Below are positions 1 to 64,000 of a stretch of 64,000 bases of DNA, piece by piece. The stretch covers positions 2,944,001 through 3,008,000 of the forward strand of contig OZ244720.1 in assembly GCA_965219085.1 (NCBI GenBank), given 5' to 3'. Numbering within the stretch: position 1 is the stretch's first letter; each line of letters opens with the position of its first letter. The position numbers and the translations under genes are program-made. The stretch comes from Dehalococcoidia bacterium. Lineage in GTDB: Bacteria; Chloroflexota; Dehalococcoidia; UBA2979. The notes beneath the pieces are model-generated. The model was not told the origin of the DNA and searched no databases. It saw only the letters and a program-made list of their open reading frames with translations.

Positions 1-792
1 CTCGAGCCGGTCGTCACCGGCCGCCGCATCGAGCACGTCACGATCCACGCTGGCGCGGAACGCGTGGCGATCACACACGCGCCGCGCGAGCTCGAGGCCC
101 AGCTCGCGGGCCTGCGCATCGAGGGCCTCGGGCGGCACGGCAAGTACCTGCTCGTGCACCTCGACGACGACCGCACGTGGGTGGTGCACCTGCGCATGAC
201 CGGCCTGCTGCTGATCCGCCCGCACCTCGAGGCGCCCGGGCGCTTCGAGCGCGCGCGCATCGACTTCGACGACGGCACCGGCCTGCGGTTCGAGGACTCG
301 CGCAAGTTCGGCACGTGGCACCTCGTCGACGACCCGCGTGAGGCGTTCCCGCGCGCCGGCCCGGACGCGCTGTCCGAGGAGTTCACGGTGGCCTGGCTGC
401 GCGGTGCGTTGGAACGTCGCAGCGTGCCAATCAAGACGGCGCTGCTCGACCAGCGCGTCGCGGCCGGCGTGGGCAACATCTACGCCGACGAGGCGTTGTG
501 GCTGGCCGGCATCAACCCGCGTGCCGCGTCGAACAGCATCGGGCCGAGGCGCGTGCGACGGTTGCACGGCGCGGTGCAGCAGGCACTCCTCGACGGCCTC
601 GACGACCGCGGCAGCTCGTTCGACCGCTACCGCGACGCGTTCGGGAAGAGCGGGGGGCACCACCTGCGCGTCCACGTCTTCCGCCGCGACGGTGAGCCGT
701 GTGAGCGGCCGCGCTGCCGTGGTCGGCTGATCTCGCACACGCGCATCGGTGGGAGGGCGACTCACTACTGCGCGAGTTGCCAGCGCCTCTAA
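1..792 (+). CDS. mutM: Formamidopyrimidine-DNA glycosylase (Fpg/MutM), 5' end outside the window
   Basis: Frame open from base 1; GKYL, HLRMTG, D-x-RKFG, LLDQRVAAGVGNIYADEALW (H2TH) and C-terminal zinc finger ending RATHYCASCQ. Confidence 0.95.
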   Translation, partial: LEPVVTGRRIEHVTIHAGAERVAITHAPRELEAQLAGLRIEGLGRHGKYLLVHLDDDRTWVVHLRMTGLLLIRPHLEAPGRFERARIDFDDGTGLRFEDSRKFGTWHLVDDPREAFPRAGPDALSEEFTVAWLRGALERRSVPIKTALLDQRVAAGVGNIYADEALWLAGINPRAASNSIGPRRVRRLHGAVQQALLDGLDDRGSSFDRYRDAFGKSGGHHLRVHVFRRDGEPCERPRCRGRLISHTRIGGRATHYCASCQRL

Positions 793-954
793 TTGACGTA
801 ACGTCCTATTCACGACAGAACAAGCCGTATTTGGCTGCATAACGTGCCGGTTTCGCATCGAGGCAGCCCTCAACTACATAACTTACATGACATAGCGCGG
901 CTGGTTGTCTGCGCTGCGCCGTCGCTGGTACGGTGCCGCAGGGCGGGGTGCCCT

Positions 955-1863
955 ATGACCGTGGCCGTCTTCGGCATCGTTGTGCTCGCCATCATCGCGA
1001 TCGCGGTTGCGCACGCCGTTGGCGCGTACGTGCTGGCGCGCAGGATGACGCGCATCAGGCGCATACGCGTCACCGGCAGTCCGGCCGACATGTACCTGGA
1101 TCACGAGGACCTGACATTCGCTGCCGCCGATGGGCTGGCCCTGCGCGGGTGGTACCTCGCCAGCCCCGGCGCGCGCGCCTCGGTGGTGGTCGTCCACGAC
1201 GATGTGGGGATGCGGTCCGACCCGACCATCGGGCTGCTTGAGCTACAGCGGGACTACCTGCGCGGCGGCCTGAACGTCCTGAGCTTCGACCTGCGCGGCC
1301 GCGGTGAATCGAGCGGGCAGCACAATCAACTCGGGGCGGGCGAGCTCGCCGACGTGCTGGGGGCGGTGCGGTACGCGCAGCACCGCAGCGACGCGCCGCT
1401 GGTGTTGCACGGCTTCGGCACGGGCGCATCGCTCGCGCTCGCTGCGGCCGCGCGCGCTGGGCACGTGGCGGCCGTTGTGGCTGACTCGCCGGTGACGTCG
1501 ATGCGCGCCCACGTGCGTGGTCGCTACAGCCGTGTGCCGGCGCACCTCTTCGCGCTCGCCACGACGTTCGCGGGCTGGCGCTTCGATGCTGACATCGACG
1601 CCGTCGCACCGGCGCAGTCGATGGCGGCCATGGGGGACACACGGGCGTTGTTCGTGCATTGCGAGGACAACCGGGAGGCGCCGGTGGAGCACACGCTGAA
1701 CCTCGCGGCGGCATCGCTCAACGAGGCGGACGAGGTCTGGACACCCTACGAAGGCGGGCACTGCGGGGCCTACCGCACGACTCCCGCGGACTACATGCAT
1801 CGCTGCCTGCAGTTCATCGACCTCGCGATCCCGGCGCGTGTACCCGCCGCGCAGGCGGTCTGA
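955..1863 (+). CDS. Membrane-anchored alpha/beta hydrolase
   Basis: N-terminal hydrophobic helix, DGLALRGWY, FDLRGRGES, nucleophile-elbow-like HGFGTG (canonical Ser replaced), VADSP, C-terminal GGHC; ATG 955 chosen. Confidence 0.75.
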   Translation: MTVAVFGIVVLAIIAIAVAHAVGAYVLARRMTRIRRIRVTGSPADMYLDHEDLTFAAADGLALRGWYLASPGARASVVVVHDDVGMRSDPTIGLLELQRDYLRGGLNVLSFDLRGRGESSGQHNQLGAGELADVLGAVRYAQHRSDAPLVLHGFGTGASLALAAAARAGHVAAVVADSPVTSMRAHVRGRYSRVPAHLFALATTFAGWRFDADIDAVAPAQSMAAMGDTRALFVHCEDNREAPVEHTLNLAAASLNEADEVWTPYEGGHCGAYRTTPADYMHRCLQFIDLAIPARVPAAQAV

Positions 1864-1892
1864 CGAGCCACCGGGCGCGGTCGACGCCACCC

Positions 1893-2921
1893 GTGGCCAC
1901 CCTGCGCGACGCCATCACCGACGTGCCCGGCATCCGTGTCGGTCACTGGACGTACCGCCGAGGCGCCACCGGCTGCACTGTCGTGCTCTCGCCGGCGGGC
2001 GCCGTCGGCGGCGTCGACGTGCGAGGCGCCGCCCCGGGCACGCGCGAGACCGACCTGCTGCGCCCCGGGAACCTCGTCGACCAGGTGCACGGCATTCTGC
2101 TCTCGGGCGGCTCCGCGTTCGGACTCGCTGCCGCCGACGGGGTGATGCGCTACCTCGCCGAGCACGGCCACGGGCTGGCGTTCGGCGGAAACGTGATCCC
2201 GATCGTGCCGGGCGCGATCCTCTTCGACCTCGGCATCGGCACAAAGCGCGCTCCCGACTCGGACGCCGGATACCGCGCCGCCCGTCGTGCGACGCGCGGT
2301 CGCGTCGAGGAAGGCAGCGTCGGCGCCGGGACCGGCGCCACCGTCGCGAAGCTGGCCGGGGGCGACCGCGCGCTCAAGGGCGGCCTCGGCACGGCGAGCG
2401 AGCGCCTCGACGTCGGCGTCGTGGTGGGCGCGGTGGCGGCGGTGAACGCCGTCGGCGCCATCCGCGACCCGCGCACGGGTGAGGTGGTCGCAGCCCCGCG
2501 CGCGGATGACGGCGGCTTCGTGGACATCGACGCCCACCTCCGCACCGGCCGCGCCTGGCCCGAGCTCGTCGAGAACGACGAGGACGAGGGGGAGGCGCCG
2601 GGGCCCGAAACCCCGACGAACACCACCCTGGCCGTCGTCGCGACCAACGCGAAGCTCTCACGTGAGCAGGCGAACCGCCTCGCGACGGTGTGCCACGACG
2701 GGTTCGCACGCACGATCTGGCCCGCGCACTGCCGCGGCGACGGCGACGCGATCTTCACCCTCGCAACCGGCGACGTGGAGGTCGATCCCTACGCCTACAG
2801 CGCCCTCGAAGCCATGGCCACGAGGGCCGTCGAGCGGGCCGTGCTGCGCGGAGTGCGCCGCGCGACGGGCCTCGCCGGAGTGCCGTCGGCGAGCGATTGG
2901 CGGGCGCAACCCGGCTCATAA
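1893..2921 (+). CDS. DmpA/ThnT-like peptidase family S58 (P1) hydrolase
   Basis: ITDVPGIRVGH, GVDVRGAAPGTRETDLL, LSGGSAFGL, EGSVGAGTGA, NTTL autoproteolysis site, DGD. Confidence 0.9.
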   Translation: MATLRDAITDVPGIRVGHWTYRRGATGCTVVLSPAGAVGGVDVRGAAPGTRETDLLRPGNLVDQVHGILLSGGSAFGLAAADGVMRYLAEHGHGLAFGGNVIPIVPGAILFDLGIGTKRAPDSDAGYRAARRATRGRVEEGSVGAGTGATVAKLAGGDRALKGGLGTASERLDVGVVVGAVAAVNAVGAIRDPRTGEVVAAPRADDGGFVDIDAHLRTGRAWPELVENDEDEGEAPGPETPTNTTLAVVATNAKLSREQANRLATVCHDGFARTIWPAHCRGDGDAIFTLATGDVEVDPYAYSALEAMATRAVERAVLRGVRRATGLAGVPSASDWRAQPGS

Positions 2922-3167
2922 CGCACGAGTTTGGCGCGTCCACCGGATCTGCCACCGCCAGGCTTGCATCCGCGCATATACTGTCCGCCAATCGCACCAG
3001 CACACCGCGCGGCGATCGGCGCCGCGTCCGGGGGTGCGATGGCGTTCGATCCGATAGCACTCGGACGGAGCAGAAATGCACCCTCTCCGCACCGCCGCCG
3101 GCCGCAGCGGGCGCGCGCAGCGCCTTGATGCTGCAGCCCCCAGCCGCGTGAGCATGGGGGGTAGCCA

Positions 3168-3533
3168 ATGATCCGCAATCTCCTCAACGCCAAGATCCAC
3201 CGGGCCACCGTGACCGAGGCCGACCTCCACTACGAGGGGTCGATCAGCATCGACCGCGACCTCATGGACGCCGTCGACATCGTCGAGCACGAGCAGGTGC
3301 ACGTCGTGGACGTCACCAACGGTGCGCGCCTCGAGACCTACGTGATCGAGGCGCCTCGAGGGTCGGGCGAGATCCAGATCAACGGCGCGGCTGCGCACCT
3401 CGTGCACCCCCGCGACCTCATCATCATCATGTCGTACGTCGGGGTGCCCGACGAGCAGGTACACGAGCACCAACCGCGGATCGTGCTCGTCGACGAGCAC
3501 AACCGCGTCGTGGAGCCCGCACTCGCGGGCTAG
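3168..3533 (+). CDS. panD: Aspartate 1-decarboxylase
   Basis: [22 protein letters not shown] (G-S pyruvoyl cleavage site), [14 protein letters not shown]. Confidence 0.97.
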
Positions 3534-3548
3534 GGGAGGGGCGAGGCG

Positions 3549-4484
3549 ATGACGGGTGCGGCCCGACGGATCACGATCGCCGACCTGCAGCGCATGCGGA
3601 AGCGGCGCGAACCCATCACGATGATCACCGCGTACGACTACCCCACGGCGCGGCTTGTCGATCAGGCGGGAATCCCCATCATCCTTGTAGGTGACTCGCT
3701 GGGCATGGTCGTGCTCGGCTACGAGTCCACGCTGCCGGTGACGGTTGACGACATGGTGCACCACGGCGCCGCCGTGGTTCGCGGCGCGAAGCGCGCGCAC
3801 GTCGTGGTCGACATGCCGTTCGGCTCCTACCAGGGCACGCGCGAGGATGCCTTGCGCAACGCGGTGCGCATCATGCAGGAGACGGGCTGCGGCTCGGTGA
3901 AGCTCGAGGGCGGAGTGCGCTCGGCGCCCACCGTCGAGTACCTCGTGAGCGCGGGCATCCCGGTGATGGGCCACGTCGGCCTGACACCGCAGTCGGTCAA
4001 CGCGCTCGGCGGCTACAAGATCCAGGGTCGTACCCCGCGCGACGCCGTGCGCGTGCTCAACGACGCGAAGGCACTCGAGGATGCCGGCGCGTACGCCGTC
4101 GTGCTCGAGGTCGTGCCCGCTGGTCTTGCCGCCGGGATCACGGAGAAGCTCGTGATCCCCACCATCGGCATCGGCGCCGGGCCGTTCTGCAGCGGGCAGG
4201 TGCAGGTCGTGCACGACATGCTCGCGATGGACGACGACTTCACCCCGAAGCACGCACGCCGCTTCCTGGAAGGCGCCGAGGTCATCCGTGACGCGCTCGT
4301 CGCGTACCGCGAGGCTGTGGAGGCACGAACGTTCCCGACTGAGGACGAGTCGTTCTTCCTCGACAGTGCGCGGCGCGCCCGGGTTGAGGCCCGCATCGCG
4401 CAGCACACGGTCGACGCGGCGCATGAGGGCGTCGACGCCGAGGTCGCGATACTCAGCGCCGAGGGCGAGCCCGAGACGCTCTAG
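3549..4484 (+). CDS. panB: 3-methyl-2-oxobutanoate hydroxymethyltransferase
   Basis: TAYDY, LVGDSLGM, DMPFGSY, VKLEGG, GHVGLTPQ, IGIGAG. Confidence 0.97.
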   Translation: MTGAARRITIADLQRMRKRREPITMITAYDYPTARLVDQAGIPIILVGDSLGMVVLGYESTLPVTVDDMVHHGAAVVRGAKRAHVVVDMPFGSYQGTREDALRNAVRIMQETGCGSVKLEGGVRSAPTVEYLVSAGIPVMGHVGLTPQSVNALGGYKIQGRTPRDAVRVLNDAKALEDAGAYAVVLEVVPAGLAAGITEKLVIPTIGIGAGPFCSGQVQVVHDMLAMDDDFTPKHARRFLEGAEVIRDALVAYREAVEARTFPTEDESFFLDSARRARVEARIAQHTVDAAHEGVDAEVAILSAEGEPETL

Positions 4485-4509
4485 TCCTCGCCACGGAGCG
4501 GACGGCCCG

Positions 4510-5349
4510 ATGATCGTCGCGCGCACGGTCGCCGAGTTCCGCGCGGCGCGCGCGGGTGTCCCGTCACCGCTGGGCTTCGTCCCCACCATGGGTTACCTGC
4601 ACGAGGGACACCTCGCCCTCGTCGACGCAGCGCGCGCCGAGTGCGCGACCGTGGCCGCGTCGATCTTCGTGAACCCCACCCAGTTCGGCCCAAACGAGGA
4701 CTTCGAGCGCTACCCGCGCGACGAGGACCGCGACCTCGAACTGCTTGATGGGGCAGGCACGGACCTCGTGCTCCTGCCTCCCGTCGAGGAGATGTACCCA
4801 CCGGGCGACGTAACTCGGGTGCGGGTCAGCGCGATCACCGAGGGGCAGGAAGGGGCTCGGCGTCCCGGCCACTTCGAGGGCGTCACGACAGTGGTCGCCA
4901 AGCTGTTCGGGATGGTGCAGCCCGACCGGGCGTACTTCGGCGAGAAGGACGGCCAGCAACTGCGCGTGATCCGGCGCATGACGCGTGACCTGCTGCTGCC
5001 GATCGAGATCGTCGCGTGCCCGACCGTGCGCGAGCCGGACGGGTTGGCGCTCTCCTCGCGCAATGTCTACCTGGGCGCCGAGGAGCGTACGCAGGCGCTC
5101 TCGCTGTCCGCGGGGCTGCGAGCGGCCTCGCAGGCGTTCGACGGCGGGGAACGCGACGCCGGACGGCTGCGCGCGATGGTCCGCGAGCGCATTGAGGCGC
5201 AGCCCATGGCCGACATCAGCTACGTGTCGCTCGCCGACTCGGAGACCCTCGAGGAACTCGCGGGGGTGGTCGAGCGCGCGGCGATGCTGTCACTCGCGGT
5301 GCGCTTTTCGGGGGCGACGCTGATCGACAACGTCACGCTGGAGCCGTAG
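4510..5349 (+). CDS. panC: Pantoate--beta-alanine ligase
   Basis: GFVPTMGYLHEGH, SIFVNPTQF, RPGHFEGV, FGEKD, GLALSSRN, LIDN. Confidence 0.97.
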   Translation: MIVARTVAEFRAARAGVPSPLGFVPTMGYLHEGHLALVDAARAECATVAASIFVNPTQFGPNEDFERYPRDEDRDLELLDGAGTDLVLLPPVEEMYPPGDVTRVRVSAITEGQEGARRPGHFEGVTTVVAKLFGMVQPDRAYFGEKDGQQLRVIRRMTRDLLLPIEIVACPTVREPDGLALSSRNVYLGAEERTQALSLSAGLRAASQAFDGGERDAGRLRAMVRERIEAQPMADISYVSLADSETLEELAGVVERAAMLSLAVRFSGATLIDNVTLEP

Positions 5350-5444
5350 CGGCGCTCCGGGAGGCCTCGCGGCGGCTGCCGGGAGCCGACCGGGGCGCTA
5401 CCATGGCGTGCAGACGTTCTGCATAGCCCACGGGGAGGCGGCAC

Positions 5445-6197
5445 ATGTCCGGTCACTCCAAGTGGTCGTCGATCAAGCACAAGAAGGCGGCCACAGACGC
5501 GAAGCGCGGCAAGCTGTTTACCAAGCTCGCACGCGACGTCACGATGGCGGCCCGCTCCGGCGCTGACGCCGATATGAATCCGGCCCTGCGTCTCGCCATC
5601 CAGAAGGCGCGCGACAACAACATGCCGAACGCCAACGTCGACCGCGCCATCCAGCGCGCCGTTGGTGGTGGTGATGGCGTGGTACTCGAGGAGATCACGT
5701 ACGAGGGATACGCGCCGGGCGGCGCGGCGGTGCTGATCCAGGCCGTCACTGACAACCGCAATCGCACCGTCGCCGAGATCCGCACCACGCTCACCCGCGG
5801 CGGCGGCGCCATGGCCGACAGCGGCTCGGTCGCGTGGCTCTTCGACCTGCGCGGCCTCATCGCCGTCGAGATCGGCGACGACGACCCGGACGAGATCCAG
5901 CTCGCCGCCATCGAGGCGGGCGCCGAGGACGTCTCCGCCGACAACGAGATGGTCGAGGCGATCACGGATCCGAGTGACCTCGAGGCCGTGCGCGAGGCAC
6001 TCTCGGAGGCGGGCTACACCGTGACCACCTCCGAGATCGCGCAGGTGCCGAAGAACGTCATCACCCCCACCGACCAGGTTGCCGGGCAGGCGCTACGGCT
6101 CCTCGACGCTCTCGACGAGCTCGACGACGTGTCGCGGGTGTACTCGAACGTCGACTTCAGCGACGAAGTGCTGGCTGCGGGCGGACTGGTCGGGTAG
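5445..6197 (+). CDS. yebC: YebC/PmpR family protein
   Basis: MSGHSKWSSIKHKK, YEGYAPGG, TDNRNRT; GGAGG RBS; typical position before ruvC. Confidence 0.95.
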   Translation: MSGHSKWSSIKHKKAATDAKRGKLFTKLARDVTMAARSGADADMNPALRLAIQKARDNNMPNANVDRAIQRAVGGGDGVVLEEITYEGYAPGGAAVLIQAVTDNRNRTVAEIRTTLTRGGGAMADSGSVAWLFDLRGLIAVEIGDDDPDEIQLAAIEAGAEDVSADNEMVEAITDPSDLEAVREALSEAGYTVTTSEIAQVPKNVITPTDQVAGQALRLLDALDELDDVSRVYSNVDFSDEVLAAGGLVG

Positions 6198-6209
6198 CGT
6201 CCGCCGCCG

Positions 6210-6722
6210 ATGAGCGACACTGCGCACCGCGTGATCGGCATCGACCCCGGCCTCGCCGCGACCGGCTACGGCATCATCGCCGGTGATCCGCGCGCCGCCG
6301 AGGTGCTGACGTACGGCGTGATTCGCACTCGCAGCCCCCGCCCACGCGCCCTCAGGCTGCTGACCATCCACGAGCAACTGGCAGAACTCATCGCCGAGCA
6401 CCGCCCAGCGGAGATGGCTATTGAGGAGCCCTACGTAGCAGCTAACGTTCGCTCCGCCTTCGCTATCGGCGAGGCACGCGCGGCCGCGATGATCGCGGCA
6501 GCTGCGCACGGTGTCGAGGTGTTCCAGTACCAGTCGACGGCGGTGAAGGCGGCTGTGGCTGGCTACGGCGGCGCATCGAAGGAACAGGTGCAGGCGATGG
6601 TGGCGATGCAGCTCGGCCTCGCCGTACTCCCGGAGCCGCTCGACGCCGCGGACGCGCTCGCTCTTGCATTGACACGGCTGGCGGAGGCGGCGCTCGAGTC
6701 GCGGATAGCTGGCCGGTCGTGA
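6210..6722 (+). CDS. ruvC: Holliday junction resolvase RuvC
   Basis: IGIDPGLAATGYG, AIEE, VKAAVAGYGGASKEQVQAMV, DAADALA. Confidence 0.95.
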   Translation: MSDTAHRVIGIDPGLAATGYGIIAGDPRAAEVLTYGVIRTRSPRPRALRLLTIHEQLAELIAEHRPAEMAIEEPYVAANVRSAFAIGEARAAAMIAAAAHGVEVFQYQSTAVKAAVAGYGGASKEQVQAMVAMQLGLAVLPEPLDAADALALALTRLAEAALESRIAGRS

Positions 6723-7342
6723 TCGCGGCGCTGCGCGGTGAGCTCGTGCGCTGGGACCCGGAGCGGTCCGCGCTCTGGATCGACGCCGCCGGCGTCACGT
6801 ACGAGGTCTATATGCCGGCTTTCTCGGCGGACTGGGCAGCCTCGCACGCCGAGGGCGAGGAGGTGCGCGTCTTCACGTACCACCACGCCACGGAGCGCCA
6901 GCCCGTGCCGACGCTCTACGGCTTCGCCCACCTCGCCGAGCGAGAGTTCTTCCGCAAGTTCATCGATGTACCCGACGTGGGACCGGCCAAGGCGGTGCGT
7001 GCGCTCACGTACCCCATCTCGGAGATCGCCGGGTGGATCGAGGCCGAGGACCAGCGCTCGCTGCGCCAACTGCCGGGCATCGGCGAGCGACTCTCCCAGA
7101 CCATCATCGCCCACCTCCACGGCAAGCTCGTGCAGGAGGCGTTGCTGCGCGACGCGATCGACGCCGGTCGCGGCGGCGCCACCGTCGACGTCCGTGACGA
7201 CGCCGTCGACGCCCTCGTCGCCCTCCAGTACCCGCGCCGCGAGGCGCAGCGCGTGGTGGCGGCCGCGCTCGCGGAGGAGCCGGGGCTGGTGACGCTGGAG
7301 GCGGTGTTGCGGTACGTGCTGGAGCGGCGAGGCGGCAGCTGA
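6719..7342 (+). CDS. ruvA: Holliday junction branch migration protein RuvA
   Basis: MIAALRG, GVTYEV, LYGF, two HhH motifs ([16 protein letters not shown]), C-terminal DALVALQY; GTGA overlap with ruvC. Confidence 0.9.
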
Positions 7343-7352
7343 CGCGGCCAGG

Positions 7353-7868
7353 TCAGCTACCTACGTCCTGCGAGCGCTCCAGCGCCGTGACCCGCTGGCG
7401 CACTTCCCCGATGTCTTCGCGCATCGCGCCGATCCCCACCTCGATGATGCCGGCGAGGGTGCTGACCTGCGCCGAAAGTGTGCGCACGCGCTCTGGGAGC
7501 GGTTCTAGCGCATCGACTCGCTCGGTCAGAGCGCGCATCTGCCCTGGGAGCGGCCGGAGCGCGGTGACTTCTTCGGACAGCGCCTGCATCTGCTCTGGGA
7601 GCAGTTGTAGCGCATCGACTCGCTCGGTCAGAGCGCGCATCTGCTCTGGGAGCGGCCGGAGCGTAGCGACTTCTTCGGACAGCGCGCGCATCTGCTCTGG
7701 GAGCAGTTGTAGCGCATCGACTCGCTCGGTCAGAGCGCGCATCTGCCCTGGAAGTGGCCGGAGCGTGGCGACTTCTTCGGACAGCGCCCGCATCTGCTCC
7801 CTGAGCGGCGCTATCTCTTCACGAATCGCGATCCGCAACGCGTCGTTCAGACTGCCGTCAGACGTCAA
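7353..7868 (-). CDS. Coiled-coil repeat protein (alternating 17-aa units)
   Basis: TTG start after GGAG; units [17 protein letters not shown] / [17 protein letters not shown]; ends RVTALER; start uncertain. Confidence 0.65.
7462..7800. repeat. 51-bp tandem units with a 102-bp higher-order period (coding)
   Basis: agcgcatcgactcgctcggtcagagcgcgcatctg recurs at 7507, 7609 and 7711. Confidence 0.9.
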
Positions 7869-7912
7869 TGTGCTCGTCTCCCTGCATCCGAGGTGGGAGC
7901 GGACGTTGTGGG

Positions 7913-7934
7913 GTTTGTGCACGATAGCACAAAC
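7913..7934. promoter_or_regulatory. Perfect inverted repeat, candidate operator between divergent genes
   Basis: GTTTGTGC-ACGATA-GCACAAAC, upstream of the uvrB -10 (TACAAT 7969-7974). Confidence 0.45.
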
Positions 7935-7980
7935 ATTCAAGCGCCGTCCCACCCAGCACCCCCCGTCGTACAATGACCCC

Positions 7981-10068
<2,088 letters not shown>

Positions 10069-10087
10069 AGGTCGGGTGCTCGACCCG

Positions 10088-10375
10088 TCAGGCCTCTGCG
10101 GTCACGTTGAAGCGCGACTCCAGCCCTCGACGCGCAATCACGCGGTCGATGAGTGGGTGCAGATCCGGCTTCGCGCCGGAGACGTTGACCGACCCGTACT
10201 TCTCAGAGAGTCGACCGAACAGTTCGTCGAGAAACGATGGACTCGCGGCTTCGACGCCGGTGAGGTCCAGCACCAGGGCGTCGACGCTGGACGACGGCGT
10301 GAGCCCTTGAACGATCGATTGGGCTCGCGGGCGTGTCGCGAAGGATGAACCCTCATCGCCCAACCTGACCTGCAT
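10088..10375 (-). CDS. STAS-like (DUF4325-type) protein
   Basis: GGAGG RBS; FATRPRA, LVLDLTGVEAASPSFLDELFG is a STAS-like signature. Confidence 0.75.
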   Translation of the reverse strand: MQVRLGDEGSSFATRPRAQSIVQGLTPSSSVDALVLDLTGVEAASPSFLDELFGRLSEKYGSVNVSGAKPDLHPLIDRVIARRGLESRFNVTAEA

Positions 10376-10437
10376 CGTCGTCCTCCCGCGTGCTGGGGCT
10401 GCACCATACACCCGGACTCATGGGCCCATCGACCACG

Positions 10438-11304
10438 CTAGGAGACCCCCGCTGGAATCGAAACCGTCAGCAGAGTTCCGGGGTAGACGCTGGCCGTATG
10501 GGTCGCGACCCGCCCCGACTCCGCAGTGACTGTCACGAGGCCACGGCCGGAGTGGATGACGAGTTGCCGCCGGGGTTCCTGCACCAGGCGCTCGATCTCC
10601 GCGAGCCCGATGCCCCTGTGCGGATCGCCGGTACCCGAGACGCCTTCGTCGAGAGCGCGCATGATCGCCTCTCGATCGTCGTTCACCCCGAGGGAAGCCG
10701 CTATCCCCCGGCCTGCGTCGGCGATGGCGATTTCGATGAACCACGAGCGGCCAGAGGCCGGTCGGCGCTCTCTGAGTTGGGCTAGCGCGAAACCGCCTTC
10801 GGGGGAATCGGAATGCTCGACCGCGTTGTTCGCAGCCTCGGCGAGCGCGTCGTGCGCCTCGCGATTGAGTGGAGGGCTGACCTGCCTGCTGGCTCCGAAC
10901 TCTGTCATGAGCTCGTTCGCGATCCCCTCTACTTCGTTGTGGGTCTTGAAGTTCATAGCGCGAATGATGGGGTGGTATCGCCTCACTGCCGCCGCTGGTT
11001 CAGAAGTCCGCGTGACGTCCGTGAACGTCTCGAGCGCATCTACGAACCCGACAGTTTCGAGCATTCTGAGTGGGTAGGGCGCGCTCGGTTGAACGATCTC
11101 GATTTCATGGCCTTGACGATGAAGCTTGCCCAGCACAGCGAGCAAGCCTACGACCGGGGTCGGCGTGACGTATCGCCACCGCGAAAGATCGATGACTATC
11201 GGCCGCCCATCCGCCGGAACATCACCAAGGTTCCAGTCACGACAGGAAGCGATCGACTGCATTTGCGAGGGGGCGATGAACCGGAGGGGAGTGCTCATCG
11301 TCAC
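10438..11304 (-). CDS. STAS-like + GHKL (HATPase) kinase, anti-sigma-like
   Basis: N-terminal IVIDLSRWRYVTP; N-box EAANNAVEHS, G1 IADAGRGI, G2 GVSG..HRGIGL, C-terminal GTLL. Confidence 0.8.
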   Translation of the reverse strand: MTMSTPLRFIAPSQMQSIASCRDWNLGDVPADGRPIVIDLSRWRYVTPTPVVGLLAVLGKLHRQGHEIEIVQPSAPYPLRMLETVGFVDALETFTDVTRTSEPAAAVRRYHPIIRAMNFKTHNEVEGIANELMTEFGASRQVSPPLNREAHDALAEAANNAVEHSDSPEGGFALAQLRERRPASGRSWFIEIAIADAGRGIAASLGVNDDREAIMRALDEGVSGTGDPHRGIGLAEIERLVQEPRRQLVIHSGRGLVTVTAESGRVATHTASVYPGTLLTVSIPAGVS

Positions 11305-11313
11305 TAGGCTCGG

Positions 11314-13803
11314 CTACCCCTCCCCCTCACGCCCAACCCCTGCCACCGGCGCAGCCGCCGCTTCCGAGGTCTCGTCACCCGCGTCATCGTCCCCGAGGAG
11401 GACGGGGCGGGAGCCGCCGCCACCCTCCGGCGCGCCGACGATGCCACGCTCCTCGAGCTCGTCCATCACGCGCGCGGCGCGCGGGTAACCGATGCGCAGC
11501 CGGCGCTGGAGCAGCGACGTCGAGAGTTGGGTGTGGTCGCGGGCGAGTTGCAGCGCCTCGGTCACCATCGGGTCCACGTCGGGAGGCGGCCCCCCGGGCA
11601 CGAGGTCGGCCGCCGTCTCCTCGGCCTCGGCGAGGAGGTCGTCGAAGCGCGGGGGTCGCAGCGACTCGAAGCGGCCCGCCGTCCAGAAAGCGACGACGGA
11701 CTCGATCTCCTCGTCGGAGACATAGACGCCCTGGAGGCGCGTCGGCTTCCCCTGGTCCTTCGGCTGGTACAGCATGTCGCCCTTGCCGAGCAGCTTCTCC
11801 GCTCCCCCGCCGTCGAGGATCGTGCGTGAGTCCACCTGCGAGGAGACCGCGAAGGCGATCCGCGTCGGGAAGTTCGCCTTGATCAGGCCCGTGACCACGT
11901 CGACCGAGGGCCGCTGCGTCGCCACCACCAGGTGGATGCCTGTCGCGCGCGCGAGCTGTGCGAGGCGCACGAGCTGGTGCTCCACCTGGTACGGCGCGGC
12001 GAGCATCAGGTCCGCGAGCTCGTCGATGACCACGACCCAGTACGGGAGCGCGTGCTCCTCGTCGCGCTCGTTGTAGGTCTCGATGTTGCGCACGCCGACC
12101 TTGGCGAACGCGCGGTAGCGCGTCTCCATCTCCTGGATCACCGCCTGGAGCGTGCCGACCACCTTGTCCATGTCGACCACGATGTCGCTGAAGGCGAGGT
12201 GCGGGATGTCCGCGAACGCCGTCAGCTCGACGCGCTTCGGGTCGACGAGCACGAGCCGGAGCTGTTCCGGCGAGTAGTTCATGAGCAGGCAGGCGATGAT
12301 CGAGTTGAGACACACCGACTTGCCCGAACCGGTCGCGCCGGCGATGAGCAGGTGCGGCATGTCGGCCAGGTCCGTCACCGCCTCGGCGCCTGCAACACCC
12401 GAGCCCAGCGCGATCGGCAGGTGGTACTTCTGCGCCGCCTGCTCGAACCCTGGCGACTCGAGCATGCTGCGCAGCGACACGACCGAGGTGTGTCCGTTCG
12501 GCACCTCGATCCCGACGATGGACTTGCCCGGCACGGGCGCCTCGATGCGCAGCGCGGGCGCGGCCAGCGCCAGCGCCAGGTCATGCTGAAGCGATGTGAT
12601 GCGGCTGACGCGCACGCGCGTCCGCGACACCTCGATCTCCTTGGTCCGCGGCTGACCGTCGTCGTCGAGGATGGGCTTGCCGTCGGCGTCGCGCTCCTCG
12701 ACGGTCTTGGTGCGCACGTTCCAGCCGGGCTCGACGCCGAACTGCGTGACGGCGGGCCCCTCGTTGATCTGGGTCACGGCGGAGTCGACGCCGAACGAGG
12801 CGAGGGTCTCCACGATCAGCTCCGCGCGCCGCTCGTTGCTATGGGCCGCGGGCGCGGCGGGTTCGATCTTGCGGAGCAGGTCCATCGGCGGGAGCTGCCA
12901 GCCGTCGGTCGAGTGCCGCCAGGCGGCGGCCTCGTGTTCCATGTCCATCGGGATCTGCACGGCCGGGCGGTCCGAGTCGTCGTCATCCTCGGCCTGCTCC
13001 TCCTCGTCGGGGACGTCGAGGCTGGCCGGCGCCGGGGCTTCGTCTGCGCCCGTGTCGGCCTCGTTGGCGACAGCGGCGGCAGCCGCGGCACTCCCGTTCG
13101 CGACCGAGGCAGCGTGGCGGGCGCGCAGGGCCGCGATCTCGGCTGCGTTCGGCACGTCCGACTCGCCGACGCGCTTCACGCTCGCGACGAGCGCGGCGAG
13201 GGTCTGCCGCGGGCCGTGACGCCACACCCACACGCTCGTGCGGATGCTCGCGCGCGGCGTCGCACGGGCGATCCGCGCGGACGTGCGCGGCCACAGCAAC
13301 GTGAAGCCCGCGCACGCCGCCAGGAGCCACCCGAGGCCGGCGAGGGTGCTGCCGCTCAGCCAGCGGCCGGCCTCGCCGCCCGCGGAGGCTGCATCGAGGC
13401 CGACGCCGCCAATCACGACGTCGGGCCGCCAGAGGCCCAGCAAGCCGCTGCTGAAGACGAGCAGCAGCGCGGCGCCGAGCAGGTGACGCTCGCGGTGGCG
13501 CAGCCAGCGCAGGCGTCGCGTCGCGACAAGTGCGCCGAGGGCCGCGAGCAGCGCGACGAGCGTGAAGACGTGGATGCCCAAGAACTCGACGAATCCATCG
13601 CGCGCACTCGCGAGCACGTCCGCGACAGGGACTGCGTCGAGGGGCAGCAGGTAGATGAGGATCGCGGCGGCTGCAACGACGAGCGCGCCGCCGGTGGTCT
13701 CGGAGCGTACGACGCGTCGCAGGCGTCGGGTCCAGGGGGTGCGGGCCTTCGCGGTGCGAGTCGCCGCGGGGCGCGTGGATGGGCGGGTCTTCGTTCGGGC
13801 CAT
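11314..13803 (-). CDS. ftsK: DNA translocase FtsK/SpoIIIE
   Basis: N-terminal TM helices, MPHLLIAGATGSGKS, IDELADLM, ATQRPSVDV, GAEKLLGKGDML, gamma domain SLLQRRLRIGYPRAAR. Confidence 0.97.
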   Translation of the reverse strand: MARTKTRPSTRPAATRTAKARTPWTRRLRRVVRSETTGGALVVAAAAILIYLLPLDAVPVADVLASARDGFVEFLGIHVFTLVALLAALGALVATRRLRWLRHRERHLLGAALLLVFSSGLLGLWRPDVVIGGVGLDAASAGGEAGRWLSGSTLAGLGWLLAACAGFTLLWPRTSARIARATPRASIRTSVWVWRHGPRQTLAALVASVKRVGESDVPNAAEIAALRARHAASVANGSAAAAAAVANEADTGADEAPAPASLDVPDEEEQAEDDDDSDRPAVQIPMDMEHEAAAWRHSTDGWQLPPMDLLRKIEPAAPAAHSNERRAELIVETLASFGVDSAVTQINEGPAVTQFGVEPGWNVRTKTVEERDADGKPILDDDGQPRTKEIEVSRTRVRVSRITSLQHDLALALAAPALRIEAPVPGKSIVGIEVPNGHTSVVSLRSMLESPGFEQAAQKYHLPIALGSGVAGAEAVTDLADMPHLLIAGATGSGKSVCLNSIIACLLMNYSPEQLRLVLVDPKRVELTAFADIPHLAFSDIVVDMDKVVGTLQAVIQEMETRYRAFAKVGVRNIETYNERDEEHALPYWVVVIDELADLMLAAPYQVEHQLVRLAQLARATGIHLVVATQRPSVDVVTGLIKANFPTRIAFAVSSQVDSRTILDGGGAEKLLGKGDMLYQPKDQGKPTRLQGVYVSDEEIESVVAFWTAGRFESLRPPRFDDLLAEAEETAADLVPGGPPPDVDPMVTEALQLARDHTQLSTSLLQRRLRIGYPRAARVMDELEERGIVGAPEGGGGSRPVLLGDDDAGDETSEAAAAPVAGVGREGEG

Positions 13804-13907
13804 GGTGATGCTCCCGGTCCGGCCGTCCCCCGCCAGCGACGCCGGTACCTTCGAGGCTGGACTACACCTCCGTCGTTCGCCTCCCTCGGCGGGCGTCGTC
13901 GCCCGCG

Positions 13908-15569
13908 CTAGACCTCCACCGTGACCGGCAGCACCAGCGGCCGGCGGTGGGTCTCCTTGTAGAGGTGGCTTGCCACCTCGTCCTTCAGTCTCTCACGCAT
14001 GCTCGTCCAGTCGAGTTGGCGCCCCTCCCCGCCGAACAGGTCGACGACGAGGCGGCGCACGCCCTCGATCATGTCGGCCTCGTCGTCGGGGCTGACGAAG
14101 CCGTGCGACATCACCTCGGGCACGCCGGCCAGCGTGCCGTGCTGGCGGTGGATCGCCGCCACGACGACGAGCATGCCGTCCGACGCCAGGTGCTGGCGGT
14201 CGCGCAGCACGATCTGGTCGATATCGCCCACGCCGAGGCCGTCGACGTAGACGTAGTCCGCCGGGACGCTGTCGGCGACGTAGGCCTCGTCCTCGGTGAT
14301 CTCCAGCACGTCACCGTCCGTGAGCACGAAGGCGTCCTCGGGGTGCATGCCGAGGTCGAGTGCGAGCTCGCGATGATGCACCAGGTGGCGGTGCTCGCCG
14401 TGGATGCCGACGAAGTACTGCGGCTGGACCAGGCTGTGGACGATCTTCAACTCCTCGCGCGCAGCGTGCCCGCGCACGTGCACGGGCGCGATCAGGCTGT
14501 AGATGACCTTCGCGCCCGCGCGGTACAGGTTGTCGATGTTGCGGTAGACGAGCGCCTCGTTGCCCGGGATGGGGCTCGAGGAGAGGACGACGGTGTCGCC
14601 CTCCTGCACGGTGACGTGCTGGTGGGTGCCGTTCGCCATGCGCGTCAGCGCCGATGTGGGCTCGCCCTGCGCGCCGGTGCTGATCACGATCGTGCGTCTG
14701 TCCGGGTGGTCACGCATCTCGCGCGGGTTCATGAGCAGGTTGTCGCCCGCTTCGAGGTAGCCGAGCTCGCGCGCCATGCGCACGTTGTTGACCATCGAGC
14801 GGCCTGTCACGAAGACGCGGCGGCCGTGCTTCTCAGCGGCGTCGATCACCATCTGCACGCGCGAGATCAGCGAGGCGAACGTCGCCACGATGACGCGGCC
14901 CTCGGCCTCCCCGATCACCCGGTCGAGCGTTTCGGCGACGGTCTGCTCCGAGGGGGTGTGGCCCTCGATCTCCGCGTACGTCGAGTCGGCGGCGAGCAGC
15001 AGCGCACCCTCGCGGCCGACCTCGGCGAGGCGCATGAGGTCGGTGTGTTGCCCCATGGGGGGCGTGTGGTCGAGCTTGAAGTCGCCGGTGTGGACGATGG
15101 GCCCGCGCGGCGTCCCGATGATCAGCCCGGCCGCGTCCGGGATGGAGTGCGCGACCGCGAAGAACTCGACGGAGAACGGGCCGACGTTGATCGTCTGGCC
15201 CGGCTCCACGACCTGGACGTGCGTGTCGTCGCTCAGGCGGTGCTCACGCAGCTTGACGTCGACGAGGCCGCGCGTGAGCCGGGTGCAGAACACCGGCACG
15301 TTGACCTCACGCAGCAGGAACGGCAGCGCGCCGATGTGGTCCTCGTGGCCGTGGGTGAGGAACACCGCCTGCAGGCGCGAGGGGTCGTCGAGGATGTACT
15401 CGAAGTCCGGGATCACGAGGTCGACGCCGAGCATCTCCTCCTCGGGGAACATCAGCCCCACGTCGACGGCGATCGCCTGATCGTCGTACTCGTAGAGCAT
15501 CATGTTGCGCCCGATCTCGCCGAGGCCGCCGAGCGGGATCATGCGGACGGGCAGGGTGTCGTCGGTCAT
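13908..15569 (-). CDS. rnj: Ribonuclease J
   Basis: PLGGLGEIGRNM, THGHEDHIG, HSIPD, GDFKLD, GAQGEP, HVRGH, HGE. Confidence 0.96.
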   Translation of the reverse strand: MTDDTLPVRMIPLGGLGEIGRNMMLYEYDDQAIAVDVGLMFPEEEMLGVDLVIPDFEYILDDPSRLQAVFLTHGHEDHIGALPFLLREVNVPVFCTRLTRGLVDVKLREHRLSDDTHVQVVEPGQTINVGPFSVEFFAVAHSIPDAAGLIIGTPRGPIVHTGDFKLDHTPPMGQHTDLMRLAEVGREGALLLAADSTYAEIEGHTPSEQTVAETLDRVIGEAEGRVIVATFASLISRVQMVIDAAEKHGRRVFVTGRSMVNNVRMARELGYLEAGDNLLMNPREMRDHPDRRTIVISTGAQGEPTSALTRMANGTHQHVTVQEGDTVVLSSSPIPGNEALVYRNIDNLYRAGAKVIYSLIAPVHVRGHAAREELKIVHSLVQPQYFVGIHGEHRHLVHHRELALDLGMHPEDAFVLTDGDVLEITEDEAYVADSVPADYVYVDGLGVGDIDQIVLRDRQHLASDGMLVVVAAIHRQHGTLAGVPEVMSHGFVSPDDEADMIEGVRRLVVDLFGGEGRQLDWTSMRERLKDEVASHLYKETHRRPLVLPVTVEV

Positions 15570-15585
15570 CGTACGTTCACTCGAT

Positions 15586-16302
15586 TCACAGCAGTGCGCG
15601 CTGCTCGGACGCCGGGAGCGGCGCCGCAGCGGCAATAGGGGCGTCGGCGTCCGCCGGGGTGTCCGAGGGCCCCTCGTCGCGGAGCGCTCGCGCCTCGTCG
15701 AGGAGTGCGGGGATACGCGCAAAGTCGGCGGCGATGACCGCCCGCAGGTCGCCGCGACGGAGCGCGGCGGCCGGGTGGAACATCGGCATGACGAGGCGGT
15801 TGTCGAAGCGCTGCGGCTGGCCGTGGATGCGGCTGATGGTCTTGCCCGGGAACCAGCGCGCCATCGAGAAGCGGCCGAGCGTCACGATCAGCAACGGGTC
15901 GACGAGCGCGATCTGACGTTCGAGGTAGGGCTGACAGGCGGCGATCTCCTCGGGCTGCGGGTCGCGGTTGCCGGGCGGCCGGCACTTCACGACGTTCGCG
16001 ATGTGCACCGTCTCGCGCGACATGCCGATGTCGCCGAGCAGTTCGTCGAGGAACCGCCCGGCCGCGCCGACGAACGGGAGGCCCTGCTCGTCCTCGCGCG
16101 CTCCTGGCGCCTCGCCGATGCACATCACCTCGGTGGGCGCGGGGCCGGAGCCGGGCACGGTCTGCGTGCGCGTGCGCGCGAGCCCGCACGCGGGGCAGTC
16201 GGCGATCTCCTCGTAGAGCTCGACGAGCGCGGGCGTGCCCGTGCGCCGCGCGCCCTCGATGGCGGGCGAAGCGTAGGCGGGGTCGGCGGTCGAGTCCGTC
16301 AT
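15586..16302 (-). CDS. Uracil-DNA glycosylase family 4 ([4Fe-4S])
   Basis: CPAC, GEAPG..ED..G.PFVG.AG, NVVKCRPPGNRDP, HPAA. Confidence 0.93.
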   Translation of the reverse strand: MTDSTADPAYASPAIEGARRTGTPALVELYEEIADCPACGLARTRTQTVPGSGPAPTEVMCIGEAPGAREDEQGLPFVGAAGRFLDELLGDIGMSRETVHIANVVKCRPPGNRDPQPEEIAACQPYLERQIALVDPLLIVTLGRFSMARWFPGKTISRIHGQPQRFDNRLVMPMFHPAAALRRGDLRAVIAADFARIPALLDEARALRDEGPSDTPADADAPIAAAAPLPASEQRALL

Positions 16303-16380
16303 ACATCGCCATCCTAGCATGTCCGGGCGTGGGAACGGTGCTATTGCGTATGCAGATGATCGCACTGGTCAACGGCGCGA

Positions 16381-17163
16381 CTACCCGCGCGGCCGCACGA
16401 TCCAGGCGAGCCCGATACCGAAGGCGTAGAGGATGATCATCGGTCCCGCGACCAGCGACTGCGTCACCGGGTCGATCGTCGGGGTCGCGATCGCCGAGAC
16501 GACGAAGGCGCCGATGATCGCGATGCGCCACCAGCCGAGCAGCCGCCGCCAGTGCACGACGCGTATCCTCGCGAGGCCCATGATCAGGATCGGCATCTCG
16601 AAGACGAACCCGAGGAGCACGAGCAGCCGCAGTGTCAGGTCCATGTAGCTGCTGATCCGCGGCTCCGGCGCGGCGAGCTCGCTCCCGAACTGGAAGAGGA
16701 AGCTGTAGGCCGCCGGCAACACGACGAAGTAGCAGAAGGCCAGGCCGGTCAGGAACGCCAGCGAGGCGCCCAGGGCGATCGGGTAGAGCCAGCGCTTCTC
16801 CTGCTTCGTGAGTGCGGGGGCCACGAAGCGCATCGTCTGGTAGACGAGCACAGGCATCGCTACGGCCATGCCGCACGCCAGGGCGATGCGGAAATAGACG
16901 CCGAGGTTCTCCAGCGGGTCGACCTGAGTCGGCCTGAAGCCGGGGACGTCCGACGCCGGTTCGAGCAGGATCTCCCAGATGGCGAAGTTGATCGGGGGCG
17001 CGAAGAAGACGCCCATCCCGACGACGATCGCGCCGGCCATCCAGGTGACGCGGGAGCGAAGCTCCAGGAGGTGACCCAGCAGGGTCATCTCGCCGCCGGT
17101 CTCCTCGGGCGGCGGGTCGGGTGGCTCGGAAGGGGGGTCGGGGTCGACGGACGTGACCATCAA
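16381..17163 (-). CDS. tatC: Twin-arginine translocase subunit TatC
   Basis: HLLELRSR, YQTMRFVAPAL..EK, FEMP, ATPTIDPVTQ. Confidence 0.95.
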   Translation of the reverse strand: MMVTSVDPDPPSEPPDPPPEETGGEMTLLGHLLELRSRVTWMAGAIVVGMGVFFAPPINFAIWEILLEPASDVPGFRPTQVDPLENLGVYFRIALACGMAVAMPVLVYQTMRFVAPALTKQEKRWLYPIALGASLAFLTGLAFCYFVVLPAAYSFLFQFGSELAAPEPRISSYMDLTLRLLVLLGFVFEMPILIMGLARIRVVHWRRLLGWWRIAIIGAFVVSAIATPTIDPVTQSLVAGPMIILYAFGIGLAWIVRPRG

Positions 17164-17165
17164 CG

Positions 17166-17654
17166 CTACTCGTCGCCGGAGCGGCGTTCAGTGTCTGTTG
17201 GGTCTTCCTCGTCGCCGGCGGGCAGTTCGCGAGGCGTCTGCAGCGCGCCGGCCGGCGCCGAGGGCGTAGCGGGTGCGGCAGTGGTGGCCGGGGTGGTGGC
17301 CAGGCCACTCCGAGGTGCGGACCGCTGCGTCGGCTCGGCGCTCGAGATGGCCTCGCTCGTGGAGCGCCCGATGTCGCGCAGCTCGCTGCGGGTCTCCGCG
17401 ACGGTGTTCTGGATGCCCTCGCTCAGTTCGGCGCCGACGGCCTCGAGCTCTTCCTTCTGCGCCTCGACCTCGGCCTCGAGCTCCTGGATGGCGCCGCGCA
17501 CGTCGTTGGTGACCTCGGTCGCGTAGCGCCGGGCCATGCGGTAGTAGCGCCCGCCCTGGCGGGCGATCTCCGGGAAGCGCTGCGGGCCCACGACGATGAG
17601 CGTGATCACGAAGACCACGAGCGCTTCGGCAGCCCCGACGCCTAAGAGTTCCAT
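17166..17654 (-). CDS. tatB: Twin-arginine translocase subunit TatB/TatA
   Basis: G..E.LVVFVITLIVVGPQRFPE, amphipathic helix, acidic tail; adjacent to tatC. Confidence 0.85.
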   Translation of the reverse strand: MELLGVGAAEALVVFVITLIVVGPQRFPEIARQGGRYYRMARRYATEVTNDVRGAIQELEAEVEAQKEELEAVGAELSEGIQNTVAETRSELRDIGRSTSEAISSAEPTQRSAPRSGLATTPATTAAPATPSAPAGALQTPRELPAGDEEDPTDTERRSGDE

Positions 17655-17748
17655 GGTGTGTTGATGATACGCCCGGCGGGCGTCAGCGGATCGCACCAGG
17701 CGCGCGCCGGGCGGCCGGACCGCCCGAGGCGACCTGTCGCGTGCGGCG

Positions 17749-18006
17749 CTAGTCCTCGATGCCGAGGTCGTGCAGGAAGTCGATCGCGTCCTGCACGGTC
17801 TGGATCTTCTCGGCGTCCTCGTCGGAGATCTCGATGTCGTTGCCCTCGCCGGAAAACTCCTCTTCGAGCGACATAATCAGCTCGACCAGGTCCAGTGAGT
17901 CTGCGTTCAGGTCGTCGACGAACGACGCGTTCGGCGTCACGTCCGCCTCCTCCACGCCCAGCTGTTCGACGATCATCTCGCGCACGCGCTCGTAGGTGGT
18001 TGGCAC
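17749..18006 (-). CDS. acpP: Acyl carrier protein
   Basis: [20 protein letters not shown] phosphopantetheine motif. Confidence 0.97.
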
Positions 18007-18065
18007 TGTCTCATCCTCTCGCGTGCGGCTGCCTTCGGCCGCGACGAATGCAGGTTATCCGAGTC

Positions 18066-18515
18066 TCACTCCGGGGTCTGCCCCTGGGCGACCTCCGGCT
18101 CTGGCTGCTGCGCTCCGGCGATGGATCCCAGCACGCCGTGTACGAACCGGCCGGAGGACTCAGAGCCGTAGCCCTTGGCGAGTTCCACCGCCTCGTTGAT
18201 CACGACGGCCACCGGAGCGCGCCGATTATCGAAGCAGATCTCGAAGATGGCAAGGCGCAACACGTTGCGGTCGACGGGCGCCATCTCCCCCAGCGGGAAC
18301 GCGGGCGCGCGCTCCCCGATCATCGCGTCGATTTCCGGCAGGTGCTGGCCGACGCCGTCGACGAGCTCCCGCACGAAGCCCGACGCCTCCTCGGAGAGGC
18401 CGGTCTCGTCGAGGTGCCGGGCGAGGACGTCCACCGGCTCGTGGCCGGACTGGTCGGCTTCGTACAGCGCCTGGAAGGCGATGATGCGCGAGCGGCGTCG
18501 CGATCCGGTCGGCAT
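18066..18515 (-). CDS. nusB: Transcription antitermination factor NusB
   Basis: RRRSR..AFQALY, DRNVLRLA, VVINEAVELAKGYG, FVHGVL. Confidence 0.96.
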   Translation of the reverse strand: MPTGSRRRSRIIAFQALYEADQSGHEPVDVLARHLDETGLSEEASGFVRELVDGVGQHLPEIDAMIGERAPAFPLGEMAPVDRNVLRLAIFEICFDNRRAPVAVVINEAVELAKGYGSESSGRFVHGVLGSIAGAQQPEPEVAQGQTPE

Positions 18516-18552
18516 GGCTGCTACAAGCCCGCCCGGGCGCGCGGGCGCGCCG

Positions 18553-19317
18553 TCATCGCATCACGAGCCCGCCGTCGACGTGCAACGTCTGGCCGGTGAT
18601 GTACGCGGCGCCGTCCGAGGCGAGGAACGCGACCAGCGGCGCGATGTCCTCGGGCGTTGCGTGGCGGCCCAGCGGGACCATGTTGAGGATGGCGTTCTTC
18701 TGGTCTTCGGTCAGGTGCGCCGTCATGTCCGTCTCCACGAACCCCGGTGCGACCGAGTTCACCGTCACGTTGCGCGAGGCGACCTCGCGCGCGACAGAGC
18801 GCGTGAAGCCGATGATGCCGGCCTTGGCGGCGGAGTAGTTCGCCTGCCCGGCGTTGCCCATGGCCGCCACCACCGAGGTGATGTTGATCACCCGCCCCCA
18901 GCGCGCGCGCGTCATCTGGCGCAGCGCCAGCCGGGTCGCATGGAAGGTGCCGGTCAGGTTCGTCTCGACGACCTTGTGCCATGCCTCGTCGGTCATGCGC
19001 ATCACGAGCCCGTCGTCGGTCACGCCCGCGTTGTTCACGAGGATGTCGACGCCGCCGTGCGCCTGCCGCGCCTCCTGGAAGAGCTGTTCGAGGTCTTCCT
19101 TGTTGCGCACGTCGACGCGCACGGTCGAAGACTCGGTGCCGATGTTGCGCAGGTCGCCGGCGACGGCGTTCGCGAGGAGTTCCTCGCTGCGGTAGGTGAT
19201 GATCACGCGCGCGCCCTGGCGCCCGAGCTCCATGGCGATGGCGCGGCCGATGCCGCGCGCGCCCCCGGTGACCACGGCCGTGCGCCCGGCGAGCGCGAGG
19301 TCCGCCTGCGGGCTCAT
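18553..19317 (-). CDS. fabG: 3-oxoacyl-ACP reductase
   Basis: TGGARGIG, NNAGVTDD, GNAGQANYSAAK, VAPGFVETDM, YITGQTLHVDGG. Confidence 0.96.
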   Translation of the reverse strand: MSPQADLALAGRTAVVTGGARGIGRAIAMELGRQGARVIITYRSEELLANAVAGDLRNIGTESSTVRVDVRNKEDLEQLFQEARQAHGGVDILVNNAGVTDDGLVMRMTDEAWHKVVETNLTGTFHATRLALRQMTRARWGRVINITSVVAAMGNAGQANYSAAKAGIIGFTRSVAREVASRNVTVNSVAPGFVETDMTAHLTEDQKNAILNMVPLGRHATPEDIAPLVAFLASDGAAYITGQTLHVDGGLVMR

Positions 19318-19322
19318 GGCGT

Positions 19323-20279
19323 CTACTCGGCCTCTTCGCCGCGCGCGTCGGCGGCGGTCGCGACGTTGCGGCCCTCGGCGGAGCGCTCGGTGCGGCGCAG
19401 CGCGCCGGTCAGCACGCGGCCCGGGCCGAACTCGGTGAAGGAGGTCACGCCCGCTCCGAGCATCGCGCGCACGCCGTCGACCCACAGCACGGGGCTCGTG
19501 ATCTGCGAGGTCAGCTCGCCGGCCAGCTCGCCGGCCGCGGTCAGGTTCTGCCCCGTGACGTTCGAGACGACCGGGATGCCGGGGTCGGTGAACGCGGCGT
19601 CGGCCAGCACGCTGGCCATGCCGTCGGCTGCGCCCTGCATGAGCGGCGTGTGGAACGCGCCCGCCACGGCGAGCGGCACGATGCGCGACGCGCCGGCCTC
19701 TTCGGCCGCTGCGGTTGCCGCCTCGACGGCCGCGACGGCGCCGCCGATGCTGACGTTGCCCGGTGCGTTCTCGTTGCAGACGGCCGCGCCGTTCGCGGCG
19801 CAGATCTCCTCGACCTGGCCGCGCTCGAGGCCGAGCACCGCGGCCATCGTGCCGGGTACGGCGTCGCACGCGTCCTGCATGAGACGGCCGCGCTCGCGGA
19901 CGAGGCGGATGCCGTCCTCGAAGCTGATCGCGCCGGCGGCGATGAGCGCGGCGTACTCGCCGAGCGAGTGCCCGGCGACGACCGCCGGGCGGTGCGTGAC
20001 GGTGCCTGCGTCGATGGCCGCGACGAGCGCGGCGATGCCGTGCGCGACAAGCGCGGGCTGCGTGTTGACCGTGCGCGTCAACTCATCCTCGGGGCCCTCG
20101 AAGCAGAGCCCGGAGAGCGAGAAGCCGAGGGCCTCGTCGGCGGCCTCGAAGACGGCGCGCGCGGCGGGGATCTCGTCGTGCAGGTCCTTGCCCATGCCGA
20201 CGTGTTGGGCGCCCTGGCCGGGGAACAGCCAGGCCTGGTCGGCGGCGGCGGGGAGGTCGGGGATGGTGACGGGGGACAT
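19323..20279 (-). CDS. fabD: Malonyl-CoA:ACP transacylase
   Basis: FPGQGAQ, TQPAL, GHSLGEY, GAFHTPLM, PVLW. Confidence 0.96.
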   Translation of the reverse strand: MSPVTIPDLPAAADQAWLFPGQGAQHVGMGKDLHDEIPAARAVFEAADEALGFSLSGLCFEGPEDELTRTVNTQPALVAHGIAALVAAIDAGTVTHRPAVVAGHSLGEYAALIAAGAISFEDGIRLVRERGRLMQDACDAVPGTMAAVLGLERGQVEEICAANGAAVCNENAPGNVSIGGAVAAVEAATAAAEEAGASRIVPLAVAGAFHTPLMQGAADGMASVLADAAFTDPGIPVVSNVTGQNLTAAGELAGELTSQITSPVLWVDGVRAMLGAGVTSFTEFGPGRVLTGALRRTERSAEGRNVATAADARGEEAE

Positions 20280-20385
20280 GCGTACTCCATCGGTTCGGTG
20301 CGGGTGGGTGGGGGCGACGAACGCCGGAGGCAGTATGGCGCGCGGCGTGCAGCGGCGCTACTGCCGGGTCAGTGGATGAGGGAGG

Positions 20386-20665
20386 CTACTCTTCGTGTAC
20401 CGGGACGTACCGCACCGACGCCATGATCCGATCGAAAAGAGAGTCCGCGTCCGCCTCGGGTAACCCGATCTCGGGCCACAACGTGGAGCGCCCCACCTCC
20501 TCTCCCGTTACCTCGTCGATGCCGAGGCTGTAGCCGCTCTTCGGGTCTGTGAGCGAAATACTCAGTCCAGAGCCTGCAAACTTACGACCCAGAGTGGTAC
20601 ACCTGCGCACCAGCGGACACATCGATGACCCACGGCGGCAACGCCTTCAGGCGGTATGTCCCCCT
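20386..20665 (-). pseudogene. C-terminal fragment of the interrupted LuxR-HTH membrane protein (1-bp frameshift near 20588)
   Basis: RGTYRLKALPPWVIDV... continues after a frameshift into ...LTDPKSGYSLGIDEVTGEEV...LFDRIMASVR*; no start of its own; joins in frame to the fragment ending at 23050. Confidence 0.55.
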
Positions 20666-20667
20666 AG

Positions 20668-21961
20668 CAGGGTGCTGAAAAAGGCGCGGCCATCTGGCAG
20701 GATGGGGCTGGCGGCGGGGGCATAGCCTGGGAGGCAGCCCCGTGCGAGGTGACGCCGAGCGCCAGACCAACATGTTGCTGGCGGTGACGCCGGACTCCTT
20801 CATCCCGGACGACCACCCGATCCGACGCATCAAACCGATCGTCGATGCAGCGCTGCAGCGGCTCTCGCCGCTCTTCGGCACGATGTACGCAACGAGCGGG
20901 CGGCCCTCGATCCCGCCCGAGCACCTGCTCAAGGCGAGCCTGCTGATCGCGCTCTACTCGATCCGCAGCGAGCGCCAGTTCTGCGAGCGGCTGCGCTACG
21001 ACCTGCTCTTCAAGTGGTTCTTGGACCTCAACATCTCAGACGCGCCGTTCGACGCCTCGAGCTTCTCGAAGAACCGCGAGCGCCTGCTCGCAGCCGATGT
21101 CGCGCGCGCCTTCTTCGCCGAGGTGGTGGCCGAGGCAAAGCGCCGCCGGCTGCTCTCCGCCGACCACTTCACGGTGGACGGGACGCTGCTGGAGGCCTGG
21201 GCCTCGCTCAAGAGCTACCGTCCGCGCGACGAGCAGGAGCCACCCCCGGGCGGGCGCAACCCGGACGTGGACTTCCGCGGGCGGCGGCGCAGCCGCGATA
21301 CGCATAGCTCCGGCACCGACCCGCAGGCGCAGCTGTACACAAAGGGAGCGGGGCAGACGGCGAAACTGAGCTACATGGGCCATCTGCTCACCGAGAACCG
21401 TCACGGCCTGGTGCTGGACGTGGAGTTGACCGAGGCGAACGGGTACGCCGAGCGCGAGGCCGCGGTCACGATGCTGGAGCGCAGCGTGAGCGGCTGCGGG
21501 ACGCTGGGCGCCGACCGCGGCTACGACACGCGCGACTTCGTGGCGGAACTGCGCGCGCGCGGCGTGACGCCGCACGTGGCGCAAAACGACCGCGGCCGCC
21601 GCAGCGCCGTGGACGGGCGCACCACGCGGCATCGCGGCTACAGGCAGAGTCAGAAGCGACGCAAGATCGTGGAGCAGGTCTTCGGCTGGATGAAGACCGT
21701 GGGCGGCGGGCGCAAGCTGCGTTTCGTGGGCCGCGAGCGCAACCGCGGCTGGCTGGAGCTCACCGCCGCCGCCTACAACCTCGTGCGCATGGCCAGGCTC
21801 GAACTCGCCCCTGCGTAGGCGCAGTGCGCCCTCCGGCCGGTCCGGGAGCCCTCAGAGGCCCCCGGGGGCAGGTCAGGAGGCCACCATCACGAACCCGGAG
21901 GCGGCCTCAAGCCGCCTCTCGCCACTCCGAGACCCCGGAAGGGCGCTTCTTCAGCAGCCTG
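20668..21961 (+). mobile_element. IS5-family insertion sequence, 1294 bp
   Basis: Terminal IRs CAGGGTGCTGAAAAAG (left) and CAGGCTGCTGAAGAAG (right, reverse complement); CTAG duplicated at 20664-20667 and 21962-21965. Confidence 0.93.
20742..21818 (+). CDS. IS5-family DDE transposase
   Basis: GRPSIPPEHLLKA, SIRSER, FTVDGT, GADRGYD, R..VEQVFGWMK, YNLVR. Confidence 0.95.
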   Translation: MRGDAERQTNMLLAVTPDSFIPDDHPIRRIKPIVDAALQRLSPLFGTMYATSGRPSIPPEHLLKASLLIALYSIRSERQFCERLRYDLLFKWFLDLNISDAPFDASSFSKNRERLLAADVARAFFAEVVAEAKRRRLLSADHFTVDGTLLEAWASLKSYRPRDEQEPPPGGRNPDVDFRGRRRSRDTHSSGTDPQAQLYTKGAGQTAKLSYMGHLLTENRHGLVLDVELTEANGYAEREAAVTMLERSVSGCGTLGADRGYDTRDFVAELRARGVTPHVAQNDRGRRSAVDGRTTRHRGYRQSQKRRKIVEQVFGWMKTVGGGRKLRFVGRERNRGWLELTAAAYNLVRMARLELAPA

Positions 21962-23026
21962 CTAGTCGAGTCCCCACGCTTCGCGCAACTGACGCACCTC
22001 CCATGACTGGATGCTCCCGTCGCTGCAATCACTTGTTTGGGGACGCCGGAACATAATGGATTCCTCGTAGGCCGAGTGCCCCAGCCCCAGCACGTGACCG
22101 AATTCGTGCGTTGCCGTCCGTACGAAACATGAGGGGTTCGCCAGGTTGCCCGGATCCAATGATACATCCGACTCGAACCAGAGTCCGAACTGAGTGAAGG
22201 TGTTGCCCGCCAGAGTACCTGGGAGGTGTTCGAGAAGTATTTCATTACGCCAGCTACCACTCCCGACGCGAGAGTCATCATCCGGGCAATCACCGGTGAT
22301 ATCGAACGCGGTTAGGTCGAGAGCATCGTGCCAGGTGTCTGCGGCCGCGCGGACTGACGAGCGAAACAACGCTCGATCTGCTTCCGTGGCCTCGGTGAGC
22401 CAGACAATGCAGAACTCATGAGGCAACAAGTCGTAAGACTGTGGCCCGGCGAAGCTCCACGGGGTAGTCGGAGTGGCCGTGGGCATTGCCACGGGCGTCG
22501 GCGTTGTCGTGGGCGTGGGTGTCGCAGTGACCGGAGTCGCCGAGGGCGTGGCCGTCGGCGTGGGCTCCGGCGTGGACGTCGGCGTGGACGTCGGCGTGGG
22601 CTCCGGCGTGGCCGTCGGCGTGGGCTCCGGCGTGGCCGTCGGCGTGGGCGTCGGCGTGGACGTCGGCGTGGGCTCCGGCGTGGCCGTCGGCGTGGGCGTC
22701 GGCGTGGCCGTCGGCGTGGGCTCCGGCGTGGCCGTCGGCGTGGGCGTCGGCGTGGCCGTCGGCGTGGGCTCCGGCGTGGCCGTCGGCGTGGGCGTCGGCG
22801 TGGCCGTCGGCGTGGGCTCCGGCGTGGCCGTCGGCGTGGGCTCCGGCGTGGCCGTCGGCGTGGGCTCGGGCGTGGCCGTATCCGTTTCGTTCGTCGTCGA
22901 AACGCGGTTCGCGGTTATTGACACGTTCTCGTCACCGTCGGCGCGCAGCAACACGAACGCCACAGCGACGCCCGCAATCACCACGATGGCTCCGAGCAGG
23001 ACTGCAATCATTCGCGACCGACGCAT
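21962..23026 (-). CDS. Membrane-anchored matrixin (M10-like) zinc metalloprotease with Pro/Thr stalk
   Basis: N-terminal TM, long PT linker, [12 protein letters not shown] (HExxHxxGxxH), Met-turn SIMF. Confidence 0.85.
22485..22878. repeat. Pro/Thr-rich coding tandem repeat (PEPTPTAT / PTPTAT)
   Basis: Repeated ggcgtggccgtcggcgtgggctcc-type units. Confidence 0.9.
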
Positions 23027-23043
23027 ACTCACCCCGTAACTGG

Positions 23044-24011
23044 TTAACGCCTCTCGCCAGCTGGTTCCCAAAAAACCAGCACGGAGACGCCGTCTGGATC
23101 GGGCGCGCCGTGGCCGGCTCCCCATACGAACGCCACCTTCGCCCCCGGTCCGGCCGCACTGATAGCATCCCGGCAGTATCCGTCATTGTGGACTGGGTAG
23201 CGCAGTGCGTGCTCGACCCGGAAGGTTCTGGGTGTCCCTACAGCTGCTGCGATACCCGTCACCCAGAACCGGAAACCGCAGTTGAAGTCCGTCTTCAAGT
23301 CAAAGGTGTCACCCACCCGCACCGAGTCGAAGAACGCCACACGGGGCAGCCCGTGCCGGTCACTAGTGTGAATGCGCAACTCGACGGCTCCGTCTAGGTC
23401 GTCGAAGTTGGCGATCGCGCTCGTGGCGTCCCCGACCCGTTTCAGGAAAGCGTAGCTCCCTGGGCGAGTCGCCTTCCCACTGGTGTCGAGTTGGTCGTAG
23501 CTGATGCTGGTCCGCTCAGGCACCGAGGTCCGGGTAGGTGCGGCCGACGCTGTGGCGTCGGCGTGGGCGGCGAGGGGGGCTCAGTCGCCGCCGGCTTCAC
23601 GACCTCGGGCAGGTCGCCGTTCCCGCCCACCCCGACGAGGACGACGGCCACCACACCCACCACCGCAATGGCCGCGACCGTCACCCCGGCGACAGCCGCC
23701 GCTCCCGCCCCAACCCAGACCACGGGCTTCGCCACCGACGCAATCGCTGCGGGGATGCCGAACAGCGCGCGCAGGCGGCCTCGACGCTCCTCGGGGCGCC
23801 AGGCGGCGAGCTCGTGGCGGCCCTGCAGGCCCAGCTTGCGGAGCATGTTCGAGATGTGGAACTTCACCCCGTCGGCGGTGATGCCGAGGCGCGCGCCGAT
23901 CTCGGCGTTCGTCCCGCCCTCACGCAACTCGTCGAGCACGCGCCACTCGGTCGGCGTCAGGGCATCGGGGTGGCGAGGTCGCCCGCGGCGACGGCGCTCC
24001 ATACGCGCCAT
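23044..24011 (-). pseudogene. LuxR-type HTH + TM + extracytoplasmic domain protein, frameshifted (~23556) and truncated by insertion
   Basis: LTPTEWRVL...GGTNAEIGARLGIT..GVKFHISNMLRKLG, then hydrophobic segment and PT linker; one added base joins it to the 23044-23523 ORF; probable start ATG 24002. Confidence 0.7.
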
Positions 24012-24086
24012 CGTAGGGCGCGAAGCGCCCGATTATCCCTACCCGAACCTCGGGCGGCCCCGATGTTCACGCCTGGGAGGCAACGA

Positions 24087-24114
24087 CGAGGGGCGGCGCT
24101 GCCGCCGCCCCTCG
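24087..24114. terminator. GC-rich hairpin after acyl-CoA dehydrogenase
   Basis: cgaggggcggcg-ctgc-cgccgcccctcg 12-bp stem; no clear U tract. Confidence 0.4.
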
Positions 24115-24142
24115 CTCATCGGGTCCTCGTTGCGGTCGAGGG

Positions 24143-25363
24143 CTAGCCGCGAGGCAGCCCCAGCCCGCGCGTCGCGATGATGTTGCGCTGGATCTCCGAG
24201 GATCCGCCCGCGATCGTCCCGACCACGCTGCTGACGTAGGTGCGCGTGTGCTCCGAGCGCAGCGGTGAGCGCTCGTCGTCGGCGTCCCACAGGCCGGAGT
24301 ACAGCCCGAACGTCTTCATCCCGGTGCGGGCGAGCCGCTGGCTCAGCTCGGTCGTGAACGCCTTGCCCATCGACGCCTCGTAGTTCGGGATCAGGCCGCT
24401 CGCCTGCATCGAGGCGATGCGCATGGCGAGGTTGTTGTTGACCTCGACCTCGATGGCGCGCTCGGCGATCTCGGTGCGCACCTGCGAGGCGCGGTTCGGG
24501 ATGCTCCCGTCCTGGATCGCCTCGACGGTCGCCGCGATGGTCTCGCGCTGCGAGGCGGCGCCGGAGATGCCGGAGCGCTCGAAGTCGAGCAGCGTCATGC
24601 CGACGTACCAGCCGCGGTTGACCTCGCCGATGACCTGGTCGACGGGGACGCGCATGTCCTCGAAGAAGGTCTCGTTGGTGGCGTGCCGCCAGTCCATCGC
24701 GACGATGGGGCGGACGCTGATCTCGGGCTCCTGCATCTCCATCACCATGAAGGTGATGCCGCGGTGCTTCGGGGCGTCCGGGTCGGTGCGGAACATGCCG
24801 AACAGCCAGTTCGACTTGTGGGCCGAGGAGGTCCACATCTTCTGGCCGTTGATCACGTACTCGTCGCCGTCGCGGATCGCGCGCGTCTGCAGCGAGGCGA
24901 GGTCCGAGCCGGCGCCCGGCTCGGAGTAGCCCTGCGCCCACAGCATCTCACCGCGCAGTGTCGGCCCCAGCAGCATCTCCTTCTGCTCGGGCGTGCCGTG
25001 CACGAGCACCGTCGGTCCGATCTGCGGGATGCCGTTCCCGCCGCCGACCTCGGGCGCGTGGGCGGAGCCGAGCTCCTGCTTGAGGATGAACTGCTCCATG
25101 GTGGAGAGGCCGGAGCCGCCGTACTCGGTCGGCCAGTTGGGGGCGTTCCAGCCGTGCTCGGCAAGCGCGTCCGACCACGCCTGCGCGGCGGCCTTGGCCT
25201 CCGGGCCGCCGTGCATCATCTCCCACTGCCAGTCCTGCTCGGCGTCCTCAACGCGGCGCCGCTCGTAGGTCTCGCCGCGGTAGTAGTCCGGCAGCCGCTC
25301 CTGGATGAAGCTCCGCACGCTCGTCCGGAACTCATCCTGCTCGGGGGTGTCGGTCCAGTCCAT
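24143..25363 (-). CDS. Acyl-CoA dehydrogenase (FadE-type), copy 1
   Basis: QGYSEPGAGSDLASL, NGQKMWTS, GEVNRGW, GGSSEIQRNIIATRGLGLPR. Confidence 0.93.
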   Translation of the reverse strand: MDWTDTPEQDEFRTSVRSFIQERLPDYYRGETYERRRVEDAEQDWQWEMMHGGPEAKAAAQAWSDALAEHGWNAPNWPTEYGGSGLSTMEQFILKQELGSAHAPEVGGGNGIPQIGPTVLVHGTPEQKEMLLGPTLRGEMLWAQGYSEPGAGSDLASLQTRAIRDGDEYVINGQKMWTSSAHKSNWLFGMFRTDPDAPKHRGITFMVMEMQEPEISVRPIVAMDWRHATNETFFEDMRVPVDQVIGEVNRGWYVGMTLLDFERSGISGAASQRETIAATVEAIQDGSIPNRASQVRTEIAERAIEVEVNNNLAMRIASMQASGLIPNYEASMGKAFTTELSQRLARTGMKTFGLYSGLWDADDERSPLRSEHTRTYVSSVVGTIAGGSSEIQRNIIATRGLGLPRG

Positions 25364-25529
25364 GTGTGTCTCCTCTGCTCCCGGCCCGGCGACGCGTCGC
25401 ACGGCCCCTGACTCGCTGCGATGTTCATGCGCGCGTCGACGCACCGCCAACGCGTTGCGCGGCGCAGCATACGCGCCTCGGCGGCTCCGCGGGGAGTGGG
25501 GACCAGGGATTGGCCCTGGGTTTCAGCGA

Positions 25530-25563
25530 CCCGCCCCCTCCGGGTTGCGCCGGAGGGGGCGGG
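25530..25563. terminator. GC-rich hairpin after thiolase-like gene
   Basis: cccgccccctccgg-gttgcg-ccggagggggcggg 14-bp stem. Confidence 0.45.
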
Positions 25564-25587
25564 GTGAGTGCCGGTGGTAAGCCGGGA

Positions 25588-26913
25588 CTAGTCGGCGCTG
25601 GACGCCCAGATCATGAAGTCGCCACTCTGCGGCATCGGGCCGCCGGAGACGCCGACCTCGGGCTGTCCGCCCTTGAGGTGCACCTGGCGGTCACCGGCGC
25701 GGCCCTGGATCTGCAGGATGCTGTCGGTGTGCATCCAGAAGCGCGTGCGCCCGGCGCCCACGTTGCCACCGCTGGGCGAGATCGGGGTTGGTCCCTCGAT
25801 GCTGATGTCGCCCTGGTAGAAGTCGAGCGCCTCGCCGCGCTTGATGCCGGCGAAGCCCAGGCCCTCCAGGTGGTAGTTGTGGAACGTCGCGAAGCCGTCG
25901 TACATGTTCTCGAAGTCGAGGTCGGCGGCGTTGACGCCGGAGCCGTCGTAGAGCTTCCGCGCCGTTGAGTCCGTTGCGTCCTCGGCCAGATCCAGCGACG
26001 GCCGCAGCCCGAACCCGGGCCGCGTGGTCACGTGGTTGAGGATGTAGGCCGGCTTCTGCGCCATGTCCGCGGCCTTCTCGGCCGACGCGAACACGTAGGC
26101 GACCGCGACGTGGATCGGCATGTCGTGGTCGAACAGGTTCAGCGGCTCGACGATCCAGCGCGCGTTCAGGTAGTCCTCGACCGTCACCTCGTCGGGGCGG
26201 TGCTGCGCGAAGAAGCCCTCCGGGAACATCAGCCCGTTGCGCTTCGAGTTCACGATGAACGGCGCCATGTTGTCGTGGCTCTGGTTGTACCTGTGCATGT
26301 ACTCCTGGAACTGGAAGCCGTCGTTGGTCGCGGCGCTCGTGCCCCACGGGTTCGTCCACACGCCGCGGCCCTCGACGGTGTTCCTGGCGTTGGCCCCGCC
26401 CTGGTAGTAGCGGCCGGGGAAGTTGTGCCACGCCTTCACGACGAGGCATACGGAGGTCAGTCCGCGGCCCACCGCTTCAGCGGCGACGCAGATGCAGTTC
26501 GACATGCACCCCGGGCCGTTCATCTTGAACGTCAGGTTGGTCAGCTCCGGCATGTTGTTGACGATCCAGTCCCCGCTCAGCGAGGCGACCCCGTCCATGG
26601 GGTTCTCACCGGGCTCGAACTGCGACAGCACGTCCTCGGGCAGCGGGTCGCCTTCGGGCCACCACGCGCCGGTCGTCGTCGACGGGTCGAGGACGAGGCC
26701 GTCAACCTGGTCCGGGGTGATGCCGGCGTCCTCGATGGCGTTGCGGATCGCGATGCGCATCCACGCGCCGATGCTGGTCTCGGCCTGGCCGTCCCAGCGG
26801 CGCGCGGTCGGGGAGTGGCCGATACCCACCGCGGCGACCTTGCCGCGGTGCTCCCAGAGGCCAAGCCCTTCCTGGCGGCGGTAGAAATCAGCGGGTGCGT
26901 TCTCGGTTGGCAT
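25588..26913 (-). CDS. Thiolase-fold (SCP2/Ltp2-like) protein
   Basis: VAAVGIGHS, AIEDAGI.PDQVDG, YLNARWIVEPL...D, MYDGF, P.SPSGGN, LQIQGRAGDRQV. Confidence 0.8.
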   Translation of the reverse strand: MPTENAPADFYRRQEGLGLWEHRGKVAAVGIGHSPTARRWDGQAETSIGAWMRIAIRNAIEDAGITPDQVDGLVLDPSTTTGAWWPEGDPLPEDVLSQFEPGENPMDGVASLSGDWIVNNMPELTNLTFKMNGPGCMSNCICVAAEAVGRGLTSVCLVVKAWHNFPGRYYQGGANARNTVEGRGVWTNPWGTSAATNDGFQFQEYMHRYNQSHDNMAPFIVNSKRNGLMFPEGFFAQHRPDEVTVEDYLNARWIVEPLNLFDHDMPIHVAVAYVFASAEKAADMAQKPAYILNHVTTRPGFGLRPSLDLAEDATDSTARKLYDGSGVNAADLDFENMYDGFATFHNYHLEGLGFAGIKRGEALDFYQGDISIEGPTPISPSGGNVGAGRTRFWMHTDSILQIQGRAGDRQVHLKGGQPEVGVSGGPMPQSGDFMIWASSAD

Positions 26914-27104
26914 GGGGCGTCCTTTCTTTTGCCGTTCCCTGCGTGGTCTGAGTTCACGCCTGCGGGGGCCGACGGAGCGGCCCACGCGCGCAGTGTGCGC
27001 GAAGTGACGCGCGCGCGCCAGCATCGGCACGCGCACGTCGCCGAACCGGCACGACGAGAGGGCCTTGATTCGAGGCCCCCTCGCGTGTGTCCGTGAGCGG
27101 TTTG

Positions 27105-28334
27105 CTAGCCGCGCGGCAGGCCGAGCCCGCGCGTGGCGATGATGTTGCGCTGAATCTCCGACGACCCCCCTGCGATCGTGCCCACCACCGAGTGCACGTT
27201 CGACTGCGTGAACAGCGACTTCGACGGCGAGTGATCGGAGTCCGGGTCCCAGATGTTCGAGTACAGCCCGTAGACCTTGATGCCCGTCCGCGAAAGCCGC
27301 TGCACCAGCTCGGACGCGAACATCTTCGAGGTCGACGCCTCGTAGTTCGGGATGATGCCTCGCGCCTGCATCGAGATGATGCGGAACGAGTAGTTGAACA
27401 TCACCTCGGACTCGACGTAGTGATCGGCGATGGCGGTGCGTTGGCGCCGCAGCCCGCCCCCCTCGACCATGCGCTGGCCCGCGGCCGTCCGCACGTCCTC
27501 AAGCAGGCGGTCGATGTTCTTGCGAATCTCGATCGCTCCCGCGATGTTCGACCGCTCGAAGTCGAGCAGCGTGACGCCGACGTACCAGCCACGGTTTTCC
27601 TCGCCGATGAGGTGGTCGGTGGGTACGCGCACGTCCTCGTAGAACGTCTCGTTCGTGGCGTGCACCCAGCCCATCGATGTGATGTGGCGCACGCTGATAC
27701 CGGCGCTCAGCATGTCCATGACGAGGAACGAAATGCCGCGGTGCTTCGGCGCGTCCGGGTCGGTGCGGAACATGCCGAACAGCCAGTTCGACTTGTGGGC
27801 CGCCGAGGTCCACAGCTTCTGGCCGTTGATGACGTACTCGTCGCCGTCGCGGACGGCGCGCGTCTGCAGCGAGGCGAGGTCGGAGCCCGCGCCCGGCTCG
27901 GAGAAGCCCTGCGCCCAGCGGAACTCGCCGGCCAGGGTCGGCTGCAGGAACTTCTGCTTCTGCTCCTCGGTGCCGTGGACGAGCAGCGTCGACCCGAGCA
28001 GCGTGACGCCGGAGCCGCCGACCGTGGGGGCCTCGGCTTCCGCCATCTCCTGGCGGTAGATGAACTGCTCCATCGGCGTCATGCCGCCGCCGCCGTACTC
28101 GGTCGGCCAGTGCGGAGCGACCCAGCCCCTGGTCGAGAGCGCCTCGGCCCACTCGCTCGCGGCCGCCTTGGCCTCGTCGGTACCCTGGTCCATGTCTTCC
28201 TGCCAGTCGGCCTCGAGGCCGGGCGGCATGCCCGATTCGATGCGGGCTCGGTAGAAGCCCGGCAGGCTGCTCTCGATGAACGAACGCACCTGGGTGCGGA
28301 ATGCCGCCTGTTCGTCGTTGTCTGCCCAGTCCAT
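27105..28334 (-). CDS. Acyl-CoA dehydrogenase (FadE-type), copy 2
   Basis: QGFSEPGAGSDLASL, NGQKLWTS, GEENRGW, GGSSEIQRNIIA. Confidence 0.93.
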   Translation of the reverse strand: MDWADNDEQAAFRTQVRSFIESSLPGFYRARIESGMPPGLEADWQEDMDQGTDEAKAAASEWAEALSTRGWVAPHWPTEYGGGGMTPMEQFIYRQEMAEAEAPTVGGSGVTLLGSTLLVHGTEEQKQKFLQPTLAGEFRWAQGFSEPGAGSDLASLQTRAVRDGDEYVINGQKLWTSAAHKSNWLFGMFRTDPDAPKHRGISFLVMDMLSAGISVRHITSMGWVHATNETFYEDVRVPTDHLIGEENRGWYVGVTLLDFERSNIAGAIEIRKNIDRLLEDVRTAAGQRMVEGGGLRRQRTAIADHYVESEVMFNYSFRIISMQARGIIPNYEASTSKMFASELVQRLSRTGIKVYGLYSNIWDPDSDHSPSKSLFTQSNVHSVVGTIAGGSSEIQRNIIATRGLGLPRG

Positions 28335-28362
28335 CGTGTCCTCCGTAGTCGCAGTGTCTTGT

Positions 28363-28404
28363 GGGCCTTATAGCACCTTGAGGCACGCCTCACCACACGC
28401 GGCC
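28363..28404 (-). promoter_or_regulatory. Promoter/operator block duplicated upstream of ACAD copies 2 and 3
   Basis: Identical to 30655-30696; extended -10-like TGcTATAAG on minus strand; palindrome TGAGGC-ac-GCCTCA at 28379-28392. Confidence 0.6.
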
Positions 28405-28560
28405 TGTCGCGCGTCAGCGTCGTCGATAGGTGGCACTGAGGTCACGGTGCCGATCCCGCTCAGTCATGCCCGTCGCCACGTGCTCGAACCGGCCGGCCTC
28501 GCAGTTCCGGCAGGTGGGTGGTGTTCCCCTGACGGGTAGTGCCAGGGTTCGACCATGCGG

Positions 28561-29214
28561 TTAGGCCCGAGTGAACCCCGAAATGCGCCGCTGATAGACG
28601 ACGATGGCTGCTGCCAGAGCGACCAGGGCGCCGATCGCAGGCCAGCCGGGGCGGCCGTACGGGTCGTATTGCGGCAGGTCTGGGTCGCGTTCCGACAGTT
28701 CGTCGAGGGCTTCCAGAAGTTCTTCCAGTCCCTTGTCCGAGGGGCCGAGGTAGTACCAGTATCCCGCGAGGTCTCCAGCCTTCAATGGCGGCCAGCGCTC
28801 GGGGTCGTATTCAGACTGTTCATACTGGGCGGCACCTTCGGGGGTGACGACGACGACGAACGCGAGGTGTCGCTCACCTATCCTGGGCTCTCCTCTGGCA
28901 GGGCAGGGCGCCCAGGGAGTATCAGCTGATTTCGCGACGATCCTGTTCCCGGCCGAGATCCGCCCCTTCCAAGCCTGATCCACGGTAAGGACGTTGGTGC
29001 TCCAAGCCACCCCTTCGGTGATGCTCCGCTCCTCGAGTATGCCGGAGAACACGAGCGCTTCGCCTTCCCACCGCCACTCCAGTTCGCCGTCGAGAAAACG
29101 ATCAACCCAGTACCCGGCTAGTTCGGAACACGCGTCAGCCGGCGCGGGACGTGACGCGCTGAGCGCGAGCAGCGCGATCAGGACGGCAGCGAGCCAGATC
29201 CTGGTCGATCTCAT
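28561..29214 (-). CDS. Exported TIMP/NTR-like protein with C-terminal membrane anchor
   Basis: Signal peptide ending ADA|C, VFSG, V.QAWKG, second Cys, G.RHL.F pattern, C-terminal hydrophobic helix plus RR. Confidence 0.6.
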   Translation of the reverse strand: MRSTRIWLAAVLIALLALSASRPAPADACSELAGYWVDRFLDGELEWRWEGEALVFSGILEERSITEGVAWSTNVLTVDQAWKGRISAGNRIVAKSADTPWAPCPARGEPRIGERHLAFVVVVTPEGAAQYEQSEYDPERWPPLKAGDLAGYWYYLGPSDKGLEELLEALDELSERDPDLPQYDPYGRPGWPAIGALVALAAAIVVYQRRISGFTRA

Positions 29215-29396
29215 CGCTCCCCCACGCCCCAGGTCCCAGAGCGGCCGTTCACGCGGATGGTCGCGGCGTCCTCGATACGCTCGAGGCGGCCGTCCATCGT
29301 GCCCGGGCGGTCCGCGACGTTGCCGAGGCGGCTCTGAGCGTCAGCCATCGGCTTGCCCCGGGCCGCCGGGTGCGCCGTCGTTGGGCGTCGCTTCCC

Positions 29397-30626
29397 CTAC
29401 CCGCGCGGCAGCCCGAGCCCGCGCGTCGCGATGATGTTGCGCTGGATCTCCGAGGATCCCCCGCCGATGGTGCCGATCACGGAGTGCACGTTCGACTGCG
29501 TGAAGACCGACTTCTGCGGCGAGTGCTCCGAGTCCGGGTCCCACACGTTCGAGTACAGCCCGTAGACCTTGATGCACGTGCGCGAGACGCGCTGCACCAG
29601 CTCCGAGGCGAACATCTTCGACGTCGAGGCCTCGTAGTTCGGGATGATGCCCCGCGCCTGCATCGAGATGATGCGGAACGAGTAGTTGAACATCACCTCG
29701 GACTCGACGTAGTGCTCGGCGATGGCCCCGCGCTGGCGCTGCAGCCCGCCCGCCTCGACCATGCGCTGACCCTCGGCTGTCCCCACGTTCTCGATCAGCC
29801 GGTCGATGCTCTTGCGGATCTGGATCGCGCCGGCGATGTTCGACCGCTCGAAGTCGAGCAGCGTGACGCCGACGTACCAACCGCGGTCCTCCTCGCCGAC
29901 GAGCTGGTCGGCTGGGACGTGCACGTTCTCGTAGAACGTCTCGTTCGTGCCGTGCTCCCAGCCCATCGTGATGATGGGACGGACGCTGATGCCGGGGCTC
30001 GTCATGTCCATGACGAGGAACGAGATGCCGCGGTGCTTGGGTGCATCCGGGTTCGTGCGGAACATCCCGAACAGCCAGTTCGACTTGTGCGCCGCCGAGG
30101 TCCACAGCTTCTGGCCGTTGATCACGTACTCGTCGCCGTCGCGCACGGCGCGCGTCTGCAGCGAGGCGAGGTCGGAGCCGGCGCCCGGCTCGGAGAAGCC
30201 CTGCGCCCAGCGGAACTCACCCCGCAGCGTGGGGGCCAGGAACTTCTGCTTCTGCTCCTCGTTGCCGTGGACGAGCAGTGTCGAGCCGAGCAGCGAGACG
30301 CCTGAGCCGCCGACCAGCGGGGCCTCGGCCTCGGCCATTTCCTGGTTGTAGATGAACTGCTCCATGGGCGTCATGCCGCCCCCGCCGTATTCCGTCGGCC
30401 AGTGCGGGGCGACCCAGCGCCTGGTCGAGAGGGCGTCGGCCCACTCGCTCGCGGCGGCCTGCGCCTCGGGCGTGCCCACCACCATGTCGCCCTGCCAGTC
30501 GCCCTCCAGGCCGCGGGGGCCGCGCTCGGCGATGCGGTCGCGGTAGTACTGCGGCAGGTTCCCTTCGATGAACAAGTGAACTTGCGTGCGGAATGCCGCC
30601 TGTTCGTCGTTGTCTGCCCAGTCCAT
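29397..30626 (-). CDS. Acyl-CoA dehydrogenase (FadE-type), copy 3
   Basis: Highly similar to copy 2; same ACAD motifs. Confidence 0.93.
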   Translation of the reverse strand: MDWADNDEQAAFRTQVHLFIEGNLPQYYRDRIAERGPRGLEGDWQGDMVVGTPEAQAAASEWADALSTRRWVAPHWPTEYGGGGMTPMEQFIYNQEMAEAEAPLVGGSGVSLLGSTLLVHGNEEQKQKFLAPTLRGEFRWAQGFSEPGAGSDLASLQTRAVRDGDEYVINGQKLWTSAAHKSNWLFGMFRTNPDAPKHRGISFLVMDMTSPGISVRPIITMGWEHGTNETFYENVHVPADQLVGEEDRGWYVGVTLLDFERSNIAGAIQIRKSIDRLIENVGTAEGQRMVEAGGLQRQRGAIAEHYVESEVMFNYSFRIISMQARGIIPNYEASTSKMFASELVQRVSRTCIKVYGLYSNVWDPDSEHSPQKSVFTQSNVHSVIGTIGGGSSEIQRNIIATRGLGLPRG

Positions 30627-30654
30627 CGTGTCCTCCGTAATCACTATGTCTTGC

Positions 30655-30696
30655 GGGCCTTATAGCACCTTGAGGCACGCCTCACCACACGCGGCC
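30655..30696 (-). promoter_or_regulatory. Second copy of the promoter/operator block
   Basis: gggccttatagcaccttgaggcacgcctcaccacacgcggcc; palindrome at 30671-30684. Confidence 0.6.
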
Positions 30697-30765
30697 ATCC
30701 GGGCAGCACCGCACACCGCCCCCGGCGTGCATACTGTCCGCGCCATCCGACCGCCGAGGACGCCC

Positions 30766-32169
30766 ATGCCTGCACCCGACCTGCAAGAGCAACTCCGCCC
30801 GCTCTTCGACCCTCGGAGCGTCGCCGTCGTCGGCGCCACCAACACGCGTGGCAAGTGGGGGAACATGCTCATGGAGCGCCCGCTCAAGGGTGGCTTCCCG
30901 GGCCCGGTGTTCCCGGTCCACCCGACGGCCGAGGAGGTCATGGGACGCCGCGCGTACCCCTCGGTGCTCGACATTCCCGAGCCCGTCGACCTCGCCGTGC
31001 TGACCGTGCCCGCCCCCGTGACCGCGCAGGTGCTGCGCGAGTGCGGCGCGAAGGGCATCCGCGCCGCCGTGATCATCAGCGCGGGGTTCTCCGAGAGCGG
31101 CGCCGAGGGCGAGCAGCGCCAGGCCGACATCGTGAGCGCCGCCCGCGAGGCGGGCATCCGCTTCGTCGGGCCGAACTGCAACGGGATGTGGAGCGGATCG
31201 TCGAGGCTGAGCCTACACTCGCCGACGGCGCCCGCGAAGGGCCGCATCGCCTTCATCTCGCAGAGCGGCGCGTTCGGCGGTTCGCTGATCGAGGCGGCAT
31301 CGCGGCAGGGCTACGGCGTGAGTCGCTTCGTCAGCACCGGCAACCAGGCAGACCTCAACGACGCCGACTACCTCGAGTACCTCCAGGACGACCCCGAGAC
31401 CGACGTCATCGCGCTTTACATCGAGGGGCTGAAGGACCCGAGGCGGTTCCTCGAGACCGCCCGACGCGTCGTGGCGACCAAGCCGGTGCTTGTCTACAAG
31501 GCTGGCCGCAACCCCGTCGGCGCTCGCGCCGTGCACTCGCACACCGCCTCGCTGATGGTGCCGGACGACGTGTTCGACGCGGCCTGCCGCCAGTTCGGCC
31601 TGATCCGCGTGCACGAGGCGATTCACCTGTTCACGCTCGCCTCGGCGCTGTCGGAGGCGCCGCTACCACAAGGTCACCGCGTGGCGGTGATGTCGATGAC
31701 CGGTGGGCAGTGCGTCGTGACGTCGGACAGCTGCGCGTTCCTCGGGCTCGACGTGCCCGAGCTCGACGAGGAGACGCAGCAGCAGCTCATCCCGATGCTC
31801 GCCCCGCACGCGCCGAGGCCTCGCAACCCCGTCGACCTCGCGGGCGACTTCCGCGATGTGCGACTGTTCGCGCAGGTGGCCGACATTCTCGCTGACCTGC
31901 GGTATATCGACGGCCTCATCGTGTCCGCGCCGGGCGGCGCGGGCAGCGACGCGCTGGTGCGCGAGACGGCCGAGCGCATGGCGACGATCCCCGAGCGCAC
32001 GGGCAAGCCCGTCGTTGGCGTCGGGATGCGGCGCATGGCGGACGAGATCTCGTCGCGCGTGTTCCGCGAGCACGCCGTCCCCTCCTACGAGACGCCCGAG
32101 GAGAGCGCCCGCGCGATGCACGCCCTCGCGCGCTACGCGGCGATCCGGCGCGAGCTCCACGGCGCGTAG
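30766..32169 (+). CDS. NDP-forming acyl-CoA synthetase alpha-type (CoA-binding) subunit
   Basis: PRSVAVVGA, ISAGFSE, VGPNC, ISQSGA, STGNQADL, SHTASL phospho-His, NPVDL; no ATP-grasp domain. Confidence 0.88.
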   Translation: MPAPDLQEQLRPLFDPRSVAVVGATNTRGKWGNMLMERPLKGGFPGPVFPVHPTAEEVMGRRAYPSVLDIPEPVDLAVLTVPAPVTAQVLRECGAKGIRAAVIISAGFSESGAEGEQRQADIVSAAREAGIRFVGPNCNGMWSGSSRLSLHSPTAPAKGRIAFISQSGAFGGSLIEAASRQGYGVSRFVSTGNQADLNDADYLEYLQDDPETDVIALYIEGLKDPRRFLETARRVVATKPVLVYKAGRNPVGARAVHSHTASLMVPDDVFDAACRQFGLIRVHEAIHLFTLASALSEAPLPQGHRVAVMSMTGGQCVVTSDSCAFLGLDVPELDEETQQQLIPMLAPHAPRPRNPVDLAGDFRDVRLFAQVADILADLRYIDGLIVSAPGGAGSDALVRETAERMATIPERTGKPVVGVGMRRMADEISSRVFREHAVPSYETPEESARAMHALARYAAIRRELHGA

Positions 32170-32310
32170 CGCCGCCGCAACGTCCTCGTCTGCGAAACGC
32201 CCGTGCCGTCGGCGTATCATCAGCGGCCATGACCGGCCGCAGGCGCCTCGAGGCAACAGCGGGGCGCCGTGACGGCCATTGCAGCCAGCCGCACTGAAGG
32301 AGGAGAGACG

Positions 32311-33594
32311 ATGCCGGGACCGCTCGCCGGGGTGAAAGTCTTCGAGGTGTCGCAGATCGTCGCGGGACCATACTGCGGCTTGAACCTGGTCGACCTTGGC
32401 GCCGACGTGATCAAGGTCGAGCCGCCGGGCGGCGAAGGCTCGCGCGCCCAGGGCGCGATCGTGCCGGGTGAGAGCAAGGGCTTCCACGCCCTCAATCGCG
32501 GCAAGCGATCGCTCGTCGTCGACCTCCAGCACCCCGACGGGCAGGCGCTCGTGCATCGCGTCATCGCGGGCTTCGACGTGTTCACGATCAACGCCCGGCC
32601 GGGGGTGCCGGAACGGCTGCGCGTCGACTACGACACGCTGCGGCAGTTCCGGCCCGACCTCATCCACCTCGAGAACAGCGGATTCGGGAACAGCGGCCCC
32701 AGCAAGACGCGATCGGGCTCCGACGCCGTCGCGCAGGCGTACTCGGGGCTCCTCGCCGGCGACGGCAAGGTCGACAGCTTCGGCGCGCCCGAGATCATCT
32801 CGGCAACCGCGCCGGCGGACTTCCAGGCCGGGCTCGCCGGCACGATGGCGATCTGCGCCGCGCTCTTCCACCGCGCGATGACCGGCGAGGGTCAGGCGAT
32901 CGAGACCTCGCTGCTCATGGCCGGTCTCGCCATGCAGGGCTTCCGCGTCAGCCAGGCGCCCGCGCTCGACGCCTTCACCACCGACATCGCGCTCAAGCGG
33001 ATGTACGAGGTGCGCGAGGCGGGCGGCTCCTACAAGGAGCAGATCGACGCTCGCGGGGGCATCCACGACCAGATGGGTCGCGCGGCCGGCCGCATCTTCT
33101 ACGGCGGCTACGCCGTGAAGGACGGCGGCATCATCCTCGGCGCGCTCACGCCGCGGAACCGCGACCAGATGCGCCGTGTGATCGGCATCGAGGACGACCC
33201 GACCAACACGCCCGACTTCGACTCGAACATCCCGGAGCACCGCAGGCTCGTCGACGTGACGCTCGAGCGCGTGCGCAAGATCATGCTCACCAGGACGATG
33301 GACGAGTGGATCGAGGCGTTCGAGGCCGAGGGCGCTCCCTGCTCCAAGGTCAACTTCCCCGAGGAGATGGCCGACGACCCCCAGGTCGAGGCGATGGGCT
33401 ACATGCTCGATATGGAGCACGAGCTGACCGGCCCCGAGCGCCTCGTCGGCCCGATCGTGAAGATGTCGAAGACGCCGACCGGCTCGGACATCACCTCGCC
33501 ACCACTCGGCAAGCACACCGACGAGGTGCTGCACGAGCACGGCGTGACCGACCCGGAGATCGCCGCGTTGCGGGAGTCGGGAGCGATCGCCTAG
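32311..33594 (+). CDS. CoA transferase family III (CaiB/BaiF)
   Basis: GPLAGVKV, AGPYC, LGADVIKVEPP, NRGKRS, APAD catalytic Asp, PPLGKHTDEVL; GGAGG RBS. Confidence 0.93.
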   Translation: MPGPLAGVKVFEVSQIVAGPYCGLNLVDLGADVIKVEPPGGEGSRAQGAIVPGESKGFHALNRGKRSLVVDLQHPDGQALVHRVIAGFDVFTINARPGVPERLRVDYDTLRQFRPDLIHLENSGFGNSGPSKTRSGSDAVAQAYSGLLAGDGKVDSFGAPEIISATAPADFQAGLAGTMAICAALFHRAMTGEGQAIETSLLMAGLAMQGFRVSQAPALDAFTTDIALKRMYEVREAGGSYKEQIDARGGIHDQMGRAAGRIFYGGYAVKDGGIILGALTPRNRDQMRRVIGIEDDPTNTPDFDSNIPEHRRLVDVTLERVRKIMLTRTMDEWIEAFEAEGAPCSKVNFPEEMADDPQVEAMGYMLDMEHELTGPERLVGPIVKMSKTPTGSDITSPPLGKHTDEVLHEHGVTDPEIAALRESGAIA

Positions 33595-33620
33595 CGGCGC
33601 CACACCGACGCCGAGGCCCC

Positions 33621-34154
33621 ATGCGATCCACGACGTGGCTCGCCGTCGTGGCCGCGAGCCTGCTCGTGGCCACGACGGTCGCAGCGGCGGCGTGCGGTGC
33701 GCGCGGGCCCTGCGCCGACATCGAGCTGTCGCCCGAGGCGGCGCGGTCGCTCGCCGAGCTCGATCGCTCCTCGGCGTTCCCGATCATGCGGGCGTGTGCC
33801 TACGAGCCGGAGTTCACAGTCGGTCGTGTGTTCGAGGACCGGCTCCCGGAGCAGGGGCAGCACTTCCCGCGCGTCAACTTCTCGGTGCATCGCGAGGGGG
33901 ATCACGCCTTCGTGTTCAGCCAGACCGAGGCGCGCGTGCCGTTCCGCGCCATCCCGCTCGGCAGCCACTGGCTACGGGTGGACGCGGGCGGGTTGATCGC
34001 CGAGGGCTTCGCGGGGCCGGCGGGCACGGGCGACGACATCGCCTACCTGCGCTGGCGGCACGACGGCGTGACTTTCGAGTTGGCCGCGACGCTCCGCCCG
34101 TGGCTGACGGAGCGCGACGTGCAGGACCTGGCTGCGGGCCTGATGGAGCGCTGA
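33621..34154 (+). CDS. Hypothetical exported protein or lipoprotein
   Basis: Hydrophobic N-terminus ending AAAC; fills the gap with GC-rich codon usage. Confidence 0.6.
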   Translation: MRSTTWLAVVAASLLVATTVAAAACGARGPCADIELSPEAARSLAELDRSSAFPIMRACAYEPEFTVGRVFEDRLPEQGQHFPRVNFSVHREGDHAFVFSQTEARVPFRAIPLGSHWLRVDAGGLIAEGFAGPAGTGDDIAYLRWRHDGVTFELAATLRPWLTERDVQDLAAGLMER

Positions 34155-34182
34155 CCGGCGCCGGCGGTGGGGGCGTCGAGGG

Positions 34183-34644
34183 CTACTCGATGCCGGCCTC
34201 GCGCTGTTGCTCGCGGATGAACCCGATGATCGCGAGCACTTGTTGCTGGGTCAGCCCCTCGACCGGGGCCATGTTGCCGAAGTTCCAGTGGTGCGCCCGC
34301 ACACCGCGCTCGATGGCGAACATAAAGCTGATGTCGGCGTGGTGGCCGGGCGCGTAGATGCGGTCGAGGAACGTCGGGCCGTTGTTGGTGCCCTCGAGCG
34401 CCTGACCGTGGCACACCGCGCACGCCTGCCCGTAAAGCGCGCGGCCGTCGACGCCGCTGAACCGCGACTCGGGCGTGGACGTTGGCGTCGGCGTCGGCGT
34501 CTCGACGGTTGGGGTGGGTGTCGCGGTCGAGGAGGGGGTGTCGGCGTCGTCGCCGGGACATGCGGTAGCCAGGAACAGCACGACGGCGGCGAGGGCCGCG
34601 ACTCCGGCGGGTGCGATGCGTCTGGGCTGCCAGTTGAGCGGCAC
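34183..34644 (-). CDS. Lipoprotein monoheme cytochrome c
   Basis: LATAC lipobox, PT linker, CAVCH, GPTF, HHW.FGNM axial Met. Confidence 0.85.
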   Translation of the reverse strand: MPLNWQPRRIAPAGVAALAAVVLFLATACPGDDADTPSSTATPTPTVETPTPTPTSTPESRFSGVDGRALYGQACAVCHGQALEGTNNGPTFLDRIYAPGHHADISFMFAIERGVRAHHWNFGNMAPVEGLTQQQVLAIIGFIREQQREAGIE

Positions 34645-34655
34645 GGCGGCGGCCT

Positions 34656-34850
34656 CTACTGCTGGACGGGCTCCTCGTCGCGTTCGAGGACCTGGCGACC
34701 GTTGTAGGTGCCGCAGACGGGGCAGGGCACGTGGTTGACGTGCGCGGCGCGGCACGTGGTGCAGCGCACGAGCTGTGGCACGGCGACGCGGTGATGGCCG
34801 CGGCGCGAGCGCTGCTTCGCCTTGGGGGTTCTACGCTTCGGTACCGCCAT
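34656..34850 (-). CDS. rpmF: 50S ribosomal protein L32 (zinc-ribbon form)
   Basis: MAVPKRRTPKAKQRSRR, CTTC...CPVCGTYNGR. Confidence 0.95.
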   Translation of the reverse strand: MAVPKRRTPKAKQRSRRGHHRVAVPQLVRCTTCRAAHVNHVPCPVCGTYNGRQVLERDEEPVQQ

Positions 34851-35394
34851 CGCTCTCCTCCGGCCCCACATCCCCGCCGGCGAGCTGTTCGCCGAGTCCG
34901 GCGAGGGCTGCAAACGGCCCGGATGCCGCCCCATCGTCGCAATCGCAGCGCTGTTCGTTGCGATTGGTCCCGCACTGCGGGCAGAGCCCGGCGCAGCCCG
35001 TTCGGCAGATCGGCTGCAGCGGGATCGCGGCTTGTTCATACTGCCGCACGGCCTCGCTGAGATCGAGCAAGTGCCGCTCGTCGATGCGCAGCTCGTCCTC
35101 GCCCGCCTCGACGCGCTCCCCCGTCAACAGGTCGACGAGCGGCACGAACTCCTCCTCGATCGTGAGCTCGAGCTCGTTCGCGAAGTGGTCGAGGCAGCGC
35201 GCGCATTCGAGGACGGGCGAGCACCGCACGGTCGCCTGCACGAGGACACCCCGCGTGGTGCGCAGCATCGCGACGTTGCCGCTGACCTCGGCGCTCCACT
35301 GGTCGGCGGGCGACGCCATCGGCTCGGCGTCGAGCCGCGCCCGCCTGCGGCTGCCGACGGGTTCCTGCAGCAATGTCGCAACGTTGAAGCTCAC
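34831..35394 (-). CDS. DUF177/YceD family protein
   Basis: GGAGG + GTG; CARCL, LDLSEAVRQ, PICRTGCAGLCPQCG.N.N..C.C; upstream of rpmF. Confidence 0.9.
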   Translation of the reverse strand: MSFNVATLLQEPVGSRRRARLDAEPMASPADQWSAEVSGNVAMLRTTRGVLVQATVRCSPVLECARCLDHFANELELTIEEEFVPLVDLLTGERVEAGEDELRIDERHLLDLSEAVRQYEQAAIPLQPICRTGCAGLCPQCGTNRNEQRCDCDDGAASGPFAALAGLGEQLAGGDVGPEESDGGTEA

Positions 35395-35506
35395 GGGATC
35401 CTCCGAGCGAGGTTCGATCGTATCACCGGGCGGCCGCTGTATCTTGACCTCGACGGGGCGGGAGGCGCTCAGCAGGACAGTCGTGAACAAGTCGGGTGGG
35501 TCCCGC

Positions 35507-36696
35507 GTGCGGGCAAGCACGGTCATTCGGGCCGGACGGCAGCTCGTTCCCTGCTCCTGGTGAGTCTCGTCCTCGCCTGCACCTCAGACGACGAACCACC
35601 GCGCGCCGTCAGCTTCTATGCCGAAGTCGCAGTCGAGGTCGAACTGTCGCGCGACGACCCGCTCGTTCGCTACGGCCGCGACGAGAATCGGGCCATCGTC
35701 CGCTGGTGGTACGCCACGGATCCTGTGCGCTGGCGCTGGGAGATTGAGGGCATCGATGGCACTATCGACGACGGCATGGCGGTCACGGTCTTCGATGGCA
35801 CGGATTCCTGGGCATACGACGATCGACCGAACACGTTCCAGCGCGGCGTCATCTCCGCTGCTCCGGGGACGATGGTGCTCTCCCCCGTCTTCAGCATGCC
35901 GGTCGGCCCCGCGAACGCTGAGACGATCGACGGGTTCATTGGGCACTGGCGCGAGGGTGCAGGCATCCCCGAGGTCACACGCGCCGGTGAGGCCACGCTC
36001 CTGGGCCGCCGAACGCAGATCGTCGAACTCCGCCCCTCGTCGGGGGACACTATCCGCGCCTTTATCGACCCGGAGCGCATGTTCATCATGCGCTGGGCCG
36101 TCGATGGTGGAGATGGGCGACAGTCTTTCCATGCCGAGGTCACGACGCTCGACTACGACACCGAAATCGATGCCGCGCGATTCACCTTCGACCCGCCTTC
36201 CGGCGCCCGCGAAACGGAAGCTCGCGCCGCCCAGTCGTGCAGTGGCGGCAGCTCCGTTGGTGGGACCGCCTTCCCCGCCGCGCCGGGCTTCCTCAGACCC
36301 TCGTACGCGCCACCCGGCTACCGCTCCACCAGCGCCGGCTCCGCGGCCAGCGCCTACGGTGGCTGTGGCCCCGTCGCCGTCTGGGCGCGACTCGAATCCC
36401 CTGGCGGGGGCTACATAGTCCTCCGCCAGCGCCTCCGGGCCAGCGGCATCCCCGAGTCGGCCCGCTCCTGGCAAGCCGTCGACTCCGGCCTCGACGATGC
36501 CTATCGTCGCTCAGAGAACGGCGTCCTCAGCCTGCTCTGGCGCAATGGCAACGTCGTCGCGCTCCTCGAGACCGACTCCGTCTCCTCCGAAGAACTCCTC
36601 CGCGTCGCCGAGTCCTCGGAACTCGTGCCCGTGACCCGGCGGTGGCGCACGAGCGCCTCGAGCGTGCTGGATCGCGCCACCGAAGCCACCGTCTGA
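35507..36696 (+). CDS. LolA-like/DUF2092-type lipoprotein; no in-frame start (possible frameshift near 35550)
   Basis: LVLAC lipobox, VFDGTDSWAYD, GEATLLGR, FIDPE, FTFDPPSGA, PSYAPPGY; start approximate. Confidence 0.55.
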
Positions 36697-36776
36697 CCGC
36701 CCGCGGGCGGTTTGGCGCGCGCGGTGCGATCATGGGGCCTCTACGCAACGACACGCGCCCGCGAGGAGCCACGCAC

Positions 36777-37694
36777 ATGTTCGACCGCATCCACCACGCC
36801 GGACTCGCCGTCGCCGACCTGGCCGCCGCGAAGCAACTCTTTGCCGACGGCCTCGGCCTCATCGTCGATACGACGCGCTCGCCGCTGCCGGACGGCAACA
36901 AGCAGCGCGGCGCCGACCCGACGGACATCCTCGATATCCCGATCGGCAACGCGGAGCTGGAGCTGAATGCGCCGCCGACCGACGGCACGCCGGTCGGCGG
37001 GACCCATCGCTTCATCGAGCAGCGTGGCGGGGTGGGCGCGCTGCACCACATCTGCGTGCACGCGTCCGACACCCCGAACGACATCGCCCACCTGCGCGCA
37101 GCCGGGCTGCGGCTCATCGGCGCGACCGAGGAGCAACTCGAGTCCGACGAGCCGTGGACGAGCGTGGCCTTCTTCCACCCTCGTGACAGCGAGGGCGTCC
37201 TGCTGGAGATCTGGCCGGCCGACAACCACCGCGTCGGCGACCGCTACCAGGGCGAGGGCGTGTTCACGCGCCTCAGCCACATCGGCGTGGTGACGGACGA
37301 CCTCGACCGCTCGCGGCGCTTCTGGACGAACGTGATGGGCCTGCAGGTCGACACGCTGCGCACGCCGATCACGAAGGGCGGGCGGCTCATCGCGGACGAG
37401 GACGTGCGGGTGCTGGCGATGCCCGTCGGCAGCACCGAGGGGCACGACATTGTCGCGGTGCTGCCGCAATCGAGTGGGGGGAGCGGCACGGCGCGCTTCC
37501 TCGAACGCTACGGCGGCAGCGCCCACGGCACGATGCACCACCTCGGCATCGCGGCCCCCGACGTGAAGGCAGCGGCCGACTTCGTGCGGGACCGGGGGCT
37601 GGAGCTGGTGGCGCCGGCGACCGACGAGTTCGCGTGGATCCACCCGCGCAGCGCCGGCGGCATGCTCATCCAGATCGTCCAGGACACGCAGTAG
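36777..37694 (+). CDS. Tandem VOC (methylmalonyl-CoA epimerase-like) protein
   Basis: Two repeats: RIHHAGLAV..LHHIC..FFHP..GVLLE and RLSHIGVV..MHHLG..WIHP..GMLIQ; GAGGAG RBS. Confidence 0.85.
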   Translation: MFDRIHHAGLAVADLAAAKQLFADGLGLIVDTTRSPLPDGNKQRGADPTDILDIPIGNAELELNAPPTDGTPVGGTHRFIEQRGGVGALHHICVHASDTPNDIAHLRAAGLRLIGATEEQLESDEPWTSVAFFHPRDSEGVLLEIWPADNHRVGDRYQGEGVFTRLSHIGVVTDDLDRSRRFWTNVMGLQVDTLRTPITKGGRLIADEDVRVLAMPVGSTEGHDIVAVLPQSSGGSGTARFLERYGGSAHGTMHHLGIAAPDVKAAADFVRDRGLELVAPATDEFAWIHPRSAGGMLIQIVQDTQ

Positions 37695-37842
37695 GACGCT
37701 CGAGGCCGTCGAGGGATCGCGCCGGATGCTCGTGGACGCCTTGAGGGCGGCAAGATGGACTGCGGCCCACTGGATTTCCTTCGTGCGCGGACTCCTCAAG
37801 CGGTCCGCGCGACCGGTGAACTCCGATCCCAGAGAGAAGGTG

Positions 37843-38565
37843 ATGAGTGCTGAGGAAACGAAACGAAGGACCGAGCTCGCATACTTCTGCTTGAGCCGCG
37901 CTCGTAAGGCACTACGAGATGCCAATAGTCTCAGGATCTCCGGCGACACGATTCCTGACGCAGCGATGTCGGAAGGGTCGAGCCTGACCGAGGACTTCGC
38001 GGTCGCGCTGCAGCATGTGTATCAATCCTGCAAGTTCCTCAACGGTGGATGGCCGTCATGGTCCACGAAAGGCGTACGTGCTGCCGCGAATGACTTCATG
38101 AACGCTTGGCAGGGAGCACATGGTACCGACCTCCGGGATGCCTACTCACACTATGAGGAGGCGATATTCAGCCCCGAACACAGGCGCAGGAACGACACTA
38201 TCGACGAGAGCGTCGTGTGGCACAAACTGGAGTACCCGAGGAACGAGGAGACCGGAGAACTTGCACTAGTCCCATCAACTGTGACCCTCCTTGGGAGGGA
38301 CTACCATCTGGAAGGGATTTATGAACCCCTCGAAAGAGTTGAACGGGAGTTCCGAGAGGCACTGGTACCACTCGCGGCTGAAGTCACAAGTGCGGATACG
38401 AATCCAGAGTTCCGGTGGCCACTTCGCCTCCTTGTTCACGATGACGCGCAGAACTTGGTCTTAGTTCAAGACCATAGCCACTTAGGCGGCGGCATCGACC
38501 AAGAGCGTTGGGAGGCAATGCATGCTGCCCGCGCGACTGCGGAACACGAGAAGGCGGATGGCTAG
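37843..38565 (+). CDS. Hypothetical lower-GC protein with HEPN-like Rx4H motif
   Basis: Visibly more AT-rich than flanks; LRDAYSHYEE motif; start 37843 or 37726. Confidence 0.55.
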   Translation: MSAEETKRRTELAYFCLSRARKALRDANSLRISGDTIPDAAMSEGSSLTEDFAVALQHVYQSCKFLNGGWPSWSTKGVRAAANDFMNAWQGAHGTDLRDAYSHYEEAIFSPEHRRRNDTIDESVVWHKLEYPRNEETGELALVPSTVTLLGRDYHLEGIYEPLERVEREFREALVPLAAEVTSADTNPEFRWPLRLLVHDDAQNLVLVQDHSHLGGGIDQERWEAMHAARATAEHEKADG

Positions 38566-38604
38566 GCCCCGCGCTGTAAGCGGCAGCCTTTTGGCGTGCG
38601 TCTA

Positions 38605-39399
38605 ATGCGCAAAGACCCCCTCGGCAGGCTGCTCCGCGCGGCGGGCGTCCTCGCCTTCGGCGCGGTGCTGCTCGCAACGGCACCGGGGTGCGGTGGGGAC
38701 GACGACGCGATCGAGGTCGCCGCCGCCTCGTCGATGAGGCACGTGCTGCCGCGCATCGTCGAGGAGTTCCTGCGCGCACATCCCGACCTCGACGTGAGCT
38801 TCAGCCTGCGCTTCAACGGATCGCAGGTGCTGGCGACCCAGATCACCGAGGGCGCCAGCGCCGACCTGTTCATCTCGGCGAACGCGGTACAGGCCGAGCG
38901 CCTCGTCGACGAGGGTCTGGGCAGCCTGCCGACGGTGGTGACGGCGAATCGCCTCGTCATCGCGGTCGCCGAGGACTCGCCGTGGTACGGCGTGACCGAC
39001 CTCGCCGCGGGGGGCGCGCGCATCGCCATCGGCTCGCCCTCGGTGCCCGTGGGGCGGCTCACCGTGATCGCGCTGTCCCAGCTCGACCCACCGCTCGCGC
39101 GGGCGTTGCTCGCCGGCGTGGTGACCGAGGACCCGAGCGTGCGGGTGGTGCTGTCGCGACTGGAACTCGGCGAGGCGGACGCGGCGTTCGTGTACCACTC
39201 GGATGTCGCGCTGACACGCGGCGTGCGCGCGCTGGCGCTGCCACCGACGGTGCCGCCGAACGAGTACGTGGCGGTGCTCATGGACGACGCGAAGCCGGGG
39301 ACCGAGGAGTTCTTCGCGTTCCTGCTGACGCCCGAGGCGCAGAACCTGTTCCGCGCTGCGGGCTTCCTGCGCGCGGTCGCGGGCGTGCACGCCCGGTGA
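38605..39399 (+). CDS. modA: Molybdate ABC transporter substrate-binding protein
   Basis: AAASSM, F.GS..LATQITEGASADLFISAN, NRLVI, VPVG, GEADAAFVY.SD. Confidence 0.9.
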   Translation: MRKDPLGRLLRAAGVLAFGAVLLATAPGCGGDDDAIEVAAASSMRHVLPRIVEEFLRAHPDLDVSFSLRFNGSQVLATQITEGASADLFISANAVQAERLVDEGLGSLPTVVTANRLVIAVAEDSPWYGVTDLAAGGARIAIGSPSVPVGRLTVIALSQLDPPLARALLAGVVTEDPSVRVVLSRLELGEADAAFVYHSDVALTRGVRALALPPTVPPNEYVAVLMDDAKPGTEEFFAFLLTPEAQNLFRAAGFLRAVAGVHAR

Positions 39400-40202
39400 G
39401 CGTGCGGGCCTCAGCGGGGCGCGCCGCGCTGGCGGCGGCAGCCGCCGTGCTGCTGCTGTTCCTCGCGCTACCGCTCGTGGGCATCGCGTGGCGCGCGGTC
39501 ACCGACGGCGACGTTGCGACGGAGCTGGGATCGGGCGCGACGTGGGAGGCGCTGCGGCTGTCGGTCGCGACCTCGACGCTTACGCTGGCGCTGGCGGTGC
39601 TGCTCGGCACGCCGCTCGCGTACCTGCTGGCGCGCAGCCGCTCGCCGGCGGCGCGAGTCGTGACCTCGCTCCTCGACCTGCCGCTGGTGTTGCCGCCGAC
39701 GGTGGCGGGCATCGCGCTGCTCACGGCGTTCGGGCGAGCGGGCTACCTCGGTGACGCGCTCGAAGGGATCGGGCTGACGGTGTCGTTCACCACGGCCGCG
39801 GTGGTGCTGGCGCAGCTCTTCGTCTCGGCGCCGTTCTTCGTGCGCGCGGCGTACGCGGGGTTCGCGAGCATGGACCCGCACCTCGAGGGCGTCGCGTACA
39901 CGCTTGGCCTGTCGCGCTGGCGCACGTTCCGCAGCGTGACGCTGCCGCTGGTGTGGCCGGCGCTGGCGGGCGGCGCGGTGCTGTGCTGGGCGCGCGCGCT
40001 CGGCGAACTGGGCGCGACGTTGCTGTTCGCGGGGTCGCTGCCCGGCAAGACACAGACGATGCCCCTCGCGATCCTCGCCGCGTTCGAGTCGGAGGCCGGG
40101 CTGGCCGGCGCGGTCTCGCTGTCGGTCGTGCTGCTGGGGTTCGCGTCGGTGCTGCTGGTCGCGCTCCACCGGCTGACCGCGACAGCGGGGCCCTACCGAT
40201 GA
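39396..40202 (+). CDS. modB: Molybdate ABC transporter permease
   Basis: LPLVLPPTVAGIALL, QLFVSAPF, WARALGELGATLLFAGSLPGKTQTMPLAI. Confidence 0.93.
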   Translation: MSVRASAGRAALAAAAAVLLLFLALPLVGIAWRAVTDGDVATELGSGATWEALRLSVATSTLTLALAVLLGTPLAYLLARSRSPAARVVTSLLDLPLVLPPTVAGIALLTAFGRAGYLGDALEGIGLTVSFTTAAVVLAQLFVSAPFFVRAAYAGFASMDPHLEGVAYTLGLSRWRTFRSVTLPLVWPALAGGAVLCWARALGELGATLLFAGSLPGKTQTMPLAILAAFESEAGLAGAVSLSVVLLGFASVLLVALHRLTATAGPYR

Positions 40203-41257
40203 CGCTGACGGCCGCGTTCAGCGCCCTCGTGGGCGATTTCCGCCTCGATGTCGACTTCGAGGCGGCGAACGAGCTCGTCGTGCTCTACGGGCGCTCGGGC
40301 TCGGGGAAGAGCCTGACGTTGCGCGCCATCGCGGGGCTGGTGCAGCCGGACGCCGGCCGCATCGATATCGGCGGGCGCGCGGTGTTCGATGCTGACGAGG
40401 GCGTCGAGCTCCCACCTCAGCAGCGCCGCGTCGGCTACGTGATTCAGGAGCTCGGGCTGTTCCCGCACCTGAGCGCGCGCGACAACGTGCTGATCGGCCT
40501 CGAGCGCGACGCGGAGGCGCCGGCGCGCTATGAAGCGCTACGCGCGCTGCTCTCGATCGAGGGGCTCGACGACCGGCGGCCGCACCAGCTCTCGGGCGGG
40601 CAGCAGCAGCGCGTGGCGCTGGCGCGCGCGCTCGTGCGGCGCTCGGAGGTGCTGCTGCTCGACGAGCCGTTCTCGGCGCTCGATGAGGCGCTGCGGTCCG
40701 ACCTGCGCGCCGAGCTGCTGCGGCTGCGGCGAGAGCTCGAGCTGCCGATCGTGTTCGTCACGCACGACCTGCGCGAGGCGCACCTGCTCGCCGACCGCAT
40801 CGTGGTCATTGACGGCGGGAGGGTGTTGCAGTTCGCGCCGCGCGACGAGGTGTTCCAGCACCCGTCGTCGCGGCGGGTGGCGGAACTGACGGGCATCGCG
40901 AACATCTTCACCGGCGAGGTGCGCGACGGCCGCGTCGAGGTCGCCGGGCTGCCGCTGCGCGCCGACGACGGCCGGGACAGCGAGGGTGGGACTGTCGACC
41001 TCGCGATCCGGGCGGAACGCTGCATCCTGCGCCGCGTCGACCCCGACGGCGCGCTGCCGGAGAACTGCTTCGTCGCGCGCGTCACCACCGACCTCGCGTT
41101 CGGCAACACCCACACGCTGCACCTCGAACCGGAGGGCGCCGGCCCACCGATCGAGGTGGAGGTGGCGTCGCGGCCGTACGAGGTGCTGGGGATCGCGCAC
41201 GAGCCGCGGTGGGTGGTGGAGTTGCCGGCGGCGGATCTGCACGTGATGCCTCGGTAG
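40199..41257 (+). CDS. modC: Molybdate ABC transporter ATP-binding protein
   Basis: GRSGSGKS, LSGGQQQRVALARAL, LLLDEPF, VTHD, TOBE-like tail. Confidence 0.9.
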   Translation: MTLTAAFSALVGDFRLDVDFEAANELVVLYGRSGSGKSLTLRAIAGLVQPDAGRIDIGGRAVFDADEGVELPPQQRRVGYVIQELGLFPHLSARDNVLIGLERDAEAPARYEALRALLSIEGLDDRRPHQLSGGQQQRVALARALVRRSEVLLLDEPFSALDEALRSDLRAELLRLRRELELPIVFVTHDLREAHLLADRIVVIDGGRVLQFAPRDEVFQHPSSRRVAELTGIANIFTGEVRDGRVEVAGLPLRADDGRDSEGGTVDLAIRAERCILRRVDPDGALPENCFVARVTTDLAFGNTHTLHLEPEGAGPPIEVEVASRPYEVLGIAHEPRWVVELPAADLHVMPR

Positions 41258-41300
41258 CGACGTGCGAGGCAACGACGGACGGCCCGAGTAGTACGATCGA

Positions 41301-41690
41301 TGCGGGTCAGGGGGCTGGACGGCCGCCGGCGGGTGAGCCCTCGGGCTGCTCGCGGGAGGAAAGTCCGAACTCCACCGGACAGGGTGCCGGCTAACGGCCG
41401 GGCGGCGCGAGCCGACGGAAAGTGCCACAGAAACAAACCGCCACCGCGGGGCCTTCGGGCGACGCGGGGGTAAGGGTGAAATGGTGCGGTAAGAGCGCAC
41501 CGGCGTCCCGGAGACGGGGCGGCCGGGCAAACCCCACCCGGAGCAAGGCCAAATAGGGGAGCGGTTGGGGCGTCCGGCTCCGCTCCCGGGTAGGCCGCTG
41601 GAGGCGGCGGGCAACCGCCGCCCTAGATGGATGGCCGTCACCGCCCCGAGGGGCGGTACAGAATTCGGCTTACAGGCCCCCTGACCCGCA
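41301..41690 (+). ncRNA. rnpB: RNase P RNA (bacterial type A)
   Basis: GAGGAAAGTCC, GGAAAGTGCCACAGAAA, GGTAAGAG, GGCAAACCCC..GAGCAAG, ACAGAATTCGGCTTA; P1 helix tgcgggtcagggggc / gccccctgacccgca; -10 TACGAT at 41292. Confidence 0.97.
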
Positions 41691-41718
41691 AGGCGTGTGG
41701 TACACTCCCCCCAGTGGA

Positions 41719-41732
41719 TGGTACAGGTACCA
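41719..41732. promoter_or_regulatory. Palindromic operator candidate for the downstream TA-like pair
   Basis: TGGTAC-AG-GTACCA just after -10-like TACACT (41701-41706). Confidence 0.45.
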
Positions 41733-41753
41733 GTGGCCGGTGGGAGCATACGT

Positions 41754-42254
41754 ATGTCTGAGGTTGAGGTCTTCTACAACGCCGGCCAACTCCGTGAGGA
41801 CGACCCGGCGAATGCCGGGATCGAGGCCCTGCCGCGGCTGACCCGCCGGCTCGCCGAAGCGGCCGCTACCTATAGCGTGGTCGACGCGGGCGAGTTGACG
41901 CAGCAGGACCGCGAGGAGGCGTACCTCAGCCGCGCTGTGCGGCCGTCGGTGAGCAATCGTTACCGGGTGCGGCGTGTTTTTGGCACGAACAAGTACCCGG
42001 GGCAGTACTTCGGAGCCGAGGTCCCGGCGCTCGTGGTGCTGGACGACGGGCGCCCCGTGGACGTGTACCCGCATGAGGAACAGGACGGCACGATCGTGAC
42101 CATTAGCGACTACCTGGACAGCCTCGGTGGCTCCGCCCGCGGCGGCGGCGAGGAACTCGTGCGCCGCATGGACGGGCTGAGTGCTCGCATCGGACGCTAC
42201 GGACGTCTGGATGTGACCACCAGCGAACTGGTCGAGGACGGGCGTCGCCGCTGA
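41754..42254 (+). CDS. Hypothetical protein, putative non-canonical antitoxin
   Basis: GGGAG RBS; directly upstream of a PIN toxin; C-terminus DVTTSELVEDGRRR resembles VapB/FitA tails. Confidence 0.55.
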   Translation: MSEVEVFYNAGQLREDDPANAGIEALPRLTRRLAEAAATYSVVDAGELTQQDREEAYLSRAVRPSVSNRYRVRRVFGTNKYPGQYFGAEVPALVVLDDGRPVDVYPHEEQDGTIVTISDYLDSLGGSARGGGEELVRRMDGLSARIGRYGRLDVTTSELVEDGRRR

Positions 42255-42303
42255 TGACAGGTGGACGCCTGGCCGCGCACCCGGCAAGACTCGGCGAACC
42301 GGC

Positions 42304-42753
42304 GTGACCGCTCGTCGCGGCGTCCGGCGCTACGTGGTGGACGCGTCGGTTGCGGTGAAGTGGCTCTTCGACGACGAAGACCATGTACCGCAGGCGCGCG
42401 CGCTGCGTGACGCCTGCCTGATCGACGGCGCCGTCGAGCTGCACGCGCCGGTGCTGTTCGTCTACGAGGTGGCGAATGCGATCCGCTCCGGCGCGTGGCG
42501 GCTGCGCCTGCCGGCGGACATCGCCGAAGAGGCGCTTGCCACCCTCCTCGAAGCACCGATCGAATTGCACGCCCCCGATCCGCTCACTGCGCTCGGAATC
42601 GGCATGAGCATGACGATCAGCGCCTACGACGCTTCTTACGTGGCACTGGCTGACGAACTCGGCGTCGAGTGCTGGTCGGCCGACGAGCGGCTCGTGCGCG
42701 CTTCGGAACGGAGCGCGCCGTTCGTGCGGTCGATCAGCGAGTACGAGCGATAG
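42304..42753 (+). CDS. vapC: PIN-domain VapC toxin
   Basis: VVDASVAVKW, YEVANA, ISAYDASYVALA, WSADERL. Confidence 0.9.
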   Translation: MTARRGVRRYVVDASVAVKWLFDDEDHVPQARALRDACLIDGAVELHAPVLFVYEVANAIRSGAWRLRLPADIAEEALATLLEAPIELHAPDPLTALGIGMSMTISAYDASYVALADELGVECWSADERLVRASERSAPFVRSISEYER

Positions 42754-42768
42754 CTGCGGCCGGAGGCG

Positions 42769-43185
42769 TCAGCGCTCCATCGTCACCTGGCCGCGCTCGA
42801 TCACGCGGTCGAGGTCGATGACGACGGCGATGCCCTGGCGGCCGGGGTCACGGTCGCGTTCGCGCTTGTCCGAGTTGTCGTAGATCGTGTCGCGCGCCTC
42901 CTGGTCGTCGACGACACGGGCGCGACCGTGGAACTGCCACATCTGCGAGAAGTCGGGGTTGCGATAGAGGAACGCGACATGCGGGTTGGCGGCGATGCGC
43001 TGCAGGAAGCCGCCCTCGCGGTTGCGCACCCATACGGCGAGCTGGTCGTCGCTGTAGACCTGCGTGCTGCCGAAGAACGCGAGGCTTGGCTGACCGTCGG
43101 CGCCGACGCTGGTGGAGATGACGGGGTGGCCGTCGTCGAGTGCGTTGTTGACGGCGGTGCGCATCTCCTCGGTGAGTTCGATCAT
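42769..43185 (-). CDS. Pyridoxamine 5'-phosphate oxidase-like split-barrel protein
   Basis: STSVGADGQP, IAANPHVAF, QFHGRARVV; GAGGTG RBS. Confidence 0.8.
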   Translation of the reverse strand: MIELTEEMRTAVNNALDDGHPVISTSVGADGQPSLAFFGSTQVYSDDQLAVWVRNREGGFLQRIAANPHVAFLYRNPDFSQMWQFHGRARVVDDQEARDTIYDNSDKRERDRDPGRQGIAVVIDLDRVIERGQVTMER

Positions 43186-43293
43186 CGCAGCACCTCGTTT
43201 CGGCGGGCTGTCCGTAGGACTGGGCGGGGCGGTAGGCGGACGGCGCGGTAGTCTACCGCAGACCGGGCACACGCACCTGCGGAGGGGGCCTCG

Positions 43294-44817
43294 ATGAGCG
43301 CACGCGGAGACTGGCGCGACGGATTGCCCGGCGGCGCCGGCCGCGCCTCGCTGCCCGCAATCGCGCGTGTGCAGCACGACTCGCGATTGGTCGGGCCCGG
43401 CGATCTCTTCGTGTGCGTCCCCGGCCTCCGCGTCGACGGGCACGACTTCGCCGCGGCCGCGGTGGCGGCTGGGGCGGCCGCGCTCGTCGCCGAGCCCGGC
43501 CGCGGCGAGACGCTGCGCGCGCTCGGCGTCCCGGTGGTCGAGGCGCCCTCGGCGCGGCAGGCGCTGTCGGCGATCGCGGCGGCGCACGAGGGCTACCCGT
43601 CGGAGCGGCTCACGGTCGTCGGCGTGACGGGCACGAACGGCAAGACGACGACGACGCTGCTCATCCAGGCCGCCCTGGAGGCGTACGGCGAGTCGGCGGG
43701 GCTGATCAGCACCGTCGAGACGCGCGTCGGCGACACGGCCACAGCCAACGCGACGCGCATGAGCACGCCCGAGGCGCCCGAGGTGCAGCGCCTGCTCGGC
43801 GACATGGTCGATGCCGGGAACGAGTACGCCGTGGTCGAGGCGACCTCGCACGGCCTCGCGCTCGACCGGCTTGCGGACATCGCATTCGACGTGGCCGTGC
43901 TCACGAACCTCGGCGAGGATCACCTCGACTTCCACGGCACCGTCGAGGCGTACGCCGAGGCGAAGCTGCGGCTGTTCGCCCAGCTCGACGCGCCGACGTC
44001 GAAGAGCGTCGAGCGCCGGGCCGTGTTGAACGCCGACGACCCGGCGTGGCGTCGCTTCGCCGCGGCGACGCAGGCGCCAGCGCTGACGTACGGCATCGAC
44101 GCCACCGACGCCGATGTCGTCGCCGGCCGTATCGACAACGTCGGCGACGGGTCGACGTTCGAGTTGCAGACGCCCGACTCCGCATTGCACGCGCAGGTGC
44201 GGCTGCCGGGGCGGTTCAACGTCTCGAACGCTGCCGCCGCGTTCGCGGCGTCGATCGCGTTGGGCATCGACCCGTGGCTGGCGAGCGTCGGCATCGCGCA
44301 ATGTCCGGGCGTGCCGGGGCGCTTCGAGCGAATCATGACCGCGCCGATCGGCGTCGTGGTGGACTACGCGCACACCGGCGACGCGCTGGCGGGCGCGCTG
44401 AGCCTGCTGCGAGGCCTCACCGATGGACGGCTGATCGTGGTCTTCGGCGCGGCCGGCGAGCGCCCCTCGGAGCGCCGGCGCGGGATGGGCGCGGTCGCGG
44501 CGCGGCAGGCGGACTACGCCGTGCTGACGGAGGAGGACCCGCGCTCGGAGTCGCCAGACGCGATCATCGACGAGATCGCGCGTGCGATGATCGCCTCGGG
44601 CGCCGAGGAGGGCAGCCGCTTCGAGCGTGTCCCCGATCGCCGCGAGGCGATCGCGAAGGCGATCGGGATGGCGGGGTTCGGGGACGTCGTGCTCCTCGCC
44701 GGCAAGGGCCACGAGCCGACGATCGAGCGGGCGGACGGCCCGCACCCGTGGGACGATCGCCGGGCCGCGCGCGAGGTGCTCATGGAGCGCTTCAGCGACC
44801 CCGACGAGTGGGAGTAG
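43294..44817 (+). CDS. murE: MurE (UDP-MurNAc-dipeptide--diamino acid ligase)
   Basis: HDSR..PGDLF..G..DGHDF, GVTGTNGKTTT, TPE, EATSHGL, TNL..DHLDFH, PGRFE, DYAHT, EDPR, AGKGHE. Confidence 0.93.
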   Translation: MSARGDWRDGLPGGAGRASLPAIARVQHDSRLVGPGDLFVCVPGLRVDGHDFAAAAVAAGAAALVAEPGRGETLRALGVPVVEAPSARQALSAIAAAHEGYPSERLTVVGVTGTNGKTTTTLLIQAALEAYGESAGLISTVETRVGDTATANATRMSTPEAPEVQRLLGDMVDAGNEYAVVEATSHGLALDRLADIAFDVAVLTNLGEDHLDFHGTVEAYAEAKLRLFAQLDAPTSKSVERRAVLNADDPAWRRFAAATQAPALTYGIDATDADVVAGRIDNVGDGSTFELQTPDSALHAQVRLPGRFNVSNAAAAFAASIALGIDPWLASVGIAQCPGVPGRFERIMTAPIGVVVDYAHTGDALAGALSLLRGLTDGRLIVVFGAAGERPSERRRGMGAVAARQADYAVLTEEDPRSESPDAIIDEIARAMIASGAEEGSRFERVPDRREAIAKAIGMAGFGDVVLLAGKGHEPTIERADGPHPWDDRRAAREVLMERFSDPDEWE

Positions 44818-44845
44818 GTTCCGGCACGACCGGAAGGAGCGGGCG

Positions 44846-46216
44846 ATGACCACCGACGAACAGGCGATGCTCGACGAGGCGGCGATCGCGGGCCTGGTCC
44901 GCGACGACCTTGCGCACCTGATCCACCCGCAGTACTACGCACCCGACCACCAGCACCCGGTCATCTACGACCACGGCGAAGGCGTGTGGCTCACCGACGT
45001 GCGCGGGCGGCGCTACATCGACGGCCTGTCGTCGCTGTGGAACGTCGCCGTGGGGCACGGCCGCGAGGAGCTCGCGGAGGCGGCGGCGGGGCAGATCCGC
45101 AAGGCGGCGTTCGTCAACAACTACACCGGCTTCTCGAACGTACCGGCGATCCAGTTGGCCACGAAGCTCACTTCGGGCATCGCGTACGACAACCTCGAGG
45201 GCGTGTTCTTCACGAACTCGGGGTCCGAGTCGAACGAGGGGGCCGTGAAGACGGCCCGCTTCTACTGGAACCTCGTCGGGCGGCCGGAGAAGGTGAAGAT
45301 CATCGCCCGGCCGCGCGCGTACCACGGCGGCACGTTGCTGACGACGGCGATGACCGGGCTGCCGCCCTTCTGGAAGTACTTCGGCCCGCTGCCCCCCGAG
45401 GTCGTCCACACCGGGGCGCCCGAGGTGGAGTGCGACTGCGTCAAGAACGCCGACGGCGAGTGTGCGTGCTGGCTCGAGACGGCGATCGAGCGAGAGGGCG
45501 CTGAGACCGTCGCGGCGTTCATCGCCGAGCCCGTGAAGGGCGCGGGCGGAGTGTGGACGCCGGCCGACGAGTACTTCCCGAAGGTGCGCGAGATCTGCGA
45601 CCGCAACGACATCCTGTTCATCGCCGACGAGGTGATCACGGGCTACGGTCGCACCGGCCACTGGTTCGCCCTCGAACGCTGGGGGGTGGAGCCGGACATC
45701 TTGACGATGGCGAAGGCGATCACCTCGGGCTACATCCCGCTGGGCGGGTTCCTCGTGAGCGGCGCGATCATGGAGGCGCTGCGGGAGACGCCGCCCGACG
45801 CGCGGTTCATGCACGCCTACACCAACAGCGCGCACCCGACCGCCGCAGCGGTGGCTCTGCGCAACCTGCAGATCATCGAGGACGAGGACCTGGTCGCGAA
45901 CGCCGCCGCGATGGGCGAGCGGCTGGGCCGCGGCCTCCGCGACGCGCTGGGCGAGCACCCCCACGTCGCGAACATCCGCAGCCTCGGGCTCATCGCCGGC
46001 ATGTCGCTCGTGCGCGACGCCTCGACGGGCGAGCGTTACGAGCCCGGCGAGGGCATCGGCGGGCTCGTGGCGCGGCACCTGCGCGAGGAGGGCGGCGTGG
46101 TGACGCGCTTCGTCGTCGACGAGATCGTGCTGGCGCCGCCGCTGGTGGTGTCGGAGGGCGAGGTCGACCAGATCGTCGCCTCGCTGGCCGATGCTATCGA
46201 CGCGGTGACGGCGTAG
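44846..46216 (+). CDS. Class III PLP aminotransferase (omega-amino acid/diamine type)
   Basis: YIDGLSSLWNVAVGHG, SGSESNE, AYHG, FIAEP, IADEVITGYGRTG, AKAITSGY.PLG. Confidence 0.92.
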   Translation: MTTDEQAMLDEAAIAGLVRDDLAHLIHPQYYAPDHQHPVIYDHGEGVWLTDVRGRRYIDGLSSLWNVAVGHGREELAEAAAGQIRKAAFVNNYTGFSNVPAIQLATKLTSGIAYDNLEGVFFTNSGSESNEGAVKTARFYWNLVGRPEKVKIIARPRAYHGGTLLTTAMTGLPPFWKYFGPLPPEVVHTGAPEVECDCVKNADGECACWLETAIEREGAETVAAFIAEPVKGAGGVWTPADEYFPKVREICDRNDILFIADEVITGYGRTGHWFALERWGVEPDILTMAKAITSGYIPLGGFLVSGAIMEALRETPPDARFMHAYTNSAHPTAAAVALRNLQIIEDEDLVANAAAMGERLGRGLRDALGEHPHVANIRSLGLIAGMSLVRDASTGERYEPGEGIGGLVARHLREEGGVVTRFVVDEIVLAPPLVVSEGEVDQIVASLADAIDAVTA

Positions 46217-46228
46217 GCCGCTCGCGGG

Positions 46229-46615
46229 TTAGCGAGTGGGAGGCATGGTCTGCACAGCGTATTGAGGGATGGTGCTGTCACTCGTCACAATCGTCAGGCC
46301 CTCAGCCTGAGCCTGCGCGATGAGCATCCGGTCGAAAGGGTCGCGGTGGATGGGCGGGAGCGCTGCGGCCTGCTCGCCGTGAAAAAGAGTGACCGGCAGG
46401 CCCGTGAAGCCATCGCGTTCAATCCTTCCGGACAGGTCTTCTGGAGCTCGGAGCTTGCCTAACGCCCGCTTGATGGCGATCTCCCAGACGGTGGCTGCGC
46501 TGACATAGCAGTCGTTGTTCGGGTCGGTGATGGCATCGCGTGAGACCGGGCCCAGGCTCGGATTGTTGCTGAGTGCCCATACCAGCACCTGGGAGTCGAG
46601 GAGCAGGCGCAGCAC
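46229..46615 (-). CDS. vapC: PIN-domain VapC toxin
   Basis: LLLDSQVLVW, SAATVWEIAIK, HRDPFDRMLIAQA, VTSD. Confidence 0.92.
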   Translation of the reverse strand: MLRLLLDSQVLVWALSNNPSLGPVSRDAITDPNNDCYVSAATVWEIAIKRALGKLRAPEDLSGRIERDGFTGLPVTLFHGEQAAALPPIHRDPFDRMLIAQAQAEGLTIVTSDSTIPQYAVQTMPPTR

Positions 46616-46857
46616 TATGCTTCGTCGTCGTAGGCGCCCTCGAACGCTTCGATGATCTCCAGAGGAGTCTCATCGAAGTCCGGGGCGATCCATATCTGTC
46701 CCTCAAGCGAGCCCAACTTGCGTCGGCGCCGCTCACGGTATGGCTGCAGCAGGAGGTAGGGCTTGCCCGCTTTGGCGATGACAACCTCCTCTCCCTGCCA
46801 AGCCAACTCGCCCAGTCGTGAGAGCTGTGACTTTGCTTCGTGCATGTTGAACTGCAT
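46615..46857 (-). CDS. Phd/YefM antitoxin
   Basis: NMHEAKSQLSRL...GEEVVIAKAGKP; coupled to VapC; upstream IR AGCTA-ggtt-TAGCT at 46871-46884. Confidence 0.92.
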   Translation of the reverse strand: MQFNMHEAKSQLSRLGELAWQGEEVVIAKAGKPYLLLQPYRERRRRKLGSLEGQIWIAPDFDETPLEIIEAFEGAYDDEA

Positions 46858-46942
46858 GTTGAGGCTCGTTAGCTAGGTTTAGCTTAGCCCATGGTGCGCT
46901 ACGCACAGATCTTCGTCAATCAGCGGCGTTCTCCCCTGCCGA

Positions 46943-46972
46943 TTGACGCTAGCGGCCCTCCCGCCATATCGT
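46943..46972 (+). promoter_or_regulatory. Sigma70-type promoter for a small transcript
   Basis: TTGACG (46943-46948), 18-bp spacer, TATCGT (46967-46972). Confidence 0.5.
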
Positions 46973-46979
46973 CGCGCCC

Positions 46980-47125
46980 AAGGAAGGAGGTGATGCCTCA
47001 TGGATGATGATCGTAGTCACGGCCCGGAGGGCCAATCGCATGACATCTCTAAGGAGGTGTCGGCGGGCTAATTCCGGGCCCGTGTGACTTCTGGAGCGCC
47101 CCGGCCTGGCCGGGGCGCTCTCTTT
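46980..47125 (+). ncRNA. Candidate structured small RNA / small-ORF transcript (ORF 47000-47071, MDDDRSHGPEGQSHDISKEVSAG)
   Basis: AAGGAGGTGAT extended SD, long hairpin 47015-47089, own promoter and terminator. Confidence 0.5.
47094..47125 (+). terminator. Intrinsic terminator
   Basis: gagcgccccggcc / ggccggggcgctc inverted repeat followed by tcttt. Confidence 0.65.
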
Positions 47126-47189
47126 CCCCCGGCACCCTCCCCCTACACTGGTTCAGACACCCGATTCCCCACACGGCGAGGAGCGCCCA

Positions 47190-47975
47190 GTGCCCTTCGA
47201 CGAATCGCGCTACGAGGAGCTGCACCACGGCGGCATGATCGGCTCGCTGGTGCACTATCGCGAACGCACCGCCTCGACCATGGACGACGCGCGCGCGGGC
47301 GCCATGGCGCGCCGCGGAGAGGGCTGCGGCGACGCCTACCTCGCCGACGAGCAGACCGCGGGACGCGGCCGGTTCCGACGGCCATGGGTCGACGCGCCCG
47401 GCGCGTCCCTGCTCGTGACGTTCCACCTCTGCGTGCTCGACATGGTGTACGCCCCGCTGGTCGGGTTCGCGGGCGCGCTCGCGGCCGCGGAGGCCGTGAC
47501 GGAGGCGAGCGGCGTCGAGACCGGGTTGAAGTGGCCGAACGATGTGCTGGCGGGGGGCCGCAAGCTCGCCGGGATCCTTGCCGAGGCGCAGCCGGGTGGC
47601 GTCGAGGCCGACGTGTTCCTCGGCATCGGCATCAACATCGGCGAAGCCGCGATCGCCGGCCTGTCCGAGGCGGAGCGCGCCGTCGCGACGACCATCGAGG
47701 GCGAAGGGGCGACAGCCCCAAGCGTTGAGGAGTTGCTGGCGGCGCTGTCCGAGGCGCTCGAGCGTCGTCTCGCGGAGGTCGACGCGGAGCCGGAGCGGCT
47801 GCTCGCCGACTGGCGGGCGCGCCTCGGCATGCTCGGCTCCCGCGTGCGGCTCTCGACGACGGACGGCGAGATCGAGGGCGTGGCGACGGATGTGACGGCC
47901 GAGGGGCAACTCGTGCTCCGCCTGGACGCTGGCGACACGTTCAGCTTCGCTGCGGGCGACGTCACGGTGCTGTGA
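47190..47975 (+). CDS. birA: Biotin--[acetyl-CoA carboxylase] ligase (no HTH)
   Basis: STMD, QTAGRGR, KWPNDV, KLAGILAE, GIGIN, AGDV; GAGGAG RBS. Confidence 0.93.
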   Translation: MPFDESRYEELHHGGMIGSLVHYRERTASTMDDARAGAMARRGEGCGDAYLADEQTAGRGRFRRPWVDAPGASLLVTFHLCVLDMVYAPLVGFAGALAAAEAVTEASGVETGLKWPNDVLAGGRKLAGILAEAQPGGVEADVFLGIGINIGEAAIAGLSEAERAVATTIEGEGATAPSVEELLAALSEALERRLAEVDAEPERLLADWRARLGMLGSRVRLSTTDGEIEGVATDVTAEGQLVLRLDAGDTFSFAAGDVTVL

Positions 47976-47995
47976 GTGTCGCGGGAAATTCTCGC

Positions 47996-48253
47996 GTGAC
48001 CGATCAGGAGATCCTCGCGAAGGCCGAGAGCATCGCCCGGCGAGCGTACACGTTCACGCTGACGCCGAATGAGGGCGGGGTGTGGACTTCGGGGGTGCTC
48101 GAGATTCCGGGAGTCGTGTCGGAAGGCGACGATCCAGCGGAGGCAATAACGATGGCGCGCGACGCGCTGCTTGAGTTGGCGATTGTGCGCCTCGAGGATG
48201 GGATCGAGATTCCCCCGCCGTCGGAACCTCGTGACAGCCGAGTTGATGGCTGA
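47996..48253 (+). CDS. HicB-like (UPF0150) protein
   Basis: YTFTL...GGVW....EIPGVVSEGD..AEAI.MARDAL...LEDG.EIPPP. Confidence 0.8.
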   Translation: MTDQEILAKAESIARRAYTFTLTPNEGGVWTSGVLEIPGVVSEGDDPAEAITMARDALLELAIVRLEDGIEIPPPSEPRDSRVDG

Positions 48254-48318
48254 GCGTGCTCAGGCGTCAGCGACGCGGTCGGAGGCGTAGAGGGCCGAAC
48301 GTGCGCGGCGCGCGCGGG

Positions 48319-48843
48319 ATGCCGATCGTAGTCACGCGCGTCAGTGACGGTGACACGGTCGTTGTTCGCGAGGACCGGCGGTTCGCGCAGGAGTTTCGGG
48401 TGCGCCTGTACGGCATCGACGCGCCTGAGTCGGATCAGCCGTTCGGGCGCGAGTCTACCGAGGCACTCCGGCGAATGACGAGATCGCAGCCATTGTCGCT
48501 CGACGTCTTCGCCCACGACCAGTACGGGCGTGCGATTGGACTGCTCTACCCGCGAGGCGGCGATCCGCGTCAGTCGTTGAACGTCGCGATGGTTCGCGAG
48601 GGGTGGGCGTACTGCTACCACCGGAAGGGCCGCTACAGCCACGGACTGGACGCGGCACAGCGCCAGGCGCAGGCCGCCAGACGCGGGGTATGGTCTCGGC
48701 GAACCGAGCGGCCCTGGCGTTACCGGCGCCGCATGGCCGAGGAGCCGGCCGCGTCACAGATGTCGATCGAGTCGCGCATCTTCATCGCTGCGGCAGCGCT
48801 GCTCATCCTGGTGATCGTGATCGCGAGGGTGTTCGGCGGTTAG
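48319..48843 (+). CDS. Thermonuclease (SNase) with C-terminal TM helix
   Basis: VSDGDT, VRLYGIDAPE, DQYGR, MVREGWA, A.AARRGVW, PWRYRR; start 48319 or 48256. Confidence 0.88.
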   Translation: MPIVVTRVSDGDTVVVREDRRFAQEFRVRLYGIDAPESDQPFGRESTEALRRMTRSQPLSLDVFAHDQYGRAIGLLYPRGGDPRQSLNVAMVREGWAYCYHRKGRYSHGLDAAQRQAQAARRGVWSRRTERPWRYRRRMAEEPAASQMSIESRIFIAAAALLILVIVIARVFGG

Positions 48844-48857
48844 CGGAGCGAGATCGC

Positions 48858-48887
48858 TTGACCCTCGGGCGGATGCCCACCTACGCT
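48858..48887 (+). promoter_or_regulatory. his operon promoter
   Basis: TTGACC (48858-48863), 18-bp spacer, TACGCT (48882-48887). Confidence 0.6.
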
Positions 48888-48895
48888 CGATTGCG

Positions 48896-48979
48896 ATGCG
48901 AACGATCGAGGTCTACGGCCGCCATGACCATATGCATCGGGTCCATCGGAACCCGTCGCGAAGCTGCGCGCATCGCTAG
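48896..48979 (+). CDS. hisL: His-rich leader peptide MRTIEVYGRHDHMHRVHRNPSRSCAHR (attenuator uORF)
   Basis: 5 His codons, all CAT; upstream of hisZ; followed by a terminator; contains antiterminator-complementary segment. Confidence 0.75.
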   Translation: MRTIEVYGRHDHMHRVHRNPSRSCAHR

Positions 48980-49003
48980 TCGTTCGGCCGATGCCAGTGG
49001 CGC

Positions 49004-49034
49004 GCCGCGACGGGATCCCGTCGCGGCCTTTTTT
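49004..49034 (+). terminator. Attenuator terminator of the his leader
   Basis: gccgcgacggg-at-cccgtcgcggc followed by ctttttt. Confidence 0.85.
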
Positions 49035-49075
49035 GTGCCGCCGCCACCCCGAACGACGCCGGTACGGGACGTGAG

Positions 49076-50095
49076 ATGACCAGCGAACGCAGCGATACCG
49101 CACTCCACCACGCGCACGCGGCTCCCGCGGCCGAACTGCGCAGCCCCGGCATGCACGACCTCGGCCCGGAGGCCATGCGCCATTTCCGCGCCGTCGAGGC
49201 ACGATTCCTCGAGGTCACCGCGCGCGCCGGCTACGCGGAGATCCGCACACCGACCGTGGAGCCGCTCCACCTCTTCACCGGCGCGGGCACGCTCTCTCCG
49301 CAGATGCTGGACCGCGTCTACTCGTTCCTGGACTGGGACGGCTGGAGCGGCGAGCGCGTCGTGCTGCGGCCTGACAGCACGCTGCCCGCCGTGCGCTGGC
49401 ACGAGGAGCAGGCGAGCGGCGGGACGTCGCGGCTGTGCTACGTGCAGCCGGTCTACCGCTTCGTGCCCGGCGGCGGCCAGCGCGAGCAGTGGCAGTGCGG
49501 CGCCGAGCTGTTCGGCCTCGAGGCGCCGGACGGCGACGCCGAGCTGCTGCGGCTGGCGCTCGGCCTGCTCGACGCACTCGGCATCGAGGCCGTGCGCTTC
49601 GACCTCTCACACACCGGCCTCGTGCGCGCCGCGCTTGAGGCAACGGGGCTCGACGCCGCCACCCAGCTCGCCACGCTCGACCGCCTGCTCGACGGTGACG
49701 ACGGCGCGATCCGCGAGGTCATCTGGGCACGGCCCGAGCAGGCCGGGGCGTTGCGCGTGCTGTTTGAGATCGACGGGCACGACGCCGGATACCTTGCGAA
49801 CGTGCGCGCGGCGCTCGGCCCGGTGCCGGGTGCGGAGGCCGCAGTCACCGAGCTCGATGCGGCGGCGCGAGCCCTCGACGCGGCTGGATGTGCGTTCCGC
49901 GTGTCGGCGTCGTCGGTGCGCAACTTCGAGTACTACACGGGCGTCACGTTCCGCGCGCTCGCCGGCGACACCGAGTGCCTGCGCGGCGGGCGCTACGACG
50001 GCCTGGCCGAGACCATCGGCGGGCGCCCGGTGCCGGCCTCCGGCTTTGGTGCGGACATCGAGGTGCTGATGGCGCTCGCGGAGGGCGGCGCATGA
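49076..50095 (+). CDS. hisZ: ATP phosphoribosyltransferase regulatory subunit
   Basis: HisRS-like: PGMHD, GY.EI.TP.VE, VLRPDST, Q.GAEL, EYYTGVTF, GGRYDGL; no anticodon domain; precedes hisG. Confidence 0.88.
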   Translation: MTSERSDTALHHAHAAPAAELRSPGMHDLGPEAMRHFRAVEARFLEVTARAGYAEIRTPTVEPLHLFTGAGTLSPQMLDRVYSFLDWDGWSGERVVLRPDSTLPAVRWHEEQASGGTSRLCYVQPVYRFVPGGGQREQWQCGAELFGLEAPDGDAELLRLALGLLDALGIEAVRFDLSHTGLVRAALEATGLDAATQLATLDRLLDGDDGAIREVIWARPEQAGALRVLFEIDGHDAGYLANVRAALGPVPGAEAAVTELDAAARALDAAGCAFRVSASSVRNFEYYTGVTFRALAGDTECLRGGRYDGLAETIGGRPVPASGFGADIEVLMALAEGGA

Positions 50096-51576
50096 TCGAC
50101 GACTCGATCCGCGTCGCACTGCCTCGAGGCGACCTGCGCGCGCCGCTGGCCGAGCGGCTGGCGGCCGTGAACTTCGCGCCGCCCGGCTACAGCGAGGGCT
50201 CGCGCGCCTACCGCTTCACCGTCGAGGGCCGCCCGCGTGTCGCGGTGCGCGTGTTTTCAGACGAGGACATCCCGATCCAGATCGCCCTCGGCCAGTACGA
50301 CCTCGGGATCACCACCCGCTCCTCGATCGACGAGTTGGTGACGCGCTACGGCCACGACTCGATCGTCTCGTTGCGCGCGCTCGATGTCGGCGAGGCGCGC
50401 GTGGTGCTCGCCGCGCCGGCGGGGACGACGGTGTCGGAGTTGGGCGTGCTGCGTCCGCTGCGCGTCGCCACGACGTTCCCGCACCTCACCGCGCAGTACC
50501 TGAACTGGCTGCGCGTACCCGACTACCGGCTGATCGAGGTCTGGGGCCAGCCCCAGGCGTGGCCGCCGGAAGACGCCGACGCCGCCGTGCTCGCCGTCCC
50601 GGGACGAGAGGGGCCGCCGGCGGTCCTCGAACGTGAGGGCCTCGATGTGGTCGCCGAGGTACACCGCGGCTCGGCATGGCTTGTCGCGAACCGCCACGCC
50701 CTCGGCGAGCATGACCTGCGCGAGGCGCTCGACGCGCTGCTGCAGCTGCCCGCACGTCCGCAGGCGCCGGTCAGCGTGCGCTACGGCCCGCTGCGGCCGA
50801 CGCCGCTCGTGCAGCGTCGCGCAGGCGGCGCGCGGCCGGCGGACGGCGACGGGCGCGACGGCGCGTTGCGCCTCGCGGTGCCGGACGGCCACGCGCAGCG
50901 GCACACCGTGGAGGCGCTCGCGGCCGCGGGCATCGCGTTCGACGGCTACGACGAAGCACAGGCCGTCCGCCGGCCGCGCTCGGCCATCGAGGGTGTCACG
51001 GTGAAGGTGATCCGCCCGCAGGACATGCCGCAGGCGGTGGCCCTCGGACGGTTCGACGTGGCGTTGACCGGTCGCGACTGGCTGGCGACACACCTCGCCG
51101 CGTTCCCGGCGTCGCCGGTCGTCGAACTGTGCGACCTGCACCGCAGCCGCTACCGGATGGGCGCGGTCGTGTCGGAGGACGTGCCGGCCAACACCATCCC
51201 CGAGGCGGTCGCGTACTGGCGGCGCGACGACCCGGGCCGCGCGATCCGCGTCGCCTCGGAGTACGTCGAACTGGCCGACCACTACGCGCGCGAACGGCAC
51301 CTCGGACGGTACCGTGTGATCCCGATCGGCGGCGCGTCCGAGGGCTTCGTGCCAGACGACGCGGAGATATTGATCGAGGGTTCCGAGACGGGGACCACCC
51401 TGCGCGCCAACCGGCTCCGTATGATCGACGTGATCATGGAATCGACGAACTGCGCCATCGGCTCGACGATCCGCCCGCCGGGGGCGCGCGGCGAGCTGCG
51501 CGACCGGCTGGTGGAGCGCCTCGCCGCGGCCGCCCCGCCCCCCGCCCCGTCACCTGGCGGCGGCGGGCCGGCGTAG
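50092..51576 (+). CDS. hisG: ATP phosphoribosyltransferase with two fused short-HisG modules (494 aa)
   Basis: Module 1: VALPRG, DIP...G.YDLGIT, RVATTFP. Module 2: LAVPDG, IRPQDMP..V..G.FDVALTG.DW, RVASEY, ETGTTLRANRL. Confidence 0.88.
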   Translation: MIDDSIRVALPRGDLRAPLAERLAAVNFAPPGYSEGSRAYRFTVEGRPRVAVRVFSDEDIPIQIALGQYDLGITTRSSIDELVTRYGHDSIVSLRALDVGEARVVLAAPAGTTVSELGVLRPLRVATTFPHLTAQYLNWLRVPDYRLIEVWGQPQAWPPEDADAAVLAVPGREGPPAVLEREGLDVVAEVHRGSAWLVANRHALGEHDLREALDALLQLPARPQAPVSVRYGPLRPTPLVQRRAGGARPADGDGRDGALRLAVPDGHAQRHTVEALAAAGIAFDGYDEAQAVRRPRSAIEGVTVKVIRPQDMPQAVALGRFDVALTGRDWLATHLAAFPASPVVELCDLHRSRYRMGAVVSEDVPANTIPEAVAYWRRDDPGRAIRVASEYVELADHYARERHLGRYRVIPIGGASEGFVPDDAEILIEGSETGTTLRANRLRMIDVIMESTNCAIGSTIRPPGARGELRDRLVERLAAAAPPPAPSPGGGGPA

Positions 51577-51600
51577 CCGGCAGGCGCGAGGAGGAGCCGT

Positions 51601-52356
51601 ATGCCCTCGCTCGGATCGCACCTGACCAGCGCCTACGGGCTGGCCGCGCGCCTGGGCACGCCGCACATCGACGCCGACCGCGGCGCCTACTACCTCGGCT
51701 CGACGGCGCCGGACATGCGCATCCTCATGCGCGTCGACCGCAAGCTGACGCACTTCTTCGAACTCAGCGACTTCGAGCCGCAGGACTCGATTGCGCGCAT
51801 GTTCGAGGCGCACCCGGATCTCGGCGACGCGGTCGCGCTCGACCCGGCGATGCGCGCGTTCATCGCCGGCTACATGACGCACCTGCTCATGGACGAGCAC
51901 TACATCCAGAGCGTCTACCGCGTCCACTTCGGCGAGCGCTCCCCGCTGGGCGGCGACCTGTGGGCGAACGTCCTCGACCGCTCGCTGCAGTACGAGATGA
52001 ACCGCCGCGAGCTGGAGGACGACGCCGCGCTCGCCGACGTGCGCACCGCCATCGACGCCTCGCAGTCCGCGGTCGGCGTGCCGTTCATCGAGGAGGAGCT
52101 GTGGCCGGAGTGGCGCGACTTCACGCGCGGCATCACGCACCAGCGCCCGGACTTCGAGCGCTTCCCACGCGTGATGCAGATCCACCTCCGCCGCGTCGGC
52201 TTCTCCGACGAGCGGATCGAGGAGATCGGCAACGATCCGCCGCAGATCATCAACGAGGCGTTCGAGGCCGTGAGCGAGGAGCGCGTCGCCGAGTACATCG
52301 AGGAGGCGACGGAGCTCGCCTTCGACCGCCTGCGCGAGTACCTGCCGGCCCCATGA
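51601..52356 (+). CDS. Zinc-dependent phospholipase C/P1-nuclease-fold protein
   Basis: MP...SH N-terminus, YYLGSTAPD, THF, GYMTHLLMD; GAGGAG RBS; overlaps hisD start. Confidence 0.7.
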   Translation: MPSLGSHLTSAYGLAARLGTPHIDADRGAYYLGSTAPDMRILMRVDRKLTHFFELSDFEPQDSIARMFEAHPDLGDAVALDPAMRAFIAGYMTHLLMDEHYIQSVYRVHFGERSPLGGDLWANVLDRSLQYEMNRRELEDDAALADVRTAIDASQSAVGVPFIEEELWPEWRDFTRGITHQRPDFERFPRVMQIHLRRVGFSDERIEEIGNDPPQIINEAFEAVSEERVAEYIEEATELAFDRLREYLPAP

Positions 52357-53696
52357 CCGCCCAGGCCCTCGCGCTCCGCATCGTCGAGGGCGCCGAGGCG
52401 GCGCGCGAGAGCGTGCTGCGTCGCGACCCCGCTGGCGCGTCCGAGCTTCCCGAGCCCGTGCGCGCCTCGATCCGCGAGACGTTCGGCGCCGACCTGACCG
52501 CCGACGAGGTCGTCGCGCGCATCGTCGAGGACGTGCGCCGCGAGGGTGACGCCGCCGTGCGCCGCTACTCGCAACGCTTCGACGGCTCGGCCGACGCGCC
52601 GATGGAAGTTAGCGCCGAGGAGTTCGAGGCCGCGCTCGACGAGGCCGGGCACGACCTCGTCGAGTCGCTGCGCTACGCCGCCGAGCGTGTGCGCGTCTTC
52701 CACGAGCTACAGCTCGAGCACGGGCCGCAGTCGTTCCTCTATGAAGGGCTGGGCCAGACGGTTCGGCCGATCGAGCGCGCCGGCATCTACATGGCGGGCA
52801 GCGTGGCCGTGCTGCCGTCGTCGGTGCTGCACACCGCCGTCCCCGGCGTCGTCGCCGGAGTGCCGGAGCTCGTCGGCGTGACCGCCGCACGGCCCGATGG
52901 CAGCGTGCACCCGCTCAAGCTCGTCGCCGCCTCGATCGCCGGGGTGCAGCGCGTGTTCCGCGCCTCGGGCGCGCAGGCGATGGCCGCGCTGGCGCTCGGC
53001 ACCGAGTCGATCCCGCGCGTCGACAAGCTCTTCGGCCCCGGCAACCTCTTCGTCACGCTCGCCAAGCGCCAGCTGTTCGGCGAAGTGGGCATCGACGCGC
53101 TCTACGGCCCGACCGAGACGCTCGTGCTCGCCGACGCCGACGCGCCGCCCGACCTCTGCGCCGCCGACCTGCTCGCGCAGGCCGAACACGACGCCCTGGC
53201 CACGCCGCTGCTCATCACCACCAGCCTCGAACTGGCCGAACACGTGCAGATCGCCGTCGAGGAGCAACTCGCGACCCTCGCTCGCGGCGAGATCGCCCGA
53301 GCGGCGATCGAGCGCGGCGGCGCCGCCGTCGTCGAGGACCTCGACGAGGCGATCGAGTTGGCCAACGCGTTCGCGCCGGAGCACCTCTGCATCCTCACCA
53401 GCGACCCCGGCGCGGTGGCCGACCGCGTGACCAGCGCCGGCGGCGTGTTCGTCGGCGAGCACTCGCCCGAGGTGCTCGGCGACTACGTCGCCGGGCCGAG
53501 CCACGTCATGCCGACGGGTGGCTCGGCGCGCTACGCCTCGCCGCTGTCGGTGCTCGACTTCCTGAAGGTCACCTCCGTCGTGGCGCTCCCCGACGACGCG
53601 CTCGAGTCCCTCGGGCCGCACGCCGCGCGGCTCGCGCGCGCCGAGGGGCTCACCGGCCACGCGCGCTCGATCGAGCGCCGGCTGGAAGGCTTCTGA
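52353..53696 (+). CDS. hisD: Histidinol dehydrogenase
   Basis: GAQAMAALALGT, KLFGPGN.FV..AK, GPTE, DLLAQAEH, APEHL, GDYVAGPSHVMPT. Confidence 0.96.
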   Translation: MTAQALALRIVEGAEAARESVLRRDPAGASELPEPVRASIRETFGADLTADEVVARIVEDVRREGDAAVRRYSQRFDGSADAPMEVSAEEFEAALDEAGHDLVESLRYAAERVRVFHELQLEHGPQSFLYEGLGQTVRPIERAGIYMAGSVAVLPSSVLHTAVPGVVAGVPELVGVTAARPDGSVHPLKLVAASIAGVQRVFRASGAQAMAALALGTESIPRVDKLFGPGNLFVTLAKRQLFGEVGIDALYGPTETLVLADADAPPDLCAADLLAQAEHDALATPLLITTSLELAEHVQIAVEEQLATLARGEIARAAIERGGAAVVEDLDEAIELANAFAPEHLCILTSDPGAVADRVTSAGGVFVGEHSPEVLGDYVAGPSHVMPTGGSARYASPLSVLDFLKVTSVVALPDDALESLGPHAARLARAEGLTGHARSIERRLEGF

Positions 53697-54844
53697 TGTC
53701 CGGCCGCTTCGACCTCGACGCCGCGCTACGCCCCGCGCTCCGTGACATGGACGGCTATGAGCCAATCGAGCCGCCCGAGGAGGCCGCGGCGCGCTACGGC
53801 GTCGCGCCCGGGGACGTCGTGAAGCTCGATGGCAACGAGAACCCGTACGGCCCCTCGCCACTCGCGCGCAAGGCGCTCGCGGGTGGCTACGAGGCGCACC
53901 GCTACCCCGACCCCGACCAGCGCCGCCTGCGCGCCGCGCTCGCCGCGAGGCACGCAATTCCCGAGGCGAGCATCGTCGCGGGGGCAGGGGCCGACGAGCT
54001 GATCGACCTCGTGTTCCGCGTCTTCGTCGACCCCGGCGACCGCATCGTGATCGCCTCGCCGACGTTCGGGATGTACGGCTTCGGCGCGCGCCTCTATGGC
54101 GCGACGCTCGTCGACGCACCCCGGCACGAGGCCGACTGGAGCCTCGACGCCGACGCGCTGGTTGAGGCCGCCGGGGGGGCGAAGGCGGTCTTCATCCCCT
54201 CGCCCAACAACCCGACGGGCGGGCTGCTCCCGCCGGACGTGCGCGACCGGCTGCTCGCCAGCGGCGCACTGCTCGTCGTCGACGAGGCGTACATCGAGTT
54301 CGCGCACGGCGAGTCGCTGGTGGAGTGGGCGGCCTCGGGCGACGCGCCGCTGATCGTGCTGCGCACGTTCAGCAAGTGGGCCGGCCTCGCCGGCCTGCGC
54401 GTCGGCTACGGCGTGATGCCGGGGCCGATCGCCGACGCGTTCATGCAGTGGAAGCAGCCCTACGGCGTGAACCTCGCCGCCGAGGCCGCCGCCATCGCAT
54501 CGATCGAGGACGCGATGCTGCTCGACGAGCGGGCGTGCGAAATCGCCGGCGAGCGTGAGCGGCTGGAAGCCCTCCTGCGCGAGGACGGCTGGCTCGAACC
54601 CACGTCGTCTGAAGCCAACTTCCTGCTGTGCCGCATGTCGGATCGCCTCGGCGGTGACGGGGCAGCGCTGCGCGAGGCCCTGGCACGCCGAGGGGTGTTC
54701 GTGCGCTTCTTCAGCGACCCGCGACTGCGCCGCCACGTGCGCATCTCCGCGGGCACACCTGCCGACACCAATCGAGTGCTCGCCGCCCTGGACGAGGCGG
54801 GCCGCGAACTGGAAGGACCAACTTCTGGAGGGGGGGCGCGATGA
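53696..54844 (+). CDS. hisC: Histidinol-phosphate aminotransferase
   Basis: KLDGNENPY, RYPD, SPNNPTG, DEAY.EF, RTFSKWAGLAGLRVGY. Confidence 0.95.
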   Translation: MSGRFDLDAALRPALRDMDGYEPIEPPEEAAARYGVAPGDVVKLDGNENPYGPSPLARKALAGGYEAHRYPDPDQRRLRAALAARHAIPEASIVAGAGADELIDLVFRVFVDPGDRIVIASPTFGMYGFGARLYGATLVDAPRHEADWSLDADALVEAAGGAKAVFIPSPNNPTGGLLPPDVRDRLLASGALLVVDEAYIEFAHGESLVEWAASGDAPLIVLRTFSKWAGLAGLRVGYGVMPGPIADAFMQWKQPYGVNLAAEAAAIASIEDAMLLDERACEIAGERERLEALLREDGWLEPTSSEANFLLCRMSDRLGGDGAALREALARRGVFVRFFSDPRLRRHVRISAGTPADTNRVLAALDEAGRELEGPTSGGGAR

Positions 54845-55440
54845 GCGAACGCCGCGCGACCGTGAACCGCGACACGGCGGAGACGCGCATCCACGTCGAA
54901 CTCGACGTCGACGGGACGGGCGAGGCGCGCGTCGGCAGCGGCGTGGGGTTCTACGACCACATGCTCGAGGCGTTCGCGAAGCACGGCCGCTTCGACCTGC
55001 ACCTCAGCTGCGAGGGCGACCTGCATGTCGACGAGCACCACACGATGGAGGACTGCGCGCTCGCCCTCGGCGCCGCGTTCGACGAGGCGCTCGGCGACCG
55101 CGCGGGCCTCGTGCGCATGGGCGACTCGACGGTGCCGCTCGACGAGGCGCTCGTGCAGGCCGTGGTCGACCTCTCGGGGCGGCCGTACGCGGCGATCGGG
55201 CTCACGTGGGTGGGCGAGCGAGTCGGCGAGGCGACGACGCAGATGATCACGCACGCGCTGCACAGCTTCGCGCAGGGCGCGCGCATCGCCCTCCACGTCC
55301 GCCAGCTCGCGGGCGCCAACGACCACCACATCGCCGAGGCGGCCTTCAAGGCGCTCGGCCGCGCCCTCGACGCCGCGACGCAACTCGACCCGCGCATCGC
55401 GGGCGAGGTGCCGAGCACGAAGGGCACGCTGACGACGTGA
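54841..55440 (+). CDS. hisB: Imidazoleglycerol-phosphate dehydratase
   Basis: R.T.ET, FYDHML, GDLHVDEHHTMED, PLDEAL, NDHHIAEAAFK, PSTKG. Confidence 0.97.
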   Translation: MSERRATVNRDTAETRIHVELDVDGTGEARVGSGVGFYDHMLEAFAKHGRFDLHLSCEGDLHVDEHHTMEDCALALGAAFDEALGDRAGLVRMGDSTVPLDEALVQAVVDLSGRPYAAIGLTWVGERVGEATTQMITHALHSFAQGARIALHVRQLAGANDHHIAEAAFKALGRALDAATQLDPRIAGEVPSTKGTLTT

Positions 55441-56345
55441 GTGAGGTCGTGAGCGGCGACGGCGACCTCGAACGCGACGAACCGCGAGGCCGCGTCTACC
55501 TCGCAGACGGCGTCGAGGTCGCGCGCACGCTCGCCGACGGCTCGGTCGACCTCGTGTACCTCGACCCGCCGTTCAACACCGGCCGGCGGCAGACGCGCGA
55601 GCAACTGCGCACGCGCCGCCTTCCGGAAGGCGCCGAGGACGGCGCGGGCGACCGCACCGGCTTCGGCGGCCGGCGCTACGCGACGGAGCGGATCGGCAGC
55701 CGCTCCTTCGACGACGCCTACGACGACTACCTGGCGTTCCTCGAACCGTTCCTCGTCGAGGCGCAGCGCGTGCTCGCGCCGATGGGGAGCCTCTACCTGC
55801 ACCTCGACTACCGCGAGGTGCACTACGCCAAGGTGCTGGCCGACGAGGTGTTCGGTCGGGCCAACTTCGTCAACGAGATCATCTGGGCGTACGACTACGG
55901 CGCGCGCCCGAAGCGCCGCTGGCCAGCGAAGCACGACAATATCCTGTTCTACGCGAAGGACGCCGCGCGGAACGTCTTCAACGTCGACGACATCGAGCGC
56001 ATCCCGTACATGGCGCCTGGCCTCGTCGGCCCCGAGAAGGCGGCGCGCGGCAAGCTCCCGACCGACACGTGGTGGCACACCATCGTCAGCCCGACGGGCC
56101 GCGAGAAGCTGGGCTACCCGACGCAGAAGCCGCTGGGCGTCCTCGAACGCATCGTGCGCGCCTCCTCGCCGCCGGGCGGCCTCGTCGCGGACTTCGTGGC
56201 GGGGTCCGGCACGACGGGCGAGGCAGCGCTCCGCCACGGCCGCCGCTTCGTCCTCGCGGACCACTCGCCAGAGGCCGTCGAGGTGATGCGTCGCCGGTTC
56301 GCGGGGTGCGAGGCGGTGGCGTTCTGCGAGGGGGCCGAGGCCTGA
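55437..56345 (+). CDS. Beta-class N4-C/N6-A DNA methyltransferase
   Basis: YLDPPFNTG (motif IV) precedes YPTQKP and DFVAGSGTT (motif I); GTGA overlap with hisB. Confidence 0.9.
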   Translation: MSEVVSGDGDLERDEPRGRVYLADGVEVARTLADGSVDLVYLDPPFNTGRRQTREQLRTRRLPEGAEDGAGDRTGFGGRRYATERIGSRSFDDAYDDYLAFLEPFLVEAQRVLAPMGSLYLHLDYREVHYAKVLADEVFGRANFVNEIIWAYDYGARPKRRWPAKHDNILFYAKDAARNVFNVDDIERIPYMAPGLVGPEKAARGKLPTDTWWHTIVSPTGREKLGYPTQKPLGVLERIVRASSPPGGLVADFVAGSGTTGEAALRHGRRFVLADHSPEAVEVMRRRFAGCEAVAFCEGAEA

Positions 56346-57130
56346 TGCACGATCGCTACGCGGGCGACATCGGCGACTTCGGCAAGTACGGCCTGCTGCG
56401 CGCACTGTGCGGCGAGGACGAGCACAGTCCGGCGCTCAGACTCGGCGTGTTGTGGTACCGGTTCGAGGGAGACGAACGCGAGTCACCTGGCGACGGGAAG
56501 CGCATCGACTACCTCGATCCGCCCGACGAGCGTCTGCGTGAGTGCGATCCATACCTGTCTGGACTGATGCACGAGGTGGTCTACGGCCGAGACAGGTCGA
56601 TCGTGAGCGTGGAGAAGAGTGGTGCTCTGCCCGGAGGCGCCACCTTTCACAGCGAGTCGTTGACCTTCCCGGCCCCGGAACGCCGCAGCGAACGGGAGGC
56701 CAAGAGGTGGAACTGGATCGCGAGCGGTCTCGACCTGGTGAAGGACGCCGATCTGGTGTTCGCCGATCCCGACAACGGGCTCGAAATCCCAAGCATGGAT
56801 CCGTTGCTGGCCAAGGGACCCAAGTACGCCTCCTACGACGACCTGATCCCCTGCTGGGATCGCGGCCAAAGCCTGATCATCTACCAGCACGCGACGCGCG
56901 GCGGAGGTGGCATGGGCCTGCAGATCGCCCAGTGCATCGAGGGACTCCGCGAGCACTTCGACGACCTCCCCGATCCAGTCGTGCTGCGCTGGCGGCGCAT
57001 GAGTGCCCGTGCGTACTTCATCCTCCCCGCGCCGGAGCAGGCCGATCGGCTGAGCGCCCGAGTACAGGACGTCCTCGACTCTGAGTGGGGACTGCGCGTG
57101 CACTTCACGCGCTACGTTCCGTACCCATGA
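56345..57130 (+). CDS. Hypothetical protein, possible divergent SAM-dependent methyltransferase fold
   Basis: YAGDIGDFGKYGLLR, GDG, LVFADPDNG, YQH; overlaps both neighbours. Confidence 0.6.
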   Translation: MHDRYAGDIGDFGKYGLLRALCGEDEHSPALRLGVLWYRFEGDERESPGDGKRIDYLDPPDERLRECDPYLSGLMHEVVYGRDRSIVSVEKSGALPGGATFHSESLTFPAPERRSEREAKRWNWIASGLDLVKDADLVFADPDNGLEIPSMDPLLAKGPKYASYDDLIPCWDRGQSLIIYQHATRGGGGMGLQIAQCIEGLREHFDDLPDPVVLRWRRMSARAYFILPAPEQADRLSARVQDVLDSEWGLRVHFTRYVPYP

Positions 57131-57936
57131 CCACGCTACGTACCGCCGACCTGCTCGCCTTCGCCCTCTCCCTCGCCGACGCCGCCGACGCGATCGCGAT
57201 GCGCGACTACCGCACCGACCACGCCGTCGAGCGCAAGGACGACGGCACGTTCGTCACGCCCGCCGACCGTGAGATCGAGGCGCTGCTGCGCGAGCGCATC
57301 GCCGAGGCGTACCCGGGCCACGCCGTGCTCGGCGAGGAGCAAGGCGGCGACGGGGGTGGGGACGCCGAGGCGCGCTGGATCCTCGACCCCATCGACGGGA
57401 CGCATAACTACATGCGCGGTGTGCCGATCTGGGCCACGCTCATCGGCTGCGAGCGCGCCGGGACCATCGAGGTCGGCGTGGTCTCCGCGCCCGCGCTCGG
57501 CACGCGCTGGTGGGCGGGCAGGGGCCTCGGCGCGTACAGGGGTTCGACCGGAGGTAGGTCCGGCGCGGGCGATCGCATCCACGTCTCCGATGTCGCGACG
57601 GTGGCCGAGGCGCAGGTGCTTGTCGGCGAGCTCGTTTCAACCCTCGAGCGCTGGCCGGGGGCGCGGGCGCTGCTCGCCGACGCCTGGCGCGTACGCGCGC
57701 CGGGCGACTTCTGGGGCTTCTGCCTCGTCGCCGAGGGCGCTGCCGAGGTGATGCTCGAGGGTGTCGACCTGCACCCGTGGGACCTCGCCGCGCTCATCCC
57801 GATCGTCGAGGAGGCGGGTGGCCGCCTCACCGACGCCGAGGGCGGCCCTCTGCAGGGTGCGGGCCCGGTCGTCGCCGCGAACGGGCGGCTGCACGACGAG
57901 GTGATGCGACGCCTCGCCGGCACCGGAGCGACATAA
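57127..57936 (+). CDS. hisN: Inositol monophosphatase-family histidinol-phosphatase
   Basis: KDDGTFVT.AD, GEE, WILDPIDGT.NY.RG.P.WATLI, GDFW, WDLAA; his operon context. Confidence 0.88.
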   Translation: MTTLRTADLLAFALSLADAADAIAMRDYRTDHAVERKDDGTFVTPADREIEALLRERIAEAYPGHAVLGEEQGGDGGGDAEARWILDPIDGTHNYMRGVPIWATLIGCERAGTIEVGVVSAPALGTRWWAGRGLGAYRGSTGGRSGAGDRIHVSDVATVAEAQVLVGELVSTLERWPGARALLADAWRVRAPGDFWGFCLVAEGAAEVMLEGVDLHPWDLAALIPIVEEAGGRLTDAEGGPLQGAGPVVAANGRLHDEVMRRLAGTGAT

Positions 57937-58067
57937 GCCCGCAGTCCGGCGGCAACGCCCCGATACCCCGTCGCAAACGCTACAATCCGCGCGTCGCCAC
58001 GCCCCGATCGGGCGTGCCCCGGTCGGTCTGCCTCTCCGCGCGCGCGACGACGGCAGAGGAAACCTCG

Positions 58068-59468
58068 ATGCTGACGAACGCGCTCTCGCGACGGCGGCCC
58101 GCGGCTCTCCTCGCCGCCTCGGGCGTCCTTGCCCTCGTCCTCTTTCTGCTGATGTCAGGCCGGGCCTACGCGCAGGAGCAGGCGGTCGGGGACGAGCTGC
58201 AGTTCATCCTCAACACGTTCTCGTTCCTGATCTGGGGCGCGCTCGTGATGTGGATGTGCGCGGGCTTCACCATGCTCGAGTCGGGCTCGGTGCGCACCAA
58301 GAACGCGTCGATGATCTGCCTCAAGAACATCGGCCTCTACTCGATTGCCGGGCTGGCCTACTTCTTCATCGGCTACAACCTGATGTACGTCGACATCGTT
58401 GGCGGCGTGATCGGCTCCTTCCACCTGCTCTACGGGCCGACCTCGGCGGAGATCGCACTCGTGGGCGGCGAGGGCGACGCAGCGGCCGTCGTCGCGAGCG
58501 CCGACTACTCGACGATGTCGGACTGGTTCTTCCAGATGGTGTTTGTGGCGACGGCCGCCTCGATCGTCTCGGGTGCGCTGGCCGAGCGGGTCCGGATGTG
58601 GACGTTCTTCCTGTTCGTCCTGATCCTCACCGCCGTCATCTACCCGATCGTCGGCGCGTGGACGTGGGGCGGCGGCTGGCTGGACGAGCTCGAGTTCCAG
58701 GACTTCGCCGGCTCGACCATCGTGCACGGCGTCGGCGGCTGGGCCGCACTCGCCGGCGTGCTCGTGGTCGGCCCGAGGCTGGGCAAGTTCCGCCGCGACG
58801 GCACGCCGCGGCCGACGCCGCCCTCGAACATCCTGGTGGTGACGCTGGGCGTCTTCATCCTGTGGTTCGGGTGGTTCGGATTCAACGGCGGATCACAGCT
58901 CGCGCTGGGTAGCGCCGGCGACGCGGTGGCGATGAGCCACGTGCTGGTCAACACGAACCTCGCGGCGTGCGCGGGGGTGATGGCCGCGCTCGTTGGGTCG
59001 CGCTACATCCTCGGCCGCATGGACCTGTTCGCCGGCCTCAACGGCGCGATCGCCGGGCTCGTCTCGATCACGGCGGGGCCCGACATCACCGAGCACTACT
59101 GGGCGGTGATCATCGGCGCGGTCGGCGGTCTGATCTGCACCGCCGGGCTCAAGCTGTTCGAGCGCCTGCAGCTCGACGACGTGGTCGGAGCGGTGCCCGC
59201 GCACCTCTTCGCCGGCATCTGGGGCACCCTCGCCGCCTCGATCGTGGCGGGGGCGAGCATCGGCGTGCAGCTGCTCGGCGTGGTGTCGGTCGGCGCGTTC
59301 GTGTTCGGGACGTCGTGGGTGCTGTGGCAGGGGCTCGCGAGGACGCTCGGCATCCGCGTGGCGCCGGCCGTCGAGCGGCTCGGGCAGGACGCGGGCGAGC
59401 TGGGCATCGAGGCGTACCCGGAGTTCGTGCTGATGCCCGAGGAGTTCTACGACGACGGCGAGGAGTAG
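58068..59468 (+). CDS. amtB: Ammonium transporter
   Basis: AGFTMLESG, FFQMVF, SGALAER, DFAGSTIVH, LWFGWFGFNGGS, DDVVGA.PAH. Confidence 0.96.
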   Translation: MLTNALSRRRPAALLAASGVLALVLFLLMSGRAYAQEQAVGDELQFILNTFSFLIWGALVMWMCAGFTMLESGSVRTKNASMICLKNIGLYSIAGLAYFFIGYNLMYVDIVGGVIGSFHLLYGPTSAEIALVGGEGDAAAVVASADYSTMSDWFFQMVFVATAASIVSGALAERVRMWTFFLFVLILTAVIYPIVGAWTWGGGWLDELEFQDFAGSTIVHGVGGWAALAGVLVVGPRLGKFRRDGTPRPTPPSNILVVTLGVFILWFGWFGFNGGSQLALGSAGDAVAMSHVLVNTNLAACAGVMAALVGSRYILGRMDLFAGLNGAIAGLVSITAGPDITEHYWAVIIGAVGGLICTAGLKLFERLQLDDVVGAVPAHLFAGIWGTLAASIVAGASIGVQLLGVVSVGAFVFGTSWVLWQGLARTLGIRVAPAVERLGQDAGELGIEAYPEFVLMPEEFYDDGEE

Positions 59469-59484
59469 CCGTCGCGGGCGAGCG

Positions 59485-59751
59485 CTATCCGGCGCTCTCG
59501 ACCTGGGCCACCTCGAGCTCGAAGTCCTCGATCACCGGGTTGGCGAGCAGCCGCTCGCACATCTCCCGCGCCGTCGCCGCCGCCGCCGCCTCGTCGGGGG
59601 CGTCGAGGGTGACCTCGATGCGCTTGCCGACGCGCACCGACTGCACGCCGTCGTAGCCGAGGTCGCGCAGGCCGCCGGCCACGGCGAGGCCCTGCGGGTC
59701 GTTGACGAGCGGCTTGAGCATCACGCGGATGCTCGCGAGGTACGTCGTCAC
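59485..59751 (-). CDS. purS: FGAM synthase subunit PurS
   Basis: LKP.VNDPQG, VRVGK, MCERLLANPVIEDF. Confidence 0.95.
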   Translation of the reverse strand: MTTYLASIRVMLKPLVNDPQGLAVAGGLRDLGYDGVQSVRVGKRIEVTLDAPDEAAAAATAREMCERLLANPVIEDFELEVAQVESAG

Positions 59752-60662
59752 GAGGCGTCCGGGAGCGGCTCGCCGGTGATCAGCCGGTATGCCTCCGTGT
59801 AGCGCTGCGAGCTCGCCTCGACGACCTCGGGGGGCAGCTCGGGCGCGGGCGGCTCGCGGTTCCAGCCGGTGCCGCTCGCCCAGTCGCGGACGTACTGCTT
59901 GTCGAACGAGGGCTGGCCGTGGCCCGCCTGATAGCCATCCATGGGCCAGAAGCGCGACGAGTCCGGGGTGAGCGCCTCGTCGATGAGCGTGATCTCGCCG
60001 TCGATGATGCCGAACTCGAACTTCGTGTCGGCGATGATGATGCCGCGCTCCTCGGCGACGCTCGCCGCGTAGCGGTACAGCGCGAGCGAGCGCAGCTTCA
60101 CGACGTTGGCCGTGTCCTCGCCGATGAGGTCCACGACCTCCTGGAAGGTCATCGGCATGTCGTGGCCGGTCTCGGCCTTGGTCGTGGGCGTGAAGATCGG
60201 GTCGAACAGCTGCTGCGACTCGATGAGGCCCCCGGGCAGCACGACGCCGCAGACCGACCCGGACTGCCGGTACTCGGCCCAGCCCGAGCCGGTGATGTAG
60301 CCGCGCACGACGCACTCGACGGGCAGCGGCTGCGCCTTCCTGACGATCATCGAGCGCCCCGCCAGCCCGGCCTCCCCGGCGTTCACGGGCGTGCCGCCGA
60401 GGTCGAGCGTGTCGCCGGCCTCGACGACGGAGATCATGTGGTTGGGGACTACGTCGGCGGTGCGCCCGAACCAGTGGGCGGAGAGGCGCGTGAGCACCTC
60501 GCCCTTACGGGGGACACCGGTCGGCATCACGACGTCGTAGGTGGAGACACGGTCGGTGGCGACCATGAGCAGGCGGTCCTCGCCGAGGTCGTAGAGCTCG
60601 CGCACCTTGCCCTCGTGCATCTTGCCGGGCAGGTCGCTGCGCAGCATCACCGGTGCGGTCAT
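59748..60662 (-). CDS. purC: SAICAR synthase
   Basis: GKVRELY, TDRVSTYD, ECVVRGY, FTPTTK, DTKFEFG, DE.LTPDSSRFW, DKQ. Confidence 0.97.
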   Translation of the reverse strand: MTAPVMLRSDLPGKMHEGKVRELYDLGEDRLLMVATDRVSTYDVVMPTGVPRKGEVLTRLSAHWFGRTADVVPNHMISVVEAGDTLDLGGTPVNAGEAGLAGRSMIVRKAQPLPVECVVRGYITGSGWAEYRQSGSVCGVVLPGGLIESQQLFDPIFTPTTKAETGHDMPMTFQEVVDLIGEDTANVVKLRSLALYRYAASVAEERGIIIADTKFEFGIIDGEITLIDEALTPDSSRFWPMDGYQAGHGQPSFDKQYVRDWASGTGWNREPPAPELPPEVVEASSQRYTEAYRLITGEPLPDAS

Positions 60663-60707
60663 CGTGCGTCCTCTCCGTGGGTGTGTCGGTTCATCGTGGT
60701 GCGTGCG

Positions 60708-62003
60708 TCACGCGAGCCCGATGCGGGCGAACGTGGCGTCGACGTGCTCGAGGTAGGCCTCGACGTCGAACAGCGCCTCGAGCGCGTCGGCGTCGAGGAG
60801 TTCGCCCACGTCGTCGTCCTCCTGCAGCAGGCCGAGCAGCGGCGTCTCCTCGCCGAGGGCCTGGAGCGAGCGGCGCTGGACGATGGCGTACGCGCCCTCG
60901 CGGCTCAGCCCGGCCTCGATCAGCGCGAGCAGCACCTTCTGCGAGAACACGAGCCCCTGTGTCGCGTCGAGGTTGCGGCGCATGCGCTCCGGGTAGACCT
61001 CGAGGCCTGCCACCACGCCGGTGAAGATGTGCAGCATGTACGAGAGCAGCCCCGTCGCGTCGGGGAACACGATGCGTTCGACCGAGCTGTGCGAGATGTC
61101 GCGCTCGTGCCACAGCGCGACGTTCTCGAGGCCGGCCGAGGCGTAGCCGCGCAGCGTGCGCGCGAGCCCGGCGACGCGCTCGCACAGCTCCGGGTTGCGC
61201 TTGTGCGGCATCGAGGACGACCCGGTCTGCCCCTCCGCGAACGGCTCGGCGACCTCGGCGATCTCGGTGCGCTGAAGGCCCCGGATCTCGGTCGCGAACT
61301 TCTCGAGCGACGCTCCGAGACCGGCGAGGACCGAGAGGAAGAAGGCGTGGCGGTCGCGCTGGATGACCTGCGTGGTCACCTCGGCGACGCGCAGGCCGAG
61401 CAGGCGGCAGGCCCGCTCCTCGACCTCGGGCGGCACGGTGGCGTGCGTGCCGACGGGGCCCGACATCTGCCCGACGCCGGCGGTGTCGCGCGCGCCCTGC
61501 AGCCGCTCGGCGTGGCGGTCGAGCTCGGCGACCCACACGGCGAGCTTCAGTCCGAACGTCGTCGGCTCGGCGTGCATGCCGTGGGTGCGCCCGGCGCAGA
61601 CCGAGCGCTTGTGCTCGACGGCGCGCCGCGCCACGGCGTCGCGCAGGGCGCGGACCTGGCCAGCGATCACGTCGGCCGCCGCGATGAGCTGGAGCGACGT
61701 GGCCGTGTCCCACACGTCGTTCGAGGTCAGCCCGTAGTGGACCCAGCGCGACTCCTCGCCGAGCGAGTCGGCGACGGAGCGCAGGAACGCGGTCACGTCG
61801 TGGTGCGTCTCCTCGATGTAGCCCCCGATGTCGTCGACGTTGATGGTGGCGTCCTCGGCGATCCGCTCGGCGTCCTCGGGTGGCACGACGCCGATCTCGG
61901 CCCACGCCTGGGTGACGGCGATCTCGACCTCGAGCCAGCGCTGGAACTTGTAGGCGTCGGTCCAGATATCGGCGATTTCGGGGCGTGAGTAGCGCGGGAT
62001 CAT
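60708..62003 (-). CDS. purB: Adenylosuccinate lyase
   Basis: MIPRY, HDV.AF, HYGLTS, GRTHG.HAEPTTFG, GSSSMPHKRNP, WHERDISHS. Confidence 0.97.
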   Translation of the reverse strand: MIPRYSRPEIADIWTDAYKFQRWLEVEIAVTQAWAEIGVVPPEDAERIAEDATINVDDIGGYIEETHHDVTAFLRSVADSLGEESRWVHYGLTSNDVWDTATSLQLIAAADVIAGQVRALRDAVARRAVEHKRSVCAGRTHGMHAEPTTFGLKLAVWVAELDRHAERLQGARDTAGVGQMSGPVGTHATVPPEVEERACRLLGLRVAEVTTQVIQRDRHAFFLSVLAGLGASLEKFATEIRGLQRTEIAEVAEPFAEGQTGSSSMPHKRNPELCERVAGLARTLRGYASAGLENVALWHERDISHSSVERIVFPDATGLLSYMLHIFTGVVAGLEVYPERMRRNLDATQGLVFSQKVLLALIEAGLSREGAYAIVQRRSLQALGEETPLLGLLQEDDDVGELLDADALEALFDVEAYLEHVDATFARIGLA

Positions 62004-62012
62004 CGGCTGCCC

Positions 62013-62351
62013 CTAGTCGTTCGCGAACTCTTCGCGGACCGGCGAGAACGCCTCGATCAGCGTGACCGCGTCGAGAGCGACGACGTGGTGCGGGACGTCG
62101 CCGGGGATGAGGTACGAGTCGCCCGGCCCGAGCTCGCGGTCGATGTCGCCGATGCGGAAGTGGACGCGGCCCGAGCCGACGTGGCCGACCTGCTCGTGGG
62201 GATGGGTGTGCTCGGGCACCTCGGCGCCCGGTGCGATGCGGATCTCGACGAACGTGATGCGGTCGCCGGAGACGAGCGTGCGGCGCACGACCCCCGGGAA
62301 CTGGTCGACGGGGTTGAGAGCGTCGTAGGTGCGGGTGCGAGGTTCGGTCAT
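62013..62351 (-). CDS. Cupin domain protein
   Basis: PEHTHPHEQ..G, IPGDVPH, FSPVREE. Confidence 0.88.
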   Translation of the reverse strand: MTEPRTRTYDALNPVDQFPGVVRRTLVSGDRITFVEIRIAPGAEVPEHTHPHEQVGHVGSGRVHFRIGDIDRELGPGDSYLIPGDVPHHVVALDAVTLIEAFSPVREEFAND

Positions 62352-62376
62352 CGGTCCTCGGTCGGCTTGTGCCTGG

Positions 62377-62856
62377 TTAGCGCCGGGCCTGCTCCGCGCG
62401 GTAGGCGTCGACCGCCTGCGCGATGTCCGGGTGGCTGAGCGCGAGGATGCGCGCGGTGTAGACGGCGGCGTTGCGCGCGCCCCACGTGCCCACCGCCATG
62501 GTAGCGACCGGCACCCCGGGCGGCATCTGCACGATCGCGTACAGCGCGTCGATGCCTTCGAGCGCCGACGACGCCAGCGGCACGCCGATCACGGGCAGCG
62601 GCGTGTAGGCGGCGATCACGCCGGGCAGCGCCGCCGCGCCGCCCGCGCCCGCCACGATCACCTCGATGCCCGCGTCCTTCGCGCCGACCGAATAGTCACG
62701 CACCACGTCCGGGGTGCGGTGCGCCGACATGACGTGCTGCTCGTACGCGATGCCGAGGCGCTCGAGCAACTCGCCGCAGCCGGACATCGCCTCCTCGTCG
62801 GAGCGCGAGCCCATCAGGATGGCGACGAGCGGGGTGGCGTTGCTGTCGGTCGTCAT
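62377..62856 (-). CDS. purE: N5-CAIR mutase
   Basis: [39 protein letters not shown]. Confidence 0.97.
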
Positions 62857-62866
62857 CGAGTAGCCC

Positions 62867-63271
62867 TCATCTCATCGTGCCGCCGCCGAGCATCGGGTCG
62901 GGCCCGGCGATGATCTGGGCGAGGCCGCGGCAGACGGCCGCGACCTCGTGACGGTCCGCGAACGCGGCGCCCCCGCCTGTGTCCTCGGTCACGTGCAGGT
63001 TCGAGCGCACGACGGAGGCGAGTTCGTCCTGGTCGGCCTCGCGGACGCGTCGCCGCACCTCCTCGTCGCGGACACGGATGTTGCGGATCACGAACTCGCG
63101 CTCACCGGCGAGGCTCTGCATCACCGCGTCGACCATGCCCTCGGCGTGAAGCCACGCCGCCACGAAGTGGAGGCACGGCGTGCTGATGCGCGTCGACTTG
63201 GTGGACCAGAAATGCTCCTCGAGCGACTGGCGGCACTCAGGCATCGGGCAGCGCAGCGGTGACGGGCTCAT
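62867..63271 (-). CDS. Hypothetical protein with possible Zn-binding Cys/His residues
   Basis: GGAG RBS; CPMPEC...CLH; lies between purD and purE. Confidence 0.55.
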   Translation of the reverse strand: MSPSPLRCPMPECRQSLEEHFWSTKSTRISTPCLHFVAAWLHAEGMVDAVMQSLAGEREFVIRNIRVRDEEVRRRVREADQDELASVVRSNLHVTEDTGGGAAFADRHEVAAVCRGLAQIIAGPDPMLGGGTMR

Positions 63272-63278
63272 CGTGCTC

Positions 63279-64000
63279 CTACAGGCCTCGCCCGCTCGCG
63301 ACGCGAGCCGGCGCGGCGATGTCCGTGCGGTAGTGCGCGCCCTCGAAGTGGATGCGGCGCACGTTGTCGTAGGCGCGCTCGCGCGCCTCGCCGAGCGTCG
63401 GCGCCTTCGCGACCACGCACAACACCCGCCCGCCCGCGGTCACCAGGGTCCCGTCCGCGTCGCGTCCGGCGCCCGCGAGGAACACCTCCACGTCACCGTC
63501 GACATCCTCGACGCCGGTGATCGGCACGCCGGTCTCGTAGCTCCCCGGATAGCCGCCGGACGCCATCACGACGCCGACCGTAGCGTCGTCGTCCCAGGCG
63601 ACGGGCGCCTCGGCGAGGTGGCCGTGCGCGACGCCCTCGCAGATGGTGAGCAGGTCCGAGGTCAGTCGCGGGAGCAACGCCTGGGTCTCCGGGTCGCCGA
63701 AGCGGGAGTTGAACTCGATCACCTTCGGGCCGTCGGCGGTCACCATCATGCCGGGGTAGAGCACGCCGCGGTACGCGCGGCGGGCGGCGGCGAGAGCGGC
63801 GACGGTGCGCTCGGTCACCTCGTGCTCGATCCATGCCGCGTCGTCGTCCGCGAGCCAGCCGGGTGGCGAGTAGACGCCCATGCCGCCGGTGTTGGGACCA
63901 TCGTCACCGTCGAACACCGGCTTGTAGTCGCAGCTGAAGGGCATGTGCGCCACCGTCGTGCCGTCGGTGAACGCGTGCGCCGAGGTCTCCGGGCCGCTCA
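63279..64000 (-). CDS. purD: Phosphoribosylamine--glycine ligase, 5' end outside the window
   Basis: D.GPNTGGMG.YSP, IEFN.RFGDPETQ, GYPGSY, T.GGRVL, YRTDI. Confidence 0.96.
   Translation of the reverse strand, partial: SGPETSAHAFTDGTTVAHMPFSCDYKPVFDGDDGPNTGGMGVYSPPGWLADDDAAWIEHEVTERTVAALAAARRAYRGVLYPGMMVTADGPKVIEFNSRFGDPETQALLPRLTSDLLTICEGVAHGHLAEAPVAWDDDATVGVVMASGGYPGSYETGVPITGVEDVDGDVEVFLAGAGRDADGTLVTAGGRVLCVVAKAPTLGEARERAYDNVRRIHFEGAHYRTDIAAPARVASGRGL

Follow-up and report, generated by a model that had tools for sequence, protein, structure and literature searches.

Comparative analysis indicates that a real, unannotated mini-gene lies upstream of the biotin-protein ligase gene birA in the window (the whole 64,000-nt stretch of Dehalococcoidia contig OZ244720.1 that was analysed), and that it is conserved across the phylum Chloroflexota. 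The unit spans ~147 nt and comprises a dedicated promoter, a ribosome-binding site (RBS) of unusual length, a 23-codon open reading frame (ORF) within a hairpin rod and its own terminator, all of which were found by sequence inspection at the coordinates given in the preliminary description. The unit had been portrayed there as an unannotated, self-contained small transcription unit, a view borne out by the conservation of its frame and structure and by a genome search, which recovered a single copy in its own genome. The features conserved among relatives comprise a TTGAC-type promoter, an extended Shine-Dalgarno (SD) sequence (SD1), a start codon, an ORF of 19-24 codons, a second SD-like motif inside the ORF (SD2), long-range helices enclosing the ORF and an autonomous terminator. 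We propose, with a probability of roughly 0.4, that the unit is a translated leader mini-cistron, in which translation rather than the peptide would matter and read-through of the terminator would feed birA. The proposal builds on the observed conservation of the unit, the maintenance of its frame, the lack of peptide selection, helix covariation, the autonomy of the terminator and the linkage to birA.

A match to a characterised Rfam family, which the preliminary description had regarded as evidence against its proposal, was not found. Rfam 15 covariance models searched over positions 40000-54000 with E up to 1 gave nothing at gathering score, the best match being ncS54, which covered the terminator only (21.4 bits versus a gathering score of 43), and 20 diverse loci yielded 0 matches to Rfam 15 at gathering score. 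Full-text literature searches returned no description of the element. The stretch is contained in 22 sequencing runs from 10 studies, with no RNA run listed among them. Within the genus, the unit is present in all 18 other genomes (19 copies including our own). Among 99 genomes of the order, full-length model matches were obtained in 44 genomes of 14 further genera of the family, and inspection by eye added four more genera with the unit upstream of birA. Sequences fetched from other families of the class included 20 true copies among 22; the model hits L145 and L147 were dropped as terminator-only false positives. In the phylum-wide sample, 74 of 151 genomes had a match, or 72 of 149 without two unpublished genomes. 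Carriers include the genome record of Tepidiforma flava and MAG contigs labelled Ktedonobacteraceae/Ktedonobacterales.

The promoter (46943..46972, forward strand) consists of a −35 hexamer TTGACG (46943-46948) and a −10 hexamer TATCGT (46967-46972) separated by an 18-nt spacer, as previously proposed, and is the only promoter-like site between positions 46200 and 48200, where shuffled sequences gave a mean of 0.2. Both hexamers are kept in 19/19 genus copies, with a variable spacer sequence, and a −35/−10 pair was found in 93 of 107 distinct upstream regions, 89 of them with TTGAC. In 74 of the 93 promoter-bearing regions, 13 nt separate the −10 hexamer from the GGAGG core, and this fixed distance places the predicted RNA 5′ end ~6 nt before GGAGG, at the RBS; in our genome, the RNA start is predicted at ~A46980. 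The extended SD1, AGGAAGGAGGTGAT (46981..46994, forward strand), is thus located at the predicted 5′ end. The 11-mer within it, AAGGAGGTGAT (46984-46994), pairs perfectly with the 3′ end of the 16S gene of the same genome (...GGATCACCTCCTTTCT), confirming the 11-nt match that had been noted against the canonical 16S end, and the pairing would extend to 14 nt (46981-46994, with one G.U) if the mature 16S tail retains UUUCU. Across parsed copies, the complement to the 16S tail measures 11-14 nt, with the start codon 4-7 nt further on. Counting both strands, the 3.3-Mb genome contains just four copies of the 11-mer, of which one belongs to the rDNA and two look intragenic. SD1 is invariant in 19/19 genus copies, and the columns GG.GGTG.TG are invariant across 78 diverse sequences.

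The leader ORF, MDDDRSHGPEGQSHDISKEVSAG (47000..47071, forward strand; 23 codons plus TAA), is present as originally reported and encodes a hydrophilic peptide. It is intact in 60/60 family copies at 19-24 aa, one family copy having reached 41 aa through an in-frame 60-nt insertion. Genus copies start with ATG or GTG, and the sole indel inside the ORF is of 3 nt; the 1-nt indels fall immediately outside its start and stop. A second candidate frame (ATG at 46993 or 47004) was rejected, being broken by 1-nt indels between relatives. Inside the ORF, SD2 (GGAGGTG, 47053..47059, forward strand) belongs to a second AAGGAGGTG (47051-59) with no start codon at the usual spacing; the GAG of SD2 begins 15 nt upstream of the stop codon. 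The motif was found in 68 of 74 distinct ORFs, mostly 15 nt before the stop and 12 nt before it in six; it is in frame in 65 of the 68, at a distance of 42, 45, 48, 51, 54 or 57 nt from the start codon, and in two lineages with an out-of-frame motif it lies 13-14 nt from the stop. SD1 and SD2, the two sites complementary to 16S rRNA, are the most invariant nucleotides of the unit.

The minimum-energy fold of the RNA (−87.9 kcal/mol, z = −5.5, with 0/200 shuffles as good) includes the rod pairs, the cap hairpin and the terminator stem, as the preliminary description had anticipated for rod and cap. At the base of the rod, helix P2 joins AGTCAC (47015..47020, codons 6-7) to GTGACT (47084..47089, 4 nt before the terminator stem), both on the forward strand, and its cognate duplex is stronger than non-cognate ones (−16.5 versus −11.0 kcal/mol; 0/2000 permutations as good). 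The adjoining rod helix pairs GGCCCGGA (47021..47028, forward strand) with TCCGGGCC (47073..47080, forward strand), the latter directly 3′ of the stop codon. The rod appears in each single-sequence fold of the 19 genus copies, its register being shifted between two clades. It is capped by a forward-strand hairpin of GACATCTC (47042-49), loop TAAG and GAGGTGTC (47054-61), in which SD2 is hidden. The anti-SD-like segment GACATCTC (47042..47049) pairs with SD2 in this hairpin and, alternatively, with SD1.

The unit ends in an intrinsic terminator (47093..47125, forward strand) with a G+C-rich 13-bp stem (47093-47105/47109-47121), loop CTG and a pyrimidine/T-rich tail, CTCTCTTTCC. That the unit has a terminator of its own, as had been suggested, is corroborated by the stem in the predicted fold and by three compensatory pairs, and the terminator arms served as the positive control of the duplex test (own −28.7 versus non-cognate −14.9 kcal/mol). 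The T tract is weak in our genus and strong in many others, and because of this weakness a strict terminator scan of 46200-48200 omitted the site. Judged from sequence, the terminator is autonomous: when four upstream segments were compared with both terminator arms and the tail, the cognate/non-cognate difference was at most 0.5 kcal/mol and not significant. With no conserved antiterminator found, the unit does not conform to a classic attenuation switch, which counts against the leader reading. The stop-to-terminator distance varies between 10 and 58 nt, with larger values in the Tepidiforma- and Ktedonobacter-type copies, making a universal mechanism based on proximity of the ribosome to the terminator unlikely. 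In folds of truncated transcripts, the 5′ arm of the terminator was partnered in 69/80 unmasked cases and in 50/80 with a ribosome mask at the stop, counts to be read in light of the capacity of G+C-rich arms to pair almost anywhere.

Downstream lies birA (47190..47975, forward strand; PF03099, PF02237), a single-copy gene for a group I biotin-protein ligase, without a DNA-binding domain, that matches TIGR00121 at 113.5 bits (cut-off 83.1). birA follows the unit on the same strand in 79/84 loci, a linkage across the phylum that had gone unnoticed in the preliminary description. In more than 20 loci of several families, an extrapolated 15-35 nt lie between the terminator and the start of birA, too few for a separate promoter and RBS, so that birA in many lineages appears to depend on read-through; this apparent dependence, too, had not been remarked upon. 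In many Chloroflexota, birA is therefore probably not an independent transcription unit, as far as spacing can tell. The promoter previously assigned to birA itself is not confirmed as described, since its TACACT box is kept only in the closest relatives and the terminator lies ~21 nt from the birA start codon in 11/19 genus copies; a promoter for birA may be buried within the cassette. The one streamlined genus that lacks the cassette has birA directly adjoining the aminotransferase gene that precedes it. Resemblance of the birA RBS, GGAGCGCCC, to the 5′ arm of the terminator was considered and, showing no covariation in relatives, is taken as chance. The gene upstream of the unit encodes a class-III aminotransferase of generic type that scores under all curated cut-offs, and the idea of a biotin operon was discarded, this enzyme not being BioA (316 bits versus a cut-off of 405).

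The main rival to the leader reading, a rival that we regard as somewhat doubtful, is that the unit is a ribosome-binding or dual-function RNA, an autonomous sRNA of ~147 nt that would act in trans while birA hitch-hikes by read-through. By means of SD1 and SD2, such an RNA might tie up 30S subunits or the 3′ tail of the 16S rRNA, or it might report translation capacity. This possibility is favoured by copies that stand alone. In three of five genomes checked with 1.5-kb flanks, a convergent gene comes next, and birA is located elsewhere without such a leader; these stand-alone copies retain the promoter, SD1, frame and terminator, and SD2 in two of the three verified types. Moreover, 11 of 28 parsed loci in the phylum sample had no nearby birA (5 of these being cut by contig ends), seven uncut loci lack it, and in two of the 28 birA is on the opposite strand, so the unit can persist without birA in cis. 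The autonomy of the terminator, the invariance of both 16S-complementary sites and the near-uniqueness of the SD1 11-mer in the genome also fit an independent RNA. On the other hand, a single copy per genome offers little from which to titrate ribosomes, a decoy needs no maintained frame with a positioned stop codon, and the linkage to birA persists across families with unrelated peptides.

It is less probable still that the unit is a micropeptide gene, whose 19-24-aa product would be a fast-evolving small protein or precursor peptide with a conserved N-terminus (M.DDSSH or MDSSH) and C-terminus (..EV...) flanking a variable middle. The frame, start and stop are kept throughout, terminal residues recur across classes, Cys, Ser and Thr are abundant in versions from other classes, and the very strong RBS suggests high output. 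However, 23 independent close pairs showed no excess of third-position or synonymous change, with substitutions distributed 44:50:35 over the codon positions and 23 synonymous versus 73 nonsynonymous codon changes, a pattern that does not support a selected peptide and speaks against the micropeptide gene raised in the preliminary description. The comparison of homologues envisaged there thus revealed conserved structure and reading frame without codon-level selection on the peptide. The recurring residues are fixed at all three codon positions, where they coincide with the RNA motifs P2 and SD2, and they use the rare codons GAT, CGT and AGT in a genome of 70% G+C; GAGGUG, for its part, keeps its distance to the stop even in ORFs that do not have it in frame. 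Peptides are hydrophilic and diverge almost completely between families, with neither net charge nor composition conserved; after the start, only one or two Asp codons recur, and no conserved codon run was found across families in the leader ORFs. The comparisons thus indicate that the frame and length of the ORF are maintained and its amino acids are not. Eight exact peptide sequences were absent from a collection of ~15 billion proteins, and the 23-aa peptide had no match in Pfam or NCBIfam. No peptide-modifying enzymes were seen next to the unit, the upstream aminotransferase being generic.

A ligand- or protein-binding leader, either a biotin-related riboswitch or an operator bound by BirA, with the ORF as a by-product, appears very improbable. 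One copy per genome and a specific, phylum-wide link to birA are what an autoregulatory leader would be expected to show, and the RNA is strongly structured. Nevertheless, the conserved nucleotides of the unit are all translation signals (SD1, start, SD2 and stop), whereas loops and junctions vary freely between families in sequence and length; the reading frame is maintained, and stand-alone copies exist. In addition, bioB and bioD are absent from our genome, leaving no biosynthetic regulon to coordinate, which counts against a biotin-type leader. Finally, a CsrA/RsmA-type sponge built from ANGGA motifs, also raised previously, is essentially refuted by the absence of CsrA: several GGA motifs occur, some in loops, but they belong to SD1 and SD2, and PF02599 had 0 matches in our genome, a single contig with a marker-gene completeness of 92.7%, although as a control the search did recover it in 3/14 well-known genomes.

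According to the leader mini-cistron reading, the strong promoter would start the RNA almost exactly at the 11-14-nt complement to the 16S tail, and a 30S subunit could load once ~20 nt of RNA have emerged. The ribosome would then translate the 19-24-codon frame, unzipping the rod of long-range helices. Once the stop codon had reached the A site, GGAGGUG of SD2 would lie ~6 nt behind the P-site codon, and since this spacing is the geometry of an initiation SD, the 16S tail could hold the terminating ribosome. Pausing at internal SD-like sites is a disputed phenomenon. Untranslated copies would fold shut, in many lineages by pairing SD1 with pyrimidines clustered around the stop; where the SD1 core is GGGGG, 21/22 sequences have a C run at that position, versus 6/77 for GGAGG. 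In our genus, SD1 of untranslated copies would pair with ACAUCUCC. The alternative SD1 pairing, together with its 21-25:64-68 extension, displays two compensatory pairs at the genus level, and the cost of the SD1-sequestered fold varies from +1.9 to +14.9 kcal/mol across the genus. The highest value is that of our own genome, where the open rod is favoured over the sequestered fold by 14.9 kcal/mol, which counts against the leader reading. The autonomous terminator would end most transcripts, releasing the ~147-nt RNA, and the transcripts that read through would constitute the birA mRNA. Translation would set the fold of the RNA and probably also its stability and the extent of read-through. 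Four elements of this scheme are predictions, namely where the RNA starts, that it is translated, that ribosomes pause at the stop, and that transcription continues into birA.

A more specific version, which we consider unlikely but worth stating, is a phylum-wide 'ribosome-clamp' RNA, in which the 16S tail would bind at the 5′-terminal 13-14-nt SD and again at SD2 as the A site takes up the stop codon. The resulting open/closed switch might sense free ribosomes or translation capacity and gate the stability of the RNA itself, read-through and the supply of biotin ligase. If true, the combination of a leader peptide with a terminator but no antiterminator would represent a mechanism undescribed for any attenuator.

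The unit shares traits with several known systems. Attenuators of the trp, his, leu and pyrBI type likewise place a short ORF with an RBS, followed by an intrinsic terminator, before a structural gene; what the peptide reads does not matter, and the position of the ribosome relative to the RNA structure is the likely variable. Unlike these, the unit has neither an alternative antiterminator pairing nor a regulatory codon run, its stop-to-terminator distance is not fixed, stand-alone copies exist, and the gene behind it does not serve amino-acid or nucleotide biosynthesis. The cryIIIA STAB-SD is a 5′ stabiliser of Gram-positive mRNA. The Bacillus subtilis hbs mRNA is reported to be protected by a strong SD and likewise shows long-range 5′/3′ pairing (PMC5737220). 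As in these stabilisers, a long 16S-complementary site is located very near the 5′ end, here a predicted one, and could shield the RNA from 5′-end-dependent decay, but the site in the unit has a canonically spaced start codon and a conserved frame, as expected of a site used for initiation, and a terminator precedes the gene to be stabilised.

Type I toxin mRNAs (hok, aapA type), the translation of which is confined to particular folding states, are similarly small and highly folded, with an SD that can be sequestered by long-range pairing. The peptide of the unit, in contrast, is a hydrophilic and variable one that is not membrane-active, inspection showed no gene for an antisense RNA, and birA, to which the unit is linked, is a housekeeping gene. 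The frameshift site of prfB (RF2) also combines a frame of ~20-25 codons with an in-frame stop, shortly before which an SD-like element pairs with the 16S tail of the elongating ribosome. The spacing from SD to P site is 3 nt in prfB, as opposed to ~6 nt for SD2, and no open +1 frame leads into the gene, as the terminator follows; in our sequence, the +1 frame past the TAA stops within six codons, ahead of the terminator. The dual-function sRNAs SgrS/SgrT, RNAIII/hld and SR1/SR1P are comparable independent small units with a promoter, a terminator and a small ORF. The conserved segments of the unit are, however, ribosome-contact sites rather than seeds, and its peptide is not conserved.

At the least, the unit represents a new family missed by annotation pipelines and by Rfam. 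Its architecture, which combines a leader predicted to be translated, a pair of 16S-complementary sites and a terminator without an antiterminator, falls outside the classic attenuation model. Should the leader reading be true, the unit would provide a natural test case for two disputed matters, namely whether internal SD-like sequences hold ribosomes and how strongly a lead ribosome influences an intrinsic terminator. To our knowledge, no regulator of the group I biotin ligase gene itself has been reported, and our literature searches for one found none; the unit would then be the first candidate post-transcriptional control element for this gene. It would also define an undescribed and very widespread family of regulatory RNAs in Chloroflexota, with matches in about half of the phylum-wide sample.

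The unit of promoter, extended Shine-Dalgarno (SD) site, leader ORF and terminator that precedes birA (46943-47125, plus strand) carries all the features listed in the preliminary description, each at its assigned position. A promoter scan recovered TTGACG (46943-46948), an 18-nt spacer and TATCGT (46967-46972) on the plus strand as the sole promoter-like site in 46200-48200 (shuffle mean 0.2). The core of the SD site (SD1; AAGGAGGTGAT, 46984-46994, plus strand) is followed by a leader ORF of 23 codons (47000-47071, plus strand), which includes a second site, SD2 (GGAGGTG, 47053-47059). The claimed 11-nt match of SD1 to the 16S rRNA tail is perfect against the 3' end of the genome's own 16S gene (...GGATCACCTCCTTTCT), and complementarity would reach up to 14 nt (46981-46994, with one G.U pair) should UUUCU be retained in the mature tail. 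Counting both strands, the 3.3-Mb genome contains this 11-mer four times, once in rDNA and twice apparently within genes, and the unit is present in one copy. Region 46975-47130 (plus strand) folds at -87.9 kcal/mol (z = -5.5, 0/200 shuffles equally stable); the computed fold coincides with the rod drawn previously, made up of the helices AGTCAC/GTGACT and GGCCCGGA/TCCGGGCC with GACATCTC-TAAG-GAGGTGTC as its cap, and places a 13-bp terminator hairpin (47093-47121, plus strand) 3' of the rod. Minus-strand matches to the terminator in model and blast searches are symmetry artefacts, since this hairpin is nearly palindromic (47094-47120).

In the window, the single-copy birA (47190-47975, plus strand; TIGR00121, 113.5 bits versus a cut-off of 83.1) lies 3' of the unit. 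A 93-aa ORF without a family match (47972 onward, plus strand) begins in overlap with the birA stop, and a staphylococcal-nuclease-like gene (PF00565; 48256-48843, plus strand) comes next. Upstream of the unit are a VapB-like antitoxin gene (46615-46857) and a PIN-domain (VapC-like) gene (46229-46615), both on the minus strand, and, farther 5', a class-III aminotransferase gene (44840-46216, plus strand). Since the aminotransferase gene adjoins the unit in most relatives, with its stop codon 15-20 nt 5' of the -35 box, the VapBC pair (46229-46857) appears to have been inserted in this genome. The window also encodes a full-length bacterial class A RNase P RNA (41307-41688, plus strand; 283 bits).

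A blastn-type search recovered the block from just 5' of the -35 box to the terminator in 18/18 other genomes of the genus (74-91% identity), the best matches outside the genus having E-values of at least 0.007. Full-length matches to a covariance model built on 19 genus copies were obtained in 44 of the order's 99 genomes (41 of the 44 were fetched), spanning 14 other genera, and the unit was seen by eye 5' of birA in four genera without a model match. It is absent from one streamlined genus (g16; locus L134 of genome G033, 1.2 Mb, 33% G+C), which has lost the cassette and in which birA starts ~12 nt or less after the aminotransferase stop. A sample of the class gave matches in 32 of 151 genomes, and 22 loci fetched from it comprised 20 true copies and 2 terminator-only false positives. 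An exact degenerate pattern found >120 places in a species-representative genome collection; the 80 fetched are almost all in records labelled Chloroflexota, with carriers in Dehalococcoidia, Tepidiforma (including a cultured strain), Ktedonobacterales, Thermoflexaceae and Ca. Amarobacter, and a few places in other phyla are probably chance matches. A second, sequence-only model derived from 78 diverse copies detected the unit in 74 of 151 genomes sampled evenly over the phylum (72/149 without two unpublished genomes). Clear copies on MAG contigs labelled Firmicutes/Bacillota, Acidobacteriota or 'bacterium' (loci L164, L181, L193, L213 and L217), the one at L213 hardly differing from a copy in Dehalococcoidia, could result from mis-binning, mislabelling or transfer. 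The proposed check against Rfam matched no family, and literature searches found no description of the unit. We conclude that it is a real element, conserved and unannotated.

A same-strand BirA homologue lies 3' of the unit in 79 of 84 loci, one of the five exceptions being at a contig end. By extrapolation, birA begins 15-35 nt beyond the end of the terminator in >20 loci belonging to several families, and in 11 of 19 genus copies the gap, read from the sequence, is ~21 nt including a GGGAGG box. Gaps of this size are too short to hold a separate promoter 3' of the terminator, so that, to judge from this spacing, birA in the short-gap lineages must be transcribed by read-through from the cassette or by a promoter buried within it. 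The gap in the window is 68 nt, and the TACACT box taken earlier as the -10 of birA is indeed present; as it is conserved among the nearest relatives only, an own promoter is possible but unproven. Linkage to birA is not absolute. When five pattern-matched genomes were re-fetched with 1.5-kb flanks, two had birA downstream of the leader stop, at 160 and 291 nt, and in the other three a convergent gene lay 3' of the unit, with birA elsewhere and unled. Among 28 parsed loci of the phylum sample, birA is downstream in 15 (one at 1067 nt), on the opposite strand in 2 and not within reach in 11, 5 of them at contig ends. Given these stand-alone copies, the alternative to be taken seriously is that the unit is an autonomous, ribosome-engaging small RNA; the reading to which we commit is that of a translated leader mini-cistron.

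The signals for transcription and translation are conserved. A -35/-10 pair was found in 93 of 107 distinct upstream regions, with TTGAC in 89/93, a 17-18-nt spacer in 89/93 and 13 nt between the -10 hexamer and the first G of the GGAGG core in 74/93. From this 13-nt gap, the RNA is predicted to start ~6 nt 5' of the core, at about A46980 in the window. The SD1 columns GG.GGTG.TG do not vary in 78/78 aligned sequences, the start codon (ATG, GTG or TTG) lies 4-7 nt 3' of GGTGAT, and the terminator hairpin is likewise conserved. PMC5737220 describes the 5' SD of hbs mRNA as protecting against 5'-end-dependent decay, and a similar protective role would fit the fixed promoter-to-SD spacing of the unit.

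The leader ORF comprises 19-24 codons and is intact in 60/60 family copies, one of which has an in-frame 60-nt insertion (locus L116 of genome G069) that lengthens the still open frame to 41 aa and contributes an additional hairpin. Across the genus, the ORF contains no indel other than one of 3 nt, 1-nt indels lie directly 5' of the start and directly 3' of the stop, and two copies have changed ATG to GTG. Selection acts on the frame and not on the peptide sequence. In 23 independent close pairs, substitutions at codon positions 1:2:3 number 44:50:35, and 73 changed codons are nonsynonymous versus 23 synonymous. The recurring residues M.DDSSH and ..EV... show no variation at any of the three codon positions; they are encoded by codons uncommon in a genome of 70% G+C and overlie RNA motifs. 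Peptides are unrelated between families (for example, MDLDRSLGLARVLSLRGIRG versus MDSSHCCPSIETSCTEVTVC), and 0 of 8 looked up were present in the protein collection. Those of the window's family are acidic; those of other classes of the phylum (loci L289-L306), including the latter example, are Cys/Ser/Thr-rich, a composition that may stem either from RNA constraints or from a role of the peptide. The earlier proposal of an sRNA or micropeptide gene stands as to an unannotated, self-contained unit; a micropeptide gene is disfavoured by the substitution pattern. We conclude that translation of the frame appears to matter and its product does not.

SD2 recurs as GGAGGUG in 68 of 74 distinct ORFs, in frame in 65/68, at 42, 45, 48, 51, 54 or 57 nt from the start, every value a multiple of three. 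The stop follows 15 nt downstream in most ORFs and 12 nt downstream in six; in two lineages with an out-of-frame SD2 it still lies 13-14 nt downstream. In Tepidiforma-type copies (loci L143, L146, L152 and L200), the ORF ends in ...GGAGGUGACCUCCUCCUAG, an SD-like run followed directly by sequence resembling the 16S 3' end (CACCUCCUUUCUAG in the own genome's rDNA), so that a helix imitating the SD/anti-SD pairing would form within the RNA itself.

The rod is present in all single-sequence folds of the genus copies. RNAalifold instead preferred pairing of SD1 with an anti-SD-like ACAUCUCC, extended by 5 bp with two compensatory pairs (CCUGC/GCAGG versus CCCAC/GUGGG), and revealed three compensatory pairs in the terminator stem. 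This fold, with SD1 sequestered, is less favourable than the rod by +1.9 to +14.9 kcal/mol across the genus, and by +14.9 in the own genome. Over all copies, the rod base (codons 4-10 with the 20 nt before the terminator) gave -16.5 kcal/mol for cognate versus -11.0 for non-cognate pairs (0/2000 permutations as good), and SD1 with the stop region a weaker effect (-10.8 versus -9.3 kcal/mol, 0/2000 permutations); both tests are inflated by relatedness of the copies, the rod-base effect nonetheless being large. The SD1 core also covaries with the stop-proximal segment, a C run accompanying GGGGG in 21/22 sequences and GGAGG in 6/77. No cognate-specific pairing of any upstream segment with the terminator arms or tail was found (arm-versus-arm control, -28.7 kcal/mol cognate versus -14.9 non-cognate); the terminator is autonomous, with no classic antiterminator.

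In the translated mini-cistron that we propose, the long SD at the RNA 5' end would load a ribosome during transcription, and translation of the leader would open the rod. Once the ribosome reached the stop codon, SD2 would lie ~6 nt behind the P-site codon; as this spacing equals that from SD1 to the start, the 16S tail could hold the terminating ribosome, which would cover the segment otherwise sequestering SD1. RNA that escaped translation would fold closed on itself. The terminator would end most transcripts, with read-through supplying birA. The stop-to-terminator distance (median ~22 nt, range 10-58 nt) spans distances over which published termination efficiency rose with distance, so that most terminators are expected to function, some perhaps with partly reduced efficiency; its variability makes this distance unlikely as a universal control. 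The unit shares two of the features that define classic attenuators and lacks two others. Our confidence is high that the unit is functional and its frame maintained by selection, and moderate to low for the specific mechanism.

A leader binding a ligand or BirA itself is disfavoured, the conserved nucleotides being translation signals only and the own genome having no bioB above the cut-off (best 28.9 bits) and no bioD. The CsrA-type sponge suggested previously can be dismissed, as no CsrA was found in the own genome. Although probably a biotin auxotroph, the source organism would still require BirA.
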